A stretch of DNA of 64,000 nucleotides from an uncultured cyanobacterium. Lineage in GTDB: Bacteria > Cyanobacteriota > Cyanobacteriia > PCC-9006 > JAAUQQ01. Under the pieces are notes generated by a model that saw only the letters and a program-made list of their open reading frames with translations, did no database searches and was not told where the DNA came from. The DNA lies in NCBI GenBank assembly GCA_963718615.1, contig OY970368.1, forward strand, positions 4,032,001-4,096,000, read 5' to 3'. Shown one piece after another: positions 1 through 64,000 of this stretch. Numbering within the stretch: the stretch's first letter is position 1; each line of letters begins with the position of its first letter. Made by a program: the position numbers and the translations under genes.

Positions 1-2052
1 CTACGCGACTTAGGGGGAAGTGATGCAGTCATTGCCGCAGGCTTCTTGCACGATGTAATAGAAGATACCGCAATTACCTCCGAGGAAATTGAAGAAAAGT
101 TTGGTTCTGAAGTTCGTCAGTTAGTCGATGGCGTCACCAAACTCTCTAAATTTAATTTCTCTAGCAAAACCGAAGAGCAAGCGGAAAACTTCCGACGAAT
201 GTTTTTGGCCATGGCTAAAGATATTCGGGTGATTTTGGTGAAGCTGGCGGATCGCTTGCACAACATGCGGACGCTGGAGCATATGCCCGAAGCAAAGCGG
301 CGGGTGAAGGCTCAGGAAACTCGCGATATTTTTGCCCCCTTGGCGAATCGGCTAGGGATCGGTCGGGTGAAGTGGGAGTTGGAAGACCTGGCGTTTAAGT
401 ATTTGGAGCCGGATGCCTATCGGGAAATTCAATCCTTCGTGGCGGAAAAACGCACGGCGCGGGAGGAGCAGCTAGAGACCAGTATTGGGATGTTGCGCGA
501 TCGCCTCACCCAAGCGGGCATTCAGATTATGGATCTGAGCGGACGGCCCAAGCACCTCTACAGCATCTACAGCAAGATGCAGCGCCAGAAAAAAGAGTTT
601 CACGAGATTTACGACATTGCGGCGCTTCGCATTATTGTGCAGACCAATGAGGAATGCTATCGGGCCTTGGCCATTGTTCACGACATTTTTCAGCCGATCC
701 CCGGACGATTTAAGGACTACATTGGCCTACCCAAGCCCAACCGCTATCAGTCCCTCCATACCTCGGTAATTGGTCTCTCGAAGCGACCCCTGGAGGTTCA
801 GATCCGCACGATAGAAATGCACCATGTGGCGGAATACGGCATTGCGGCCCACTGGAAATACAAGGAAACCGGTGGCTCCCAAGGGCGGATGAATACCAAG
901 GACGAGAAGTTCACCTGGCTGCGGCAACTCTTGGAGTGGCAAAGCGATCTGAAGGATGCGGAGGAGTATCTCGAAACCGTCAAAAATAATCTGTTTGACG
1001 AAGATATCTATGTGTTTACGCCCCAGGGGGATGTGGTACCCCTAGCCCAGGGGGCAACGACCGTGGATTTTGCCTATCGGATTCACTCGGAAGTGGGCAA
1101 TCACTGTGCTGGAGCCAAGATTAATGGACGCATCGTGCCGTTAGATACGGTGCTGAATAATGGTGACATCATCGAAATCATCACCACGAAAAATGCCCAT
1201 CCCAGTCTGGATTGGATGAACTTTGTGGTGACGTCCGGTGCCAAGAATCGGATCCGCAACTGGTTTAAGCGCTCCCATCGGGACGAAAACCTGCTGCGCG
1301 GACGGGACATGCTGGAGCGGGAGTTGGGCAAGTCTGGATTTGATGCTTTGCTGAAGTCAGAGCCCATGCAGCGAGTGGCGGAACGCTGTAATTACAATTC
1401 CGTCGATGATTTGTTGGCGGGACTCGGCCACGGCGGCACAACCCTAAACTTGATTGTCAATCGGATTAACGAAGCCACCCGCGAACAGCAAACCAAAGAA
1501 CAGGCTAAGCTGCCGGTCCCCAGCAATGCGGAGGTGATTGAATCCTTCAATACCAGTAGCCACCATCACCATCCCACTAAACGTCGCTACAGTGATAGTT
1601 CACCGATTTTGGGGGTGGAAGGACTGGTGCATCGGTTGGCACGTTGCTGTAGTCCACTACCCGGTGAAGATATTATCGGTGTGGTTTCCCTCGGCGGGCA
1701 GGGGATCAAGATTCACCGTCAGGGCTGTGGGCGGCTCAAGGATGTGGAGGGCGATCGCCTCATCCCCGTCCGCTGGAACCGCGAAGAAATCAACGGCAAC
1801 CATCCCCCCACCTATCCGGTGCCCATTCAAGTGGAAGCCATCGATCGCATTGGCCTCATGCGAGACATTTTGGTTCGCCTCAGCGACCACCACATCAATG
1901 TTAGCGATGCCAAGGTCACCACGGGGCCCAATAAGCCCGCCATTATTGACCTTTCCATTGATGTCTCCCACCACAGCCAAGTGAATCAGGTCTTTACCCA
2001 TTTGTTGCAGCTCAGCGATGTGTTGAGCGTGCGCCGGGTGAATAAAGCCTAG
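1..2052 (+). CDS. rel: Bifunctional (p)ppGpp synthetase/hydrolase (RelA/SpoT homologue), 5'-truncated by the window
   Basis: Frame is open from base 1 ([18 protein letters not shown]). HD hydrolase motif [19 protein letters not shown], synthetase [25 protein letters not shown] domain ([11 protein letters not shown]), C-terminal CC and ACT domains. Confidence 0.97.
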
Positions 2053-2102
2053 TTTCGGCTCTATCTCGGGTCTGTGCTGGGGCCTATTCTTCAATCAAAT
2101 CC

Positions 2103-3608
2103 ATGGTGCTAGAAACCCAAAATCCGTTTTTGCTGTTGCCCTACGAGCCTGCCTTTGAGTCTCTGGGGGAAGACTATGGCGATCGCGTCAGCGCTGCCGA
2201 GTTCCCCGAGCAGATTCTGCGGTTTCGCAACGATGCCCTCTTGCCCCAGCTGGGTCTGGATCCGCACAGGGTTAGCGATGCGGACTTTACGGAGGCCTTT
2301 GGGGCCTTTTGGGGGCGATCGCCGTTTCTGGCAATGCGCTACCACGGCTATCAGTTTGGTGAATATAACTCCCGACTGGGGGATGGTCGCGGTTTTCTCT
2401 ATGGCCAGGTGCGGGGCATCGATGGCGAACTCTATGACCTTGGCACTAAGGGCTCGGGGACAACGCCCTATTCACGGGGCGGCGACGGGCGGCTGACGCT
2501 CAAGGGGGGGGTGCGTGAAGTCTTGGGGGCGGAAGCTCTCCATGCCCAAGGGGTTCGGACCTCCCGCTGCCTCAGCCTTGTGGAAACGGGCGAAAAACTC
2601 TGGCGGGGCGATGAGCCTTCACCGACCCGCTCCTCCGTGATGGTGCGCTTGAGTCGATCCCATATTCGCTTTGGCACCTTTGAGCGCCTCCACTCCCTCA
2701 ACCGTCCGGATTTAATCCAACCGCTGCTAGACCACGTCATTGCGGTCTATTATCCCCATCTCCAGGGTGACCCCGATGCGGGCGTGAAGTTTTACCAGGA
2801 GCTGGTCCTGCGCGTTGCTGAACTCGCGGCCCAGTGGACCTCTGTAGGGTTTTGCCATGGGGTTCTCAATACCGACAACATGGCGATTACCGGCGAAAGC
2901 TTTGACTACGGTCCCTACGCGTTCATTCCCACCTATAATCCCAAGTTCACCGCCGCCTATTTTGACTACTACGGGCGTTATAGCTACGGTAATCAGCCGG
3001 GGATCTGCCATCTCAACTTACAAATGTTACAAGCGCCCTTGGGTCTGATTTTGCCCAAGGCTGAGCTCGAAGCAGCCTTAACGGCCTTCGAGGGACATTT
3101 TCAAGCGACCTATCGTCAGCGGATGTTCAATCGCCTGGGGTTTGGCCCCACCGCCAGCTCCGGTGACTGGGCGAATGACTGGGCAGATGGCTGGGCAGAT
3201 GACCTGGTGCGCTGGACGGTTCAGCTTTTAGCCATAAGCCAGGTGGGCTATGGGGATTTCTTCCGACGGCTGCGGCTGCAATTTTCGCCCCAGTGGCGCG
3301 AGGACGGGATGGCGATTCCGGTCGAGCTGTTTCGACCCGACCTGGAAACCGAGTTAGGAGCCGAGTCAAAAAACGAGTCCCAGGACTTTCAGCTAGAAGG
3401 CTGGGAGCAATGGCGCGATCGCTACCACCTTGCCCTCAATCAGCTCTCTCCAAAGCAGTTTGAAACCGTCGCCCCCTGTCTCCAACGACACAATCCCCTG
3501 ACAATTTTAGTCCGTCCTGAAATTGAAACCCTTTGGACCGCTATCGACCAACGCGATGACTGGGAGCCCTTTAATGAACTGGTACAGCGTTTACAAACTG
3601 GCCAGTAG
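2103..3608 (+). CDS. selO: SelO/YdiU-family protein adenylyltransferase
   Basis: [28 protein letters not shown] and HGVLNTDN motifs. Confidence 0.93.
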
Positions 3609-3833
3609 TTAAACCAAACGTTCTTTTATTCGAAATTCATCAAAAATTAAGCCAGATCTGGCTTGCGGCGTCTGGGCGATCGCCGCAGAGGATGCTATCC
3701 TAATCCTGCAAATTGCCGCTCCTGCCCAGCATCGGTAATCCTACGGCGTCAATCCCTAGGCTTGCCATCCCCCAGGAATGTGCTAAAACCGATCCAATGT
3801 GTCCAACTTTGGGCGCAAGTATCTGGAAAACCT

Positions 3834-4568
3834 ATGAGCGAGACGACGGCATTTTTAGCGGGTACTGCGGTAGCAGGAATCTCAGCCCTTCTCTTATTGA
3901 AGGGTGGATTTGGCTTGGGTCAACCGTCGTCCCCCTATGGCTTGACCCCGGCCCAGCCGACGCCTCTGCCCCCAGCCCTGAGCACAGCGCCAGCACCAGC
4001 GACAGCCCCAACCCCCTCCGATCCTTGGGGACAAAATCAGAACGAATTGCTGCGATCGCAGCTCGAACAACAAAAGACGCTCACCGGCCAACTCCGCTCT
4101 CAGCTCGATCAACAGGAGTCCATGACCGAGCAATTGCGGTCTCAGCTAGAGCAGCAGCGCAACCAGACCGATCGCGTCGTGGCTCAGCTCCAGGATCAAC
4201 AGCGTTCGGTCGATCGCCTCTCGATTCAGCAGGGGCTCCCCAATGGCGGCATGCCCGGCGGCGCAGTCCTGGCGCAGAATAACCAAACCTCGCCCCAGGT
4301 GGTTTTGCTGTGGGCCATGGGGGGCGTCTTTTTGTTGGTCATTATTGGCGGTGGCATCCTCCTACTCGTGGTGGTGGTCCTAGCCAGTCAGCAACAGCCC
4401 CGGCGGCAGCGGCCCCCTCAGCCTTACATGCTCCATTCCCAGGGGATGCCAGAACCTCCCTATTACCCGTCCTACCCCCCCCAGCGTCCCCGTCAACAGC
4501 AACCGCCAACGACCTATGTGTTGCCTCAGCGCAGTGTCCGACGGGTAGATTCCTACGATTCTTATTAA
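3834..4568 (+). CDS. PatN-like membrane protein (N-terminal hydrophobic segment, Gln-rich coiled coil, TM helix, Pro-rich tail)
   Basis: The ATG at 3834 gives MSETTAFLAGTAVAGISALLLLKG, repeated QLRSQLEQQ heptads and TM LLWAMGGVFLLVIIGGG. This resembles Nostoc PatN as recalled, without an alignment. The upstream TTG extension looks non-coding. Confidence 0.6.
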   Translation: MSETTAFLAGTAVAGISALLLLKGGFGLGQPSSPYGLTPAQPTPLPPALSTAPAPATAPTPSDPWGQNQNELLRSQLEQQKTLTGQLRSQLDQQESMTEQLRSQLEQQRNQTDRVVAQLQDQQRSVDRLSIQQGLPNGGMPGGAVLAQNNQTSPQVVLLWAMGGVFLLVIIGGGILLLVVVVLASQQQPRRQRPPQPYMLHSQGMPEPPYYPSYPPQRPRQQQPPTTYVLPQRSVRRVDSYDSY

Positions 4569-5140
4569 TCTTGCTCAATAAATTTTTTGTGTAACCGACG
4601 CCTCAGGCGTTTGCGGTGGGCGCGGTGAAGTAAATATCGAGAGCCCCAGTAGCCTAAAACCGACAGGACCAGCCCCAGCAGCGCGCACCCTAGAAAAAGA
4701 GTCCCAACAAACTGGCCCCCCAGATCCAACATCGCCTGGGTGCTCAGAAAGGTCTGGGTACTAAAGCTTTGCGTCTCGTTGTTGAGGACCCACTTGCCTA
4801 CGTGGAAACCGAGGCTGTAGAGGGGGATATAGGTGAGGGGATTGCTAATCCAGGTGGAGGCAGCGGCGACTACTCGGTGACCTCGGAAGACGCTGGCTAG
4901 GGCGATCGCAATGACGATCTGAAGCCCAAACAGCGGCAAATATCCCGAAAACAGCCCCACCGCCAAGCCTCGGGCGATGTAGGTTGGATCCGAGTGCAGA
5001 CGGATAAAGCGATAGTAAAAATAGCGCATCCTCCGTTTCCAACCGCGTCGGGGCGATCGCGGCTGATTGTCTGGTTTGAAGGGATAACGGTAGGGCAAGG
5101 GCGCGGATGTTAAATCTGAATTGAGCGGAGATCGCTGCAT
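4565..5140 (-). CDS. DUF2062-family membrane protein
   Basis: IARGLAVGLFSGYLPLFGLQ and TWISNPLTYIPLY motifs. Confidence 0.85.
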   Translation of the reverse strand: MQRSPLNSDLTSAPLPYRYPFKPDNQPRSPRRGWKRRMRYFYYRFIRLHSDPTYIARGLAVGLFSGYLPLFGLQIVIAIALASVFRGHRVVAAASTWISNPLTYIPLYSLGFHVGKWVLNNETQSFSTQTFLSTQAMLDLGGQFVGTLFLGCALLGLVLSVLGYWGSRYLLHRAHRKRLRRRLHKKFIEQD

Positions 5141-5304
5141 GGTTGACTCAGGAACCTAAGCGCTAGGGGATCACGACGGAGCGGGGTAGATCGGGCAGTC
5201 ATGGGGAAACTACGGGAAACTACTCTATTTTTAAGGAGATATCCCCATTATCTCGATGGACCTGGGACGTGACAAATTTTCTAGAGAATAAACGGCCTGA
5301 AACG

Positions 5305-5348
5305 GAACGCTAATCGAACGCTAATCGAATGCCAATCGAACGCCCATT
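5305..5348 (+). repeat. Four degenerate 11-bp tandem repeats (GAACGCTAATC) just upstream of mnmE
   Basis: GAACGCTAATC GAACGCTAATC GAATGCCAATC GAACGCCCATT read directly. Confidence 0.7.
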
Positions 5349-5357
5349 GAACTCACT

Positions 5358-6725
5358 ATGACTGCCACTATTGTCGCGATCGCCACTGCTATCGTTCCCC
5401 AGCAGGGCTCTGTGGGAATTGTACGGATGTCGGGTCCGGAGGCGATCGCCATTGCCCGTCGTCTCTTCCAGGCTCCAGGTCAGCAGCCCTGGGAAAGCCA
5501 CAGAATTCTTTATGGTTATGTTCAGGATTTCAAATCCCAGGAGACGATTGACGAAGCTCTGCTCCTGTTAATGCGGGCTCCCCGCTCTTACACCAAGGAA
5601 GATGTGGTGGAGTTCCATTGCCATGGCGGCATTATGGTGGTGCAGCGGGTGCTGCAGCTCTGCGTGGCGGCGGGGGCGAGGCTGGCCCAGCCGGGGGAAT
5701 TTACGCTGCGGGCGTTTTTGAATGGACGCATTGACCTGACCCAAGCGGAAAGTGTAGCGGATTTGGTCGGTGCCCAGTCGCCCCAGGCCGCAGGCTTTGC
5801 ACTGGCGGGAATTCGCGGCAAGCTGGCCCAGCCCATTCGGCAGTTGCGATCGACCTGCTTAGACATTCTGGCGGAAATCGAAGCGCGGGTGGATTTTGAG
5901 GATGACTTGCCCCCCTTGGATGAAACGGAGATTCGGCGGCAGTTGCGGGCGGTGTTGGCGAACCTCAATCAGATTTTGGCGACGGCGGATCGGGGGGAAC
6001 TGTTGCGATCGGGCTTGAAGGTGGCGATCGTTGGTCAGCCCAATGTGGGGAAGTCGAGTTTGCTCAATGCCTGGAGTCGGAGCGATCGCGCCATTGTCAC
6101 AGATCTACCGGGCACGACGCGGGATGTGGTGGAGTCGCAGCTTGTGGTGGGTGGGATTCCAGTGCAGGTGTTGGATACGGCGGGGATTCGGGAGACGGAG
6201 GATCAAGTGGAACGGATTGGCGTGGCGCGATCGCAAGCGGCGGCCCAGGAGGCAGACTTGGTTTTGCTCACGCTGGATGCTTCCGTGGGCTGGACAGCGG
6301 CGGATCAGGAGATCTATGGGCAAGTGCAGGGACGATCTCTGATTATTGTTTTGAATAAGGTGGATCTGCTCCAGCCGGGACAAGCCTTGCCACACCTGCC
6401 GATACCAGCCAGGGTGGTTAAAACGGCAGCGGCGAAACATCAGGGCATCGAGGATTTGGAGCAGGCTATTTTGCAGGAAGTACAGAGCGGAGATGCCCAG
6501 GCAACCCAGCTAGACTGGGCGATCAATCAACGTCAGGCGGCAGCATTGACGCGAGCCCAAGTGGCCTTGGAGCAGGTGCAGGAGACCATTGCGGAGCAAA
6601 TGCCCTTTGACTTTTGGACGATTGATCTGCGGGGTGCGATTCAGGCCTTGGGAGAAGTCACAGGTGAAGGTATGACAGAGCCGATGTTAGAACGGATTTT
6701 CAGTCGGTTTTGTATTGGTAAATAG
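5358..6725 (+). CDS. mnmE: tRNA modification GTPase MnmE/TrmE
   Basis: [23 protein letters not shown] and C-terminal FCIGK. Confidence 0.97.
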
Positions 6726-6906
6726 GTTTTGTATCGGTCAAGAAATGTCCTCGCTGTATCACAAGCCTTACATAACTTTAACTTTTGGCGGTGATAAGCA
6801 TTTCCTATCCAGCGTGGGCACGCTAATCCTAGCTGAACTATTCCTCGATGAAGAGAAATTGAGTCAGCCCCGCTAACTTCACCCACTTCACCGAGAGGTA
6901 CCTCCA

Positions 6907-7356
6907 ATGACGCTGGATTCTCCGCAACCCGCCTCCGCCGGAACCGCAACCCTAAGCCGTACTGCCCAGCGCAGCGTCGCACCGGGCCTAGAGACGTCTC
7001 GTGCTGCCACTGCCCCCCGGCCCGATTGGCAGCCTGCCCTAGAGCTCCAAGAAACTGCTGATCGGATCTATGTGCAACTGCAACTACCGGGCTTTTGTCG
7101 AGAAGCAATCGAGATTCAGGCAACCCCCACCGATGTCATGGTCCGGGGAGCTCATTTTTCAGCCTATGGTTCCTCGAAAGGCTGCGTGCTGGCTTCAGAA
7201 TTTCACTACGGTCCGTTTGAACGGGTGATTTTGTTGCCCACTCGCATTGACCCGCAGCATAGCCAAGCGGACTTTCACCAGGGATTATTAACTTTGACGC
7301 TGACCAAAGCTACAGCCAAAGTGACAGCCAAAGTGACAGCCAAAGCGACGGCCTAA
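6907..7356 (+). CDS. Hsp20/alpha-crystallin small heat-shock protein
   Basis: WQPALELQET...LPG, SEFHYGPFERVILLP, GLLTLTL. GAGG RBS upstream. C-terminus is a 3x12-bp repeat (TAKV). Confidence 0.88.
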   Translation: MTLDSPQPASAGTATLSRTAQRSVAPGLETSRAATAPRPDWQPALELQETADRIYVQLQLPGFCREAIEIQATPTDVMVRGAHFSAYGSSKGCVLASEFHYGPFERVILLPTRIDPQHSQADFHQGLLTLTLTKATAKVTAKVTAKATA

Positions 7357-7387
7357 CCCAGTCAGCGCCTCACAAAATATTAGCCGC

Positions 7388-7678
7388 CTAGGCCAAGGTC
7401 GCTGTTGTGAAGCCACGCTCGCTGCCCCGATAGGTTGCAACGGTAGCGCGGCCCGTACCCCGATGACCCGCCAGGGTGGTCTGTGCTCTGCCGGTACCTC
7501 GGTAAGCCACGGTTTGTTCTGCTTGTTTTGCTTCGACCCGGCCCGTGCCACGATAGGCGAGGGTCGGGTTTTTGTCAGCAGCGGTGTTGATCGAGGAGTT
7601 GATCGAAAAACTGAGGGGAGTGGCGATCGCCAAAACAGCGAGAACAGCGACACGGGTTTGAAGGGTAGAAAACATCAT
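7388..7678 (-). CDS. Small secreted protein with four tandem PatS/PatX-like motifs (YRGTGR, YRGTGR, HRGTGR, YRGSER)
   Basis: ATG ATG at 7678/7675 preceded by AAGGA. Signal-peptide-like N-terminus (TRVAVLAVLAIATP). The motifs use different synonymous codons, which points to protein-level selection. Confidence 0.75.
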   Translation of the reverse strand: MMFSTLQTRVAVLAVLAIATPLSFSINSSINTAADKNPTLAYRGTGRVEAKQAEQTVAYRGTGRAQTTLAGHRGTGRATVATYRGSERGFTTATLA

Positions 7679-8169
7679 GATTATCCTTGCAGGGTTGGTT
7701 GATTTGCTTGTTTGACTTGCTTGTGGAGATCTACAAAACCCCGCCACTTTCTACGCACTGCACTGAAAATTTGATGTCGATTAAAAAATTGTTCTAAGGG
7801 TGATTCTTTCAGTGAAATTTTCGACGGTACCGAAAGTTGTCTAGGACAAATCACCTAGATATGATGTCTGTCTCCTAGGAAATTTCAGGAAAGATCAAGG
7901 GGAAACCCACCTACCCCCCGAGGAAAGCTGGGGACAGCTCACAGACTGGCTCTCGCCCCCGATCGCTTCATCCGATATCTGGGGAACGCTAAAACCAGAC
8001 CTAGCCATTTCTGTTTCTGTTGACAGGTTTTTTTGCTATGGCTTCTTTCCTGAAGCTTCCCTGCGAACCGTTGGCTTGGGGCGATCGCTCTACCAGAAAT
8101 CTCCGCAGTGCTCCGCCTATACCCGAAGGGTTAGGGGGTGGTGAAGCGGAGCGCGACCGCAGGAAGCAA

Positions 8170-8583
8170 CTAATCAATCTCGGCCTGCTGTTGAATATAT
8201 TGCCTGAGAACAGATATAGGGGCTCCGCCACAAGAAATAATGCAGTAGGAACGACTCCAAAAGATCGGCTTATCTCGGTAGATCTGATTAAGGTGTTCAC
8301 CAAACTCTTTCCTGATTAACCGACTAGAGACAGTTTTTAAGTTGTTCACCAACTTTGACGGCTGAACCTTGGGATTGATCGAGATAAGAAGATGAACATG
8401 GTCAGCCTCCCCATTAAACTCAAGCAGGTTGCCATCCCACTTAACGAGCGTCTGCGCGAATATCTCTCGCATTCTGTCCAGCATGGGTTTTGTGATGCAC
8501 TTTCGTCGGTACTTAGTGCAAGCGACTAAGTGGAATTGAAGATTATAGGAGCAGTGGTGGAGTGTATTTAACGGTTGCGACAT
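8170..8583 (-). CDS. tnpA: IS200/IS605 Y1 (HUH) transposase TnpA
   Basis: HLVACTKYRR, HUH motif DHVHLL, FWSRSY, catalytic Tyr in YIQQQ. Confidence 0.95.
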   Translation of the reverse strand: MSQPLNTLHHCSYNLQFHLVACTKYRRKCITKPMLDRMREIFAQTLVKWDGNLLEFNGEADHVHLLISINPKVQPSKLVNNLKTVSSRLIRKEFGEHLNQIYRDKPIFWSRSYCIISCGGAPISVLRQYIQQQAEID

Positions 8584-8610
8584 TGTAGGCGACTAAGCTA
8601 GAATAAGACC

Positions 8611-9798
8611 ATGCTAACACTGACCTATGAGTACAAACTGAAGCCAACCGCTCAGCAGATTGAGGAGCTAGAAAATAGCTTGGATGTTTGCCGAAAAGTC
8701 TGGAATTATGCCCTGAAAGAGCGCAAGGACTGGATTGCTTCAAGAAAGTGTCCTATCAATGCTTGCTCAATTCGGGGTGAGTACATCATGGCGGCGGATG
8801 CTCCCTATCCCGGTTTTGCTCACCAGTGCAAATCCCTGACCCAAGCCAAGAAGACTAATCCTGACCTCAAGTCTGTCAATGCTCAATCCCTTCAGCAAGT
8901 GCTGAAGACTTTAGAAAAAGCATTCAAGGATAAGGCAGAACGGGGGTTTGGGTTTCCTCGGTTTAAGAAGTCGGGGCAAATGAAGTCGTTTCTGTTTCCT
9001 CAATTGGGTAAGACTCCACTGGGAGACGGGTGGGTAAATCTTCCCAGTATTGGGAAAACTGCTATCCGGCAGTCTCGGCCCTATCCCGAAGGCTTCCAGG
9101 TGAAGCAGGCCAGGATAGTGAAGCGGGCGTCAGGGTTTTATGTGGTGCTCTGTTTTCAAGCGGAGTTGTCCATTCCCGATGTGCCATTGGTAGGTCAGTG
9201 TGTGGGTGTCGATGTAGGGTTGGAATATTTCCTGTCAGCCTCGGATGGCTTGCAAGTTCATTGTCCTCGGTTTTTCGTTGACCTGCAAAGCGAGCTGAAA
9301 TTGCTGCAACGCCGGTTGAAGAAAAAGGTGCTGGGGTCGAAGAACTGGAAAAAACTTCAACTCAAGATCGCAAAGCTGCATGAACGAATCAGCCACACTC
9401 GCAAGGATTTTCACTTCAAGATTGCTCATCTGCTCTGTGACCGGGGCGATGTGATTGCGGTGGAGAATCTGAATCTAGTGGGCTTGTCCCGTGGCATGTT
9501 GGGTAAACACATGCTCGATGCTGGATTGGGACAGTTCCTGAATCAGATTTTGCCTTGGGTTTGCTTCAAGCGAGGGAAGGGGTATCTGAAAGTGGATGCC
9601 CGTGGAACCTCTCAGCAATGTCCTGATTGTGGTCATGCTGTCAAAAAGCAGCTTTCAGACCGTTGGCATAGTTGTGCCCATTGCGGGTCATCAATGCCTC
9701 GGGATATTGCCAGCGCGATTGTGATTAAGCAAAGGGCCGTGGGGCGCACGGTTCAAGAAAAGGCTTGTGGAGACGGTCTAGCGGGGGTGGCGGCATGA
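8611..9798 (+). CDS. tnpB: RNA-guided endonuclease TnpB
   Basis: N-terminal YEYKLKPT, GFPRFKK, RuvC-I VGVDVG, RuvC-II AVENL, zinc finger CPDC...CAHC, RuvC-III RD. Confidence 0.95.
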   Translation: MLTLTYEYKLKPTAQQIEELENSLDVCRKVWNYALKERKDWIASRKCPINACSIRGEYIMAADAPYPGFAHQCKSLTQAKKTNPDLKSVNAQSLQQVLKTLEKAFKDKAERGFGFPRFKKSGQMKSFLFPQLGKTPLGDGWVNLPSIGKTAIRQSRPYPEGFQVKQARIVKRASGFYVVLCFQAELSIPDVPLVGQCVGVDVGLEYFLSASDGLQVHCPRFFVDLQSELKLLQRRLKKKVLGSKNWKKLQLKIAKLHERISHTRKDFHFKIAHLLCDRGDVIAVENLNLVGLSRGMLGKHMLDAGLGQFLNQILPWVCFKRGKGYLKVDARGTSQQCPDCGHAVKKQLSDRWHSCAHCGSSMPRDIASAIVIKQRAVGRTVQEKACGDGLAGVAA

Positions 9799-9895
9799 AT
9801 GTGCTGTTATCTAGCCAAGAGTCTGTGAAACAGGAATCTCCATCCATATCGCCTAGCGATTGGGTGGATGAGCGTCAATTCTCTTCGCTTCTGGA
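9740..9895 (+). ncRNA. Putative TnpB omega/reRNA (scaffold ending at TCAA 9878; guide is the flanking TTCTCTTCGCTTCTGG)
   Basis: TnpB reRNAs are known to derive from the element's right end plus about 16 nt of flank. The right-end hairpin is visible. The 5' boundary is a guess. Confidence 0.55.
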
Positions 9896-10093
9896 TTAGC
9901 GATACGGGTGTAGGCATCTTGCCCCTGGAAATGACCCGACTATTCCAGGCGTTTGAATAGGTAGGTGACAAAAACCGTCAGGTCGAAAGCAAGCAATGGC
10001 CAAGAAGGGCTAGTGCAGATGCGCCGCTCCCGGTCAGATTTAGTGATTACCGACTTGGCCATGCCTGTACTAGATGGCTTTGAGCTATTGAAG
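9879..10093 (+). pseudogene. Remnant of a hybrid histidine kinase (HATPase fragment joined to a receiver-domain fragment)
   Basis: 9883-9990 reads LRFWISDTGVGILPLEMTRLFQAFE*VGDKNRQVE. From 9989, another frame reads ASNGQEGLVQMRRSRSDLVITDLAMPVLDGFELLK. Both match segments of the intact kinase at 12871. Confidence 0.8.
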
Positions 10094-10162
10094 AATTGCT
10101 GCGATCGCCCCTAGGCACTGAGCACCCATAAAGGGCGTGAACTGCACGCTCCTAGTGATGAC

Positions 10163-11971
10163 CTACGACGCAGCTCCCTCCTCTTTCTTCGGTTTATACG
10201 TCGATTTCACTTCCAGTTCCCGCAACTGTTTTTCATCCACATGGGCCGGAGCATCGGTCATTAAACAGCGAGCCTGTTGGGTTTTGGGGAAGGCGATCGT
10301 GTCACGGATCGAATCTTCACCCGCCATTAGCATCACCAGGCGATCGAGACCATAAGCAATGCCACCATGGGGTGGGGTACCAAATTCAAAGGCATTGAGC
10401 AAAAAGCCGAATTTTTCCTGGGCTTCTTCCTCGGACAGGCCGATGGCCTCAAACACCTTTTCTTGCAGCTCCCGCTGGTAAATGCGCAAACTGCCGCCGC
10501 CGACTTCCGTGCCGTTGAGCACCAGGTCATAGGCTTGGGCACGGGCGGTTTTGAGGTCGTCGATATCCTCGGGATGGGGCGCTGTGAAGGGATGATGCAG
10601 CGCTTCTAGACGCTTTTCGTCGGCGTTGTATTCAAACATCGGAAACTCCGTCACCCAGAGGAAGTTGAGCTGATCCTCAGGCACCAACCCCATGTCGCGG
10701 GCCACAAACTGACGGACGCGATCGAGGGATTTGTTCACCGTCTCCGCATCTGCCGCGCCAAACAGCAAGAGCGTCCCCGCCTCAGCCCCCGTGCGTTGGA
10801 GGATTTCTGCCTTTTGCGCCTCGCTGAGGCCGGTTTTGATGGCACCGATGGTGTCCATGTCCCCATTTTCACGGACACGGATATAGGCAAGACCCTTGGC
10901 ACCCGCTTCGGCAGCTTCCCGGAAGACATCCCCACCGGGCTTAATCCGCACATTGGAAATCGCATCGTTACCGTTGGGAATCGGCAGAATTTTGATGATG
11001 CCACCGCTGGCAACGGTGCCTGAAAAGACCTTAAAGCCGCAATCTGCCAACAGGTCGGTCACCTCAACCAGTTCTAGACCGTAGCGGGTATCGGGGCGAT
11101 CGCACCCATATTTCGCCATGGAAGCTTTGTACGTCAGCCGAGGGAAAGGCCGGGGCAAATCAATCCCCTTGACGGTTTTGAAAATATGGCAAACCAGCGC
11201 TTCGTTGAGCTGAATAATTTCCTCCTCGGACATGAAGCTCATTTCCATGTCGAGCTGGGTAAATTCCGGCTGGCGATCGGCCCGCAGGTCTTCATCCCGG
11301 AAACAGCGGGCGATTTGGTAGTAGCGATCGCACCCCGCCACCATCAACAATTGCTTGAACAACTGAGGAGACTGGGGCAACGCAAACCATTCGCCCAAAT
11401 TCACCCGTGACGGGACCAAAAAGTCCCTGGCCCCCTCCGGCGTGGACTTGTTCAAGATCGGTGTTTCCACCTCCATAAACTGCTCTTGGTCTTCCAAGAA
11501 CCGACGGATCGCCTTAACCACAGCATGGCGAAGTTGCAAGTTCTGAGCCATGCGCTCCCGGCGCAGGTCGAGGTAACGATACTTGAGCCGTAACTCTTCT
11601 TTCACGGACTCGCCACCGTCCGCCGCCGAGACCTGGAACGGTAATTGCTTGTTGACCGTATTCAGCAGTTCGATACTGTCCGCGTAAATTTCAATCTCGC
11701 CCGTGGCCAACCGGGGATTTACGGCCCCGCCCTCGCGGGCGCTGACCCGCCCGGTGATGCGAACGACATACTCACTGCGCACCGCTTCTGCCTGGGGGTA
11801 GGATTTGGGCGTACGTTCAGGATCGCTGACAATTTGGACGATGCCCTGGCGATCGCGCAAATCCACAAAGACCACGCCCCCATGGTCACGGCGGCGATCA
11901 ACCCAGCCACAGAGGGTCACGACTTCACCGATATGCTGGGCGCGGAGTTCGCCGCAGTAGTGGGTTCTCAT
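10163..11971 (-). CDS. aspS: Aspartate--tRNA ligase
   Basis: [52 protein letters not shown]. Confidence 0.98.
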
Positions 11972-12342
11972 GGGGACTACAGACTCTAGTGTTTATAAAT
12001 ACGCAGCTTTCTATTATCCAGCATGAACCGGGAAATGCAGCAGGCAATCTGCCAATTCACTCGCCGGTTTTTTGGTATTTTTGTACTGCATTGCGACTGG
12101 CCGCTCCCCCGTAGAAGTTCGAGCCTGTCAGTCACGCATTAAGCAGATTCACGGAAAAATAAGATAGAGAGAACAACGGATTACGGGTGAATCCGCCGAA
12201 GGTTAAGAAGAGATGAAAGAATTTCACTGAGCGTTTCAGTGATGATCTACGGACTGAACACAGGATGCTTTGACTTAGATGCTTTGACTTAAATAAGTTT
12301 GCAATAAATGCAACACCTGAAATATTTCAGGAGGAAACCCGC

Positions 12343-12783
12343 ATGATTCGTCGATTGACTATTCTGGAGGCTGTTGCCCATGAGCAACAGTGGATCACGG
12401 TATTATCTGGGTTTTTAGGGCTGATTCTTTTGGGTAGTTTGACCCATCTTCCCTTAGTGATCAAACTGTTTTTAGGATTTGTGCTGAGCTTGGCGCTCTA
12501 CGGTACAACTATTGTTTCTTTTCGACATATTCGTGTACTCATGTTAATTGGGCTGATTGGCCTAACCCTCTTCAGTATGATCGAGGTTGAAAACAGCCTA
12601 GTTTATGGGTTGTTTTTGAAGTCTACGGATTTTAATGGGATAGTCTTACCGGCTTTGAGAGCGTTGGGCGATCGCCTATTGATTCAGCCTGAAGTTTCTT
12701 TATTATGGACGGTCCCAATTTCATTCTCGGGCAATTTACCGAGTCTAAATTCAAGGCATTCAGCGCAACTACCGAGTTTTTAA
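12343..12783 (+). CDS. Hypothetical membrane protein
   Basis: AGGAGG RBS before the ATG and about three hydrophobic segments. No recognised family. Confidence 0.55.
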   Translation: MIRRLTILEAVAHEQQWITVLSGFLGLILLGSLTHLPLVIKLFLGFVLSLALYGTTIVSFRHIRVLMLIGLIGLTLFSMIEVENSLVYGLFLKSTDFNGIVLPALRALGDRLLIQPEVSLLWTVPISFSGNLPSLNSRHSAQLPSF

Positions 12784-12870
12784 ACTCAACAAATACATGA
12801 ATTGTACATAGAATTCTTCTGGGATTACGGCTCATAATAAAGGATGAGTTTCACTCCGCTCGTCTAGGTC

Positions 12871-15789
12871 ATGTTTGAACCCTTTGGCTATCTGGCTCAC
12901 CGCCAATTCCCTACCCCAGACCTACAGTGGCAAATGGAGCAGGACATCAACCATGGGGATATTTTGCTCAAACTGTCTGATTGGGCCACCCAGGCAGCAG
13001 AACAGTCTACAACGCATCCAGATGACATTAACCTAGCGACCATTCTACAAGCTGCCCAAGAAATCTCGGGGCTCCTCGAATGGAACGAGCTAGCTGAGCG
13101 GGTGAGTCAACAGATTCAGTTTCTGGCTCAAGCAGACCGCTTATTTCTGATCTTACCGAGTGAAATTCAAGCCGTTGCAGAGCAATCATCGCAAACTGAA
13201 TTAGACCTTCCCATCCATTGGATTGAGCAGGTCCAACGAACGAGACAAGCCGTTTACCTGTCTGGCTTTTCCGCAGAGGCTGCAAGTCTAGATCCAGATC
13301 ATTGGGCTACCCATTCTCCCCAATCATGCTTCTGTGTGCCCCTGCTCCATCAGGGGCAATGTTTTGGGAGTATTTACCTCGAATCTGATCATTCCCTAGG
13401 GTTGACGGAGGAGAGTCAGATCCTCATCCAATTTCTCTGTACTCAGGCGGCGATCGCCTTCAGTAATGCGCAGCAATACGAGCGAGTCAAAACTGAGACA
13501 GCAAGGCTAGAACATATCAACAGTTTGATTCGAGCCCAGCAAGATGCCGAGCTAGACGGTATTTTAGCCGTCGATGAAAACTATCGGTTTATTAGCTGCA
13601 ATCGCCGATTTCAGGAACTTTGGGGTATCCCAGAAGAGATTTTCCAATCTCAAGAGACCGATCGCATCAGACAATGGGTTTATGAGCAGGTCGAAGAACT
13701 GCCCAGCTTTGTTGCAAGAATTCAAGAACTTTACAGTAATCCAGGCTTTAAAGCACATGAGGAAGTTCGGCTCAAAGATGGTCGAGTATTTGAGCGATAT
13801 TCAAGCCCGATCCTATCTGAGAAAGGTGAGTTTTGGGGACAGATTTGGTGTTTTCGGGATGTCAGCGAGCATAAAGCCATAGAACAACAGCTTTACCAAT
13901 CTCAGCAACTGCTACAGCTTGTCCTGGATACGATTCCCCAGCAAGTTTGTTGGAAGGATAACAATTCTGTCTATCTCGGTTGCAATCAGGCTTTTGCCAC
14001 GATGGCAGGGCTAGAGTCTTCCAAACAGATTATGGGTAAGACGGATTACGATTTACCTTGGAAACCGCAGGAATCAGAGTTTTTCATAGACTGCGATTGT
14101 CGTGTGATGACCAGCGGCCAAGCTGAGCTCGGCATTATAGAACCACTCCTGACAGGAGAAGGCGAACAAATTTGGCTAGAAACTAATAAGTCTCCTCTTA
14201 GAGACCATTGCGGTGATGTAAAAGGGATTTTAGTCACCATTCAAGATATTACATCCCAGAAAAAAGCAGAGCAAACCCTGCAGCGAATCAATGAAGAATT
14301 AGAAGAACGAGTATCTCAGCGGACGGCTGCATTGGCCGCGATGAATCAGGCACTGGCAGAAGCAAAAATAGCGGCTGATAACGCAAGCCAAGCTAAGAGC
14401 GAATTTCTGGCTAATATGAGTCATGAACTGAGAACTCCTCTAAATGGCATTTTGGGTTATGCACAGATTTTATATCGATCTAGTGATGTTACAGCCAGAT
14501 CAAAAGAGGGCATTACTGTGATTCAGCGATGTGGCGAACATTTACTTCAGTTAATTAATGATATATTGGATCTATCTAAAATTGAGGCTCGTAAGCTTGA
14601 TTTAATCCTCGCTCCTACCCATTTTCCCTCATTTCTTCAGGAAATTGTTGAGATCTGTCGAGTCCGTGCCGATCAAAAGAATATTCAATTTTATTATCAG
14701 CCAGATCCGAGCCTTTCCCATGGACTGGAAATTGATGAAAAACGTCTACGGCAGGTTTTAATTAACATTATCGGAAATGCTATCAAATTTACCGATCATG
14801 GACGTGTTACCTTTGCAATCAAAAAACTTGAGTCCAATCTAGACCCCCATCAAGTCCGTTTAAGATTTAGTGTGTACGATACAGGCGTTGGCATCTCTAC
14901 TGAAAACTTAGGTCGTCTTTTCCATGCCTTTGAGCAGGTCAGTGAGGGCCGGCATCAGATTGAAGGGACAGGCCTAGGGCTTGCAATTAGTCAGAGACTT
15001 GTTACCCTCATGGGAGGTGTGATTCAAGTTGAAAGCCAACTCAATCAGGGCAGCCATTTCTTTTTCGAATTAGCGTTTTTTACTTCGGATGCGTGCTCAG
15101 TTGACAGCCAATCATCCAGTGAAAATATTTCAGGCTATCGGGGTCCGCGCCGCCATATTTTGGTGGTGGATGATCGTCGGGAAAATCGAGATGTGATCAA
15201 GCAGCTTCTGGGAAATATAGGCTTTACAGTGACTGAAGCGGAACAGGGCCAAGAGGCGCTCGAAAAAATGCAACATCATTTGCCGGATCTGGTAATTATG
15301 GATTTATGTATGCCTGTACTTGATGGCTATGCCTTTCTAAAAGTAGTACGCAATCACGAGAAGTTTTCTTCTATCCCCGTTATTATCTCTTCCGCTTCAG
15401 TTGGCGAAGCAAACCGGCAAAACAGTATACAAGCAGAGGACAATAATTTTCTAAGTAAACCGATTCGCTTAGACGAGTTGTTGATTGTGTTGCAAAGCCA
15501 TTTATCTCTGACCTGGCATTACAAAGATGATTGCAAAGATTCATCCCCCCCCTTGGCACCACCAACGAATCCTCAGCAACCCTCGGATCTTCCATCCCAA
15601 GATAATTTACAACTGTTGTTTGAGTTGATTAGCCGGGGAAGAATTAAAAAGTTTAATGAGTTTTTGGAGGAACTCCGTTCTCAAAATTTAGGCCATGCTG
15701 AATTTCTCGATCGCCTACGGTTTTTTAGTCGACGATTTGAACTAGAGAAAATTGAGAGTTTGCTGCAAGAATATCTAATAAAGTCCTAA
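12871..15789 (+). CDS. Hybrid sensor histidine kinase (GAF-PAS-PAS-HisKA-HATPase-REC)
   Basis: FLANMSHELRTPLN H-box, NAIKFT, DTGVG, GTGLGL, receiver ILVVDD...MDLCMP...KP. Confidence 0.95.
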   Translation: MFEPFGYLAHRQFPTPDLQWQMEQDINHGDILLKLSDWATQAAEQSTTHPDDINLATILQAAQEISGLLEWNELAERVSQQIQFLAQADRLFLILPSEIQAVAEQSSQTELDLPIHWIEQVQRTRQAVYLSGFSAEAASLDPDHWATHSPQSCFCVPLLHQGQCFGSIYLESDHSLGLTEESQILIQFLCTQAAIAFSNAQQYERVKTETARLEHINSLIRAQQDAELDGILAVDENYRFISCNRRFQELWGIPEEIFQSQETDRIRQWVYEQVEELPSFVARIQELYSNPGFKAHEEVRLKDGRVFERYSSPILSEKGEFWGQIWCFRDVSEHKAIEQQLYQSQQLLQLVLDTIPQQVCWKDNNSVYLGCNQAFATMAGLESSKQIMGKTDYDLPWKPQESEFFIDCDCRVMTSGQAELGIIEPLLTGEGEQIWLETNKSPLRDHCGDVKGILVTIQDITSQKKAEQTLQRINEELEERVSQRTAALAAMNQALAEAKIAADNASQAKSEFLANMSHELRTPLNGILGYAQILYRSSDVTARSKEGITVIQRCGEHLLQLINDILDLSKIEARKLDLILAPTHFPSFLQEIVEICRVRADQKNIQFYYQPDPSLSHGLEIDEKRLRQVLINIIGNAIKFTDHGRVTFAIKKLESNLDPHQVRLRFSVYDTGVGISTENLGRLFHAFEQVSEGRHQIEGTGLGLAISQRLVTLMGGVIQVESQLNQGSHFFFELAFFTSDACSVDSQSSSENISGYRGPRRHILVVDDRRENRDVIKQLLGNIGFTVTEAEQGQEALEKMQHHLPDLVIMDLCMPVLDGYAFLKVVRNHEKFSSIPVIISSASVGEANRQNSIQAEDNNFLSKPIRLDELLIVLQSHLSLTWHYKDDCKDSSPPLAPPTNPQQPSDLPSQDNLQLLFELISRGRIKKFNEFLEELRSQNLGHAEFLDRLRFFSRRFELEKIESLLQEYLIKS

Positions 15790-15874
15790 GCCTGTCCTGC
15801 TGCCTTTTAAGCCTTAGTAGGACAATCATGCACTCGAATCAGCGAAGAATAAACACCTCATTTGCTTTAAGATT

Positions 15875-17965
15875 ATGGCTTACTCTACTCAGGGACTAAT
15901 TTTAATTGTTGACGATACACCTGCAAATTTAAATGTAATTTCAGAAACCTTGGCCGATGCAGGATTTGAAACTGCGATCGCCACCAGCGGAGAGCGAGCC
16001 CTGCTACAGATTCAACGGGATCAGCCCGATCTAATTCTTTTAGATATTATGATGCCTGGGATTAATGGGTTTGAGACCTGTCGTCGCCTAAAGGCTGATC
16101 CGCGTTTTAGCCGAATTCCGATTATTTTTATGACGGCTTTGGCGGATATCAATAGTAAAGTGGAGGGCTTAGAAGCTGGAGCCGTTGACTATATTACTAA
16201 GCCGTTTCAAGAACAGGAAGTTTTGGCTCGGGTTAAGATCCATTTGGAGCTTAAACGTACCCAGGATCAATTGCGGCAAAGCGAAGAACGGCTGGATAGT
16301 ATTATCAGCGCCTTGGAGGAAGTGGTCTTTTCTGCTTTTTTGGAACCGCTAGAGTTTTCCTATCTTAATCCTGTTACTGAGCGGGTTTTAGGGCACCATC
16401 CTGATGTTTTTTTCGTAGATCCTCACCTTTGGTCTCGATTAGTTCATCCTGAAGATCGCGATAGAGTTCAACAGTTGTTGAGTCAGCTAGAAAATAATAA
16501 ATTTTTAGACTTTGAATATCGAATTCTGAATGACTCTGGAGAAACTCGCTGGCTTCATTGCCGTGCTCAGATTCGGTTTCAGGTTGCGGATGAACGCTTT
16601 AGACTTGATGGAATTGTTCATGACATTAGCGATCGCAAACAAGCAGAGCATGAATTGCGCTACACGGCTCAGCACGATAGCTTGACGGGGCTAGCCAATC
16701 GGGCGTATTTTATGGAGCAATTAAATGATGTCCTCCAGTATCCTCGTCAGCGAAAAAGTGATCAATTTGCTATCTTATTTATTGATCTCGATCGTTTTAA
16801 AACCGTTAATGATAGTTTAGGACATCTCTGTGGTGATCAATTATTAATTCAGGTGAGTGAAGTTCTTAAAGACTCCATTCGTCCCTCCGATATCGTTGCT
16901 CGTCTAGGCGGAGATGAGTTTACTATTTTACTCAAGAATATTCATGAATCTCGCGAAGCAGTAACCATTAGCGATCGTATTCAAGAGCAACTCCGAGAAC
17001 CATTTTGCCTAGAGGAACAAAATGTATTTGTTAGTGCGAGTATCGGAATTGTTCTAGACTCTGAAAAGTATCAAAGCGCAGACGAGTTACTCCGTGATGC
17101 TGATATCGCGATGTATCAGGCAAAAAATCTAGGCAAGGCTTGTCATCAGCTCTTTAGCGAAGAGATGTATAAACAGGCTATTCAAAAACTCACGCTAGAA
17201 AATGAGCTGCGATTGGCAATTGATCGTCAAGAATTTGTCTTGCATTATCAGCCGATCAAAAAACTATTAAGCAACAAAGTTACGGGATTTGAGGCTTTAG
17301 TACGCTGGAACCATCCGGGTCGAGGCTTTATCCCACCCAATGCGTTTATTCCTTTAGCAGAAGAAACAGGGCTCATTATTCCACTGGGTGAGTACATCTT
17401 GCGAGAAGCCTGTTTGCAAATGAGCCGCTGGCGAGCTCAGTATCCAGCGGTTGATCATTTGGTGATGAGTGTTAACCTATCGAGTAAGCAACTACAACTT
17501 CCTAACTTTCTAGAGATTTTGGAGAATATTGTTGCTGAGACTAATCTTCAGCCTGCCAACTTAAAATTGGAAATTACAGAAAGTCTATTGATGGATAATA
17601 GTGATGCGACATTACAACTTTTACAAGAGCTACAAAAACGGGGATTCCAACTCAGTCTAGATGACTTTGGCACAGGCTATTCTTCCTTGAGCTATCTCCA
17701 TCGATTTCCTATTAATACCCTCAAAATTGATCGCTCGTTTGTCAAAACCATGGAGCCGGGATTAACCAGCTTCGAAATTGTTCGCACGATTACGGCTTTG
17801 GCTCGAACTTTAAAACTCAACGTTGTCGCTGAGGGGGTGGAGACGGCTGAACAGGCAGAATATCTTAAGTCGCTTGATTGTGATATGGTTCAAGGCTACT
17901 TCTTTTCCAAGCCTCTAGGGATTGAAGATGCAACTCGCTGGCTGGAGGAAGAATTACAAAATTAA
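15875..17965 (+). CDS. Response regulator diguanylate cyclase/phosphodiesterase (REC-PAS-GGDEF-EAL)
   Basis: LIVDD/LLDIMMP, HPED PAS, HDSLTGL, RLGGDEF, EALVRW, DDFGTGYSS. Confidence 0.95.
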   Translation: MAYSTQGLILIVDDTPANLNVISETLADAGFETAIATSGERALLQIQRDQPDLILLDIMMPGINGFETCRRLKADPRFSRIPIIFMTALADINSKVEGLEAGAVDYITKPFQEQEVLARVKIHLELKRTQDQLRQSEERLDSIISALEEVVFSAFLEPLEFSYLNPVTERVLGHHPDVFFVDPHLWSRLVHPEDRDRVQQLLSQLENNKFLDFEYRILNDSGETRWLHCRAQIRFQVADERFRLDGIVHDISDRKQAEHELRYTAQHDSLTGLANRAYFMEQLNDVLQYPRQRKSDQFAILFIDLDRFKTVNDSLGHLCGDQLLIQVSEVLKDSIRPSDIVARLGGDEFTILLKNIHESREAVTISDRIQEQLREPFCLEEQNVFVSASIGIVLDSEKYQSADELLRDADIAMYQAKNLGKACHQLFSEEMYKQAIQKLTLENELRLAIDRQEFVLHYQPIKKLLSNKVTGFEALVRWNHPGRGFIPPNAFIPLAEETGLIIPLGEYILREACLQMSRWRAQYPAVDHLVMSVNLSSKQLQLPNFLEILENIVAETNLQPANLKLEITESLLMDNSDATLQLLQELQKRGFQLSLDDFGTGYSSLSYLHRFPINTLKIDRSFVKTMEPGLTSFEIVRTITALARTLKLNVVAEGVETAEQAEYLKSLDCDMVQGYFFSKPLGIEDATRWLEEELQN

Positions 17966-18042
17966 TCGAGGCTTGCTGAAAAGGTCACCTCCTTCTCTAG
18001 TCGCAGATTGCGAACTGAAGCTGGGCGATCGCTAAGGCGTGA

Positions 18043-18846
18043 TTAATGCACCGCCTGAATTGGCCCCTCCACACTGGCACTAAAAAACTGCCGCACATAG
18101 GGATTCTCCGTCTCATCCAGCTCCCCAGCAGCCCCCCGCCAGCACACCTCCCCCCCATAGAGCATCACCACCTGCTCCGCTGTCCGACGGATCGTACTCT
18201 CCTGGTGTGTCACCACCACATAGGTCGAACAATTTGCTTCATTACAGCCCAAATTCCACATCAAGTCTTCAATAATCGTTGAAGCGATCGGATCCAACCC
18301 CGCTGTTGGCTCATCGTAGAGAATTAACCCCGTTTGGGTGCGATCGGCAGAATTGGGATCCTCAATAATCGCCCGCGCAAAACTCACCCGCTTGCGCATC
18401 CCCCCCGACAACTCCGCCGGATACAAATTACAGATATCTCCTAATCCCACCCGGTCCAAGCTCTCCAACACCAACTCCCGAATTCGACGATGGGGCAACT
18501 TGGAATGCTGATAGAGAAAAAAGCCAACATTTTCGCCCACCGTTAGGGAATCAAACAGCGCCGCCTGCTGAAACACTAAGCTAATGTGAAACGGGTCCGC
18601 CGCATCCTCGATCAGGCTTCGTCGGGGCTCCCCCCGCAGCAGCACCTGCCCCTCATCCGGCATCAACAACCCCGCAATCACCCGCAGAATCGTCGATTTT
18701 CCCGTGCCGGAGGGGCCGATAATGGCGATGCGATCGCCCTCAAAGATCTTGAGATTTACCCCCTTCAAAACCGTCTGATTTCCGAAAGTTTTATAAACTC
18801 CCCGCAATTCCACCAAGGGAATTTGAGTTGCCTCTACCATGGGCAT
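18043..18846 (-). CDS. ABC transporter ATP-binding protein, MlaF/Mkl/TGD3-like
   Basis: GPSGTGKS, VFQQAALFDSLTV, LSGGMRKR, DEPTAGLDP. Confidence 0.9.
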   Translation of the reverse strand: MPMVEATQIPLVELRGVYKTFGNQTVLKGVNLKIFEGDRIAIIGPSGTGKSTILRVIAGLLMPDEGQVLLRGEPRRSLIEDAADPFHISLVFQQAALFDSLTVGENVGFFLYQHSKLPHRRIRELVLESLDRVGLGDICNLYPAELSGGMRKRVSFARAIIEDPNSADRTQTGLILYDEPTAGLDPIASTIIEDLMWNLGCNEANCSTYVVVTHQESTIRRTAEQVVMLYGGEVCWRGAAGELDETENPYVRQFFSASVEGPIQAVH

Positions 18847-18936
18847 GCGTCCTCAGAGTCTGTAGGATAGGCACCTTGCCCCCTACTCTACACTGGCCAC
18901 GGCCCCCCTTTCGACGATGGAGTTTGAGACGGGATA

Positions 18937-20310
18937 ATGAGCACCATGAGCTTGTTCAAACGCACTATATATAGCCTAGGCCATGGTCTGGGACGGGTTT
19001 CCCGCCAGCGGACCCCTCGCCGGGTAGGTCAGTGGTTTAAGTGGCTGATGCCGGGCCTTTTCGTCAAACGCTGGATGTTTATGAGCGCTTCTGGCGTTCT
19101 ATTAACCGGCTTGGGACTAGCGATTTGGGCTAATTTGAGCCCGGTCCACTACATGATTCGGTTTACCCGCGATGCCCTAGAAACCATCACCCGTGTCATT
19201 CCTAGCAGCATCAGTGGCCCCTTGGTTTTGTTAGCCGGTTTGCTTTTTGTGTTTTGGGGCCAAAGCCGCACATTCGACAGCATCAGCGATGTCCTGATGC
19301 CGGAGCGAGACGAGGAACTGGTGGACATGCTCCTCACCCATCGGCGGCTCAATCGCGGTCCGAAGATCGTAGTCGTGGGGGGCGGGACCGGTCTATCGAC
19401 GCTGTTGCGGGGGATCAAGGTCTATAGCTCGAATATTACGGCGATCGTCACCGTGGCCGATGATGGCGGGTCCTCCGGGCGACTGCGGCGGGAAATGGGC
19501 GTTCAGCCACCGGGAGATATTCGCAACTGTGTGACGGCCTTGGCGCGGGAAGAAAAGCTGCTGACGGAACTGTTTAGCTATCGGTTTGAAACCGGCGATG
19601 GCTTGGCGGGCCATAGCTTTGGCAACTTGTTTTTGACGGCGATGACCAACGTCACCGGGGATTTTGAGCGGGCGATCGCCGCCTCCTCCGAAGTCCTGGC
19701 CGTGCGAGGGACCGTCCTCCCCGCCACCCTTAGTGATGTGCGCCTCTGGGCCAAGCTGGAAGATGGTCGCATCGTCGAAGGGGAATCCAATATTCCTAAG
19801 GCCGGGGGGAAAATCGTTGAAATTGGCTGTAGTCCAGAAAATCCTCCGGCCCTGCCTCGGGTGTTGGAGGCGATCGCCGACGCCGATTTCATCATCATTG
19901 GCCCCGGTAGTCTCTACACCAGCATCATCCCTAACCTCCTGGTCCCGGACATTGCCGACGCCATTGACCGAGCCGAGGCTCCCCGGATTTATGTCTCCAA
20001 CGTCATGACCCAACCGGGGGAAACCACGGGGTATAGCGTTGCCGACCACATCGCCGCCATCGACCGATCCTGTGGTCGAGCCTTATTTGACGCGGTTTTA
20101 GTCCAGCGCATGCCCCCCTCCGAGGTCGCCCTAGTGCGCTATGCCCAGGAAAAATCCCACCCGGTTTCCTTCGATCGCGAAGCCATCCTGCTATCGGGCC
20201 GCCGCATTGTCCTCGCCAATGTCATGGACGAAGAACCCGATGGCCTCGTACGTCACAATTCCCAGCGGCTGGGGCGTATCTTGATGCGTTGGTACCAAAA
20301 AAATTGTTAG
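18937..20310 (+). CDS. yvcK: YvcK/CofD-family (UPF0052) protein with N-terminal membrane segments
   Basis: [33 protein letters not shown]. Confidence 0.9.
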
Positions 20311-20376
20311 GCGGCGCTGAGGCTGCGTTCGATTTAGCGGCGTTCGATCGCTGCGTTCAATCAAAAATGTCAAGTC

Positions 20377-20916
20377 ATGATGGAAGCGCTGACCTGTTTT
20401 CTACCCGATGCCACAGCAACCCATCGTCTGGGCTCGATCCTCGGCGAAACCCTACCTCCAGGGGCGGTCCTCTTGCTCGAAGGGGATCTGGGCAGTGGTA
20501 AAACCAGTTTGGTTCAGGGGATTGGGGCTGGGTTAGGGATTGGGGAGGCGATCGCCAGCCCCACGTTCACCCTGATCTGCGAATACCTCGAAGGCCGCCT
20601 GCCGCTCTACCACCTTGATCTCTACCGCCTCACCCCCGCCGCCGTGGACCCGCTTTATCTAGAAACCTATTGGGAAGGCGAAGAAGTAGAACCGGGCATC
20701 ATGGCGATCGAATGGCCCGATCGTCTCTCCTATCGACCCGAACGGTATCTTTTAATCACCCTCACCCCCCAAGCCGAAGGCCGCCAAGCCCAATTGCAAT
20801 GGCTGGCAAACCGCTCCGGCCATCCCCCCCTCCCCAGCCCAGAGACCTCAGAATACGAAGCCTGGGTCAAGATTCAGCAAATGCTGGATAGGACGGGTCT
20901 AGCGCTCCCCAGATAA
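20377..20916 (+). CDS. tsaE: t6A biosynthesis ATPase TsaE
   Basis: GDLGSGKT, SPTFTL, HLDLYRL, IEW. Confidence 0.95.
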   Translation: MMEALTCFLPDATATHRLGSILGETLPPGAVLLLEGDLGSGKTSLVQGIGAGLGIGEAIASPTFTLICEYLEGRLPLYHLDLYRLTPAAVDPLYLETYWEGEEVEPGIMAIEWPDRLSYRPERYLLITLTPQAEGRQAQLQWLANRSGHPPLPSPETSEYEAWVKIQQMLDRTGLALPR

Positions 20917-20973
20917 CGCGCCAAAAACCGCTATATTGAAATTCGTCTTGATAGAGAGGAACTGGGAACCAAC

Positions 20974-21957
20974 ATGGCTGAAACATTATTGTTTAATGCC
21001 CTGCGGGAAGCTACCGATGAAGAAATGGCTCGCGATCCCAGCGTCCTGGTGATGGGAGAAGATGTGGGCCATTACGGAGGCTCCTATAAGGTCACAAAAG
21101 ATTTATACAAAAAATATGGGGATCTTCGCTTACTCGATACGCCGATCGCCGAGAACAGTTTTACAGGCATGGCCGTAGGGGCAGCGATGACTGGCCTGCG
21201 CCCGATCATCGAAGGCATGAACATGGGCTTTTTGCTCCTGGCCTTCAACCAAATCGCCAACAATGCTGGCATGCTGCGCTACACCTCCGGCGGCAATTTC
21301 AAGATTCCCATGGTGATTCGCGGTCCCGGTGGCGTCGGTCGCCAGCTCGGCGCGGAGCATTCCCAGCGGCTCGAAGCCTATTTTCATGCGGTCCCCGGTC
21401 TCAAGATCGTCGCCTGCTCGACACCCAAAAATGCCAAGGGGCTGCTCAAGGCGGCCATCCGCGATGACAATCCAGTGTTGTTCTTTGAGCATGTGCTGCT
21501 CTACAACCTCAAGGAAAATCTGCCCGAGGGCGATTACATCCAGCCCCTTGACAAGGCCGAACTGGTGCGCGAAGGCAAAGACGTGACGATCTTGACCTAC
21601 TCCCGCATGCGCCACCACTGCACCCAGGCGGCCAAGGCGCTGGAGAAGGAAGGCTACGACCCCGAAGTCATTGACCTAATCTCCCTCAAACCCTTTGATT
21701 TTGAGATGATCGGCGCTTCGATCCAAAAGACCCACCGGGTGATCATCGTTGAAGAATGTATGCGCACGGGCGGCATTGCAGCAGAACTGATCGCCTCGAT
21801 TACCGATCGCTACTTTGACGAACTCGATGCTCCCCCCGTGCGTCTGTCCTCCCAGGACATCCCCACCCCCTACAATGGCACCCTGGAGAACCTCACCATC
21901 GTGCAGCCCGAGCAAATCGTAGGGGCCGTGAAAGACATGATGGCCCTGCAAATCTAA
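20974..21957 (+). CDS. pdhB: Pyruvate dehydrogenase E1 beta subunit
   Basis: [26 protein letters not shown]. Confidence 0.97.
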
Positions 21958-21981
21958 TCTGGCGTGAACCAGGAGTAAACC

Positions 21982-23391
21982 ATGGGTAAACAACGGGGGC
22001 TGCTAGCCCTGATTCTGGCGCTACTGATTGGGGCGATTATCGTTCTGGTCAAGGTTCCACCTCGGCTGGGGCTAGACCTGCAAGGCGGTTCTCAGCTCAC
22101 AATTTTAGTGAAGCCCACGAAGGACATTCCCAAGGTTTCCGAGCAAAATTTGCAGGATGTCACCCGCGTCTTGGAAAACCGGGTCAACGGTTTAGGGGTG
22201 GCTGAGGCCATCGTCCAGACCGTTGGACAGGATCAAATCTTGGTGCAACTCCCCGGTGTGAGCGATCCGCTCCAGGCCGAGCGGGTGTTGGGCGGTACGG
22301 CCCAGCTGGAATTCCGGGCGCAGAAGGCGGGTAGCGAAGCCCAGATTACGGCGGAAACGGCGGCTCGGGGGGAGATTTTGGCCCAGCAGGCGATCGCCCG
22401 CGACCAAAAAGATGAAGCCGCCCTCCAAGAAGCCCAAGCCGCCCTCCAGCGCAGCGACGCAGCCATTGCCGCGCTGTTTGAACCGGGGGAACTCAACGGT
22501 CAGTATCTCCAAGGAGCCGTCGCAGAACCCGCAGGCACCGGCAAAGTCTGGGCCGTGAGTTTGCGGTTCACGGCCAAGGGCGGCGATCTGTTTGCGCAGT
22601 TGACTAAAAATATTGCGGGGACCGGTCGAGGTCTGGGAATTTTTCTAGACAACCAGTTGATTAGTGCGCCGGTTGTGGGGGCGCAATATGCCCAAACCGG
22701 GATTACCGGCGGCGGTGCCGTGATTGAGGGGCGGTTTACGTCCCAGGAAGCCAGCGACCTCGCCATTCAGCTCCGGGGCGGTTCGTTACCTTTACCGGTG
22801 GAAGTGGTGGAAAACCGCACGGTGGGTGCAACCCTGGGCCGCGACAGTATTCAAAAAAGTCTCTATGCCGGTTTGGGGGGATTGGCCCTCGTCTTGGTGT
22901 TTATGGTGGTCTACTATCGGTTGCCGGGGGCGATCGCCGATCTCTCCCTCATCGTTTATGCCGTCCTCTGTCTCGCAGCCTTCAATCTTCTCGGCGTAAC
23001 CTTGACCCTCCCAGGGATTGCAGGTTTTATTCTCAGTATTGGCATGGCGGTGGATGCCAACGTCTTAATTTTTGAGCGGACGCGAGAAGAACTGCGGGCG
23101 GGCAAAAGCCTCTATCGGTCAGTGGAGTCTGGCTTCTACCGAGCCTTTAGCAGCATTCTCGATGGCAATGTCACCACCCTCATTGCCTGCGCGGCCCTGT
23201 TTTGGCTAGGAACCGGATTGGTTAAAGGATTTGCGCTAACGTTGGCCATTGGGGTAATCATCAGTATGTTTACAGCCCTGACCTGTAGCCGCACCTTGCT
23301 CATGACCGCGCTAACCATTCCCAGTCTGAAAAAGCCCCAGCTTTTCGCTCCCAAGCTGAACCTACCGCTCAAAACTGCTAAATCCTCCTAG
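21982..23391 (+). CDS. secD: Protein translocase subunit SecD
   Basis: LGLDLQGG, GMAVDANVLIFER. Confidence 0.96.
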   Translation: MGKQRGLLALILALLIGAIIVLVKVPPRLGLDLQGGSQLTILVKPTKDIPKVSEQNLQDVTRVLENRVNGLGVAEAIVQTVGQDQILVQLPGVSDPLQAERVLGGTAQLEFRAQKAGSEAQITAETAARGEILAQQAIARDQKDEAALQEAQAALQRSDAAIAALFEPGELNGQYLQGAVAEPAGTGKVWAVSLRFTAKGGDLFAQLTKNIAGTGRGLGIFLDNQLISAPVVGAQYAQTGITGGGAVIEGRFTSQEASDLAIQLRGGSLPLPVEVVENRTVGATLGRDSIQKSLYAGLGGLALVLVFMVVYYRLPGAIADLSLIVYAVLCLAAFNLLGVTLTLPGIAGFILSIGMAVDANVLIFERTREELRAGKSLYRSVESGFYRAFSSILDGNVTTLIACAALFWLGTGLVKGFALTLAIGVIISMFTALTCSRTLLMTALTIPSLKKPQLFAPKLNLPLKTAKSS

Positions 23392-23439
23392 CTCGTTCAG
23401 TCCGCTTAAGATTAGTCCTCTTCAATCCGTCGTGATGGC

Positions 23440-24396
23440 ATGAAGCTCCTCATTTCTAAGCAGCGCAAACTTTGGTGGTTGATTTCCGGGATTTTAACCC
23501 TGATTTCCATCGCCGCTATGGCTATTTCCTTTGGGAAATTTGGTTATCCGATTCGACCAGGCCTCGACTTTATTGGGGGAACCCGACTTCAGATTGAGCG
23601 CAACTGTGCTGAGGCGGACTGCTCCCAGCCGATTGACCCGGCTCAGGTGCGATCGATCTTAAGTGAACAGAACTTGGGCAATAGCAGCGTTCAGGTGATC
23701 GGCGAGAACAAACAGGGGGTTGTCATTCGAACGGTCAATTTGGATGGGGAAAAACGAACGGAGTTACGCGATCGCCTCGCGGCTAAGATTGGTCCCTTCG
23801 ATGCCAACAGTGCCCAAATTGATACGGTTGGGCCAGTCCTAGGCCGCCAGATCCTCGCTTCTGGTCTAATGGCGCTGATTGTCTCCTTTGCAGGGATCGT
23901 GGCCTATCTCAGCGTCCGGTTCAAGCTGGACTACGCACTCCTGGCGATCGTCGCCCTTTTCCACGATGTTTTTATCACTGTGGGCTTTTTTTCCGTTCTG
24001 GGTCTAGTAATGGGGCTAGAGGTGGATAGTCTATTCATCGTGGCGCTGCTAACAATTACTGGCTTTTCCGTCAATGACACCGTTGTAATTTATGATCGCG
24101 TCCGCGAAACGCTCCAACTCAACCCAGAGAACTCCATCGACCAGGTCATTGATGATGCGGTCAATCAGACCTTAGGCCGTTCGATCAACACCACGCTGAC
24201 CACCCTTCTGTCCCTCGTGGCGATTTTCCTGTTCGGAGGAATCACGTTAAAATATTTTGCCCTAGCGTTGATTATTGGATTTATTTTGGGTGCTTATTCC
24301 AGTATTTTCATCGCCAGCTCGCTTTTGGGCTGGTGGCGGGGACGGCAGGGCAATGCGTCTCTCCTCACCGCTGAAACAGCAGACTCGCTCGACTAG
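23440..24396 (+). CDS. secF: Protein translocase subunit SecF
   Basis: [28 protein letters not shown]. Confidence 0.96.
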
Positions 24397-24432
24397 AACT
24401 TTCGATTGAATGCATTCCTCGTTCAGTGAGTC

Positions 24433-24831
24433 ATGACCCAGCGTCTACGCCAAGCCTTTGATTCCGTTGAACCACGGCTGCGACGGGCCGTGGTTCGCCT
24501 TTATTGGTATCGACAACGGCAGCGGTGGCGAACGATCCTGCTGCTCTGGCTGGTGCTCGTCCCCCTTTGTCTGTGGGGCTTGCGGGAAATGTTGGGGCTT
24601 TTGACGGACTACTTTACCTGGTCTGCGATTCGCTACGGCTTGGCTTATCATCCCCTACCGGCGATCGGTCTGCTGAGTACGATGATCTTGACCACCACCC
24701 GCAGTCTCGCCATGGCTTGGAGCCGATTGATTGGTCCGTCTCAACGTCAGGTGCGGCAGATGGAGGCGATCGCCCAGCAAATTCAGAACCAAGGTAAAAC
24801 CCACCCCCTTCTGGCAGCAGCTCTGGGGTAG
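24433..24831 (+). CDS. Hypothetical membrane protein
   Basis: Follows secF. Two hydrophobic segments and a YFTWSAIRYGL motif recalled from cyanobacterial hypothetical proteins. Confidence 0.7.
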   Translation: MTQRLRQAFDSVEPRLRRAVVRLYWYRQRQRWRTILLLWLVLVPLCLWGLREMLGLLTDYFTWSAIRYGLAYHPLPAIGLLSTMILTTTRSLAMAWSRLIGPSQRQVRQMEAIAQQIQNQGKTHPLLAAALG

Positions 24832-24839
24832 CGATGTTT

Positions 24840-25469
24840 CTAGCTCGATCTGAGGGATGGTAAGCGAGATTGGAGGAGCGATCGCGTATTCACCTGGGCC
24901 ACTGATTCCAGTAAGTCAGACCCAATCTCCTCTGCTGAGCCCGCCTCCTCTTCGGCGGCGGACATGGTGTCATCATTCAACCGACTGCGGTAGGAGCGCC
25001 AAGCCATTTGCACCGCCAAGGGCATCACCCCCACCAAATTCCCCACCAGTTCATGGGAAATGGCCGCCGCTTCAGACTCTGGCAACCATTCGCACAGCCG
25101 CTCGACAATCTGGCAACTGCGGCGCAGGGGCACGGGCGATCGCGCAATTTCTTCTAGGGTACGCAAATATTCCACCCGTTTTCCCAAGGCCCGCTGGCGG
25201 TCTTCAGCGTTGCGCAGCGGGCAAAAGCGGATCGTGCCCACCGGAATCACTTTGTTGCCCCGGAGATCAAAGCTGTTGACCAGAGCCGCACCGGGGCCGA
25301 TGAAATCTGCGTAGTGGGCCTTTTGAATAATGATGCCACCTCGGGCTTCTGGGGCGATCGCCAGCACCGGTCGACTGCTGCACTGGGAGTAGCGAATGGC
25401 GGCCTGGAAAATTTGACGAACCTGCTGGGGAGAGGAGCCCCCTGCAGTCTCCGATGGTGCTGCCTGCAT
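24840..25469 (-). CDS. Conserved cyanobacterial hypothetical protein, possibly a degenerate Crp/Fnr-like fold
   Basis: ATG at 25469, ADFIGPGA motif, and C-terminal ISHELVGNLVGV resembling a Crp HTH. The fold is inferred. Confidence 0.55.
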   Translation of the reverse strand: MQAAPSETAGGSSPQQVRQIFQAAIRYSQCSSRPVLAIAPEARGGIIIQKAHYADFIGPGAALVNSFDLRGNKVIPVGTIRFCPLRNAEDRQRALGKRVEYLRTLEEIARSPVPLRRSCQIVERLCEWLPESEAAAISHELVGNLVGVMPLAVQMAWRSYRSRLNDDTMSAAEEEAGSAEEIGSDLLESVAQVNTRSLLQSRLPSLRSS

Positions 25470-25576
25470 AGTAGTAGAACGCAAATCCCTGTAAAAGACA
25501 CCCGCTGGATGGTTCAGCCAGGTTAGCTTCAGCCAGGCTTAGAGTACCCGGAGTCTCAGAAGAACTTCGCAAAAAA

Positions 25577-26896
25577 TTATTCAGAGGCCGGGGGATTGGC
25601 CAAAATATCCGATGGGGAAAGCTTATCAGCAGGGGCGATCGCCACGCTGTGACCCAAATCATCGTTGAGCAAATCATCGTTGAGCAAATCATCCTTGAGC
25701 AGGACGGTTTCAACTTCGAGAGGGGCTGGATTGTGGGATGACGCAGTGGCTTCGAGGGATTGGGCGGCGGCGGGTTGCAGGGCAAGGTGATAGCGACGGG
25801 CAGGGGTATCGCAGCGATCGAGCACATCTTTGATCAGCCATTCCTGAATCCAGGTTTTAGCCACGACGGTTAGGGGCAGCGCCAACAGGAGGCCCAACGC
25901 CCCAAAAACACTAGCAAAAAACAATTGGGCAATCAGCGTCAGCGCTGGCAGCAGCGAGACTTGGCGGGCCATAATCGTCGGCGTCAGCCAGTAGCTTTCA
26001 ACGTTTTGAATGACCACATACAGAATCACCACGGCTCCCACTTTCCAAGGGGGTCCCAAAATCGCCACTGAAATTGGGAAAATCACGCTCAGGGCCGGAC
26101 CAATGTTGGGGATAAAGTTGAGCACCCCGGCCAAGAGGGCATGGGCGAGGGCCAGGTCAATGCCCAGCATCGACAGACCAATGCCGCTGAGGAAGGCGAT
26201 CGCCGTCGAGCTAATCAACACCCCCGAGAACCAACTGGTTAAGGCTGCTTCGCATTCGCTAAAAATCTCATCCGCCCGCCGCCGATAGAACGAAGGAAAC
26301 AGCACCAAAAAGGCATGGCGATAGGCTTGGGGGTTGGCCAACAGCATCAGCGTCAGCACCAGCAGGAACAGCATCTGGAGGGCGACGCCCAGGGCATTGT
26401 TGAAAAAGGCAAAGAAATTTTTGGCAATCAGCCCTGCTTGGTCCGGTAGCCAGGTAAAGTCCCAAGTTAGACTGGGCGTGCTGGTTGGACCCACCATTTC
26501 GTTTTTCGCCCAGGCCCGAATCAATCCGAGAAAATCCTGGATGCCCTCGGTCCCCGGCGGCACGAACCGAATCAGATAATCAATCACATCCGGGATGACG
26601 CGGCGAATTTGCTGCAGCCCCACGGGCACCCGCTGAATTAGCTCCTGGACCTGCTGGACAAAGGGCGGCACCACCAGCGCCACAAATAAAACCACAAAAA
26701 TCAGGACACAGCCTAGCGTCAGTAAGAGGGCCGATCCCCGCTGGAAGCCAAATCGCTGAAACCGTCGCACCAAACCATTGGCCGCTGTCGCCAACACCAC
26801 CGCTGTAAACAACAGGAGCAGCAGTTGGCGAATTTGCCACAGAATATAGAAGGCTGCCCCGATCGCAAAAAGCCCAAGCCATTGACCTAATGTCAC
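25577..26896 (-). CDS. AI-2E family transporter
   Basis: Multiple TM helices, LNFIPNIGP, QNVESYWLTP. GTG start with a strong AGGAGG RBS. Confidence 0.9.
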   Translation of the reverse strand: MTLGQWLGLFAIGAAFYILWQIRQLLLLLFTAVVLATAANGLVRRFQRFGFQRGSALLLTLGCVLIFVVLFVALVVPPFVQQVQELIQRVPVGLQQIRRVIPDVIDYLIRFVPPGTEGIQDFLGLIRAWAKNEMVGPTSTPSLTWDFTWLPDQAGLIAKNFFAFFNNALGVALQMLFLLVLTLMLLANPQAYRHAFLVLFPSFYRRRADEIFSECEAALTSWFSGVLISSTAIAFLSGIGLSMLGIDLALAHALLAGVLNFIPNIGPALSVIFPISVAILGPPWKVGAVVILYVVIQNVESYWLTPTIMARQVSLLPALTLIAQLFFASVFGALGLLLALPLTVVAKTWIQEWLIKDVLDRCDTPARRYHLALQPAAAQSLEATASSHNPAPLEVETVLLKDDLLNDDLLNDDLGHSVAIAPADKLSPSDILANPPASE

Positions 26897-29424
26897 CGTC
26901 TTTCCCTCCTAGTAACGACTGGCCGATTCAACCCCAGTTTTCACTCCCCCCCTGGTTAACGGAGGTTGTACAACTATATACCCCAGATTCTGACGGACCC
27001 CCTAAAGGACCATCGGCAGGAAAATCAGCAGGAACATTTGCGGCTCAGCTGCTTTGGCAACGGGGATTGCGCGATCGCAAGACTGTTCTGGCCTTTTTAG
27101 ATTCTTCCCAATATTCACCCACCAGCGCTTTTGCACCGGGAACCGAGTTTGGCCAGGAGATGGCTTGGGCGGTTCGGCGGATAGACAGGGCAATCGCCCA
27201 ACGGGAAAAAATCGCTATCTGGGGAGACTTCGATGCGGACGGCATCACAGCCACAGCGGTTCTCTGGGAAGGTCTGAGCCATTGGGTCGAGCGCACCACC
27301 CATTTGCGATTTTATATTCCCAATCGCCTCACCGAATCCCACGGCTTGTCTGAGCCAGGATTGCAGCAGTTGGCAGCCTGGGGCGCAACGCTGCTGATCA
27401 CCTGCGACACAGGCAGTACCGAGACTGAGCGCCTTGCCTTGGCTCAGCAGCTTGGCCTGGATGTGATTGTCACCGATCATCACACCCTTGCGCCGGAACG
27501 CCCGCCGGTGGTGGCCCTAGTGAATCCGCGATCCCTCAGCGCCGACCATCCCTTGGCCGATCTCTCCGGCGTCGCTGTGGCTTACAAGCTGATCGAAGCG
27601 CTCCAGGAAACCCAGCCTCTGGCTCCGAATCCCTGCGACTCTCTTCTAGATCTGGTCGCCATTGGTCTGATTGCCGATCTGGTGGCCCTGAAAAACGACA
27701 GCCGCTATTTGGCCCAGGAAGGTTTGAAACGGTTGCAGAGATTGACGCGATCGCCCCAGGAGCGTCCCGGTGTGGCAGCGCTGCTCCAGCGCTGTCAGCG
27801 CAGTGGCGATCGCCCCACAGATATTTCCTTTGGCATCGGTCCCCGGATTAACGCTGTCAGCCGGATCCAGGGGGATGCGAGACTTTGCGTTGAACTGTTG
27901 ACCAGTCGGGATTCCGTTCGCTGCCAGGGGCTAGCCGATCAGGTGGAGTTGTTGAATAGTCGCCGAAAAGCTTTACAGCGCAGTTTGGAATTGGAGGTGC
28001 GATCGCGGCTCACCGGGTTAGATCTCTCGACCACCGCTGCTATCGTCCTCGCCGAAGTGGGCTGGCCCCTGGGGGTTTTAGGTCTCGTCGCCGGACAAAT
28101 TGCCCAGGAATTCGGCAAACCCACGGTGCTACTCAGCATTGATGAAACCCCAGATCCCTTGACGCGGGGCTCAGCTCGCTCAACCCAGCAAATCGATTTT
28201 TACCCCATTCTTCAGTCCCAGGAGGATTTACTCACAAGCTTCGGCGGTCATCCCTATGCCGCTGGCCTTAGCTTACCCGTTGAGAACCTGACGTTCTTTG
28301 CGGAGGGCTTGAATCAAGAGATGCGCCGACAACTTGCAACCATGCCTGCGATGTCAAAGCACCAAGCCGATCTGGTCCTGACCGTTGCCGACTTGGGCCA
28401 ACCGCTGTTCCGCGCCCTCAAGCTGTTAGAACCCTGTGGTATCGGCAATCCGGTCCCCAAATTACTGATCCGCAACTGTCGTTGTGAAAATGCCCGTCAT
28501 TTCAATATTAAAGACAGCAAAGGTGGAAAAGTTCGCTATATTAAAACCCAATTTCAACTCCGAGATCTTTCCACGACTCAACCCTTTCCGAGTCACTGGT
28601 GGGGTCACTATCGCGATGAACTACCGCTAGGCCTTTGCGATGTCTTGGGTGAATTGGATTACGACAGCTATGCCAAACAATACGAATTCCGCCTGATTGC
28701 CGTGCGATCGGTGGCCGAGCCATTCCATGAAGAATCGAGCAATGAAGAATCGATAGAAAATCAACCGCAGAGGCAGGCGCAAGGGCAGGCGCAAGGGCAG
28801 GATGAACGGCGGTTCGTCCCTACGGGGATGGCTGGAAAAATCCATGAGTTGCTTGACTGGCGCACTCACCCCCCGTCCTCTTCCCTCCAGCCTCCGTCCT
28901 CCGTCCTCCTGATGACCCAACCGCCCCAGTCCTGGTCCGACTTTCGCCCTTGGCTCAAGCAAGCGCAAGCGCAGCAGCGTCCCTTGGCGCTGGCCTATGG
29001 TCAAGCCTTGCCATTGCCTCCCCAGGAAACTTGGAAAATGCTGTTGGGACTCGTGAAATATTTGGTGCGGACCCAGGAGGCGATCGCCCTCAAACGACTG
29101 CAAAATCGTTTAAAGCTTGATGCGGCAACACTGGACTTGGCCTGGGGGGCGATCGCAGATTTAGGATTAGAAATCTATCATCCAGACTCCCAACATGTAC
29201 AAATCAAACCTGTACAAATCAAACCTGTACAAATCAAACCATTGGAAACAGTCGAATTTTTCATGGGTAATCGTCCTAAGATGCTGCTGAGTTCCTCTAA
29301 TGCGATGGATCGGTTTCTTACTGCGTTACAGGAATCCTATTTTCGTCAGCAATACTTTATTGAAGTTCCCCTAGAAACGATTCGACAGATGCTGTCTATG
29401 GATTCTGCCGATTTAGGATTCTAA
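26890..29424 (+). CDS. recJ: Single-stranded-DNA exonuclease RecJ (cyanobacterial long form)
   Basis: GDFDADG, TCDTG, TDHH, PRINA, GGHPYAAG. The exact start is uncertain. Confidence 0.93.
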   Translation: MSPSFPPSNDWPIQPQFSLPPWLTEVVQLYTPDSDGPPKGPSAGKSAGTFAAQLLWQRGLRDRKTVLAFLDSSQYSPTSAFAPGTEFGQEMAWAVRRIDRAIAQREKIAIWGDFDADGITATAVLWEGLSHWVERTTHLRFYIPNRLTESHGLSEPGLQQLAAWGATLLITCDTGSTETERLALAQQLGLDVIVTDHHTLAPERPPVVALVNPRSLSADHPLADLSGVAVAYKLIEALQETQPLAPNPCDSLLDLVAIGLIADLVALKNDSRYLAQEGLKRLQRLTRSPQERPGVAALLQRCQRSGDRPTDISFGIGPRINAVSRIQGDARLCVELLTSRDSVRCQGLADQVELLNSRRKALQRSLELEVRSRLTGLDLSTTAAIVLAEVGWPLGVLGLVAGQIAQEFGKPTVLLSIDETPDPLTRGSARSTQQIDFYPILQSQEDLLTSFGGHPYAAGLSLPVENLTFFAEGLNQEMRRQLATMPAMSKHQADLVLTVADLGQPLFRALKLLEPCGIGNPVPKLLIRNCRCENARHFNIKDSKGGKVRYIKTQFQLRDLSTTQPFPSHWWGHYRDELPLGLCDVLGELDYDSYAKQYEFRLIAVRSVAEPFHEESSNEESIENQPQRQAQGQAQGQDERRFVPTGMAGKIHELLDWRTHPPSSSLQPPSSVLLMTQPPQSWSDFRPWLKQAQAQQRPLALAYGQALPLPPQETWKMLLGLVKYLVRTQEAIALKRLQNRLKLDAATLDLAWGAIADLGLEIYHPDSQHVQIKPVQIKPVQIKPLETVEFFMGNRPKMLLSSSNAMDRFLTALQESYFRQQYFIEVPLETIRQMLSMDSADLGF

Positions 29425-31011
29425 TAGTTTAATCTTCAAAACCTGGCAGAGACGCTTACAATCCTGAGAACTAGGCATAAACCGACCTTTTTCTACATCT
29501 CGAATCCAGCTTTGGCTCTTATTAAGTTGTTCGGCTAGCGCGCGCTGGGAGAGAGATTGGCGTTGACGGGCTGCTTTGATTTCATGAGCCGAAAGCAGCG
29601 TTGAGAAAGAGGAGGCAGGGGTCGTACGGCGACGCTTGGGTGGACGACGAACCGCAGATTGCCAGTCATCACACAGATCAAAACCCTGTAAACGGGCATT
29701 GAGCAAACGTTGCCACTTGTTGCGCGGTGCATTTCCCGTCAGGCTTAGTAATTGATTGGCATCCTCTGTCCAAAAATCAAGGGCGGCCTCCGCATCCTCA
29801 GGGATATCTGCAACCCTTGCCCAAAGGGGCTGGATTTCAAGGGGATAGGTTTGCGGATCAAACAAAGGTTTAATGCCGTAATAATATAGCACTTCCAAAT
29901 CATTTTCAAAGGTCTTAAGGAGACGCTTACAAGAGCCTCGCACCGTTGTTGCTTCTTCCAGCTTGGCTTTGCCATAGGCAACAGATAACAGCGTCCGGAT
30001 CGTAACTCGTTGATCGCCGCCCAAACGCAGTTTAAACAAAAGCCACAGCAGCAGTCGAACCGAGCCTTCATGCTGTTGCCAATGACTAAAGATTTCCACC
30101 AGTAAAGATTGGGGAAGTGTGCTGTATTGATAAAAAGCATTTTGGTGATGGGCATCCTGCTGATTCAGAAACTTCTGCGCCCAGATCCCAGCCTGGATGA
30201 CAAAACTCAAACCAATCAAATGACGACAACCTTCAGCATCTTCCTCAAAGTAATACTGAGTATCGAATAGCTGCCAAATAGCATGTTCTGAGAAATGAAA
30301 GGGCTTCACTTTTCCTTGGCGTGGCCAGTCAACAGTCACTAAACAGCGACAGGTCTGATAAACCAAATCTTTAATTAAGGTTAGTTTATTCAATTTAGTT
30401 AAATCTTTGCGTTTATCCAGCCCTAAATATTGTTCGAAATGTTGGCTAGTTAACTGAAAAGGTTCTTCCCAGGGGCGATCGCGACCCACTGCATAGGCCG
30501 CAAAAATCAGATGTACACAGGCAGCACGCAATTCAAACTGGGCGATCGCGTCCCGTCCTGCCGCTGCCGTCATCGGCTCCGAGGTAAACGGATTCTCTGC
30601 TAAACGGAACTGCAATGACCCTCGCCCTCGATGGACTGAGCGATGGTAGCAAAAGCGCCCCTCAAGATCCGATTGCCAGGACAGCGTTTGGCGCTGTGCC
30701 AAAATATTACAGGTCTCCCAGATTACCAATGAAGAGGCAAAGGGGTTTGTTTTTCCATTTAGAAAGATATCGGGAATGGCAGCCGGAAGTAGGGTACTCT
30801 TACAGCGACCTTTTCTAGATGGCAGTGGAACCAGCTTCCCGACATCGCAAATAGTTGCACACAGAGGTTCTGTGAAGTCAGCACAATCATCACAGAGCGT
30901 TGGGTCAATCCAGTAACTTTTACCGTCATCGACTAGCTGAATTGCCTCCTTAGGACATGCCGGACGACAGCTATCACAAGCGATACAACCATCTTTAATC
31001 GTGAATGTCAT
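29413..31011 (-). CDS. cnfR: Nitrogen-fixation master activator CnfR (PatB)
   Basis: N-terminal 2[4Fe-4S] motifs (CIACDSCRPAC; CDDC...C) and a C-terminal XRE HTH (SQRALAEQLNKSQSWIRDVEKGR). Adjacent to the nif genes. Confidence 0.92.
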   Translation of the reverse strand: MTFTIKDGCIACDSCRPACPKEAIQLVDDGKSYWIDPTLCDDCADFTEPLCATICDVGKLVPLPSRKGRCKSTLLPAAIPDIFLNGKTNPFASSLVIWETCNILAQRQTLSWQSDLEGRFCYHRSVHRGRGSLQFRLAENPFTSEPMTAAAGRDAIAQFELRAACVHLIFAAYAVGRDRPWEEPFQLTSQHFEQYLGLDKRKDLTKLNKLTLIKDLVYQTCRCLVTVDWPRQGKVKPFHFSEHAIWQLFDTQYYFEEDAEGCRHLIGLSFVIQAGIWAQKFLNQQDAHHQNAFYQYSTLPQSLLVEIFSHWQQHEGSVRLLLWLLFKLRLGGDQRVTIRTLLSVAYGKAKLEEATTVRGSCKRLLKTFENDLEVLYYYGIKPLFDPQTYPLEIQPLWARVADIPEDAEAALDFWTEDANQLLSLTGNAPRNKWQRLLNARLQGFDLCDDWQSAVRRPPKRRRTTPASSFSTLLSAHEIKAARQRQSLSQRALAEQLNKSQSWIRDVEKGRFMPSSQDCKRLCQVLKIKLLES

Positions 31012-31123
31012 GACAAAAGGCGTTTCATCAAAAAATTAACAAGCCCTAGAGCATGTCATGGCATTCATTATTAATTTATTTCCAATTCAAGAGCGTTCAA
31101 GTTGGACTTTTTATCTTGCTTTT

Positions 31124-31139
31124 TGTCTTAATAGCTACA
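31124..31139 (-). promoter_or_regulatory. Possible NtcA site upstream of cnfR (TGTA-N8-GACA)
   Basis: One mismatch to GTA-N8-TAC, in AT-rich DNA about 115 bp before cnfR. No -10 box at the canonical spacing. Confidence 0.3.
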
Positions 31140-31514
31140 TTTTTATAAAAAAATAACAATATTTTTAAATTGTTTCAAAATTTATTTAAAAACAACGAAT
31201 TGTCACTTTTGTTGATCTTTTGCTATGATACGAACTCGGATCTATCCGCAGCCATCAGAGTTACTTCTTTGAAGTCCTACGCATTTAACTAGAACTCCCA
31301 GTCGTAAGCATAAACAATCCAGTTTTTGCCTTGATCCCTTAGGTATTCACTGTAGTCTGCAAGATGATCAAAGCCTACCCAACCAAGAAAAATCTCGGAG
31401 GCTAGCCAAAGAAATAGCTCAAAGGTAAACCGACGGAATCTGATTTTCATCACATATTAGCCTCACAATCAATTGATCGGAGATAGCTAGAGAGATTCGT
31501 TCTAAGAAACACGC

Positions 31515-31829
31515 TCAATCTAGTAGGTAAGCCCGATAGAGTGGCAGGGAAAAAAGCTGATAGGCACTGAGATGGACAACTCCAGCCTGTAAGTTGACTT
31601 GGCTCCGGCCAATACAATGGATGCGATCGCCCGGTTTCAACTGCTGCCGCAACGGTACCTGAAACAGTTGAGAGATACGCTTGGGCAGATCAATCGCAAT
31701 TTCTTCCTCTTCAATTTCTAAAACAATGGACTCAGGCTGGTCCAGATTTTGCCCTAAAAAACCTAGAAAGGTTCCTTCTAAATTAAACAGTCCAGCAGGG
31801 GGAGAAGCAAGGAGGAAAGAGGATATCAT
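31515..31829 (-). CDS. Hypothetical nif-associated protein
   Basis: FNLEGTFLGF...LKPGDRIHCIG resembles the N-terminal part of cyanobacterial 2Fe-2S-ferredoxin-domain proteins, but the Cys domain is absent. Confidence 0.55.
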   Translation of the reverse strand: MISSFLLASPPAGLFNLEGTFLGFLGQNLDQPESIVLEIEEEEIAIDLPKRISQLFQVPLRQQLKPGDRIHCIGRSQVNLQAGVVHLSAYQLFSLPLYRAYLLD

Positions 31830-31991
31830 GGTTAGGAAATAAAGGTAAAAAGTGGAGAGTTGAGCTTAGTTAAGAGTCGAGCATCGCAAGCAGAACGTAG
31901 TAGTCAAATGGCAGTTAAACGCAGCAGTTAAATGCAGCATCTAAACATAGACTCTTGGGCTGAAAGCTGATGATTATAGGGCTGTTACAGT

Positions 31992-32195
31992 TTAGTTCAA
32001 GCGTCTTGCTCGAACCGTTTGAGGCGTTTCTAGCGGTATGCTCAGCTCATCTACCGATAATTGCCAGCCATTTGATAGTGTAAAGACATGGGTATTTCCA
32101 CTGTGGACTTGAGTCACCACTTCTTCTTCTAGATCTTTTTTGGGAACATAGATCATCAACTGGCCACTGCGATTGGTATGGAGAGTAATTTTCAT
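31992..32195 (-). CDS. nifT: NifT/FixU
   Basis: ATG at 32195, YVPKKDLEE and TLSNGW motifs. Confidence 0.92.
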   Translation of the reverse strand: MKITLHTNRSGQLMIYVPKKDLEEEVVTQVHSGNTHVFTLSNGWQLSVDELSIPLETPQTVRARRLN

Positions 32196-32325
32196 GGTAA
32201 TCAGATCACGAAGTGATAAAGATAAGAAGCGATGAGAAGCAAACAATCTTTGATCGATGGAATCAATTAAGTCAATTGAGTTAATACCGGGTAGCTTAAT
32301 CATGCTAAGCCCCAGAATTTAGTAT

Positions 32326-33471
32326 CTAACTACAGAGAGACTGCTGCCGGTCCATCTTGCCCACCAGAGCCAAAAGCTCATCGAGAGAAAGGTCGCGTTT
32401 GAGCTGGGTGGCGCGATCGCGAACCGCATATAACAGAGATTGGCTTTCCTCCTTATCTAAGACAATGCCATAACCTTGCAAAACCCAACCCAGCAGGTGT
32501 CGACCGGAATGTTTACCAATCACCAAACGTCGATGTCCTCCTACCTCTTCAGGATCAAAGGGTTCGTAGCTGTCGGGAGATTGCAAAACACCATGGGTAT
32601 GGATGCCGGATTCGTGGGCAAAGCTGTTTTGACCAACGATCGCTTTCCAAGGGGGAACCGGCGTATTAACTATTTTTGCCACAAAGCGGGATAAAGGTAA
32701 TAACTGTTGCGTTCGAATTCCAGTTTTCAATCCATAAATCTGTTTGAGCCCCATAACCACCTCTTCAAGGGCAGCATTTCCGGCCCGTTCTCCCAATCCA
32801 TTAACCGTAGTGTTCACTGAAGTTGCGCCCGCACGAACCCCGGCAAGGGCATTCGCAGTAGCTAAACCCAAGTCGTTGTGCGTGTGCATTTCGATAGGGA
32901 TATCCAGCGCGGCCACCAACTTTTGAATCTTATTAAAGGTGGAGAATGGATCCAAAATGCCGACGGTATCACAAAAGCGAAAGCGGAATGCTCCCCACTC
33001 CTGGGCAAACTGAGCCACGTCAAGCAAAAAGTTTTCGTCTGCGCGTGAACTGTCTTCCCCCCCAATACTGACTTCAAGGCCATGGTCGCGTGCAAAGGTA
33101 ATCACATTTCGCAATTGCTCCAGCATGTAAGACCAACGTCCCTGAAATTTAATTTGAATCTGGCTATCGGAAACGGGAATTGAAATATGAACTCGTTTGA
33201 GCCCACAGTAAATTGAAGCTTCGACATCTGCAATAACGGCACGATTCCAGCCTAAAAGTTGAGCATTGAGACCCAGATCGACGATGGCTCGAATAGAGTC
33301 GGCTTCTTCTCGTCCCATAATGGGAATGCCGACTTCTAATTCTTGTACCCCAAGGGTATCGAGAAATTGAGCGATCGCAACCTTTTCTTCAAGCCCAAAG
33401 GCAACACCTGCGGCCTGTTCACCATCCCGCAGGGTGGTATCGTTGATGGAGATAGAGGAGGAGGTTGTCAT
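32326..33471 (-). CDS. nifV: Homocitrate synthase
   Basis: [30 protein letters not shown]. Confidence 0.95.
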
Positions 33472-34208
33472 GGCACCAAGGGGGAGGAAAAGGATTCGGT
33501 CAGGGTTTGGAGTTGTTGTTCGAGGACTTCGATTCGATCGATTAGTTGGCGTAGGGTTGTCGCCTCAACATCAGGAAGCTGGCCATGCTCTAGCGGTGTC
33601 CTTTGGGTGTTGCAGCCACAAACATTGCGGCTGGGCACGCCGACAGCGGTGCAGTTGGCGGGGATATCTTTGAGGACAATGGAACCCGCACCAATCCGGG
33701 CGCGATCGCCGACCTGAATATTACCCAGAATTTTGGCTCCAGCACCAATCACAACGTGACTTCCCACCGTAGGATGACGTTTACCGGTTTGTTTACCGGT
33801 ACCGCCCAGGGTAACGCCTTGGTAAATCAGCGTGTAGTCTCCCACAATCGCCGTTTCACCGATGACAACGCCCATGCCGTGATCAATAAATAAACCTCGA
33901 CCAAGCTGAGCAGCGGGATGAATTTCGATCCCCGTTAAGAGGCGACTGACGTGAGCAATCAGACGAGGCAAAAAGCTAACTCCCCGCTGGTGGAGCCAAT
34001 GGGCTAGGCGATGGGCTGTGATGGCATGAAGACCGGGATAACAGCAGAGTACTTCTAACCAATGGTGAGCAGCGGGATCCCGCTCGAAGATAATATTGAA
34101 ATCGTCCCAGGTTAAACATTGATGGGTTAGGCGACGGGTCAAGCGGATCAAGTTATTCCGAAGGTTAACGCGGGGTAGACCCGCAAAACAATGGGCGGAT
34201 AGAAACAT
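33468..34208 (-). CDS. nifP: Serine O-acetyltransferase (nif-associated)
   Basis: [29 protein letters not shown]. Divergent from nifB and overlapping the nifV start. Confidence 0.93.
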
Positions 34209-34303
34209 GGCGGCGGTGAGGTGCGTTTATTTGCTTATAGCAGCCATGGGATTTGGGCGATCGCTCCCTCAAGCCCATCCGAATTCACTAGAATGATTAC
34301 CGC

Positions 34304-34971
34304 TGTACTCACCGCCTCAATCGCTGATAGGATAAGGCTTAGATTTTTTCTCTAGGGGATAGGTACGAGAATTTTAGGGCTTACGACCAGGTATTTTTGC
34401 AGGAGGGGACAGGTATTCTGTACTCAACCCTCTCTTCCTTTCCCGTCGGTTTTTAGTGCTTAATCAGGCAAAACCAAACACCTGCTTTTGATGTACTCAA
34501 AGTGCTAAGCACTAAAATCTTTCCAAGCACTCGGAGAGAGTAATGGTTAAAAGTGTAGCAGATTTGGCAGATTTTCCCGATAACGCTTTAGCAAGCCTTA
34601 AGCTTGAAATGGGTCTGGATGGATTACCTTTACAGATTTTAACAAGCAAACGGTGACGGTTGTTACGAAAGAATTTAAAATATGAAGTAGTCGATACAGA
34701 AAGATCTCGGTTGAAGTTTTTGAGCAATAATCCTGATATGAAGTTTGCATCAAAAGTGACAAAACTGATTCATTTGAGTACTCAAGATTTGGCTTCGAGA
34801 AAAGTCGCTAAAGTGGCCTAAATCCCTTACAGAACAAGGAAAGTAGCTGAGTACAACAATCATCGAACAAAGGCAAGAAAAAGCTAGTTCATTCTCTTGA
34901 AAATACCTGTGCCCTAATCCCCAAAAAAAATTCCTATTCTAGGGCTGTAAGGGTTTCAAGGACTGAGTACA
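34304..34971. promoter_or_regulatory. Divergent nifP/nifB promoter region with six TGAGTAC boxes (CnfR-type)
   Basis: TGTACTCA at 34304, 34419 and 34492. Palindrome TTGAGTACTCAA at 34774-85. TGAGTACA at 34848 and 34964. TGAGTAC-like motifs are known upstream of CnfR-dependent nifB genes. Confidence 0.8.
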
Positions 34972-35077
34972 GTGCTAATCATTTAATCAATCCTATCGGC
35001 TTCCGGCCAGGAGGCTGCCAGGGATAGTGTTGCTATAACGTCTTCAACGTCCAGCACTCCCTCACCTCCTGAAGCCC

Positions 35078-36538
35078 ATGACGCCTCCGCAAGAAACAGT
35101 TTTATTGGACAAAACATCGGAGAACTGCGGCTGTAGCACAAAAAACGATGCTCCTAACGGCATTAGTGAAGCCATGCAGGCCCGCATCGATAAGCATCCC
35201 TGCTACAGCGAAGAAGCTCACCATCACTACGCCCGCATGCATGTTGCTGTGGCTCCTGCCTGCAATATTCAATGTAACTACTGCAACCGTAAGTATGACT
35301 GTGCGAATGAAAGTCGTCCTGGTGTAGTGAGTGAACTCCTAACCCCTGAAGAAGCCGCCCATAAGGTTCTCGTGGTTGCGGGTAAAATCCCTCAAATGAC
35401 AGTGCTTGGCATCGCCGGACCGGGTGATCCCCTGGCCAACCCGGAAAGAACCTTCCGCACGTTTGAGCTGATTGCAGAGCAGGCTCCTGATATTAAACTT
35501 TGCCTCTCTACCAATGGCTTGATGCTGCCCGACTATGTTGATCGCATCAAACAGCTCAATGTTGACCATGTCACGATCACCATTAATATGGTTGATCCTG
35601 AAATTGGAGAAAAAATCTATCCCTGGGTGCACTACCGCCGCAAGCGCTACCGGGGCATCGAAGGGGTTCGCATTCTGCACGAGCGCCAAATGGAAGGATT
35701 GGAAGCCCTCCGGGATGCGGACATTCTCTGTAAAGTCAATTCAGTGCTAATTCCCGGTGTGAATGATGAACATATGCCAGAGGTGAATAAGGCCATTCGC
35801 GATCGCGGAGCTTTCCTTCACAATATTATGCCCTTGATTTCAGCCCCAGAGCACGGGACCTACTTTGGCCTCAATGGTCAACGCGGACCCAATCCCAAGG
35901 AACTGAAAGCGGTCCAAGATAAGTGCTCTGGCAACATGAAGTTGATGCGTCACTGTCGTCAATGTCGGGCAGATGCCGTGGGATTATTGGGTGAAGACCG
36001 CAGCCAAGAATTCACCAAAAATAAGTTTATGGAAATGACGGCGGATTACGACCTTGAAAAGCGTCAAGCCGTGCATCTGGGTATCGAGCATGCCAAAGCT
36101 GTAGTGGCTGAGAAAAAGCAGGCCAGCACGGCTCAGGTTCAACTTCCAGGTCACAGCTCTCCCAAAATTTTGGTTGCCGTTGCATCTAAAGGTGGCGGAT
36201 TGGTCAATCAACATTTTGGCCATGCTAAGGAATTCATGATTTATGAAGTCGATGCCATGGAAGCGAAGTTTGTGAGCCACCGCAAAGTGGCAGATTATTG
36301 CCAAGGGGGCTACGGCGAAGAGGCTATGCTCAAGGGCATTATCGAGACGATTTCCGACTGTACTGCTGTTCTTGCAGCTAAGATTGGCCCCTGCCCTCAG
36401 AAAAAGCTTAAAGCGGCAGGGCTCAAAGTCGTTGAAGCCTACGACGTGATTGAAACCGTTGCCCGACAGGTTTATGACGAGCAGTTTTTGAATCAACCCC
36501 TGTCCTGCGAACTGCCTCAGCCTCAATCTGTTTGCTAG
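35078..36538 (+). CDS. nifB: Nitrogenase cofactor biosynthesis radical-SAM protein NifB
   Basis: [21 protein letters not shown] and a C-terminal NifX-like domain (HFGHA). Confidence 0.98.
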
Positions 36539-36609
36539 CCAACTCAGCGCAAATCTACAGCAAATTCACAGTAAATTCACAGCAAAACCGTTTAAGGAGG
36601 AAGCGAGCC

Positions 36610-36999
36610 ATGGGCTATACCATCACCGAAGACTGTATTGGATGCCAACGCTGCCTGTCCGTCTGTCCCAAAGGCGCAATTGAAACCGATGGCTCGCGTT
36701 TTTGGATTGAAGTTAGCCGTTGCGACCAATGCCAAGACTCCTATGGTCTTTCCCAATGCTGGGCTATCTGCCCCACGAACGAAGGCTGTATTCCCTTAAC
36801 CCGCGTTACAGAAACTTACCTGACTCATCCTGTCGGAGATTACTGGGAATCTTGGTTTTCCACCTACGAACAGCTTTTGACTCGACTGAAAAGTAAGCAG
36901 CGATCGCCTTACTGGCAACAGTGGTTTAACTTGTATTCACAACGTCTGCATTCACTTCAAACCCAAGACTCTTCAGCAAATTTATCCGTTTCAATCTAA
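36610..36999 (+). CDS. fdxN: Ferredoxin FdxN
   Basis: AAGGAGG RBS, CIGCQRCLSVC and CDQC...CWAICP motifs. Lies between nifB and nifS. Confidence 0.88.
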   Translation: MGYTITEDCIGCQRCLSVCPKGAIETDGSRFWIEVSRCDQCQDSYGLSQCWAICPTNEGCIPLTRVTETYLTHPVGDYWESWFSTYEQLLTRLKSKQRSPYWQQWFNLYSQRLHSLQTQDSSANLSVSI

Positions 37000-37081
37000 G
37001 TCACTTTCTGTTTTCTTCTCACCGTATTTGCAAGATTCTATCTCTTCCCTTTCCTCAAACACCCCCTGCGGAGCCCAAGCC

Positions 37082-38278
37082 ATGGTGATCTATTTCGATA
37101 ACAACGCCACCACCCAAATTGACCCAGTTGTGCTGGATGCCATGTTGCCCTATCTCAGCACGTTCTATGGCAATCCTTCCTCCATGCACAGCTTTGGAGG
37201 ACAGGTTGGGGCCGCAATTCAAAATGCCAGAGCTCAAGTGGCAGAACTTTTAGGGGCTGAAGATACGGAAATTGTATTTACAAGTTGTGGCAGCGAAAGC
37301 AACAATACCGCTATCCATGCAGCCCTCGCAGCTCAGCCCAAGAAGCGCCATATTGTTACTACGGCGGTTGAGCATCCTGCCGTCCTCAGCGTCTGTAAAC
37401 AGCTAGAGAAAAAAGGCTACAGCGTCACGTACCTCTCCGTGGATCGTCGGGGTCAGCTCGATCTCCTAGAGCTGGAGGCAGCCATGACCGGAGGCACGGC
37501 ATTGGTCACGACGATGTATGCCAACAATGAAACAGGCGTCATTTTCCCGGTAGAGCAGATTGGGGCGATCGCCAAAGAATACGGTGCCGTTTTCCATGTT
37601 GATGCCGTGCAGGCAGTCGGAAAGTTGCCTATCAATCTAAAATGTAGTACCATTGATTTGCTGACGCTCTCAGGCCATAAATTACACGCACCCAAGGGTA
37701 TTGGGGCACTCTATATTCGGCGAGGTTTCCATTTTCGTCCATTCCTCCTAGGAGGGCACCAAGAACGAGGACGACGAGCGGGCACCCAGAATGTTGCAGG
37801 AATTGTGGCTTTGGGTAAAGCGGCTGAGCTCGCCCACCAGCATCTGCCTCAGATCGGCCAAGAAGAAAGATTACGCAATCGGTTAGAAACACAACTGCTC
37901 TCCCTCATCCCTGATTGTGAGGTGAATGGTGCAGGCACTTCCCGTTTGCCCAACACGAGCAGTATCGGCTTTAAATACATCGAAGGAGAAGCAATTCTGC
38001 TCATGCTCGACAAGCATGAAATTTGTGCCTCCTCAGGGTCTGCCTGTACATCAGGCTCCCTCGATCCCTCCCATGTTTTGATGGCAATGGGGTTGCCCTA
38101 CACGATTTTGCACGGCTCGATTCGGTTCAGTTTGTCACGGTTTACTACAGAGGCCGAAGTCCAGCATGTGATCACTGTGATGCCAGAACTTGTCCAAAAA
38201 CTACGAGCTATTTCACCCTTTAATAATGATGAGTCCGATTGGCTACAAAGCCGTGATCTAGCTGTACAAACTGCATAG
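37082..38278 (+). CDS. nifS: Cysteine desulfurase NifS
   Basis: YFDNNATT, SGHKLH, SSGSACTS. Confidence 0.97.
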   Translation: MVIYFDNNATTQIDPVVLDAMLPYLSTFYGNPSSMHSFGGQVGAAIQNARAQVAELLGAEDTEIVFTSCGSESNNTAIHAALAAQPKKRHIVTTAVEHPAVLSVCKQLEKKGYSVTYLSVDRRGQLDLLELEAAMTGGTALVTTMYANNETGVIFPVEQIGAIAKEYGAVFHVDAVQAVGKLPINLKCSTIDLLTLSGHKLHAPKGIGALYIRRGFHFRPFLLGGHQERGRRAGTQNVAGIVALGKAAELAHQHLPQIGQEERLRNRLETQLLSLIPDCEVNGAGTSRLPNTSSIGFKYIEGEAILLMLDKHEICASSGSACTSGSLDPSHVLMAMGLPYTILHGSIRFSLSRFTTEAEVQHVITVMPELVQKLRAISPFNNDESDWLQSRDLAVQTA

Positions 38279-38340
38279 ATCTTCCCTCAATTCTCAATCT
38301 TATTAACTCGATTCTCCACTTCATCACCCCGGTAAAAGCC

Positions 38341-39213
38341 ATGTGGGACTATTCCGAAAAAGTACTTGAACTGTTCTATAATCCGATCAACCAAGGGGTG
38401 ATCGCTGAGCCAAACGAACCTGATATTGCAGTGGTCTACGGTGAGGTTGGTAGTATCTCCTGTGGTGATGCCTTACGGCTACATCTGAAGATTCAGGAAT
38501 CGACGGAAACTATTTTAGATTCCCGATTTCAGACCTTTGGTTGTACGAGTGCGATCGCCTCCTCATCCGCTTTAACTGAATTAGTCAAAGGTAAAACCCT
38601 TGACGAAGCCCTGCAAATTACCAATCAAGATATTGCTGCGTATCTCGGAGGCTTGCCAGAAGCCAAAATGCACTGTTCTGTCATGGGTCAAGAGGCCCTT
38701 GAAGCTGCGATTTATAAATATCGAGGCATCGAGGTAGAGCACCATGAGGATGACGAAGGCACAATTGTTTGCTCTTGCTTTGGCATCACTGAACCTCGCA
38801 TTCGTCGTGTCATTATCGAAAATGATCTTGACACCATCGAGCAAGTCACTAATTATATTAAGGCAGGCGGAGGTTGTGGATCTTGTCTAGCCAACATTGA
38901 CGATGTTCTCAGTGAAATTCGGCAAGAACGCACCGCCCTCTCAGCCCGTGTCGAGGCTGAAGTCGCAACAGCGCCACTAACACCCATTCAAAAGATTAAC
39001 CGCATTCAAACCGTCCTCTCCGAGGAAATTCGCCCAATTCTGATTGCTGACGGTGGCGATGTTGAACTCTACGACGTGAATGGCGACATCGTGCAGGTAC
39101 AACTTAAAGGCGCTTGTGGCTCCTGTGCCAGTAGCACAGCAACGCTGAAAGGCGCGATCGAAACTCGTCTCAGAGCCCATGTTTCCCCGACCTTAACGGT
39201 CGTCGCAGTTTAG
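38341..39213 (+). CDS. nifU: Fe-S scaffold NifU
   Basis: CGDAL, FGCTSA, KMHCS, CSC...GCGSC, GACGSC. Confidence 0.97.
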   Translation: MWDYSEKVLELFYNPINQGVIAEPNEPDIAVVYGEVGSISCGDALRLHLKIQESTETILDSRFQTFGCTSAIASSSALTELVKGKTLDEALQITNQDIAAYLGGLPEAKMHCSVMGQEALEAAIYKYRGIEVEHHEDDEGTIVCSCFGITEPRIRRVIIENDLDTIEQVTNYIKAGGGCGSCLANIDDVLSEIRQERTALSARVEAEVATAPLTPIQKINRIQTVLSEEIRPILIADGGDVELYDVNGDIVQVQLKGACGSCASSTATLKGAIETRLRAHVSPTLTVVAV

Positions 39214-39378
39214 TATTTTTGATCCATCTCTAGTTTTGTTTTAACTCTTTCTCAAGGCGGCCTTCACACCGCTGTTTAGCCCATGATCACGCTGCACAAG
39301 ACTTCTACCGTTGAGCGATCGCCTCCATCATCCAGATTATTGCCTCAACAAAAACCTAAATTCGCAACACGACCTTAA

Positions 39379-40269
<891 letters not shown>

Positions 40270-40273
40270 TTTC

Positions 40274-40359
40274 AAGTCGTCTGAGCCTGATCGGTACGGG
40301 TCCAAATCACCTGCGAGTTTGCCTAGGGACATCTCCCGTAACGGCTCAGACTACGACTT
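40274..40359 (+). other. Intergenic stem-loop between nifH and nifD (probable mRNA stabiliser or processing signal)
   Basis: AAGTCGT-CTGAGCC pairs with GGCTCAG-ACT-ACGACTT, and TACGGG pairs with CCCGTA. Confidence 0.55.
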
Positions 40360-40407
40360 CTTCGCTCGCCCAGCTAAATTAATCACTCCCGACTTAAAGA
40401 GGGCACT

Positions 40408-41853
40408 ATGGCCACCGTAGAAGACAAAAAGGCACTGCTCCAGGAAGTCCTGGACGCCTATCCAGATAAAGCTAAAAAAAGCCGTTCCAAGCACCTCAAT
40501 GTAACTGAAGAAGGCGCTTCCGACTGCGGCGTTAAGTCCAACAAAAAGTCCGTTCCTGGCGTCATGACTACCCGTGGCTGTGCCTATGCAGGGGCCAAGG
40601 GTGTGGTTTGGGGACCGGTCAAAGACATGATTCACATCAGCCATGGTCCAGTAGGTTGTGGCTACTACTCCTGGTCTGGACGCCGCAACTATTACATCGG
40701 CACCACTGGGGTAGATACCTTTGGAACGATGCAGTTTACCTCCGACTTCCAAGAGCGAGATATCGTCTTTGGAGGTGACAAAAAGCTCGATAAGTTGATT
40801 GATGAACTGGAAGATCTCTTCCCCCTCAGCAAAGGCACGACCATTGAGTCTGAGTGCCCTGTAGGCCTAATTGGAGATGACATCGAAGCCGTAGCCAAGA
40901 AAAAGGCTAAGGAATACAGTAAGCCTGTCGTACCGGTTCGCTGCGAAGGTTTCCGGGGCGTTTCTCAATCCCTCGGCCACCACATTGCTAACGACACCGT
41001 GCGAGATTGGGTTCTACCCAAAGCGGAGGAATACCGCCAATTACCCGAAGGCTTTAAACCGAGTCCCTACGACGTCAACATTATTGGGGACTACAACATT
41101 GGGGGAGATGCTTGGCCCAGCCGCCTCCTGCTAGAAGCGATCGGCCTACGCGTGATTTGCCAATTCTCCGGTGATGGCACATTCAACGAAGTCGTCATGA
41201 CTCCCTTGGCCAAGTTAAATTTGATCCACTGCTACCGTTCCATGAACTACATCTGTCGGTTTATGGAAGAGAAATATGGCATTGGTTGGTTGGAATACAA
41301 CTTCTTTGGTCCTACCGAAATTGCCACGTCTCTGCGCAAGATTGCCGCTCAGTTTGATGAAACTATCCAAGAAAAGGCAGAGCAGGTCATCGCCAGTTAT
41401 CAGGCTCGGATGGATGCGGTCGTTGAAAAATATCGCCCTCGCTTAGAAGGTAAAGAAGTCATGATGATGGTGGGAGGTCTACGTCCTCGCCACATTATTC
41501 CAGCCTTTGAAGACCTTGGCATGAAAGTCATTGGCACTGGCTATGAATTTGGTCACGGTGATGACTATAAACGGACGGCTGAGTATGTAGATGAAGGCAC
41601 TGTCATCTATGACGATGTTAGCGGGTTTGAATTCGAGGAACTGGCGAAGAAACTTCAGCCAGACCTGATTGCCGCTGGCATCAAGGAAAAGTATGTCTTC
41701 CAGAAAATGGCGCTGCCCTTCCGTCAGATGCACTCCTGGGATTACTCCGGCCCTTATCACGGTTACGACGGCTTTGAAGTCTTTGCCCGCGACATGGACT
41801 TAGCCATTAACAATCCCACCTGGGGACTGATCAATCCTCCCTGGCAACAGTAA
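40408..41853 (+). CDS. nifD: Nitrogenase MoFe protein alpha chain
   Basis: RGCAYAG, HGPVGC, FeMo-co ligands HCYRS and MHSWDY. Uninterrupted. Confidence 0.99.
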
Positions 41854-41873
41854 CGACCCACTAGGAGACTATC

Positions 41874-43442
41874 ATGACTGAGAATACCAATTCCCAGGTC
41901 CCGGAAAATACACCGGAGCTGGGCCAAGTGAAAGATCACTTTGATCTATTCCATACCCAAACCTATCAGGATCTTTTCGAGTACAAGCGTCAATTTGAAG
42001 GCGCTCACAGCCGCGATAAAGTTGCCGAAGTTGCTGAATGGACTAAAGGCTGGGAATACCGGGAAAAGAACTTTTCACGGGAGGCTCTCACGATCAACCC
42101 AGCTAAAGCCTGCCAGCCGCTCGGATCGCTCTTTGTTGCCTCTGGATTTGAAGGGACGTTGCCCTATAGCCATGGCTCCCAAGGTTGCGTCGCCTATTTC
42201 CGGACCCACCTAACTCGCAACTACAAAGAACCCTTCCAAGCGGTTTCATCTTCGATGACAGAAGATGCAGCTGTTTTTGGTGGACTGAGCAACCTCAAGC
42301 AAGGATTGGAAAACGCCTACAAGCTATACAATCCCAAGATGATCGCGCTCTGCACGACCTGTATGGCAGAGGTCATTGGAGACGACATTAGCTCCTTTAT
42401 CCAAACCGCCAAAAACGAGGAATTAATCCCACAAGATCTACCAGTACCTGCGGCTCATACACCTAGCTTTGTCGGCTCCCATATTACGGGTTATGACAAC
42501 ATGCTTTTGAGCATTTTGAAGACGCTCACTGCAGGCAAAAAGACAGAAGCTAGCAATGGAAAGTTCAACTTCAACTTAGGGTTCGATCCCTATATCGGTA
42601 ATATTCGAGAGTTGAAGCGAATCCTCAGCCTTTTTGGCATCGACTACACGATTCTTTCAGACAACTCCGATACGTTTGATTCTCCCAACACAGGTGAATT
42701 CAAAATGTATAATGGGTTAACAACTCTGGAGGATGCTGCCGATTCTATTAACGCAGAAGGAAGTTTCTTCTTCCAAACCTACACCACTCCCAAAACTCAA
42801 GAATACGTTGTCAAAGAATGGGGTCAAAAGACTTACAATTTCCGACCTTTTGGGATTCAGGGCACTGATGAATTTCTGATGGCTTTGTCTGCGATTACGG
42901 GTAAGGCAATTCCACTGGAGCTTCAGCAAGAGCGAGGGCGTGCCGTTGATGCACTAACCGACTCTCAATCCTGGATTCATGGTAAACGTGTTGCGCTCTA
43001 TGGCGATCCCGACCTGGTCATGGGTCTGATTCGCTTCCTCCTAGAAATGGGAGCTGAGCCGGTTCACATTGTTGTCACCAATTCTAACGAAGGGTTTGAA
43101 GCCGAGGCTCGTGAGCTGCTAGCGAGCAGTCCCTATGGCCAAGGCGCAACTGTGTGGGGTAAGAAGGATCTGTGGCACTTGCGATCGCTCATGTTCACCG
43201 AGCCCGTCGATTTATTGATTGGCAACTCCTACGGCAAGTATCTCTGGCGCGATACAGGTACTCCCTTGGTTCGCATTGGCTATCCGATTTTCGATCGCCA
43301 TCACATGCACCGCTATCCAACCCTAGGGTACCAAGGTGCGATCAACCAGTTCAACTGGATTATCAATACGATTCTGGACGAACTCGATCGCAATACGATT
43401 ATCCCCGCAAAAACGGACATCTCGTTCGATTTGATTCGTTAG
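41874..43442 (+). CDS. nifK: Nitrogenase MoFe protein beta chain
   Basis: PAKACQPLG, HGSQGC, TTCMAE. Confidence 0.99.
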   Translation: MTENTNSQVPENTPELGQVKDHFDLFHTQTYQDLFEYKRQFEGAHSRDKVAEVAEWTKGWEYREKNFSREALTINPAKACQPLGSLFVASGFEGTLPYSHGSQGCVAYFRTHLTRNYKEPFQAVSSSMTEDAAVFGGLSNLKQGLENAYKLYNPKMIALCTTCMAEVIGDDISSFIQTAKNEELIPQDLPVPAAHTPSFVGSHITGYDNMLLSILKTLTAGKKTEASNGKFNFNLGFDPYIGNIRELKRILSLFGIDYTILSDNSDTFDSPNTGEFKMYNGLTTLEDAADSINAEGSFFFQTYTTPKTQEYVVKEWGQKTYNFRPFGIQGTDEFLMALSAITGKAIPLELQQERGRAVDALTDSQSWIHGKRVALYGDPDLVMGLIRFLLEMGAEPVHIVVTNSNEGFEAEARELLASSPYGQGATVWGKKDLWHLRSLMFTEPVDLLIGNSYGKYLWRDTGTPLVRIGYPIFDRHHMHRYPTLGYQGAINQFNWIINTILDELDRNTIIPAKTDISFDLIR

Positions 43443-43451
43443 TTCATAGAC

Positions 43452-43478
43452 GCAGAGATGTACACCGTACATCTCTGC
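43452..43478 (+). terminator. Perfect 12-bp hairpin after nifK (attenuator or stability element)
   Basis: GCAGAGATGTAC-ACC-GTACATCTCTGC. There is no U-tract, so readthrough to nifZ/nifEN is likely. Confidence 0.6.
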
Positions 43479-43500
43479 CTCGTAATCACAGGAATAGGTT

Positions 43501-43788
43501 ATGCGCTTAAGTGAAGAAGTTGAACTTGATTCTCCTCCCCATTTTGATATGGGCCAACGGGTCCGAGTTTTGAAACTCATCCGCAACGATGGTACTTTTC
43601 CCGGCAAAGATATTGGCTTTCATCTCGCCAAAAAAGGCGATATTGGTTATATCGTTGGCATTGGTACCTACTTGCAACGGGCCTATATTTACTCAGTCCA
43701 TTTCCTAGAAAGTAACTATGTCGTAGGCTGCCTCAGTCGAGAACTCGAACTTGCGGAAGATCGGCAGCCTTTAATTCCCCAAGAATAA
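43501..43788 (+). CDS. nifZ: NifZ
   Basis: IRNDGTFPG, GTYLQ, VVGC. Confidence 0.93.
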   Translation: MRLSEEVELDSPPHFDMGQRVRVLKLIRNDGTFPGKDIGFHLAKKGDIGYIVGIGTYLQRAYIYSVHFLESNYVVGCLSRELELAEDRQPLIPQE

Positions 43789-43807
43789 TTCTCTCCCTGA
43801 GGTTCCT

Positions 43808-44098
43808 ATGACCCGTTTTCTGGCTCCTTCCCAAGTTTTGTTACCAACGCTTCGTATCCAACCACTCGCGCCTTTCAGGGCTTGGATTAATAGAATTGAA
43901 GTCCACCAGAGTTGGTTTGCCCGTTGGGTTTGTCGACTAGTCCCTAATGTTTGTTCCAGGGGCTATGACCTACGATGCCTAGGTTATACGATTTTGCATT
44001 TACCCTCACTGTGCAAACTCAATCCCCTGTATGACGAACTGCTGGATTTGCGGTTTCGGGCCGCTGAATTTCTCTATGAACAGTCTGGAAGCGATTAG
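43808..44098 (+). CDS. 'Mo-dependent nitrogenase C-terminal domain' family small protein
   Basis: LCKLNPLYDELLDLRFRA signature. Confidence 0.8.
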   Translation: MTRFLAPSQVLLPTLRIQPLAPFRAWINRIEVHQSWFARWVCRLVPNVCSRGYDLRCLGYTILHLPSLCKLNPLYDELLDLRFRAAEFLYEQSGSD

Positions 44099-44149
44099 CT
44101 TATCTCGCCAACGCTTGATGTAACGCATTCCCACTCACCTGCGATCGCC

Positions 44150-46885
44150 ATGAAAATGACCCCTGGCACAATGAATGAATTATTGACCCAGCCTGGTTGT
44201 GAACACAATCACAAGAAAAACGGCAAGGGACATCATAAAGCTTGTCAGCAGCAGGCTAAGCCCGGAGCTGCTCAAGGGGGCTGTGCTTTTGATGGAGCTA
44301 GTATTGCGCTGGTGCCGATTACCGATGTAGCGCATCTAGTACATGGTCCGATCGCCTGTTCAGGCAATTCTTGGGGTGGACGAGGGAGCCTGTCTTCGGG
44401 ACCTATGCTCTACAAAATGGGCTTTACAACCGATCTGAGCGAAAACGACATTATTTTTGGTGGGGAAAAGAAGCTCTTTCAGGCCATTCAAGATATTCAA
44501 GCCCGCTACCAACCTGCCGCAGTTTTTGTCTATTCTACCTGTGTCACAGCCTTGATCGGAGATGATCTGAATGCAGTCTGTAAGGCAGCAGCGGAGAAGC
44601 TTGAGATTCCAGTTGTTCCCATTCATTCTCCGGGTTTTGTCGGGAGTAAAAATCTAGGCAATCGCCTAGCGGGAGAGGCGTTGCTAGAGCATGTCATTGG
44701 AACAACTGAGCCCGAATATACAACTCCATACGATATCAATCTGATTGGAGAGTACAACATTGCAGGTGAACTATGGGGCGTTTTGCCCTTGTTTGAAAAA
44801 CTTGGTATTCGGGTTTTAGCCAAAATTACAGGAGATGCCCGCTATCAGGAAGTGGCCTATGCCCATCGAGCTAAACTCAATGTGATGATCTGCTCAAAGG
44901 CGCTGATCAATTTGGCCCATAAGATGCAGGAGCGCTATGGTGTTCCTTACATTGAAGAATCCTTCTACGGTGTAGAAGATCTCAATCGTTGTTTACGAAA
45001 CATTGCTGCAAAGCTCGGAGATGAAGACTTAAAGGCACGGGTAGAAACCTTGATCGCCGAGGAAACGGCTAAGCTTGAACAGGCTATTGCACCCTATCGC
45101 GATCGCCTTCAGAACAAGCGGGTAGTTCTCTATACCGGTGGTGTCAAGAGTTGGTCTATCATCTCTGCGGCTCAAGACTTAGGGATTCGAGTCGTTGCTA
45201 CCAGCACTCGCAAGAGCACGGAAGAGGACAAAGCACGCATCAAAACGCTGTTGGGCGAAGACGGCATAATGATGGATAAGGGAGGCGCGACGGAACTGCT
45301 GCGAGTGATTGAGCAAACCCAGGCCGATCTGTTAATTGCTGGAGGACGAAACCAGTACACCGCCCTCAAAGCCCGAATTCCATTCCTCCACATCAACCAA
45401 GAGCGTCACAATCCTTACTCGGGTTATGGCGGTTTGTTGGAGATGGCAAAGGAATTGGACGAAACCTTGCATAGTCCAGTCTGGGGTGAAGTCAGGCAGC
45501 TTGCCCCCTGGGATGCCTCTTCCGGTCTCACAGCACCGCAATCCTCAGTTGCACCCACTACTGTAGTCGCCCGCAGAAAAGCTGTCACCGTCAATCCCCT
45601 CAAACAGAGTCAACCCCTTGGAGCGGCTCTAGCCTTCCTAGGGATCCAGGGTGCAATGCCACTTTTCCATGGTTCGCAAGGCTGCACAGCCTTTGCCAAG
45701 GTGTTGCTGGTTGGACATTTTCAGGAATCAATCCCACTGGCAACCACCGCCATGGGAGAAGTCAGCACAGTCCTGGGAGGGGATGAGAATGTCGAAATTG
45801 GCATCATGACGATTATTGAGAAAAACCAACCGGAACTGGTTGGACTCTTCACGACAGCCTTAACAGAAACCCGAGGCGATGACATGAAGGGAATTTTGCG
45901 CGAGTTCCATCAAGCGCATCCTGAAGTGAATTTGCCAGTTGTTTTTGCATCTACACCGGACTACAAAGGAAGTTTACAGGATGGATTTGCGGCTGCGGTG
46001 GAAAGCTTGGTGCAAACCCTGCCAGAAGCCGGGGACGTCAATCCTCGACAGGTCACGCTACTCGCCAGTTCTGCCTTAGGTCCAGCGGATGTGGAGGAGC
46101 TCAAGGAAATCGTGGAATCCTTTGGCCTAAGCCCCATTGCGGTCCCCGACCTTTCTACCTCCCTAGATGGTCATCTAGACGATGCAGACCACTATACAAC
46201 TCCGACGGGCGGCACGACGGTAGAGCAACTGCGGGCCGTAGGTCGCTCGGCCCTGACGCTGAGTTTGGGAGGGAGTATGGCAGGGGCCGCTGAAATTTTA
46301 ACCCAGCGATTTGGGACGCCTGTGGCTCAGCTTGACCAGGTGACGGGATTAGGAGCCGTTGATCGCTTCCTCCAGACCCTAGCTCAACTTAGTGGTCAAC
46401 CGGTCCCGGCCAAATATCAGCGTCAGCGACGGCAGTTGCAAGATGCCATGCTCGATACCCACTTTTATTTCGGTCGAAAACGGATTGCGATCGCCCTCGA
46501 ACCCGATTTACTCTACAACATTGCCTGGTGGATCCACAGCACTGGCGCTGAAATTCAGGCTGCCGTAACCCCAATCCAGTCTCCCTTACTCAAAACCCTG
46601 CCGCTGGAAAAAGCCTATATCGGTGATTTTGAGGATTTTGAAAACCTTGCCGCCGGAGCCGATTTATTGATTACCAACTCTAAGGCCCGACCTCTTGCCC
46701 ACCGCTTGAATATTCCCCTCTACCTCCATGGATTTCCCATGCTAGAGCAACTGGGTAATGGCCAACGGTGCACTGTAGGGTATCGCGGCACGATGAAGCT
46801 CCTGTTTGACATTGGCAACTTGTTACTAGAGGCCGATGAAGCACGAGTTCATCAGTTGGTTCACCACTGGCGGGATGGACAATGA
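44150..46885 (+). CDS. nifEN: Fused FeMo-cofactor scaffold NifEN
   Basis: NifE half (GGCAFDGA, HGPIAC, YTGGVKSWS) is continuous in frame with the NifN half (NPLKQSQPLGA, HGSQGC). Confidence 0.96.
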   Translation: MKMTPGTMNELLTQPGCEHNHKKNGKGHHKACQQQAKPGAAQGGCAFDGASIALVPITDVAHLVHGPIACSGNSWGGRGSLSSGPMLYKMGFTTDLSENDIIFGGEKKLFQAIQDIQARYQPAAVFVYSTCVTALIGDDLNAVCKAAAEKLEIPVVPIHSPGFVGSKNLGNRLAGEALLEHVIGTTEPEYTTPYDINLIGEYNIAGELWGVLPLFEKLGIRVLAKITGDARYQEVAYAHRAKLNVMICSKALINLAHKMQERYGVPYIEESFYGVEDLNRCLRNIAAKLGDEDLKARVETLIAEETAKLEQAIAPYRDRLQNKRVVLYTGGVKSWSIISAAQDLGIRVVATSTRKSTEEDKARIKTLLGEDGIMMDKGGATELLRVIEQTQADLLIAGGRNQYTALKARIPFLHINQERHNPYSGYGGLLEMAKELDETLHSPVWGEVRQLAPWDASSGLTAPQSSVAPTTVVARRKAVTVNPLKQSQPLGAALAFLGIQGAMPLFHGSQGCTAFAKVLLVGHFQESIPLATTAMGEVSTVLGGDENVEIGIMTIIEKNQPELVGLFTTALTETRGDDMKGILREFHQAHPEVNLPVVFASTPDYKGSLQDGFAAAVESLVQTLPEAGDVNPRQVTLLASSALGPADVEELKEIVESFGLSPIAVPDLSTSLDGHLDDADHYTTPTGGTTVEQLRAVGRSALTLSLGGSMAGAAEILTQRFGTPVAQLDQVTGLGAVDRFLQTLAQLSGQPVPAKYQRQRRQLQDAMLDTHFYFGRKRIAIALEPDLLYNIAWWIHSTGAEIQAAVTPIQSPLLKTLPLEKAYIGDFEDFENLAAGADLLITNSKARPLAHRLNIPLYLHGFPMLEQLGNGQRCTVGYRGTMKLLFDIGNLLLEADEARVHQLVHHWRDGQ

Positions 46886-46968
46886 AACCATTTGTCAAGG
46901 ATTGAAATAAGCCCCTCAAATGACCCAATTGACCCACCTACTGTTTATTGAATCCAAAGGAGATTCCC

Positions 46969-47394
46969 ATGAAAATAGCCTTTGCCACGAATGATGCTGT
47001 TCATATTAATGCTCACTTTGGCTGGGCCAGTCGCATTGATGTCTATGACGTTGATACTGAAAGGTACACCTTTTTAGAAACTTTAGCGTTTCAGGGCGAC
47101 CTCAAAGAAGACGGCAATGAAGACAAACTAGAACCGAAACTACAAGCTTTAGCCGACTGCACCATTGTCTACGTTTCCGCGATCGGAGGCAGTGCTGCCG
47201 CCCGTCTGATTCGGAAAAATATTACCCCTATCAAGGCCCAATCCGAAGCAGACGAAATTGAGGATGTGCTCACTCGACTGGTACAAACCCTCAACGGCAG
47301 TCCCCCTCCTTGGCTACGCAAGGCCCTGCTCAAAAGCCAACCCCACACCTTTGAAACTGAGTTTGAAACCATCGAAGAGGAAATTTTAGTATGA
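46969..47394 (+). CDS. nifX: NifX
   Basis: AAGGAG RBS, MKIAFAT...NAHFG, IGGSAAA. Confidence 0.94.
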   Translation: MKIAFATNDAVHINAHFGWASRIDVYDVDTERYTFLETLAFQGDLKEDGNEDKLEPKLQALADCTIVYVSAIGGSAAARLIRKNITPIKAQSEADEIEDVLTRLVQTLNGSPPPWLRKALLKSQPHTFETEFETIEEEILV

Positions 47395-47903
47395 GTCCTG
47401 TTAAAACCCCCACCCCATCCGCTACCACTCTCAATACTCCCAATGAAGCCTTGGCCGCTACCTTAGTAGTTGATAGCTCCCTCTTTCTCAAGGCATTAGT
47501 CCAGCAAATTCGTGCGAATGATGCCTATGGTACTTATCGGAATTGGGCTGACCATTTGCTACTCAAGCCCTATATCCTATCCAAGAAAGAGCGCCGGGAT
47601 ATTTCTGTCGAAGGCGATGTCGATCCCATTACGTTAGGACGAATTTTAGGGTTTTATCGGGCGATCGCCGCTCGCATTGAAGAAGAAACCGGTCAACTTT
47701 CCCAGGTCGTCATTGATTTAAGTCATGAAGGTTTTGGCTGGGCCTTGATCTTCTCCGGTCGTTTAATTCTAGTCTCTAAGACACTGCGCGATGCTCAACG
47801 CTTTGGTTTTGATTCCCTAGAGAAACTTCATGCCGAAGGTGAAAAGCTTGTACAAAAAGGCGTTGAGCTGGGTAATAAATTTCCGGAGGTTTGTAATCTT
47901 TAA
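47391..47903 (+). CDS. NifX-associated protein (DUF269)
   Basis: IRANDAYG, SHEGFG, LRDAQRFGF. Confidence 0.9.
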   Translation: MSPVKTPTPSATTLNTPNEALAATLVVDSSLFLKALVQQIRANDAYGTYRNWADHLLLKPYILSKKERRDISVEGDVDPITLGRILGFYRAIAARIEEETGQLSQVVIDLSHEGFGWALIFSGRLILVSKTLRDAQRFGFDSLEKLHAEGEKLVQKGVELGNKFPEVCNL

Positions 47904-47924
47904 TCTATAACCAATCTCCTGCTT

Positions 47925-48176
47925 ATGTCTCAGACGACTCCCTCGATATCCGCCGATCTGCCCATGAGTAATCCCTCCAATCTTGATGAACTCAGACAGC
48001 AAATTAAACGACTCAACAGCAAAGCAGGTCAAATGAAGATGGACTTGCATGATATTGCAGAAGGATTACCCAACGATCTAGACCAATTACCTGACATAGC
48101 CGCTCGTACCTTTGAGATTTTTTGTCAACTTCGCAATCTCAAACAACAGCTTAAAACTTTAGAGGAACAGCCATGA
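47925..48176 (+). CDS. CCE_0567/DUF683-family nif-associated protein
   Basis: [17 protein letters not shown] signature. Confidence 0.88.
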
Positions 48177-48496
48177 TGACTACAACCCGATCCCTCGCCA
48201 AATTCAACCAGCTTCGTAATGCCGAAGATTATTTTGAGTTTTTCGAGCTAGATTACGATCCCCAAGTGGTCAATATTAATCGTTTGCACATTCTTCGCAA
48301 GTTTTCCCAGCTTGTGCAAACGATGGATACCCAAGGGCTTGAGACCGACGAGCAAAAGCTGACCATCTATCGTAACGCCTTACAAATGGCTTACGACTTA
48401 TTTCTAACCTCTAACTCGGTGCAGCAAAAACTCTTTAAAGTCTTCCAAGACAAGCCCAAGAACGTCGTTATGCTGTCGGAAATTGGCCTGGAGTAG
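48173..48496 (+). CDS. nifW: NifW
   Basis: [26 protein letters not shown]. Confidence 0.94.
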
Positions 48497-48500
48497 TCCC

Positions 48501-49286
48501 ATGATCAACTCACTCACGCCTACAGAAATTGAACGCTACCGTCGGCAAATGATGTTGCCCGATATCGGCGAATCCGGCCAGATTCGGCTAAAAAACACAA
48601 CGGCTTTAGTAACAGGCGTGGGTGGCCTCGGCGGGACAGCTGCATTATATTTGGCAGTTGCCGGAGTGGGTAAACTCATTCTTGTTCGAGGTGGGAATTT
48701 ACAACGAGATGATCTAAATCGGCAGATTCTGATGACCGATGACTGGGTTGGAAAACCTCGGGTCTTCAAAGCCCAGGAAACCCTAACCCAACTTAACCCG
48801 GATATCAAAATTGAGGCGGTTTGTGAGTATGTAAGCAGAGAAAACATCGATGCCTTGGTCCAACAATCCGATATTGCCTTGGATTGCGCTTTCGATTTTC
48901 AAGAGCGGGATTTGCTCAACGCCGCCTGTATCCGCTGGGAAAAACCCATGGTTGAAGCAGCCATGAATGCGATGGAGGCTTATCTCACCACCATCGTACC
49001 CGGTCAAACCCCCTGCCTTACCTGTCTTTTTCCTGAAAAGCCGGAGTGGGATCGCTGGGGCTTTGGCGTCCTAGGCGCAGTCTCGGGAACCTTGGCCTGT
49101 CTAGCCGCACTGGAAGCCATCAAGCTCGTGACCGGTTTAGGAAAACCCTTGCTTGGACAACTTCTAACCTTAGATCTCGCACAGGCCAAATTTGCCAAGC
49201 ATCGGACTTACCATGATTTGGATTGTCCGGTCTGTGGGACGTTAAGTCGCCAGAAACGGTCTGATCCATTACCTATCCCTCTTTAG
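48501..49286 (+). CDS. hesA: HesA (MoeB/ThiF family)
   Basis: ERYRRQM, GVGGLG, DLNRQ, CLTC, CPVC. Confidence 0.92.
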   Translation: MINSLTPTEIERYRRQMMLPDIGESGQIRLKNTTALVTGVGGLGGTAALYLAVAGVGKLILVRGGNLQRDDLNRQILMTDDWVGKPRVFKAQETLTQLNPDIKIEAVCEYVSRENIDALVQQSDIALDCAFDFQERDLLNAACIRWEKPMVEAAMNAMEAYLTTIVPGQTPCLTCLFPEKPEWDRWGFGVLGAVSGTLACLAALEAIKLVTGLGKPLLGQLLTLDLAQAKFAKHRTYHDLDCPVCGTLSRQKRSDPLPIPL

Positions 49287-49307
49287 CATTGAATTCTATG
49301 GTGACCT

Positions 49308-49613
49308 ATGACCTGGATTGCATTAGCACTCTTTGGCGTGGCGCTTGTTCTCTGGCGACACAGTCAATTTCAAAAAGACGAAATCGTTCGTTTTTTACAA
49401 CTTTCAATCGCCTTAGTTTGTTTGATGAGTGGTCTCGTGATGGCCCACTGGCTACTCAACCTGAGTATCCTGATTAGCCTCCTCATTTATCCCACCTGCT
49501 CTCCCTACAAGGATCGGATTTTCAACTCCAATTGTTCTCAGCTTTGTCTGCGAAAAAATCAGTGTAAATCTGAATCTATCCGTCCAACTCTAACCCCTAG
49601 AAAATTGTCATGA
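49308..49613 (+). CDS. Small hypothetical membrane protein with Cys-rich tail
   Basis: Fills the hesA-hesB gap and overlaps the hesB start (ATGA). Hydrophobic segments, then C-x10-CxxxC-x4-C. Confidence 0.55.
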   Translation: MTWIALALFGVALVLWRHSQFQKDEIVRFLQLSIALVCLMSGLVMAHWLLNLSILISLLIYPTCSPYKDRIFNSNCSQLCLRKNQCKSESIRPTLTPRKLS

Positions 49614-49975
49614 GTGTTACATTAACCGAACTTGCTGAACTACACCTACGAACCTTTGTGCGTGCTGTTCCTAATGGTACTCCTGAGCGAGGCATTCGTC
49701 TTGCCGTTAAAGATGGAGGCTGCAATGGATACGAATACGATATCAAAATTGCAGATGCCCCCCAGGCCGAAGATGAAATCACCCAAGTGGGAAGTCTCAG
49801 AGTTTTTGTAGATCCCAATAGTGCTCCATTATTAGACGGTATCATCGTGGACTACGTCGATAGCTTGCTTGAAAGTGGCTTCAAATTTACCAATCCTAAT
49901 GCTACTGACACCTGCGGCTGCGGCAAATCGTTCCAAACCGCAGATTGTAGTACTCCCGGTGTTCCCTGTTCTTAA
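49610..49975 (+). CDS. hesB: HesB/IscA Fe-S carrier
   Basis: GGCNGYEY, NPNATDTCGCGKSF. Confidence 0.93.
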   Translation: MSVTLTELAELHLRTFVRAVPNGTPERGIRLAVKDGGCNGYEYDIKIADAPQAEDEITQVGSLRVFVDPNSAPLLDGIIVDYVDSLLESGFKFTNPNATDTCGCGKSFQTADCSTPGVPCS

Positions 49976-50005
49976 GGTGTTCCCTATTCTTAGCTCAATT
50001 GCTCA

Positions 50006-50048
50006 ACTCCACTACCCTATCACCCCATTACCCTATCACCCCATTACC
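50006..50048 (+). repeat. Five octamer tandem repeats (ACCCYATY type)
   Basis: ACTCCACT ACCCTATC ACCCCATT ACCCTATC ACCCCATT. Confidence 0.75.
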
Positions 50049-50059
50049 TCTTTCTTACC

Positions 50060-50359
50060 ATGACTACCTATCAAGTTCGCCTCATCAACAAAAAGCGCAA
50101 TATCGATATTACGATTCCGGTAGAAGACGATACCTATATCATTGATGCAGCTGAAGATAACGATATTGAGCTTCCCTTTTCCTGTCGTTCTGGAGCCTGC
50201 TCTAGCTGTGTAGGTAAACTTGTAGAAGGCGAAATCGATCAAGATGATCAATCCTTCTTAGATGACGAGCAAATGGCCAAAGGGTTTGTCGTTTTATGCT
50301 CTGCTTATCCTCGTTCAGATTGCACGATTAAGACACATATGGAAGCATATCTAGTGTAG
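50060..50359 (+). CDS. fdxH: 2Fe-2S ferredoxin FdxH
   Basis: YQVRLINKK (FdxH-type Lys pair), CRSGACSSC. Confidence 0.92.
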
Positions 50360-50396
50360 AAATAGAAACATCTGTTGCAAAGCCAAGGAGTCAAAA

Positions 50397-50645
50397 ATGT
50401 TTGCCAGTTTTACAGTTTCTGGAACCTCACTTAAGCTACTCAAAGCCGGTGAGCGAGGCGTTATTTCTAGACTCAATAACGTCAATCCAATGATGATCGA
50501 AAAAATGAGAAAACTCGGGCTAATTCCTGGGACTCGCTTAACTGTCGAGCAGCAATTTCCTCGATTTTTAGTACGTACACATCAGGGCTCTTTTGCCCTG
50601 AGCCAGCCCATGATTCAGGCTATTTACGTGCGGATTGCAGAGTAG
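50397..50645 (+). CDS. feoA: FeoA-domain protein
   Basis: LKAGERGVI...[13 protein letters not shown]3-like pattern. Confidence 0.8.
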
Positions 50646-50662
50646 AGACAAAGGAGAAAACA

Positions 50663-50962
50663 ATGAGCTATTTAACTGGAACAACCCTCGGTGGTGGAAC
50701 CTGGACACCTCAATTTTTACAGAAGATTAGTTGGGAAACCTGTCTAGGTTGTGGACGTTGCTTTAAAGCCTGCGGTCGTGGTGTCATGTCTTTGATTGCC
50801 CTGAACGATGAGGGAGAGGTGGTCGATGAGGATGACGACGACGATGAGGTTGAACGTAAGGTTATGAGTATTGTGCAGGCTGAAAACTGTATTGGCTGTC
50901 AGGCTTGCGATCGCGTCTGTCCCAAATCTTGCCATAGCTATGCTCCTTTGGCCCTCGCTTAA
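50663..50962 (+). CDS. fdxB: Ferredoxin III, nif-specific
   Basis: [16 protein letters not shown], acidic loop, [12 protein letters not shown]. Confidence 0.9.
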
Positions 50963-50985
50963 GACAACTGCGTTTTGGACTTCTG

Positions 50986-51636
50986 ATGAAACATGAAGAC
51001 CGGTGGCCAAGCTATTATCAAGCTGTCAGTGGCCGCCCTCCTCGGGAGACACTGCTGACAGCTTTGGATCTCTTTGCAGCAGATCGTTCCGCCTGTGCTT
51101 TGAGGGAAACTGCTCCTTTTGCGATCGACCTAGGCTGCGGAAACGGGCGAGACACGATTGAACTGTTACGGCGGGGATGGCAAGTTTTGGCCATTGATGG
51201 ACAGGCAGAAGCGATCGCCCGTTTAAACCAGGAAATCGCCCATTTAACCCCTCTAGAGTCATCCCTAGAAAATTACCTCAAGACTCAACTGGAAACCCAA
51301 ATTCAGCCCTTTGAGCAGCTAGTTTTATCCCGTCGAGCTGACCTAATTAACGCCAGTTTCTGTCTACCCTTTTGTACTGCTAAGGACTTTCCACGTCTCT
51401 GGTATCTAATTTTATCGACTTTAAAACCCGGTGGAAGATTTTGTGGCCATCTCTTTGGCGATCGCGATGATTGGTCTGAACGTCCCTATCTTCTAACCCA
51501 TACTCGTACCGATGTTGACCAGTTGCTCTCCTCATTAACCGTTGAATGGTTTTATGAAGAAGAGCATTCTGGTCAGACACCTCTGGGAGAAGATAGGCAT
51601 TGGCATATCTTCAATATTGTTGCCCGAAAAGTCTAG
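50986..51636 (+). CDS. Class I SAM-dependent methyltransferase (TehB-like)
   Basis: IDLGCGNGRD, LKPGGRF. Confidence 0.85.
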   Translation: MKHEDRWPSYYQAVSGRPPRETLLTALDLFAADRSACALRETAPFAIDLGCGNGRDTIELLRRGWQVLAIDGQAEAIARLNQEIAHLTPLESSLENYLKTQLETQIQPFEQLVLSRRADLINASFCLPFCTAKDFPRLWYLILSTLKPGGRFCGHLFGDRDDWSERPYLLTHTRTDVDQLLSSLTVEWFYEEEHSGQTPLGEDRHWHIFNIVARKV

Positions 51637-51842
51637 TCAATAGCAACCATAACATCTGAAGCTTTGATCACGGCAAAAGCCTCTCCGTTGACTTCTAAAT
51701 TCAACTGTTCAGCAGAAGATTTTGTGATCACTGATGTAATTTCTACTCCAGGAGAGATTTCAATGACCACCTCTGCATTAACAGCACCTATGATAACTGA
51801 TTTGATAATTCCCTTAAAACTATTGCGAGCGCTAATCTTCAT
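51633..51842 (-). CDS. mop: Molybdate-binding TOBE/Mop protein
   Basis: MKISARN, SVIT, AVIKASDV. Confidence 0.92.
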   Translation of the reverse strand: MKISARNSFKGIIKSVIIGAVNAEVVIEISPGVEITSVITKSSAEQLNLEVNGEAFAVIKASDVMVAID

Positions 51843-52161
51843 AGAATCCTCGGCTTTGATGAGTGGACAAAATTGATAACTGGCTTAAATACAAGCTATC
51901 AATCATAGGTATTTTTTTTAGTGATCCGGACTACAAAAACTGTTGAATCAAAATTGAATAGCAGACAAATAAAAAGCCTATAAGAATTAAGAGTAAGTTT
52001 TACTTTGTGTCTATCTTAAAGTTGATAAGCTATCACACACAAGCGACAAATGGATGCAAAAGATACAGTTTAAAGTCGCACCAAACTAGATAATATTGAT
52101 TATCTAAAGACGGTTAGATAAAGCAGATTTCTACCGTCTTTCTTAGTTATCATTCTTAATC

Positions 52162-52419
52162 ATGGAACCCTCTGTAGATTCAATATCTCCCCGTCAAGCT
52201 AGCTATTTAGAGTTAATTGATCGCCTCCTCCAATGCCCCAACGGCAAAGAGCCTGAGATTCTAGATGCTTCGCGTGAGCTTTTAGATGCGGGTTTTGTTC
52301 AATCTTTGATGCAGACAGCTAGCTATTTTGCCCATCAAGATAATACTGATGCGGCTAGATTTCTGGTCTTTCTTGCCCGAGAATTGTCCCATCAGCTTAA
52401 TCTCTATCCTCAACCCTAG
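52162..52419 (+). CDS. Small conserved cyanobacterial hypothetical protein
   Basis: YLELIDRLLQCPNGKEPEIL...LLDAG resembles a repeat recalled from the N-termini of cyanobacterial TPR/CHAT proteins. Confidence 0.7.
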   Translation: MEPSVDSISPRQASYLELIDRLLQCPNGKEPEILDASRELLDAGFVQSLMQTASYFAHQDNTDAARFLVFLARELSHQLNLYPQP

Positions 52420-52429
52420 GAGATTCCCT

Positions 52430-53242
52430 ATGTCTAGGCTCAAACGTCGGTTTTTAGTTTCTCTGCTCATTGGAGTCTGCTCCTGTCTGCTTGCTTTGGG
52501 ATGTGGCCTAACATCATGGATGCTCAATAGCGAGAGTGTTGTCGCAAAACCGATTAATCTCACTGTGTCCGCTGCGGCGAGTTTGCAAGACGCACTGAAA
52601 GCCATTGAGCCTCAATTTCGACAAACCCATGCCGAGAGATCCGTAGATTATAATTTTGGAGCCTCTGGTGCACTGCAACGGCAGATTGAACAAGGAGCCC
52701 CTGCCGATATCTTTTTCTCTGCCGCGTCCAAGCAAATGGATGCTCTCGCCCAAAAAGGCTTGATTCTACCCAGTTCTCGTCGCAATCTCCTGACTAATCA
52801 GCTAGTTTTAATCGCGCCTAAAAACTCCTCCTTAAAAATCACAAACTTGGCCCAACTCAAAGATGTTCCGATTAAACACTTTGCCGTTGGTGAATTTAGA
52901 AGTGTTCCTGCGGGTCAATATGCCGAACAGGTTTTTAAGAAATTTGGTTTGCTCAATACGCTGCAACCTAAGTTTGTCTTTGGTAACAACGTCCGTACTG
53001 TGCTAGCTGCGGTTGAAAGTGGAAATGCAGACGTTGGTATGGTTTATGCAACGGATGCAGCACTCTCTAATCGAGTTAAGGTCTTAATCACTGCTCCTGC
53101 ACGTTCCCATGACCCCATTGTGTATCCCATTGCGGTCTTAAAGCGAAGCTCTAATCCTAAGGCGGCTCAAGAATTTATCGATTTTCTGGTGACTGATGCG
53201 GCCCAAGCCGTTTTCAAAAAGTTTGGGTTTAGTCGCTTTTAG
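52430..53242 (+). CDS. modA: Molybdate ABC transporter substrate-binding protein
   Basis: AGGAG RBS, VSAAASL, FGASGAL, VPAGQYA, VYATDA. Confidence 0.95.
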   Translation: MSRLKRRFLVSLLIGVCSCLLALGCGLTSWMLNSESVVAKPINLTVSAAASLQDALKAIEPQFRQTHAERSVDYNFGASGALQRQIEQGAPADIFFSAASKQMDALAQKGLILPSSRRNLLTNQLVLIAPKNSSLKITNLAQLKDVPIKHFAVGEFRSVPAGQYAEQVFKKFGLLNTLQPKFVFGNNVRTVLAAVESGNADVGMVYATDAALSNRVKVLITAPARSHDPIVYPIAVLKRSSNPKAAQEFIDFLVTDAAQAVFKKFGFSRF

Positions 53243-53291
53243 GTCATCTTGAGGGAATTTTGTTTTTCATTCTGCTTTCTATGCCGTTTCT

Positions 53292-55160
53292 ATGTTAGAT
53301 CTTTCCCCCCTCTGGATTTCTCTAAAAATTGCGACGATCGCCACCGCATTTACTTTTTTTCTGGGTATTGCTGTGGCCCATAGCATGCATCATTATCGAG
53401 GACGCTGGCGATCGCTCCTAGAGGGATTTTTGCTAGCTCCCATGGTCTTACCGCCAACGGTTTTGGGCTTTTTATTGCTGTTACTCTTAGGGAAAAACGG
53501 ACCGATTGGAAAACTCTTAGAACCTTGGGGTTTGAATCTTATCTTTACCTGGTATGCGGCGGTCATTGCGGCAACGGTCGTTGCCTTTCCGTTAATGTAT
53601 AAGACGGTCTTGGGCGGTCTAGAGCAAATCGATCGTAATTTACAACAGGCGGCTAGGACGCTTGGGGCTTCTGAAGCACAGCTTTTTTGGCGAGTGACGC
53701 TGCCGCTCGCATTGCCAGGAATTATTGCAGGAACCACATTAGCTTTCGCGCGGGCACTGGGTGAATTTGGCGCGACGCTGATGCTGGCTGGCAATATTCC
53801 AGGACGAACCCAAACCCTGCCGATGGCGATTTATTTTTCCGTAGAAGCGGGAGATTTTGCGGCTGCAACTCTTTACTGTGGGATTGTCTTGGTTCTCTCT
53901 CTGGGTGGAATTGCACTGGTGAATGATTGGAATCGAGGTGATTCTTTTCGCAAAAATCGTCGTCATTCCCTTGATTTATCGGATGCTAGTTCTAGTGCGA
54001 TCGCCAAGATATCTTTACCACTGCTCTTCGGTGAAGCAGAGGCTGCTCAACGAACCACAACTCCCCTAGATCTACAAGTTCAACTGCGGAAACAACTGCC
54101 TGGTTTTGAGCTCAATGTGGTGTTTTCAACCACAGACAAGCATTTAGGCCTACTGGGTACATCGGGTGCGGGTAAGAGTTTAATTCTTCGCTGTATTGCA
54201 GGAATCGAAAATCCGGATTCTGGAAAAATTGTGCTTAATGGTAGGGTTCTGTTTGATTCGGAACGGGGCATTTGTGTGCCGAGTCGCGATCGCAAAGTCA
54301 GTCTATTATTCCAAAATTATGCGCTTTTTCCCCATTTAACTGTAGCCCAAAATGTTGCCTTTGGGTTAGAGCAGCAAGCGAAATGGTACCGAAAACAACG
54401 ACGGCAGTCGTCCCTTCAGGAAGTGGTTCGTTTGCAACTCGAAGCTTTTCAAATCGCTTCCCTGGCTCACCGCTATCCTCGCCAATTATCGGGGGGGCAA
54501 CAGCAGCGTGTTGCTTTAGCCCGTGCGCTAGTGAGTCAACCTGAGTTATTGCTTTTAGATGAGCCTTTTTCAGCTTTAGATACGCATTTGCGCAGCCGCA
54601 TGGAACAGCAAATGGGGTTAAGTTTACAGGCTTATCCGGGCCTTTCACTCTTGGTGACCCATAATCTGGAAGAGGCCTATCGGCTTTGTTCTCAGTTGAT
54701 TGTGATTGAGTCGGGCCAGGTGGCGGCTCAGGCCAGTAAGTATGAAATTTTTGAGCATCCTCGGACGGCGAGTGTGGCTCAACTTACGGGATGCAAGAAT
54801 TTATCGCGGGCGATCGCCCAAGGCCCCCATCAACTGCGAGCGTTAGATTGGGATTGTATTTTAACGACTTTAGAACCGATTCCGTCAAATCTGGCTCAAG
54901 TGGGTATGCGGGCGCATCAAGTTCGGTTTTTGTCGGATTTTTCCCAGGAACCGAATTGTTTTCCCTGTTGGCTGAGCAATGTGAGTGAAACACCCCATCG
55001 GGTGACGCTATATTTAAAGCTGAATCGACCGGCGCGATCGCCTCAGGATTATGATTTACAGGCGGAAGTGTTTAAGGAAAAGTGGGCGATGTTAAAGGAT
55101 CAAGCGATGCCTTGGCCTGTCCAGCTCGATCCTCTGAAGCTGTTATTGTTAGATGCGTAG
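53292..55160 (+). CDS. modBC: Fused molybdate ABC permease/ATPase ModBC
   Basis: LPPTVLG and FARALGEFGAT permease motifs, then GTSGAGKS, LSGGQQQR, LLLDEPF. Confidence 0.95.
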   Translation: MLDLSPLWISLKIATIATAFTFFLGIAVAHSMHHYRGRWRSLLEGFLLAPMVLPPTVLGFLLLLLLGKNGPIGKLLEPWGLNLIFTWYAAVIAATVVAFPLMYKTVLGGLEQIDRNLQQAARTLGASEAQLFWRVTLPLALPGIIAGTTLAFARALGEFGATLMLAGNIPGRTQTLPMAIYFSVEAGDFAAATLYCGIVLVLSLGGIALVNDWNRGDSFRKNRRHSLDLSDASSSAIAKISLPLLFGEAEAAQRTTTPLDLQVQLRKQLPGFELNVVFSTTDKHLGLLGTSGAGKSLILRCIAGIENPDSGKIVLNGRVLFDSERGICVPSRDRKVSLLFQNYALFPHLTVAQNVAFGLEQQAKWYRKQRRQSSLQEVVRLQLEAFQIASLAHRYPRQLSGGQQQRVALARALVSQPELLLLDEPFSALDTHLRSRMEQQMGLSLQAYPGLSLLVTHNLEEAYRLCSQLIVIESGQVAAQASKYEIFEHPRTASVAQLTGCKNLSRAIAQGPHQLRALDWDCILTTLEPIPSNLAQVGMRAHQVRFLSDFSQEPNCFPCWLSNVSETPHRVTLYLKLNRPARSPQDYDLQAEVFKEKWAMLKDQAMPWPVQLDPLKLLLLDA

Positions 55161-55327
55161 GTTGGGTTGAGGCACGAAACCCAACATGCACAAGTCAACC
55201 TGCACAAGCTCTGTTGGGTTTCGCTAGGGCTCAAGTCAACCTGCACAAGCTCTGTTGGGTTTCGCTAGGGCTCAAGTCAACCTGCACAAGCTCTGTTGGG
55301 TTTCGCTAGGGCTCAACCCAACCTACG
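55156..55327. repeat. REP-like palindromic element with internal 3x41-bp tandem amplification
   Basis: 16-bp terminal inverted repeats CGTAGGTTGGGTTGAG/CTCAACCCAACCTACG. Identical 41-mers at 55191, 55232 and 55273, with no spacers. Confidence 0.9.
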
Positions 55328-57334
55328 AATTTGCTGGGCTTCGATTTGACTCGCGAATAAGCTTTGCAAACGCATCAGTTGCCCCCCGCCTAGATAGAGT
55401 AAATCACCTTTACCCAAGAGCTGTGCTGCGGCTTCTTCTTTACCCCCTAGGATGATCGAAGAGTCGGCGGAGCTAGCGGTTCGCAGGGCTACACGTCCGG
55501 GCAGGTTGGAACGAATCAGGGGGGTGACGACTTTGGCTTCGGGGCGTTGGGTGGCGATGATCAGGTGAATGCCTGCGGCGCGGGCCATGGCTCCAAGTCG
55601 TTTGATGCTTTGTTCTAGGGCTGTTGCAACGGATTTCTCAGCCATGAAGTCTGCGTATTCGTCAAAAATGCAGACAATTCTTGGGAGCGGTTCCGCTTTG
55701 GCATTGTAACCTTTAAGGTCTGAGCATTGGGCTTGTTCAAAGCGACGATAGCGACGTTCCATTTCATCGACCAGGCTTTCCATTAGCTCGATCGCGGCTT
55801 CGGAATCTTTGACGATGGGTTGATAGAGCCAGGGAATGGTTTCAAATTCTGGGAAGGTGACGCGCTTGGGATCGACGAGGACAATTTTGAGGTGATTGGG
55901 ACTGTGGCGGGTGAGGAGGCTGAGGAGGAGCGATCGCAAAAACTCGCTTTTACCGCTTCCAGTTGTACCTCCGACTAAAAAGTGACAGGTGTTGGGATCG
56001 GATAGGTCGGCTTCAACAAGATGGCCATCCAGGTTAACACCGATCGCAATCTTAACCGGCTCGGTGGGCGGGGTGTTTTGGCGCTGAATGTAGTCTTGAA
56101 AATGGGCGGTTTGGCGATCGGGTCGGGGCAAGTCTACGCTAAGATAACCGGCTTGAGGGGCAATCATCGGCGCGTTGTGAAGTCCCATCTGAACCCGTAA
56201 ATCGTCAGAAAGTTTGAGGATCGAGGCGATTTTAATGCCGGGATGAGGTTTAAGTTTGACTCGAATAAACGCAGGGCCGATGGCAGAGCCCGCGTAGTCT
56301 ACGCCGATGTTGAAGGCGCTGAGGACTTGGATCAGTTGGTTAGCGGTTTCATCAGCAACATTGTTGTTGGGGGGCGGTGGGATGGTGGGGTGATGGGGTA
56401 GTGGGGTGATGGGGTGGTGGGGTGAATTGGTGGGTTGGGGAATTGGGTCTGGAGCGAGGTCGGCGGCGGTGGCTCCGAACATTTCTCGGCATTTACTGCG
56501 TTTGGGACAGATGCCGCAGAGGGAGGGTTGGGCGGTGGCTGGGACGGGGTTGGGCTGGCCGGGTTGCCATTGCAGCCAGGTTTGCATTTGCTGGAGCCGT
56601 TGGGGGATGAGCTGATGAACGGTGGATTCTAGTTGATCCCATTGGAAACTTTGTTCTTTCCAGTCGGGCAGAACGCTGTAAACGGCGGAGTTGATCGGGA
56701 CGCCGACTTTTTGCCGCAGCATGTAGCCATATAGGGCAACTTGGGCGAGGGTGGCGGAGGCGTCTTGGGTTTGGTAGGTTTTGTAGTCGGCGACGCAGAG
56801 GCGTTGTTGGGAGAAGTCGTAAATCAGGCTATCAAACTTGCCTTGGACGAGCTGTTGTGTGCCGTTGGGCAGGGTGAAGGTATGGGCGAGTTTGAGTTCT
56901 TTGGCGAGGAAGGTGCGGGAGGCAACGTCGGTGGCGTTGCAAAATTGGCGGTTGCTGGCGAGGAGTTTACCCCAATGCTGAATCAGTCCGGTGAGCCCTT
57001 GCCAAAGTTTTTGATAAGCCGCAACTTTCTTGGGGTCTGACTGCGCAACTTGCAAGAGTTCTGGGTAGAAGGCATGTTTATACAGCAGTTTCTCTAGTTC
57101 TTGGGCGGTGGTCTGAGCGTCAAGGTTTGGGGGGTTGAATAGTGCCTGAAATTCAGGGTTTTTGAGGATTAGTTCGACGGATGTTTCACAGAGCTTGTGG
57201 AAGGCTTGGCCAATGCCTGTGACTGTGTCTTTGGGTTGAAACATCGTGGGGCCAGGAAATTTCTCTCCGAGGTAGAAGAGGCGGGGGCACTCGAAGGCGA
57301 CGCGGATTTTGGTGACGCTGAGGGAGGAAGTCAT
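55313..57334 (-). CDS. PD-(D/E)XK (Cas4/AddB-like, Fe-S) nuclease fused to a soluble FtsK/SpoIIIE ATPase
   Basis: N-terminal CPRLFY, KFD...DYKT...QVALY and CGICPKRSKC. C-terminal GGTTGSGKS, VDPK, IFDEYAD, HLIIATQRP, LLGKGD. No TM segments and no gamma domain. Confidence 0.85.
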   Translation of the reverse strand: MTSSLSVTKIRVAFECPRLFYLGEKFPGPTMFQPKDTVTGIGQAFHKLCETSVELILKNPEFQALFNPPNLDAQTTAQELEKLLYKHAFYPELLQVAQSDPKKVAAYQKLWQGLTGLIQHWGKLLASNRQFCNATDVASRTFLAKELKLAHTFTLPNGTQQLVQGKFDSLIYDFSQQRLCVADYKTYQTQDASATLAQVALYGYMLRQKVGVPINSAVYSVLPDWKEQSFQWDQLESTVHQLIPQRLQQMQTWLQWQPGQPNPVPATAQPSLCGICPKRSKCREMFGATAADLAPDPIPQPTNSPHHPITPLPHHPTIPPPPNNNVADETANQLIQVLSAFNIGVDYAGSAIGPAFIRVKLKPHPGIKIASILKLSDDLRVQMGLHNAPMIAPQAGYLSVDLPRPDRQTAHFQDYIQRQNTPPTEPVKIAIGVNLDGHLVEADLSDPNTCHFLVGGTTGSGKSEFLRSLLLSLLTRHSPNHLKIVLVDPKRVTFPEFETIPWLYQPIVKDSEAAIELMESLVDEMERRYRRFEQAQCSDLKGYNAKAEPLPRIVCIFDEYADFMAEKSVATALEQSIKRLGAMARAAGIHLIIATQRPEAKVVTPLIRSNLPGRVALRTASSADSSIILGGKEEAAAQLLGKGDLLYLGGGQLMRLQSLFASQIEAQQIRRLG
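56376..56423 (-). repeat. Six octamer repeats (48 bp) in the nuclease-FtsK linker
   Basis: On the + strand: GGTGGGAT GGTGGGGT GATGGGGT AGTGGGGT GATGGGGT GGTGGGGT, encoding PHHPITPLPHHPTIP. Confidence 0.8.
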
Positions 57335-59337
57335 GAGGGGACGAGGCAGATGACCTGCTGTTCTGGTTTTACGCTGGGATCTACGATCCGTATCCTACCT
57401 GTCTGACACATCTTTACAAGAATTGATTCAAGATCTGAGTCACTTACATGACTAAATTGGTCCTTTGCATTTTTCAGAAAGACTGTACGACCTAAAATAT
57501 GCTGAGTTTCGATCAGGCTATACAAATAGCCTTCGACCTTTTTTAGACCTGGACCTGGAACTGGAACTGGACCTGGACCTATACCTCTCACAGCTTCAAA
57601 TAATTCTTTCAAGATTGGACAATCATCAAGTACTTTAGTTTCTCTAACAAGAGCACGTAACTCTTTGAGACTGATCTCTTTTTGACCGACTACTAATTCT
57701 CGGCTACCAGAATCATTGACGAGCTTCTGATAGGTTTCAAGAAAGTAGAGAGAATCGAGATTAGGTTTAAGATGAGTATTTTTATCGAATAGTTGTTGAT
57801 AGAGCTGATGTCCTCGATTTCTCGCGCCCCCTGTACTCTCTGACCGTACTAAAATAAGCTTATCAAAAGCACCTCGGTTGTTCACACTTCTACAAGCATT
57901 CATCACGTGAAAGAACGTTTGCATATTTCTTTCTTCACTCCATACAACACCAATACTTTTATCGGAGTCCTTGAAACTTAATGAATTAGCCGAGTATCTA
58001 GAGTTTCCTAGAATCGAGGTTTTAATCTGGTCTGTTGAAAGTGCTTCTAGGGCTTCGCGCAGTCTCTGAATGAGTTCAGGTGAAGAAAACTGCTGTATGC
58101 GCGAGACTCGTTGCCTGGAGGCTTTGAATTCTTTTTGCCAAACCAGTATGAACTGGGTAGATAATAAGGGTGTTGGTCCTGTTTCTGTTTCTGTTCCTGG
58201 TACTACAGGTGGTAATTTTCCGTGACGCTTGAAGTGATTAACTAGCGTTTCGCCAATCATCAGTGCAATGCGCGGTAAGGTTTTACCACCCGGAACTTTT
58301 GCATCTAGCCACTCTCGTTTTAGGGGATCGATCGGGCTTTTCGGGCGTGGATTGGCCAAGCGATGTAGTGGGTAGAGATTTGCAGCCCAAATTTCCTCGG
58401 CTTGATCTGTTGAAATTTTTCTAAGTTCTAGTGTCTGACCAATACTCGCCAAATCAGACGTTTGGATTTTCTCTTTGGCGACACGCCAAGCATCAGTAAT
58501 TACACTAATAATTATTAGAAAGTTCTTTACTCTTGAATTATGAAAAGTCGAATTAATATCGAGTACAGCTTGATAGTTACCTTTGGTGGTATCGATCTGA
58601 TCAAAGCAAATTACGATAGGCTGTGTTTCTCTTGCAATTAGACCGATATTGTTTAGAATTTTTTGCGCCGCATCCTCCGAGTCAATAGATCCTCTTATTT
58701 TAAGCTTTTTCAGATCATCTTCATCTAAATCGTCACCCCGTAACCAGTCACAAGCGACGTCAAATGTTTCAGATTGTGTCAAGGCGTAGAGCGCTCGAAA
58801 GAAATCCTTGGCGCGATAGAGGCCAACAGGGTAGGCAGCTTTCATGATGTTAACAAATTTGTCACATCCTTCTTGTAGCCAATTCGATTTCTTTTGATTT
58901 TGCAGTTTGAGAAGACTGCGAAGCCAAAGCGAGATCTGTGATTCACTCTCTCCTTCTGGAACTTGCATCAGGCTATCAACTGTATTTCGGAGAGTGTGCC
59001 TCCAGATGTAACTTTGTGGCTCAGGACAAGGACCAACATATACGAAGAAAGCCCGATCGTTGAGTTCTCGCTTAATTCGGCCTAATAGATAGCTTTTGCC
59101 AGATCCACTTTCGCCTTGTATTAGGATGGTTCGGGTGACATGATCATGCGCCATCTGAGCGACAGCGGATTCTACCCTTTCAATCACATCTTGATGAATT
59201 GACTTGACTTCTAATGCGTCTTGATAATCATCTTGCCAGAAGTTTCCAGCCTTAATACTTGGATTAAAGGGATTTACACTAAGTTGAACGATCTTCTCAA
59301 TGGGTTGTTTGGAGGTAGATTCTTTTGATGGAGCCAT
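57331..59337 (-). CDS. P-loop ATPase (RcaG-like / AAA-type) with probable C-terminal winged helix
   Basis: Walker A GESGSGKS and Walker B ICFDQID. Its stop overlaps the start of the nuclease-FtsK gene (ATGA). Confidence 0.8.
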   Translation of the reverse strand: MAPSKESTSKQPIEKIVQLSVNPFNPSIKAGNFWQDDYQDALEVKSIHQDVIERVESAVAQMAHDHVTRTILIQGESGSGKSYLLGRIKRELNDRAFFVYVGPCPEPQSYIWRHTLRNTVDSLMQVPEGESESQISLWLRSLLKLQNQKKSNWLQEGCDKFVNIMKAAYPVGLYRAKDFFRALYALTQSETFDVACDWLRGDDLDEDDLKKLKIRGSIDSEDAAQKILNNIGLIARETQPIVICFDQIDTTKGNYQAVLDINSTFHNSRVKNFLIIISVITDAWRVAKEKIQTSDLASIGQTLELRKISTDQAEEIWAANLYPLHRLANPRPKSPIDPLKREWLDAKVPGGKTLPRIALMIGETLVNHFKRHGKLPPVVPGTETETGPTPLLSTQFILVWQKEFKASRQRVSRIQQFSSPELIQRLREALEALSTDQIKTSILGNSRYSANSLSFKDSDKSIGVVWSEERNMQTFFHVMNACRSVNNRGAFDKLILVRSESTGGARNRGHQLYQQLFDKNTHLKPNLDSLYFLETYQKLVNDSGSRELVVGQKEISLKELRALVRETKVLDDCPILKELFEAVRGIGPGPVPVPGPGLKKVEGYLYSLIETQHILGRTVFLKNAKDQFSHVSDSDLESILVKMCQTGRIRIVDPSVKPEQQVICLVPS

Positions 59338-59412
59338 GGTGATGCCAGAATCGATAACAAATGAGTTCAAGACCTGAACGGTAGCGAGTTTAAAATTGAT
59401 TTTGAGGAAACA

Positions 59413-60240
59413 TTAAGGATTTAGGCGAATGAAAAACAGAGGGCCGCCAATATCCTGAGGAATACCTGCTCTAATTTGAGCTTCACTATAACGACTGATC
59501 TCATGAAGAGCCGTTAGCTCGATTTTGTCGTCTCTTTGAAGTTGATAGAGAATGCGATCTAACTCGTCACGATCAAGAGCGACTTGATCACGAAGATAGA
59601 AAAGGGGCAAGTAATTATCCGTGTTGTACTGACGATCGAGCTTTGCAATTAGCTCCAATACTTCTGACGCATTAGACACCTGAATCTTCTTGAACTCAAA
59701 ATTTTCAGGTTCTACCTCATCGCTATCCGCAGCCTGCCGCAGAAAGTTGACGTAGCTCCCCATGAGGTTCAGGCTAACAGTCGCTCCCCCAGACGGCTTA
59801 AACTCATGCCGCAAAAACTGCTCACCTTGGGGCGTCAGCCAAACCTCTGCGATCTTGATATCCCGATCGCTCACCTTCAAAAAGCCCCGCTCCTCCAACG
59901 AGCGAATCAGCGCTTGGCGGCGATCGCTAGCAACCTTCTTAACCATCCCCGTCGTGACTCGCTGCCCACCCTTAGCCGCCTCCAGCACACTCAACTCATC
60001 AGCGCTGATCGGTAGATTGGCGACATCTAATTTCAGGAGATTTTGGCCTGTTGGGGCGATCGCAAATCCCCTAATCTCTGTACGATAGGCGACAATTCCT
60101 TTGTTGACCAACTCCCTACAAGCCTTATCCCGATCTGCTGCGCTCTTTCCAGGGCTTAGCTTGTCATTCATCGGACCCCGATACCCCGGCAATCCCAGCA
60201 GCTTCAGCAAAAACTTTAGTTCAAGCGTACTTATATCCAT
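59413..60240 (-). CDS. RcaD-like multi-winged-helix DNA-binding protein
   Basis: ATG at 60240 with GAGGGG RBS. ELKFLLKLLG N-terminus and NYLPLFYLR...LYQLQRDDKIEL resemble proteins annotated RcaD (recall). Three wHTH-like segments. Confidence 0.65.
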   Translation of the reverse strand: MDISTLELKFLLKLLGLPGYRGPMNDKLSPGKSAADRDKACRELVNKGIVAYRTEIRGFAIAPTGQNLLKLDVANLPISADELSVLEAAKGGQRVTTGMVKKVASDRRQALIRSLEERGFLKVSDRDIKIAEVWLTPQGEQFLRHEFKPSGGATVSLNLMGSYVNFLRQAADSDEVEPENFEFKKIQVSNASEVLELIAKLDRQYNTDNYLPLFYLRDQVALDRDELDRILYQLQRDDKIELTALHEISRYSEAQIRAGIPQDIGGPLFFIRLNP

Positions 60241-60465
60241 CTGCTCAATCCCCTCACTCATATGCTCAGTCATCGTTAGAGCCCGCATCACATTGGACCC
60301 AACTTCTCTATTCTGGCAAAATTTACAGAGATCGGGATTGAAAAATCAAAAATTTTGATCAATCACTGTGTTTTTTGCTGCCAAGCCCCCTTCGGAATTT
60401 CCGTAACCGGAATGACTTCAAGCAGCAGCGATTCCCAGCTTTCCGGAAAAGGAAAGGAGCTTTCC

Positions 60466-60500
60466 CAGATCTGACCAGATCTGAACAGATCTGAACAGAA
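60466..60500. repeat. Three 10-bp direct repeats CAGATCTGA(C/A) upstream of the RcaD-like operon
   Basis: CAGATCTGAC CAGATCTGAA CAGATCTGAA CAGAA. Each unit contains the palindrome CAGATCTG. Confidence 0.7.
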
Positions 60501-60558
60501 CGCGATCGCACGAGTAGCCAACCTCTCCCAATCGCTCTCATAGAAGCTCATTCCCAAG

Positions 60559-61059
60559 TCAATAGGAGATCGTTACCGTATTCGGCGCAAAAAGAAGCGG
60601 TAATGCGCCTCCCTCTTCTCCAAGCACAACACCTTCAATCAAATCCTCCTGAGTTAAGCCTGCTTCGCGAGAGCAACTTGGACAAGCAATCACTCTTCCC
60701 CCATCCTCAATAAACGCTTGCAGTTTTTGATGAATATTCAAATGGCTGTTACCTTCTGTCGCAGGAAGTCGCTCCTGATCCGCAAGATACACCCCACGAA
60801 CATTTAGAAAGACAGTGACGGGCTGGTGTCCGCGTCGCAAGGCATTGTGGGCCAGAGAGAGGGCCATACTTGCAGTCCATGTCTCATCAGTCGTCAGATT
60901 AACGAACAGCCCTCTTGGTTCAGCAACATTTTCTGTAGTTTGAGCGAATACAGTTTCCGAGTAAGCTGGTGTCGCTGTAATAATATTGCAACTCAATAAA
61001 CCACCCAAGAATGAAGCAGCAAACACACAAGGCAAGTTAGATTTGAATTGGCGTTTCAT
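60559..61059 (-). CDS. Exported DsrE-family protein
   Basis: Signal peptide, LFVNLT, VTVFLNVRGV, VIACPSC. Confidence 0.8.
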   Translation of the reverse strand: MKRQFKSNLPCVFAASFLGGLLSCNIITATPAYSETVFAQTTENVAEPRGLFVNLTTDETWTASMALSLAHNALRRGHQPVTVFLNVRGVYLADQERLPATEGNSHLNIHQKLQAFIEDGGRVIACPSCSREAGLTQEDLIEGVVLGEEGGALPLLFAPNTVTISY

Positions 61060-61606
61060 AATTAGGCTATCTTCTACAATTTCTTTTAAGAACAACGAGC
61101 TAAGCCCCTCTAGAACAGCAGGTTGCTGAGCAGAATAGAAAAACTCCATTGATTTGATTTATTCTCGACCTGCTAGACCAACCAGTCAAAAGACGGCTTG
61201 TCAAACATTAAAAGCCTGTAATTGTAACTAGTCATTCAAGGAATTTAGAGAGAGATTCTCCACCTATCACAAAAGTGGGGTAACGCCGTAAGGCGAGACG
61301 AATGGGGCAGAGGAGCGAAGTATAAATAGAGACCCTAATTTGAGGAATTGTAAAAGAGCCTCCAACCCTAGGTCAGAGGCAGCTAGGGTTCCGGTTAACA
61401 ACAACTGGAGCCCAATGACTTTAACTCTAACGCCGCTCAGCGATTGCTTGGACAGTCTTTCCCCGACCTCTTTGAATGGGGGCTTGAACAATCCTCTGAG
61501 CTTCCACTCCCTCGACAGTCTCATAAATCACAACAGGCTGAGCCTAAGCTGCTCCTCGTTTTCCCGGCTTAAGTTACGACCCTCCAAGACTACAATCTAT
61601 CACATT

Positions 61607-61627
61607 CTCTCAAAATGAGAGTATAAT
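61607..61627 (+). promoter_or_regulatory. higBA promoter/operator
   Basis: Inverted repeat CTCTCA-AAA-TGAGAG immediately followed by a perfect TATAAT, 28 bp before the higB ATG. Confidence 0.7.
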
Positions 61628-61655
61628 GAGGGATAGACTCCAGCAGGCATCGTTG

Positions 61656-61955
61656 ATGCACCTCATATCAATCCGTAAGCTCCGTAGTGATGCAGCCCAT
61701 TACCCTGATCTAGGCCAAGTCATTAACGCTTGGTACGCAGTCGTAAAGAAAGCAAACTGGAAGAATCTAGAGGACGTGAGAATAATTTATCGAGATGCTG
61801 AAACCGTCGGAAACTTCACTGTCTTTAATCTAAAGGGAAATCAGTATCGATTAATCGTTGGTATTGATTACCCTAGCCAAACGGTCTACTACAAATATCT
61901 TCTAACTCACGCTGATTACGATAAAAATAGGTGGAAAAATGACCCTTACTTTTAA
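61656..61955 (+). CDS. higB: Type II toxin HigB (RelE-like mRNA interferase)
   Basis: MHLIS, VFNLKGNQYRLI, LTHADYDK. Confidence 0.92.
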   Translation: MHLISIRKLRSDAAHYPDLGQVINAWYAVVKKANWKNLEDVRIIYRDAETVGNFTVFNLKGNQYRLIVGIDYPSQTVYYKYLLTHADYDKNRWKNDPYF

Positions 61956-62337
61956 TCTGACTGCTTATAGCGATCTTCTACGGGAAATCACACCCAAAAT
62001 CATCGAGACAGAGATGGAGTATGAAAAAACCTTAGCAATCGTCGAGCAACTGACCTTTAAGCGCGATCGCACCCCCGAAGAAACCGCACTGCATAGGCTA
62101 CTGGTCATACTCATAGAAACCTACGAAGCCGAGCAATACCCCATCCCAGAATCCTCCCCCGACGAAATCCTGCGCCACATCATGGAAGCCAGCGGTACTC
62201 GCCAGATTGACCTAGTGGGAATAATCGGCTCTAGCGGCGTCGTCTCAGAAATCGTCAACGGAAAACGAACCATCAGCAAAGCCCAAGCCAAAATCCTCGC
62301 GGATCGGTTCAAAGTTTCATCCAGCTTGTTCATTTAA
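61939..62337 (+). CDS. higA: Antitoxin HigA (HTH)
   Basis: LIETYEAEQYP, GVVSEIVNGKRTIS. Overlaps the higB end. Confidence 0.92.
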   Translation: MTLTFNLTAYSDLLREITPKIIETEMEYEKTLAIVEQLTFKRDRTPEETALHRLLVILIETYEAEQYPIPESSPDEILRHIMEASGTRQIDLVGIIGSSGVVSEIVNGKRTISKAQAKILADRFKVSSSLFI

Positions 62338-62367
62338 CCCCTTCACGCTCAGCCACATCCCAAGCGC

Positions 62368-62391
62368 TAGCAAAGCAGCGCTGCTTTGCTA
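62368..62391. terminator. Perfect 24-bp palindrome after higA
   Basis: TAGCAAAGCAGCGCTGCTTTGCTA. Confidence 0.55.
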
Positions 62392-62534
62392 TGGATAACA
62401 GCACCAAACCCCAACCCAACTTCCTCGACTAAGATCTTTAAGATCTCAATCCCCCCCCAAACTCATATTGGACAGAACCGTCCCCCCCGATCGATCATAG
62501 AACCCACAACTTCAAAACCTCACCCCTCCAAACC

Positions 62535-63941
62535 ATGAGCACAGGCACCCTCTTCGACAAAGTCTGGGACCTCCACACCGTCAGCACCCTCCCCTCCGGC
62601 CAAACCCAACTCTTCATCGGCCTCCACCTCATCCACGAAGTCACCAGTCCCCAAGCCTTCGCCATGCTGCGCGATCGCCACCTCCCCGTCCTCTTCCCCG
62701 AACGCACCGTCGCCACCGTCGATCACATCGTTCCCACCGACAACCAAGCCCGCCCCTTCGCCGATAGCCTCGCCGAAGAAATGATCGCCACCCTCGAACA
62801 AAACTGCCAAGACCACAACATTCGCTTCTACAACATCGGCTCCGGGAGCCAAGGCATCGTCCATGTCATCGCCCCCGAGCAGGGCCTCACCCAACCCGGC
62901 ATGACCATTGCCTGCGGAGACAGCCATACCTCCACCCATGGGGCCTTTGGGGCGATCGCCTTCGGGATCGGCACCAGCCAAGTCCGCGACGTCCTCGCCT
63001 CCCAAACCCTCGCCCTCGCCAAACTCAAAGTCCGCCGCGTCGAAGTCAACGGCAGCCTCCGGCCTGGGGTCTATGCCAAAGATGTGATTTTGCATCTCAT
63101 TCGCAAACTCGGCGTCAAAGGCGGCGTCGGTTACGCCTACGAATTTGCTGGTACAACCTTTGAGCAAATGTCCATGGAAGAGCGCATGACCGTGTGCAAC
63201 ATGGCCATCGAAGGCGGTGCCCGCTGCGGCTACGTCAATCCTGATCAGACCACATACAACTATCTCAAAGACCGCGACTTTGCCCCCCAAGGGGCCGATT
63301 GGGACAAGGCCGTCGCCTGGTGGGAGAGCCTGCGCAGCGATGCCGATGCTGAATACGATGATGTCGTAGTGTTTGAGGCCGCTGCCATTGAACCGACGAT
63401 TACCTGGGGAATTACGCCGGACCAGGGGATTGGCGTCAGCGAGAGCGTACCTAGGCCGGAGAGTTTTGCGGAGAGCGATCGCGTCATCGCCCAGGAAGCC
63501 TACGCCTACATGGACCTCGCCCCCGGCAGCGCCATCAAAGGCACCCCCATCGATGTCTGTTTCATCGGCAGCTGCACCAACGGACGCCTCAGCGATCTGC
63601 GGGAAGCGGCCAAGGTCGCCCAGGGTCGCCAGGTGGCCAACGGCATCAAAGCCTTTGTGGTACCCGGTTCCGAACGGGTCAAGCAAGCCGCCGAAGCAGA
63701 AGGACTCGACAAAATCTTTGAAGCTGCCGGGTTTGAATGGCGGGAAGCGGGCTGCTCCATGTGCCTCGCCATGAACCCAGACAAGTTGCAAGGGCGACAA
63801 ATTAGCGCTTCTTCTTCCAACCGCAACTTTAAGGGTCGTCAAGGATCAGCCTCGGGCCGCACGCTGCTCATGAGCCCTGCCATGGTCGCCGCCGCCGCCA
63901 TTACCGGCCAAGTCACCGATGTCCGCGAATTGTTGTTGTAG
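62535..63941 (+). CDS. leuC: 3-isopropylmalate dehydratase large subunit
   Basis: [42 protein letters not shown]. Confidence 0.98.
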
Positions 63942-63965
63942 GGACATGGCAATGCCATGTCCCTA
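63939..63965. repeat. REP-like hairpin overlapping the leuC stop
   Basis: TAGGGACATGGCA-A-TGCCATGTCCCTA. Confidence 0.65.
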
Positions 63966-64000
63966 GCCTGAAACGACGGGGAATTGATTGAGTTTTCAGT

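Follow-up and report, generated by a model that had tools for sequence, protein, structure and literature searches.

The analysis of a 64,000-nt stretch of cyanobacterial DNA (the window) reveals a small gene, P0001, whose product carries three tandem copies of an RGTGR-type hexapeptide and a closing YRGSER unit behind a predicted signal peptide. We are highly confident, from sequence features and relatives, that this open reading frame is a real gene and that it encodes a multi-unit, PatX-like protein predicted to be exported. We assign a probability of about 0.5 to the more specific reading, drawn by analogy with Nostoc PatX, in which this protein would be an exported polyprotein precursor of HetR-binding hexapeptides. 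The textbook activator-inhibitor pair of bacterial patterning is HetR with its RG(S/T)GR inhibitors, and the locus bears on the role of this pair in filamentous cyanobacteria without heterocysts. Our findings suggest that a HetR inhibitor can be encoded as a multi-copy polyprotein predicted to be exported, both here and beside hetR in at least two other families. The features discussed below are listed in Table 1.

Table 1. Positions of the features of P0001 and of two related genes (window coordinates unless a locus or contig is named)
Feature	Position	Strand	Remarks
P0001, coding sequence including stop codon	7388..7678	-	96 codons plus TAG; ATG at 7678
AAGGA, Shine-Dalgarno-like	7684..7688	-	5 nt before the P0001 ATG
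Unit 1, YRGTGR (residues Y42-R47)	7538..7555	-	preceded by T-L-A
Unit 2, YRGTGR (residues Y59-R64)	7487..7504	-	preceded by T-V-A
Unit 3, HRGTGR (residues H72-R77)	7448..7465	-	identical to the published HetR inhibitor PatX6 (passages of PMC12756182)
Terminal unit, YRGSER (residues Y83-R88)	7415..7432	-	G-F comes next, then a tail of 8 residues with L-A at its end
Predicted Sec signal peptide (residues 1-25)	7604..7678	-	hydrophobic core, -3/-1 rule; cleavage uncertain (S25 or A34)
Upstream block (GACA ... CGTAGA ... TGTAGA), probable promoter/operator, without TCCGGA	7725..7780	-	from alignment with paralogues
Weak terminator-like hairpin with T-rich tail	7380..7396	-	overlaps the stop codon
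P0005, second member in the window's genome, 140 aa	G000:C1:2698285-2698704 (L023:386-805)	-	downstream of chlN, outside the window
L047 precursor, eight copies	L047:1339-1710	-	among the hetR-linked loci L039-L062

A predicted exported protein with repeated units

The reading frame of P0001 was confirmed because its homologues show the same architecture. The sequence-only reading had described a 96-aa ORF with a ribosome-binding site and a signal-peptide-like N-terminus, and both elements were recovered, the first as AAGGA and the second as an N-terminus with Sec-type features. A single basic residue (Arg) precedes a hydrophobic core of about 11-13 residues, residues 10-20 form the most hydrophobic 11-mer of the protein (mean Kyte-Doolittle value 2.84), and small residues at -3 and -1 provide candidate cleavage sites at 25/26 and 34/35. 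The signal peptide was judged by these rule-based features (hydrophobicity and the -3/-1 rule). The four motif positions given by the sequence-only reading proved exact at all four coordinates, and its statement that T-[LV]-A precedes each copy holds in part: the triplet abuts copies 1 and 2, but it is separated from copies 3 and 4 by a Gly and a Thr, respectively.

A DNA-level repeat origin of the units was considered and rejected, since the codons differ between copies (as had already been noticed), no exact repeat within the gene exceeds 9 nt, the longest one falling outside the motifs, and Tandem Repeats Finder returned no array across the motifs. Five Arg codons (CGT, CGA, CGG, AGA, and CGC) occur within the motifs of this one gene. 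When all six frames of the complete 6.10-Mb genome were scanned, RG[ST]GR turned up in 80 stop-to-stop segments, 79 of which hold a single copy; P0001, with three, is the sole segment with more than one, which excludes a chance origin of its motifs. A Pfam search gave no match for P0001, and in ESM Atlas a PatX cluster ranked first at 0.82, a value below the level that counts and thus a lead only. The hairpin at the 3' end is weak evidence for a terminator, because three such sites occur in the region against 1.3 expected.

A family of multi-unit proteins and its closing unit

A word-indexed search returned a single homologue of P0001, P0002 (36% identity), which contains RGTGR five times and likewise ends in YRGSERGF...LA, and a search of genome contigs with a two-row alignment returned one locus, L032. 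Such genes are carried by all seven genomes of the window's family, two to four in each and 22 in all, and every one of the 22 combines a signal-peptide-like N-terminus with tandem phi-A-[Y/F/H]-R-[G/A]-[S/T]-G-R-phi units. A second unit class, Y-R-[G/A]-S-E-R-G-phi, closes each module. As the proposal of a peptide precursor presupposed, the motifs are kept in homologues while the spacers diverge, both in sequence and in length (2-45 residues). Among 86 units in 21 same-family genes, Arg is written in five codons and Gly in four, and this free variation of the motif codons indicates that selection acts on the peptide and not on the DNA.

A family profile was built from 21 members and compared by hmmsearch with 1.84 billion representative proteins at E <= 0.001, which yielded 150 proteins, 143 of them no longer than 200 aa. 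At least two units were found in 134 of these 143 short matches, with modes of three and four, and an N-terminal 11-mer with a mean Kyte-Doolittle value of at least 1.6 in 130. SER-type units are present in 24 of the 143 and stand last in 22 of those 24, for which reason we regard YRGSER, in which the sequence-only reading saw a possible tuning or decoy peptide, as a conserved punctuation unit and not as a decayed copy; the view of the terminal motif as a degenerate fourth copy is thus abandoned. P0001 itself, with the unit pattern g-g-g-S, shows the signal peptide, the two or more GR-type units, and the closing SER unit that define the family. Wherever the source name of a family member was consulted, the entry read "hypothetical protein" or gave none.

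The context and composition of the units provide further insight into what may be conserved. Of 516 GR-type units, 308 have Ala at -1 and 456 have I, L, V, or F after the last Arg, a context that fits defined cleavage sites. Both Arg residues and the Ser/Thr are the invariant positions of the units. The consensus of the family as a whole, R[GA][ST]GR together with R[GA]SER, is wider than the HetR ligand: in the SER-containing proteins (those of the window's family), 45 of 82 GR-type units have Ala instead of Gly at motif position 2, and positional orthologues downstream of dapB within one genus carry four RGTGR units in one case and YRASGR, HRATGR, and YRASGR in the other. This drift toward RA[ST]GR implies that the common target of the family need not be HetR.

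Conservation extends upstream of the gene, where short-type paralogues of another genus share conserved blocks within the 100 nt before P0001, so the promoter region of P0001 looks intact. In the short-type upstream block (window 7725-7780 on the minus strand, and L004, L018, L005, and L019), a GACA accompanies two GTAGA elements spaced by about 20 nt, with no match to the sigma-HetZ consensus.

Multi-copy PatX proteins beside hetR

The distribution of the family was investigated by running the profile over 401 genomes of the class, of which 45 matched. By family, the matches comprise 7/7 genomes of the window's own family, 27/39 of family f9, 9/39 of f15, and 1/17 of f11, with none in the other families. 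hetR is present in 211 of the 401 genomes and in 44 of the 45 profile-positive ones, the exception being a 62%-complete genome that is also the only profile match among the 190 genomes without hetR; because the matches fall in only four families, this agreement is a co-distribution with hetR and not a statistical test. The suggested co-occurrence of multi-motif ORFs with hetR is borne out to that extent.

Outside the window's family, 22 loci were examined, and these show a signal peptide followed by two to eight units, mostly strict [H/Y/D/E]RG[ST]GR, with spacers down to four residues. In 19 of the 22, the gene for a signal-peptide protein with three to eight copies directly precedes hetR in the same orientation; the remaining three are a locus truncated where its contig stops and two RASGR/RGSGR-type genes not linked to hetR. 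These 19 hetR-linked loci show that multi-copy PatX is a natural form, common outside the heterocyst-formers, and the single motif that the sequence-only reading took for granted in PatX is consequently not general across cyanobacteria. In the literature searched, including passages of PMC12756182, PMC7761841, PMC11298460, PMC5812504, PMC7377430, PMC7476756, PMC13342950, and PMC12669612, multi-copy RG(S/T)GR precursors receive no mention; the original PatX description and its supplements were outside that scope and may contain multi-motif PatX.

The hetR-linked multi-motif PatX proteins of f9 and f15 (eight copies in L047, four in P0026) share with P0001 the signal peptide, the tandem phi-A-[YH]RG[ST]GR-phi units, and short variable spacers, and they are retrieved by the window-family profile with E-values down to 1e-18. 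Unlike that of P0001, their genes are the immediate upstream neighbors of hetR, and TCCTGA-N16-TGAA is present at -60 in at least one case. SER-type units are absent from this type (one among the 119 proteins outside the SER class), and Ala at motif position 2 is rare in it (39/434 units).

Comparison of P0001 with known HetR inhibitors

By the Elhai & Khudyakov (2018) definition, restated in passages of PMC11298460 and PMC7761841, PatX has an RG(S/T)GR motif, a hydrophobic N-terminus or Sec signal, a gene directly before hetR, and a DIF1 promoter. P0001 resembles PatX in being small, in its hydrophobic Sec-type N-terminus, and in its [H/Y]RG(S/T)GR motifs, and each is found only alongside hetR (for the P0001 family, 44 of 45 genomes). 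The likeness is closest in the peptides themselves, since copy 3 is the HRGTGR of PatX6 and units 1 and 2 differ from it only in the first residue, whose side chain is indifferent to binding (see below).

Several differences set P0001 apart. In place of one motif it has three ligand copies and a YRGSER unit; the nearest hetR (hetR1) lies 1.97 Mb away, and the canonical position before that gene is filled by another ORF, which ends in HRGSGRK. No TCCGGA-N16-17-TGNA (DIF1/sigma-HetZ) element, allowing up to one mismatch, occurs within 300 nt upstream of P0001, and the NCBIfam PatX model NF047413 scores it at 12.5 bits (E 0.19) against a cut-off of 30. That model is narrow, for it also misses the genome's own hetR-linked patX, and a hetR-linked protein with four copies reaches 26.2 bits. 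Overall, P0001 is not a canonical patX: it is unlinked to hetR, lacks the TCCGGA promoter, and scores below the cut-off. The proposal of a multi-copy precursor of HetR ligands, made by the sequence-only reading, is accordingly upheld in one part, in that such precursors are a natural design elsewhere with three to eight copies beside hetR, but not in another, as P0001 is without these patX hallmarks.

Other inhibitors are more distant. PatS and HetN share the HetR-inhibiting RGSGR pentapeptide, but PatS is a cytoplasmic peptide of 13-17 aa and HetN a reductase-like protein with one internal ERGSGR (passages of PMC7761841 and PMC5812504), and neither is a Sec-exported multi-copy precursor. An "alternative PatS" with a proline-rich stretch before its Y/HRGSGR motif is described in passages of PMC5812504; such a stretch is absent from P0001, which has one Pro in its mature part.

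A sigma-HetZ promoter signature in the long-type genes

The second family member of the window's genome, P0005, belongs to a long type and has four YRA[ST]GR and two YRGSERG units. All seven long-type genes, drawn from three genera and including P0005, have an invariant TTCCGGAC with TCCGGA at exactly -65, and TCCGGA-N16-TGTA is present in six of the seven, the match in P0005 being exact. Passages of PMC13342950 give a consensus of TCCGGA-N16-17-TGNA type for promoters recognized by sigma-HetZ, which drives patS, patX, and hetR in Anabaena (passages of PMC13342950 and PMC7377430). The window's genome contains hetZ (NF037963, 625 bits against a 550-bit cut-off). As a predicted promoter signature, this long-type element ties the family to the core HetR circuit, and for part of the family it makes this connection in a nitrogen fixer that lacks heterocysts.

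The hetZ and HetZ-related loci (G000:C1:159571-163834 and 4265503-4266855) show a 376-aa ORF without family match after hetZ, possibly patU, and a HetZ-related-2 gene 2 kb from hetZ; a second HetZ-related gene reaches 607 bits, just under the 612-bit cut-off. A search for the HetR-binding palindrome, aimed at locating hetZ, returned one site inside a 1500-aa ORF and was uninformative; hetZ was found by the NCBIfam models.

HetR receptors and a proposed mechanism

Two hetR genes are present in the genome (Pfam PF03574, 251 and 243 bits), so the candidate receptor whose presence the sequence-only reading presupposed exists in duplicate. Upstream of hetR1 lies a canonical single-motif patX, an ORF of 46 aa whose N-terminus is hydrophobic and whose product ends in HRGSGRK; it has a TCCTGA-N17-TGAA element at -66. 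Upstream of the HetR2 genes, no RG(S/T)GR ORF was found. HetR2 (L002, G000:C1:369117-370076) has 59% identity to HetR1, and its docking strand reads R-A-L-E-A-F-D in four orthologues from three genera (L002, L064, L067, and L069), compared with R-[IV]-L-E-[EQ]-L-D in HetR1.

Hu et al. (passages of PMC4649674) describe the hexapeptide as a beta-strand lying against beta3 of the HetR hood domain, where E253, D270, and D278 are contacted by its Ser and both Arg residues, E254 and D256 hold the free amine at its N-terminus, and R223 is close to the carboxylate at its C-terminus. From the residue that precedes RG(S/T)GR, only the main-chain amine takes part, the side chain being indifferent (PMC4649674), so either Y or H should serve. 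HetR1 keeps all six contact residues (R223, E253, E254, D256, D270, and D278) and HetR2 five, with E254A; R223, E253, D256, D270, and D278 are invariant in 25/25 HetR proteins from genomes carrying such genes. The need for both a free amine and a free carboxylate would require precise excision of the hexapeptide from its precursor. Passages of Xu et al. (PMC12756182) report that HRGTGR binds Nostoc HetR with a KD of 88 nM and abolishes its DNA binding, that PatX needs Sec export to act, and that the periplasmic peptidase PatP matures it.

From Nostoc PatX and sequence conservation we infer export, cleavage, uptake, and binding as the steps of a possible mechanism for P0001. As a PatX-like paralogue, P0001 would be exported by the Sec pathway via its N-terminal signal peptide and cleaved in the periplasm into two YRGTGR peptides, one HRGTGR, and a C-terminal piece containing YRGSERG, the presumed cleavage sites being marked by Ala at -1 and, behind the final Arg, by a hydrophobic residue. 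The hexapeptides would then be taken up again by the filament's cells and, on binding to the hood domain in HetR1 and possibly HetR2, would release HetR from DNA, as PatX6 does in Nostoc. With three ligand copies per protein, one precursor could deliver three inhibitor doses.

Yeast alpha-factor and neuropeptide precursors likewise have a signal peptide, several peptide copies, spacers, and proteolytic release, with cleavage at dibasic sites. P0001 would follow the same logic without homology, with Ala (-1) and a hydrophobic residue (+1) marking the cuts in place of dibasic sites and, unlike the eukaryotic precursors, with an intracellular transcription factor as its proposed target.

Alternative explanations

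An alternative that we consider possible, though rather doubtful, is that P0001 would be exported as a peptide signal or as a protein of the periplasm, but that its repeats would address something other than HetR, for instance a receptor or sensor in the periplasm; its resemblance to RG(S/T)GR would then come from common ancestry with PatX and not from a common target. The breadth of the family consensus, the swap of RGTGR for RASGR or RATGR between positional orthologues, and the unlinked, TCCGGA-free position of P0001 would all suit such a target, as would the transcriptomes of patX, hetR, and double mutants of Leptolyngbya BL0902, which suggested that PatX acts largely independently of HetR (passages of PMC11298460). 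The invariant positions of the units, however, are those whose side chains contact HetR, the family is found only in hetR-bearing families, the long-type paralogues have the sigma-HetZ promoter consensus, and copy 3 is exactly a proven HetR inhibitor. A quite unlikely alternative is a ligand set divided between two receptors, in which RGTGR-only precursors such as P0001 would serve HetR1 and the RA[ST]GR/RGSER precursors would serve or antagonize HetR2. The distinct docking strand shared by HetR2 orthologues of three genera, together with the two ligand classes and two precursor architectures found in every genome of the window's family, is consistent with this division; against it, unlinked RASGR-type genes occur in two genomes of another family with a single hetR match (G245 and G293), and the co-distribution has no statistical weight, since the pattern goes back to a single origin in a single lineage.

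Two further explanations were rejected as very improbable. Cyanobacteria have known multi-core RiPP precursors, and the repeated short cores and variable spacers of P0001 have the look of a RiPP-type precursor whose cores are modified by a dedicated enzyme, but its N-terminus is a Sec-type signal peptide and not a leader, and no conserved maturase-like neighbor occurs across five loci (with neighbors such as HSP20 and the IS element, dapB, chlN, and an RTX protein). The idea of a chance ORF or a decaying, functionless paralogue draws on the IS200/IS605 element about 490 nt upstream of P0001, and it is countered by the intact frame with its Shine-Dalgarno sequence, the architecture kept in relatives under free synonymous variation, the upstream block kept across genera, and the 150 proteins retrieved at E <= 0.001 among 1.84 billion representatives.

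Significance and genomic surroundings

Within one lineage, the multi-copy form has been expanded into unlinked paralogues whose motifs vary, with G or A at position 2 and G or E at position 4. These natural variants offer a ready-made series for the study of HetR ligand specificity and of precursor processing. A far-reaching extension, which we judge unlikely, is that the early-branching filamentous cyanobacteria of the window's family would run a peptide code on the HetR circuit, with several polyprotein precursors under their own promoters and different hexapeptides (RGTGR from P0001, RA[ST]GR from the sigma-HetZ-driven long type) addressing two HetR paralogues, and with YRGSERG acting as module terminators, processing signals, or antagonists. 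If true, multi-copy, multi-ligand morphogen precursors would predate heterocysts.

In the window, an HSP20-family gene (6907-7356, plus strand) is convergent with the precursor gene, and its C-terminus contains a 12-nt tandem repeat (4.2 copies, 7304-7353) encoding a T-A-K-V repeat. The IS200/IS605 element (8170-9798) lies between the precursor gene and aspS and comprises a Y1 transposase (8170-8583, minus strand) and TnpB/OrfB (8611-9798, plus strand). The description of the organism as a diazotroph agrees with the uninterrupted nif cluster at 32326-47903, which holds nifV, nifB, fdxN, nifS, nifU, nifH, nifD, nifK, a 911-aa protein, and DUF269; the 911-aa protein has two nitrogenase component-1 domains and is apparently a fused nifE-nifN. 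Molybdate-type ABC genes follow the cluster at 52328-55160.

Follow-up and report, generated by a model that had tools for sequence, protein, structure and literature searches.

A three-gene operon of an uncultured cyanobacterium, located on the minus strand at 55313-60291 of the 64,000-nucleotide stretch of DNA that was analyzed (the window), combines homologs of RcaD and RcaG with a fusion of a nuclease and an FtsK motor, a combination suggestive of a machine that destroys DNA, as opposed to one that serves cell division or regulation alone. Tentatively and with some doubt, we favor the reading that RcaD and RcaG target or license an ATP-driven, translocating DNA-degrading enzyme and form one functional unit with it, probably directed against unwanted DNA. 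A role of the RcaD/RcaG family in DNA transactions, which had been proposed in a sequence-only reading of the window, is the most economical reading of the data. The broader proposal of a defence or DNA-processing machine stands as far as the co-conserved unit, the intact motifs and the missing catalog entry are concerned, whereas the housekeeping context and the taxonomy-like gene tree weaken the case for defence.

Gene Organization and Co-conservation

An ORF scan of the window revealed the three co-oriented genes. Gene 1 (59413..60291, minus strand) encodes the RcaD homolog, with a longest ORF of 292 aa from GTG at 60291; the alternative start ATG at 60288 gives the 291 aa of the protein on record, and a third start, ATG at 60240, is favored by the alignment of homologs and coincides with the end coordinate of the sequence-only reading. 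Gene 2 (57331..59370, minus strand) is a 679-aa ORF from TTG and encodes the RcaG homolog, with ATG at 59337 as likely start and the resulting 668-aa product as the sequence on record. Gene 3 (55313..57334, minus strand) encodes a protein of 673 aa that joins a PD-(D/E)XK, presumably Fe-S, nuclease to an FtsK alpha/beta motor. An ATGA (57331..57334, minus strand), in which stop and start codon overlap, is both the end of gene 2 and the beginning of gene 3 and is predicted to couple the translation of the two genes; other loci repeatedly show either an overlap of 4-22 nt or a short gap at this junction. Both the common orientation and the overlap had been noted in the sequence-only reading and were found in place.

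The full fusion is patchily distributed and was found in 37 genomes of one sample of 401 cyanobacterial genomes, and cyanobacteria are the only group in which the three-gene unit was found. All 37 fusion genomes also contain RcaG and no RcaG-negative genome of the sample has a full-length fusion, whereas 12 of the 49 RcaG-positive genomes lack it. RcaD-RcaG lies directly upstream of the fusion in 17 of 19 fetched loci and in 75 of 80 Nostocales loci, with four of the other five being cut by contig ends, and in all three genomes checked with an unlinked fusion RcaG is encoded elsewhere in the genome. Tolypothrix tenuis PCC 7101 has the same row of genes, coding for an RcaD of 284 aa, an “Orc1-like AAA ATPase” of 693 aa and an exonuclease-nuclease-FtsK protein of 846 aa. 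Moreover, remnants of the RcaG and fusion genes decay side by side in one genome (G338), and three genomes of a single genus retain remnants of the motor but no RcaG. The three genes are therefore a strongly co-conserved unit, and the check by neighborhood conservation that the sequence-only reading had proposed came out in its favor.

The Nuclease-FtsK Fusion Protein

The N-terminal nuclease domain (residues 1-283; 56486..57334, minus strand like all features of gene 3) is Cas4/AddB-like and matches the Pfam family PDDEXK_1 over residues 4-283 with 54.4 bits (cut-off 22); in PADLOC it has weak Cas4 and DruK matches. Of the window protein and 19 orthologs, 18 keep the catalytic motif D168 ... 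D183-Y-K185 (56780..56833) in the form D ... (D/E)xK, with D168 in 18/20, D/E183 in 19/20 and K185 in 18/20, and the translated ORF also carries C16-P-R and Q198xxxY202 (Q198, 19/20; Y202, 18/20). C273-x2-C276-x5-C282 (56489..56518) are the presumed 4Fe-4S ligands together with C16 (57287-57289), and these four Cys, which presumably bind a putative 4Fe-4S cluster, are invariant in the 20 aligned sequences as well as in a larger set (34/34). The nuclease motifs and the one-plus-three Cys arrangement, both recognized in the sequence-only reading, are conserved in nearly all or all of these sequences. PDDEXK_1 above cut-off, D...(D/E)xK, QxxxY and the Cys pattern are what gene 3 shares with Cas4 and AddB, but the operon differs from AddB systems in having no AddA-type helicase partner. 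An assignment as CRISPR Cas4 was rejected, as TIGR00372 gives 18.2 bits against a cut-off of 65 and the scanned context, including the window ORFs scanned for cas genes, contains no CRISPR-cas genes.

A Pro-rich linker (residues 287-323; 56366..56476) separates nuclease and motor, lying in a stretch (residues 284-335) that contains 13 Pro and is unconserved in the alignment. It is followed by an FtsK alpha domain (residues 324-403; 56126..56365; PF17854, 41.8 bits) and the RecA-like FtsK beta domain (residues 424-666; 55337..56065), which matches FtsK_SpoIIIE (PF01580) over residues 424-598 with an E-value of 1.6e-42. The motor motifs, Walker A GSGKS (55946-55969), Walker B FDEYAD and TQRP, are present in 20/20 sequences. 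Gene 3 shares the alpha and beta domains and these intact motifs with FtsK/SpoIIIE of the divisome, but it starts with a nuclease in place of the N-terminal membrane domain and has no gamma (KOPS-reading) domain: no membrane segment was predicted in the protein (peak Kyte-Doolittle 19-residue mean 1.24), Ftsk_gamma gave no Pfam match at E <= 0.1, and the FtsK equivalog NF007615 is matched with 181 bits at a cut-off of 1566. This agrees with the earlier statement that gene 3 is not the divisome FtsK. Judged by its domains, the protein is predicted to be a soluble FtsK-type double-stranded-DNA pump with an N-terminal Cas4/AddB-type nuclease.

The RcaD and RcaG Homologs

Gene 1 has zero matches in Pfam, NCBIfam or PADLOC, but its relatives at 40-46% identity carry the name “transcription factor RcaD” in NCBI and UniRef, so that the similarity to RcaD proposed in the sequence-only reading holds. 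The predicted model (pLDDT 89.6) consists of three winged-helix-like modules, with residues 13-170 being MarR-like (Z about 7) and residues 204-291 forming a C-terminal winged helix (1w1w_E; Z 8.4, rmsd 2.2, 66 aligned), and a profile search against PDB matched SlyA (E 1.6e-4). RcaD is accordingly modeled as a three-winged-helix protein and is a predicted DNA binder.

Gene 2 matches the Pfam families AAA_16 (39.5 bits, cut-off 32.6) and NACHT (30.1 bits, cut-off 26.7). In the predicted model (pLDDT 84.1) residues 26-397 superpose on Cdc6 (7jgr_G; Z 14.1, rmsd 3.4, 252 aligned) and also on TnsC (Z 12.2), BrxC (Z 11.9) and MuB (Z 11.4), with 1fnn being the top Foldseek match (E 7.7e-6), and residues 600-678 fold as a winged helix (Z 10.7). 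The Pfam match above cut-off and the Cdc6 superposition place RcaG with the ORC/Cdc6-type (AAA_16) ATPases. Its Walker A GESGSGKS (59092..59115, minus strand; residues 86-93 of the 679-aa ORF) has invariant G86, G91 and K92 in an alignment of 20 RcaG sequences, in which the Walker B Asp D257 is invariant as well and is followed by Q or N, but never by E. ORC/Cdc6, TnsC, MuB and BrxC are ATP-dependent, DNA-associated switch or loader proteins. RcaG resembles them in the superposed fold (Z 11.4-14.1), but differs in its own middle domain of roughly 200 residues (about 400-600) and in the residue after the Walker B Asp, and its sequence similarity to them is confined to the P-loop region. By its model, RcaG is probably a AAA+ switch ATPase of the ORC/Cdc6/TnsC/BrxC kind that ends in a winged helix.

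Comparison with Known Systems

RcaD was isolated as a protein that binds the cpc2 promoter and has an effect on red-light operons, and a supporting role in this binding has been suggested for RcaG (PMC2799420). In the accessible part of this literature, RcaD/RcaG of Calothrix (Tolypothrix, Fremyella) PCC 7601 are described as a two-gene regulatory pair only, and there is no mention of a third gene or a DNA-degrading role (PMC2799420). We assign the window genes to this pair by the homology of gene 1 to RcaD-named proteins and the position of RcaD directly upstream of a P-loop ATPase gene; gene 2 is the syntenic ATPase, and the likeness was measured to RcaD-named proteins. No publication tying RcaD/RcaG to a nuclease-FtsK fusion was found.

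The closest relative of the gene 3 FtsK domain among defence proteins is SspH of the SspFGH module, which damages DNA and contains a Walker-A ATPase and an FtsK-like protein (PMC8092258). SspFGH and DndFGH resemble the window operon in comprising three genes, among them one for a Walker-A ATPase and one for a protein that ends in an FtsK/SpoIIIE-like motor, and residues 327-666 of gene 3 match the C-terminus of two PADLOC SspH models (E 6e-70 and 3.7e-52). However, this likeness is limited to the FtsK part, i.e., about 350 of 1766 model positions (1406-1758); RcaD and RcaG have no SspF or SspG match in PADLOC, and a Cas4-like nuclease as in gene 3 is not reported for SspH in the accessible text (PMC8092258). 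The scanned surroundings of the window operon contain neither sspBCD nor other modification genes, and the operon itself has no gene for DNA modification and no other obvious way to tell self from non-self.

A second comparison is provided by archaeal end resection and by HerA-based defence pairs, in which an FtsK-HerA motor works with a nuclease. In HerA-NurA, the nuclease receives its DNA from a translocating ring that belongs to the FtsK-HerA superfamily. The HerA matches of gene 3 are weak: its motor is FtsK-type, DUF87 reaches 22.7 bits and stays below the cut-off of 23.2, and NF042943 (HerA_antiphage) gives 14.1 bits (cut-off 800). NurA gave no match, and in contrast to NurA the nuclease is a PD-(D/E)XK enzyme with predicted Fe-S that is fused to the motor in one polypeptide. 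Furthermore, the operon adds an ORC-like ATPase and a winged-helix protein. The whole operon matched no catalogued system of PADLOC-DB 2.0.0 of 2023, where gene 3 has domain-level matches (SspH C-terminus, mad8, HerA, Cas4, DruK), RcaG matches at the P-loop level only and RcaD none; the PADLOC check that had been suggested for novelty therefore places the unit outside the catalogued defence systems.

Genomic Context and Descent

The operon is adjoined by HigB (61626-61955) and an HTH antitoxin (61939-62337), as the sequence-only reading had stated, but the “island” at whose edge it had placed them is a low-GC nif/mod gene cluster and not a defence island. Little points to the defence-island enrichment it had put forward for checking, with mostly housekeeping neighbors in other genomes and a raw count of 9 defence- or mobile-like genes among 84 flanking ORFs in 14 loci. 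In Nostocales the context is stable with genes for ParA, IleRS and a glycosyltransferase, the ParA-like gene lying downstream in 48 of 61 loci, and RecR, RecG, DnaN with DnaA, ParA and DnaB are replication/repair neighbors in several loci. The gene tree clusters by taxonomy, with 13 label changes compared to a shuffled mean of 22.6 and Nostocales as one clade. Only one of 72,556 plasmid records contains the full fusion or RcaG, a conjugative megaplasmid of Pseudanabaena PCC 7367 on which this copy lies beside an IS21 element, whereas FtsK-only paralogs are found on many Nostocales plasmids. Tree and plasmid count both indicate that inheritance was mainly vertical, an unusual pattern for a defence system.

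Possible Roles of the Operon

If RcaD and RcaG act together with the fusion protein as we tentatively favor, both would recognize a DNA feature and in an ATP-dependent manner recruit, load or license the motor-nuclease. The FtsK part would then encircle duplex DNA and pass it on to the nucleases attached to it, much as in HerA-NurA or RecBCD, which would result in processive shredding. The most likely role might be removal of unwanted DNA, with foreign DNA such as phages and plasmids coming first, and the effect of RcaD at phycobiliprotein promoters could arise incidentally because RcaD binds DNA in general, or be a further function of the protein. This is in line with the co-conservation of the three genes, with the domain shuffling and the compensating nuclease genes described below, with the conserved nuclease, Cys and motor motifs, which predict catalytic competence, with the modeled fold of RcaG, which is like that of DNA-bound loader or matchmaker ATPases, with the SspH likeness, and with the patchy distribution and the one conjugative-plasmid copy. 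The housekeeping neighbors, the taxonomy-like tree, the single plasmid record, the RcaG-positive genomes without full fusion, the loci with a second RcaG or nothing in place of the fusion, the published promoter binding of RcaD, the lack of an evident self/non-self mark in the operon and the scarce PADLOC matches of RcaD and RcaG speak against it. A narrower version, possible though rather doubtful, is that an immune system specific to cyanobacteria relies on RcaD/RcaG for DNA recognition and as its ATP switch, and that its FtsK ring delivers foreign DNA to the Fe-S nuclease on the same chain and in most cases to a 3'-5' exonuclease as well. An uncatalogued cyanobacterial defence-type system would be the consequence of our favored reading; the immune version would in addition mean an “ORC-like loader plus DNA shredder” design that is absent from current defence catalogs, hundreds of mis-annotated “cell division protein FtsK” genes, and a new role for RcaD/RcaG, which have been known as chromatic-acclimation transcription factors for twenty years.

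As the gene tree follows taxonomy, genome maintenance stays a strong rival, although we consider it rather unlikely. Here, the fusion would process DNA ends or clear DNA in polyploid cyanobacteria in the manner of RecBCD/AddAB or HerA-NurA, resecting double-strand breaks or degrading broken chromosome copies, with RcaD/RcaG as DNA-binding loader. The stable chromosomal context in Nostocales and the replication/repair neighbors fit this, and an Fe-S Cas4/AddB-type nuclease together with a 3'-5' exonuclease would suit the processing of both strands. Besides, the window genome has no RecC match (PF04257), and its one other PDDEXK_1 protein is a 272-aa ORF, so that no AddB-sized enzyme was found. 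However, a fusion that occurs in so few of the sampled genomes, was repeatedly lost or pseudogenised, is plasmid-borne in one case and has its domains shuffled beyond what is usual for core repair enzymes speaks against this role. It is improbable that RcaD/RcaG are a transcription factor and helper ATPase for phycobiliprotein operons with the nuclease-FtsK gene being a co-transcribed but unrelated neighbor. The published work on the cpc2 promoter, the binding of a Lyngbya RcaD homolog to the jamaicamide promoter region (PMC2799420) and the RcaD-RcaG pairs without fusion support this, but the full fusion never occurs without RcaG, follows RcaD-RcaG in nearly all Nostocales loci including T. 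tenuis PCC 7101, is predicted to be coupled to gene 2 by the ATGA and decays together with RcaG, and an ORC/TnsC-like ATPase would be an unusual partner of a transcription factor.

A function in DNA transfer, partition or plasmid maintenance, like the TraB-type FtsK of conjugative elements, is very improbable. The megaplasmid copy beside IS21, the plasmid-borne FtsK-only paralogs and a weak NCBIfam match of the motor to plasmid TraB (51.6 bits, cut-off 800) point in this direction; against it stand the near absence from plasmid records, the lack of integrase, relaxase and transfer genes in the flanks scanned, and the intact nuclease domains, which argue for degradation and not transfer. Hardly credible at all is a cell-division or chromosome-segregation FtsK, as public annotation has it (“cell division protein FtsK,” “DNA translocase FtsK”). 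In its favor, the motor matches FtsK/SpoIIIE well, Nostocales have a ParA-like gene next to the operon, and with this query the window genome yields a single other, weak FtsK-like match (E 6.5e-9). Nevertheless, the motor is fused to nucleases, membrane segment, gamma domain and an equivalog-level score are missing, and 364 of the 401 sampled genomes yielded no full-length form.

Variants of the Operon

Most orthologs of gene 3 carry an extra DEDDy 3'-5' exonuclease domain, which is N-terminal, internal or absent; the window protein is a reduced form, whose clade lost this domain. A protein kinase insert, a YbjN domain, a TPR fusion and third genes with the nuclease only were also seen, and conflict systems typically show such shuffling of domains. 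RcaD precedes RcaG in 78 of 80 loci, and tandem RcaD-RcaG-RcaG modules occur. A second RcaG replaces the fusion in 16 of 80 RcaG loci and seven of the 80 have nothing downstream despite a flank of at least 3 kb, so that RcaD-RcaG can act without the nuclease-FtsK effector. Two orthologs, L030 and L033, have a degenerate nuclease motif, and each locus contains an extra stand-alone nuclease paralog, which reads as compensation.

Organization of the operon and its gene products

The operon is encoded on the minus strand and consists of gene 1, coding for an RcaD homolog (longest ORF 59413-60291, 292 aa), gene 2, coding for the RcaG homolog, an AAA+ ATPase (57331-59370, 679 aa), and gene 3, coding for a nuclease-FtsK fusion (55313-57334, 673 aa). 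Genes 2 and 3 are translationally coupled by an ATGA overlap of the gene 2 stop and the gene 3 start (57331-57334, minus strand). Gene 2 probably starts at the ATG at 59337, the 668-aa product of which matches the sequence on record. Gene 1 probably starts either at ATG 60288, corresponding to the 291-aa product on record, or at ATG 60240, whose equivalent is the start in most aligned gene 1 homologs and which coincides with the end coordinate of the sequence-only reading. A scan of 54900-60700 gave no promoter or terminator signal (8 promoter-like sites vs. 5.2 ± 2.2 in shuffled sequence, and 7 terminator-like sites vs. 6.4 ± 2.5).

For gene 1, the similarity to RcaD had been proposed in the sequence-only reading, and several of its relatives indeed carry the label "transcription factor RcaD." It has 163 relatives at E ≤ 0.001, of which every named one is cyanobacterial, but no match in Pfam, NCBIfam, or PADLOC, and RcaD retrieves nothing from phage records at E ≤ 1e-3. 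The AlphaFold model (pLDDT 89.6) contains three winged-helix-like modules, with residues 204-291 aligning with the winged helices of kleisin, ORC, and MarR proteins (Z 7-8.4) and the N-terminal half with MarR-type regulators (Z about 7). These Z values lie in a common range and thus speak for the fold and not for a function; a Foldseek search of the model against the PDB gave nothing at E ≤ 0.001 and only weak multi-winged-helix rows. Gene 2 matches AAA_16 and NACHT in Pfam. Residues 26-397 of its model (pLDDT 84.1) can be superposed on Cdc6/ORC (Z 14.1, rmsd 3.4, 252 residues) and also on TnsC (Z 12.2), BrxC (Z 11.9), and MuB (Z 11.4), and a winged helix spans residues 600-678 (Z 10.7). In each of the 20 RcaG sequences aligned, the residue after the Walker B Asp is Q or N, which would fit a slow switch ATPase. 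An alternative replication initiator was considered for RcaG as well and set aside, as its patchy distribution argues against it.

Gene 3 comprises PDDEXK_1 (residues 4-283), FtsK_alpha (324-403), and FtsK_SpoIIIE (424-598) domains, and a Pro-rich linker separates the nuclease from the motor. The catalytic and cysteine motifs named in the sequence-only reading are present: D...(D/E)xK...QxxxY is intact in 18 of 20 sequences (the window and 19 orthologs), whereas C16, C273, C276, and C282 and the motor motifs are invariant in all 20, the four cysteines again so in a 34-sequence alignment. Since gene 3 has no predicted membrane helix, no gamma domain detectable with Pfam, and a score of 181 bits against the FtsK equivalog cut-off of 1566, it is not the divisome FtsK, in agreement with the sequence-only reading. 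Its nuclease region retrieves 468 protein clusters, nearly all of which are labeled FtsK or cell division protein.

Co-conservation of RcaD, RcaG, and the fusion

That the three genes belong together, as first supposed, is borne out by their distribution. RcaD and RcaG are located directly upstream in 17 of the 19 fetched fusion loci, and RcaG lies elsewhere in the genomes of the remaining two and of a congener (G104, G190, and G394). Among 41 related genomes, five contain the full fusion, nine strong RcaG matches, and nine strong RcaD matches. In a 401-genome sample of the phylum, RcaG is present in 49 genomes and the full fusion in 37, all 37 of which are among the 49; six of the 37 fusion matches have one in-frame stop. 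Because related genomes are not independent, no statistic is attached to this co-occurrence, which is one-sided: the fusion depends on RcaG, but RcaG does not depend on the fusion.

Two pattern scans covered 185,579 species genomes. With the RcaG profile 460 relatives were obtained, and the best 80 of these, all cyanobacterial, were examined as loci. RcaD is upstream of RcaG in 78 of these best 80. The third gene is of nuclease type in 49, a second full-length RcaG paralog takes the place of the nuclease gene in 16, nothing follows RcaG in 12 (seven with a flank of at least 3 kb, five cut), and three loci are arranged otherwise. With a Nostocales fusion 335 loci were obtained, of which the best 80, all from Nostocales, were examined; RcaD and RcaG precede the fusion in 75, four of the others run into contig ends, and in one (L139) no RcaD could be detected. 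Tolypothrix tenuis PCC 7101 is among these Nostocales loci, and its three products are annotated as "Transcription factor RcaD," "Orc1-like AAA ATPase domain-containing protein," and "cell division FtsK/SpoIIIE." Short motor fragments with 66-76% identity to the motor of the window occur in three genomes of one genus (G070, G079, and G092), in which RcaG was not found, and in G338, where they are next to a broken RcaG containing stop codons (contig C2, 2310780-2314308). These fragments are apparent decay remnants of the RcaD-RcaG-fusion system.

Variants of gene 3 and of the module

The usual form of gene 3 is about 850-930 aa long and carries a DNA_pol_A_exo1 (DEDDy) 3'-5' exonuclease domain N-terminal to the nuclease, whereas in G033 and Coleofasciculus this domain sits between nuclease and motor. 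The gene 3 of the window represents the form without it, and no close copy of the exonuclease domain is found elsewhere in the genome of the window (best match 34% identical). A tree of 50 fusions was calculated from the window, 38 loci with uncut ORFs out of the 80 of the RcaG scan, 10 of the 80 Nostocales loci picked for taxonomic spread, and one plasmid copy. On this tree the exonuclease-less state requires two changes, and the window falls into an exonuclease-less clade of 17 rows with Nodosilinea and Phormidesmis (support 98).

Further domains are added or lost in single loci. The third gene of L030 (10508-13873; 1121 aa) has an inserted Ser/Thr kinase domain; L033 (816-7043) contains YbjN domains together with a separate gene for an exonuclease-YbjN protein, one for a kinase-trypsin protein, and a further nuclease gene; in L101 (5788-10650; 1620-aa ORF) about 800 aa of TPR repeats precede the exonuclease-nuclease-FtsK part; and in L036 and L118 the third gene is a nuclease only. 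The fusions of L030 and L033 have a degenerate nuclease motif and each of these loci has an additional stand-alone nuclease paralog, which suggests that the system requires nuclease activity.

A second architecture consists of RcaD and two full-length RcaG paralogs with no nuclease (L044, L066, L075, and L099). In L061, L062, L073, L077, and L082 such a module immediately precedes a complete RcaD-RcaG-exonuclease-nuclease-FtsK module (in L082 at 3817-8034 and 8405-13883). In L016 (8499-10608), from the fusion-free genome G013, the genes after RcaD and RcaG encode an AAA_21 ATPase and an RloB-like protein, a pair of the type known from abortive-infection and OLD-like systems.

Genomic context and descent

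The sequence-only reading had placed the operon beside higBA at the edge of an island. The neighbor is confirmed: directly upstream of the operon region, 61626-62337 encodes a HigB-like toxin (PF09907, E 4.7e-29) and, in an ORF that overlaps it, a likely HigA with a weak match to HTH_3. The island is not a defense island: the low-GC region (0.43-0.50 vs. 0.55-0.58 in the flanks) at about 30-55 kb is a nif cluster (32326-55160) with nifV (homocitrate synthase)-, nifB-, nifS-, nifU-, nifH-, nifD-, nifK-, fused nifEN-, and nifX-like genes, besides ferredoxins, FeoA, a ModA-like gene, and a fused ModBC-like gene. The cluster looks complete, and the organism is a Leptolyngbya-type diazotroph. Since the operon is bordered by this cluster and by higBA, beyond which lies an aconitase-family gene, the "island" is metabolic. 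Elsewhere in the window, 29413-31011 at the start of the low-GC region is a 532-aa ORF with a C-terminal HTH_3 as its sole Pfam match, and 8611-9798 is an IS605 OrfB/TnpB-like gene (OrfB_IS605, HTH_OrfB_IS605, and Cas12f1-like TNB domains).

Some neighbors are recurrent in Nostocales. Of 61 Nostocales loci with full flanks, 48 have a ParA-like gene downstream in the same orientation, 24 an IleRS gene nearby, and 25 and 23, respectively, one of two glycosyltransferase genes. In 14 loci of other orders the 84 flanking ORFs are chiefly housekeeping genes, and RecG, DnaN with DnaA, and ParA genes occur as well. Nine of the 84, as a raw count without background control, look defense- or mobile-like (PIN, Uma2, and DNA methylase, two of each, and AAA_15/21, an Eco57I-type enzyme, and NYN, one of each). 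The ParA-like gene of the Nostocales loci is of ParA/MinD type (AAA_31; e.g., L119, 8944-9828), and two such genes come after the fusion in a Coleofasciculus locus (L079, 10826-13015). A role as fourth member was set aside for it, the ortholog in the genome of the window (62% identity) being 1.7 Mb away.

The 50-fusion tree clusters by taxonomy (13 label changes, compared with 22.6 on average after shuffling, and as few as 13 in none of 200 shuffles), with the Nostocales as one clade; descent of the fusion therefore seems mostly vertical and accompanied by many losses. A conjugative megaplasmid of Pseudanabaena PCC 7367 carries one copy of the operon, and RcaG was found on no other among 72,556 plasmid records. 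This copy (L199, NC_019690.1, 182650-200695) is flanked by genes for a DEAD/DEAH-box helicase with a SWIM zinc-finger protein, an IS21 helper, and a phycobiliprotein lyase.

Possible function and relation to known systems

FtsK alpha and beta domains form a ring on duplex DNA. With the domain composition, the intact catalytic motifs, the co-occurrence, and the translational coupling established here, it is conceivable that the motor part of gene 3 likewise encircles duplex DNA and feeds it to the PD-(D/E)XK nuclease fused to it, joined in most species by the DEDDy exonuclease, so that both strands could be degraded during translocation. RcaD as DNA binder and RcaG as an ORC/TnsC/MuB/BrxC-like switch would then determine which DNA is targeted and serve to load the motor or license it, the candidate targets being DNA ends or DNA without some host feature.

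What such a machine might serve can be ranked only tentatively. A restriction or defense-type role is placed first, as a possible reading, because of the patchy presence, the repeated decay, the domain shuffling, the plasmid copy, and the precedent of SspFGH, in which, according to the accessible part of the source, a Walker-A ATPase and an FtsK-like protein damage DNA (PMC8092258), a pairing that resembles RcaG and the fusion. Genome maintenance comes second, as a less likely but serious rival; it would agree with the vertical descent of the fusion, with the housekeeping or replication-related neighbors, and with the genome of the window having neither a RecC match nor an AddB-sized PDDEXK_1 protein.

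The operon had been put forward as a candidate system for defense or DNA processing, and no system catalogued in PADLOC matches it. RcaD and RcaG are described as a regulatory pair only, as far as the accessible part of the literature goes (PMC2799420), and rcaD mutants of Fremyella/Tolypothrix are reported in the literature. No paper was found that links RcaD/RcaG to an FtsK-nuclease or to defense, and in the accessible parts of two papers of the Aravind lab FtsK ATPase domains are mentioned solely among the rare effectors in ternary systems of other kinds. The fusion architecture may already be listed in the 2004 FtsK-HerA survey or in supplementary tables on conflict systems; the operon is therefore rated as belonging with translocase-coupled nucleases having an ATPase partner, and not as categorically new. 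If the proposed role is true, a named pair of cyanobacterial "transcription factors" moves to a DNA-processing machine, which would explain the ORC/TnsC-type look of RcaG, and a widespread FtsK or cell division annotation (468 clusters, 335 loci) would be corrected. It would also be a compact case of a single polypeptide that couples DNA degradation to translocation and is served by a dedicated loader-like module, within a phylum whose defense and double-strand-break processing are poorly understood.

FtsK-like sequences other than the fusion were seen as well. The sole other match in the genome of the window (L002, contig C1, 2889624-2890256; E 6.5e-9, 28% identity) lies in a 1021-aa open frame. 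In other cyanobacteria, ORFs of about 1,800 aa (G009, contig C280; G043, C13; G224, C19; G226, C1), whose C-terminal FtsK domain is 34-37% identical to that of the window, are probably SspH-like proteins.
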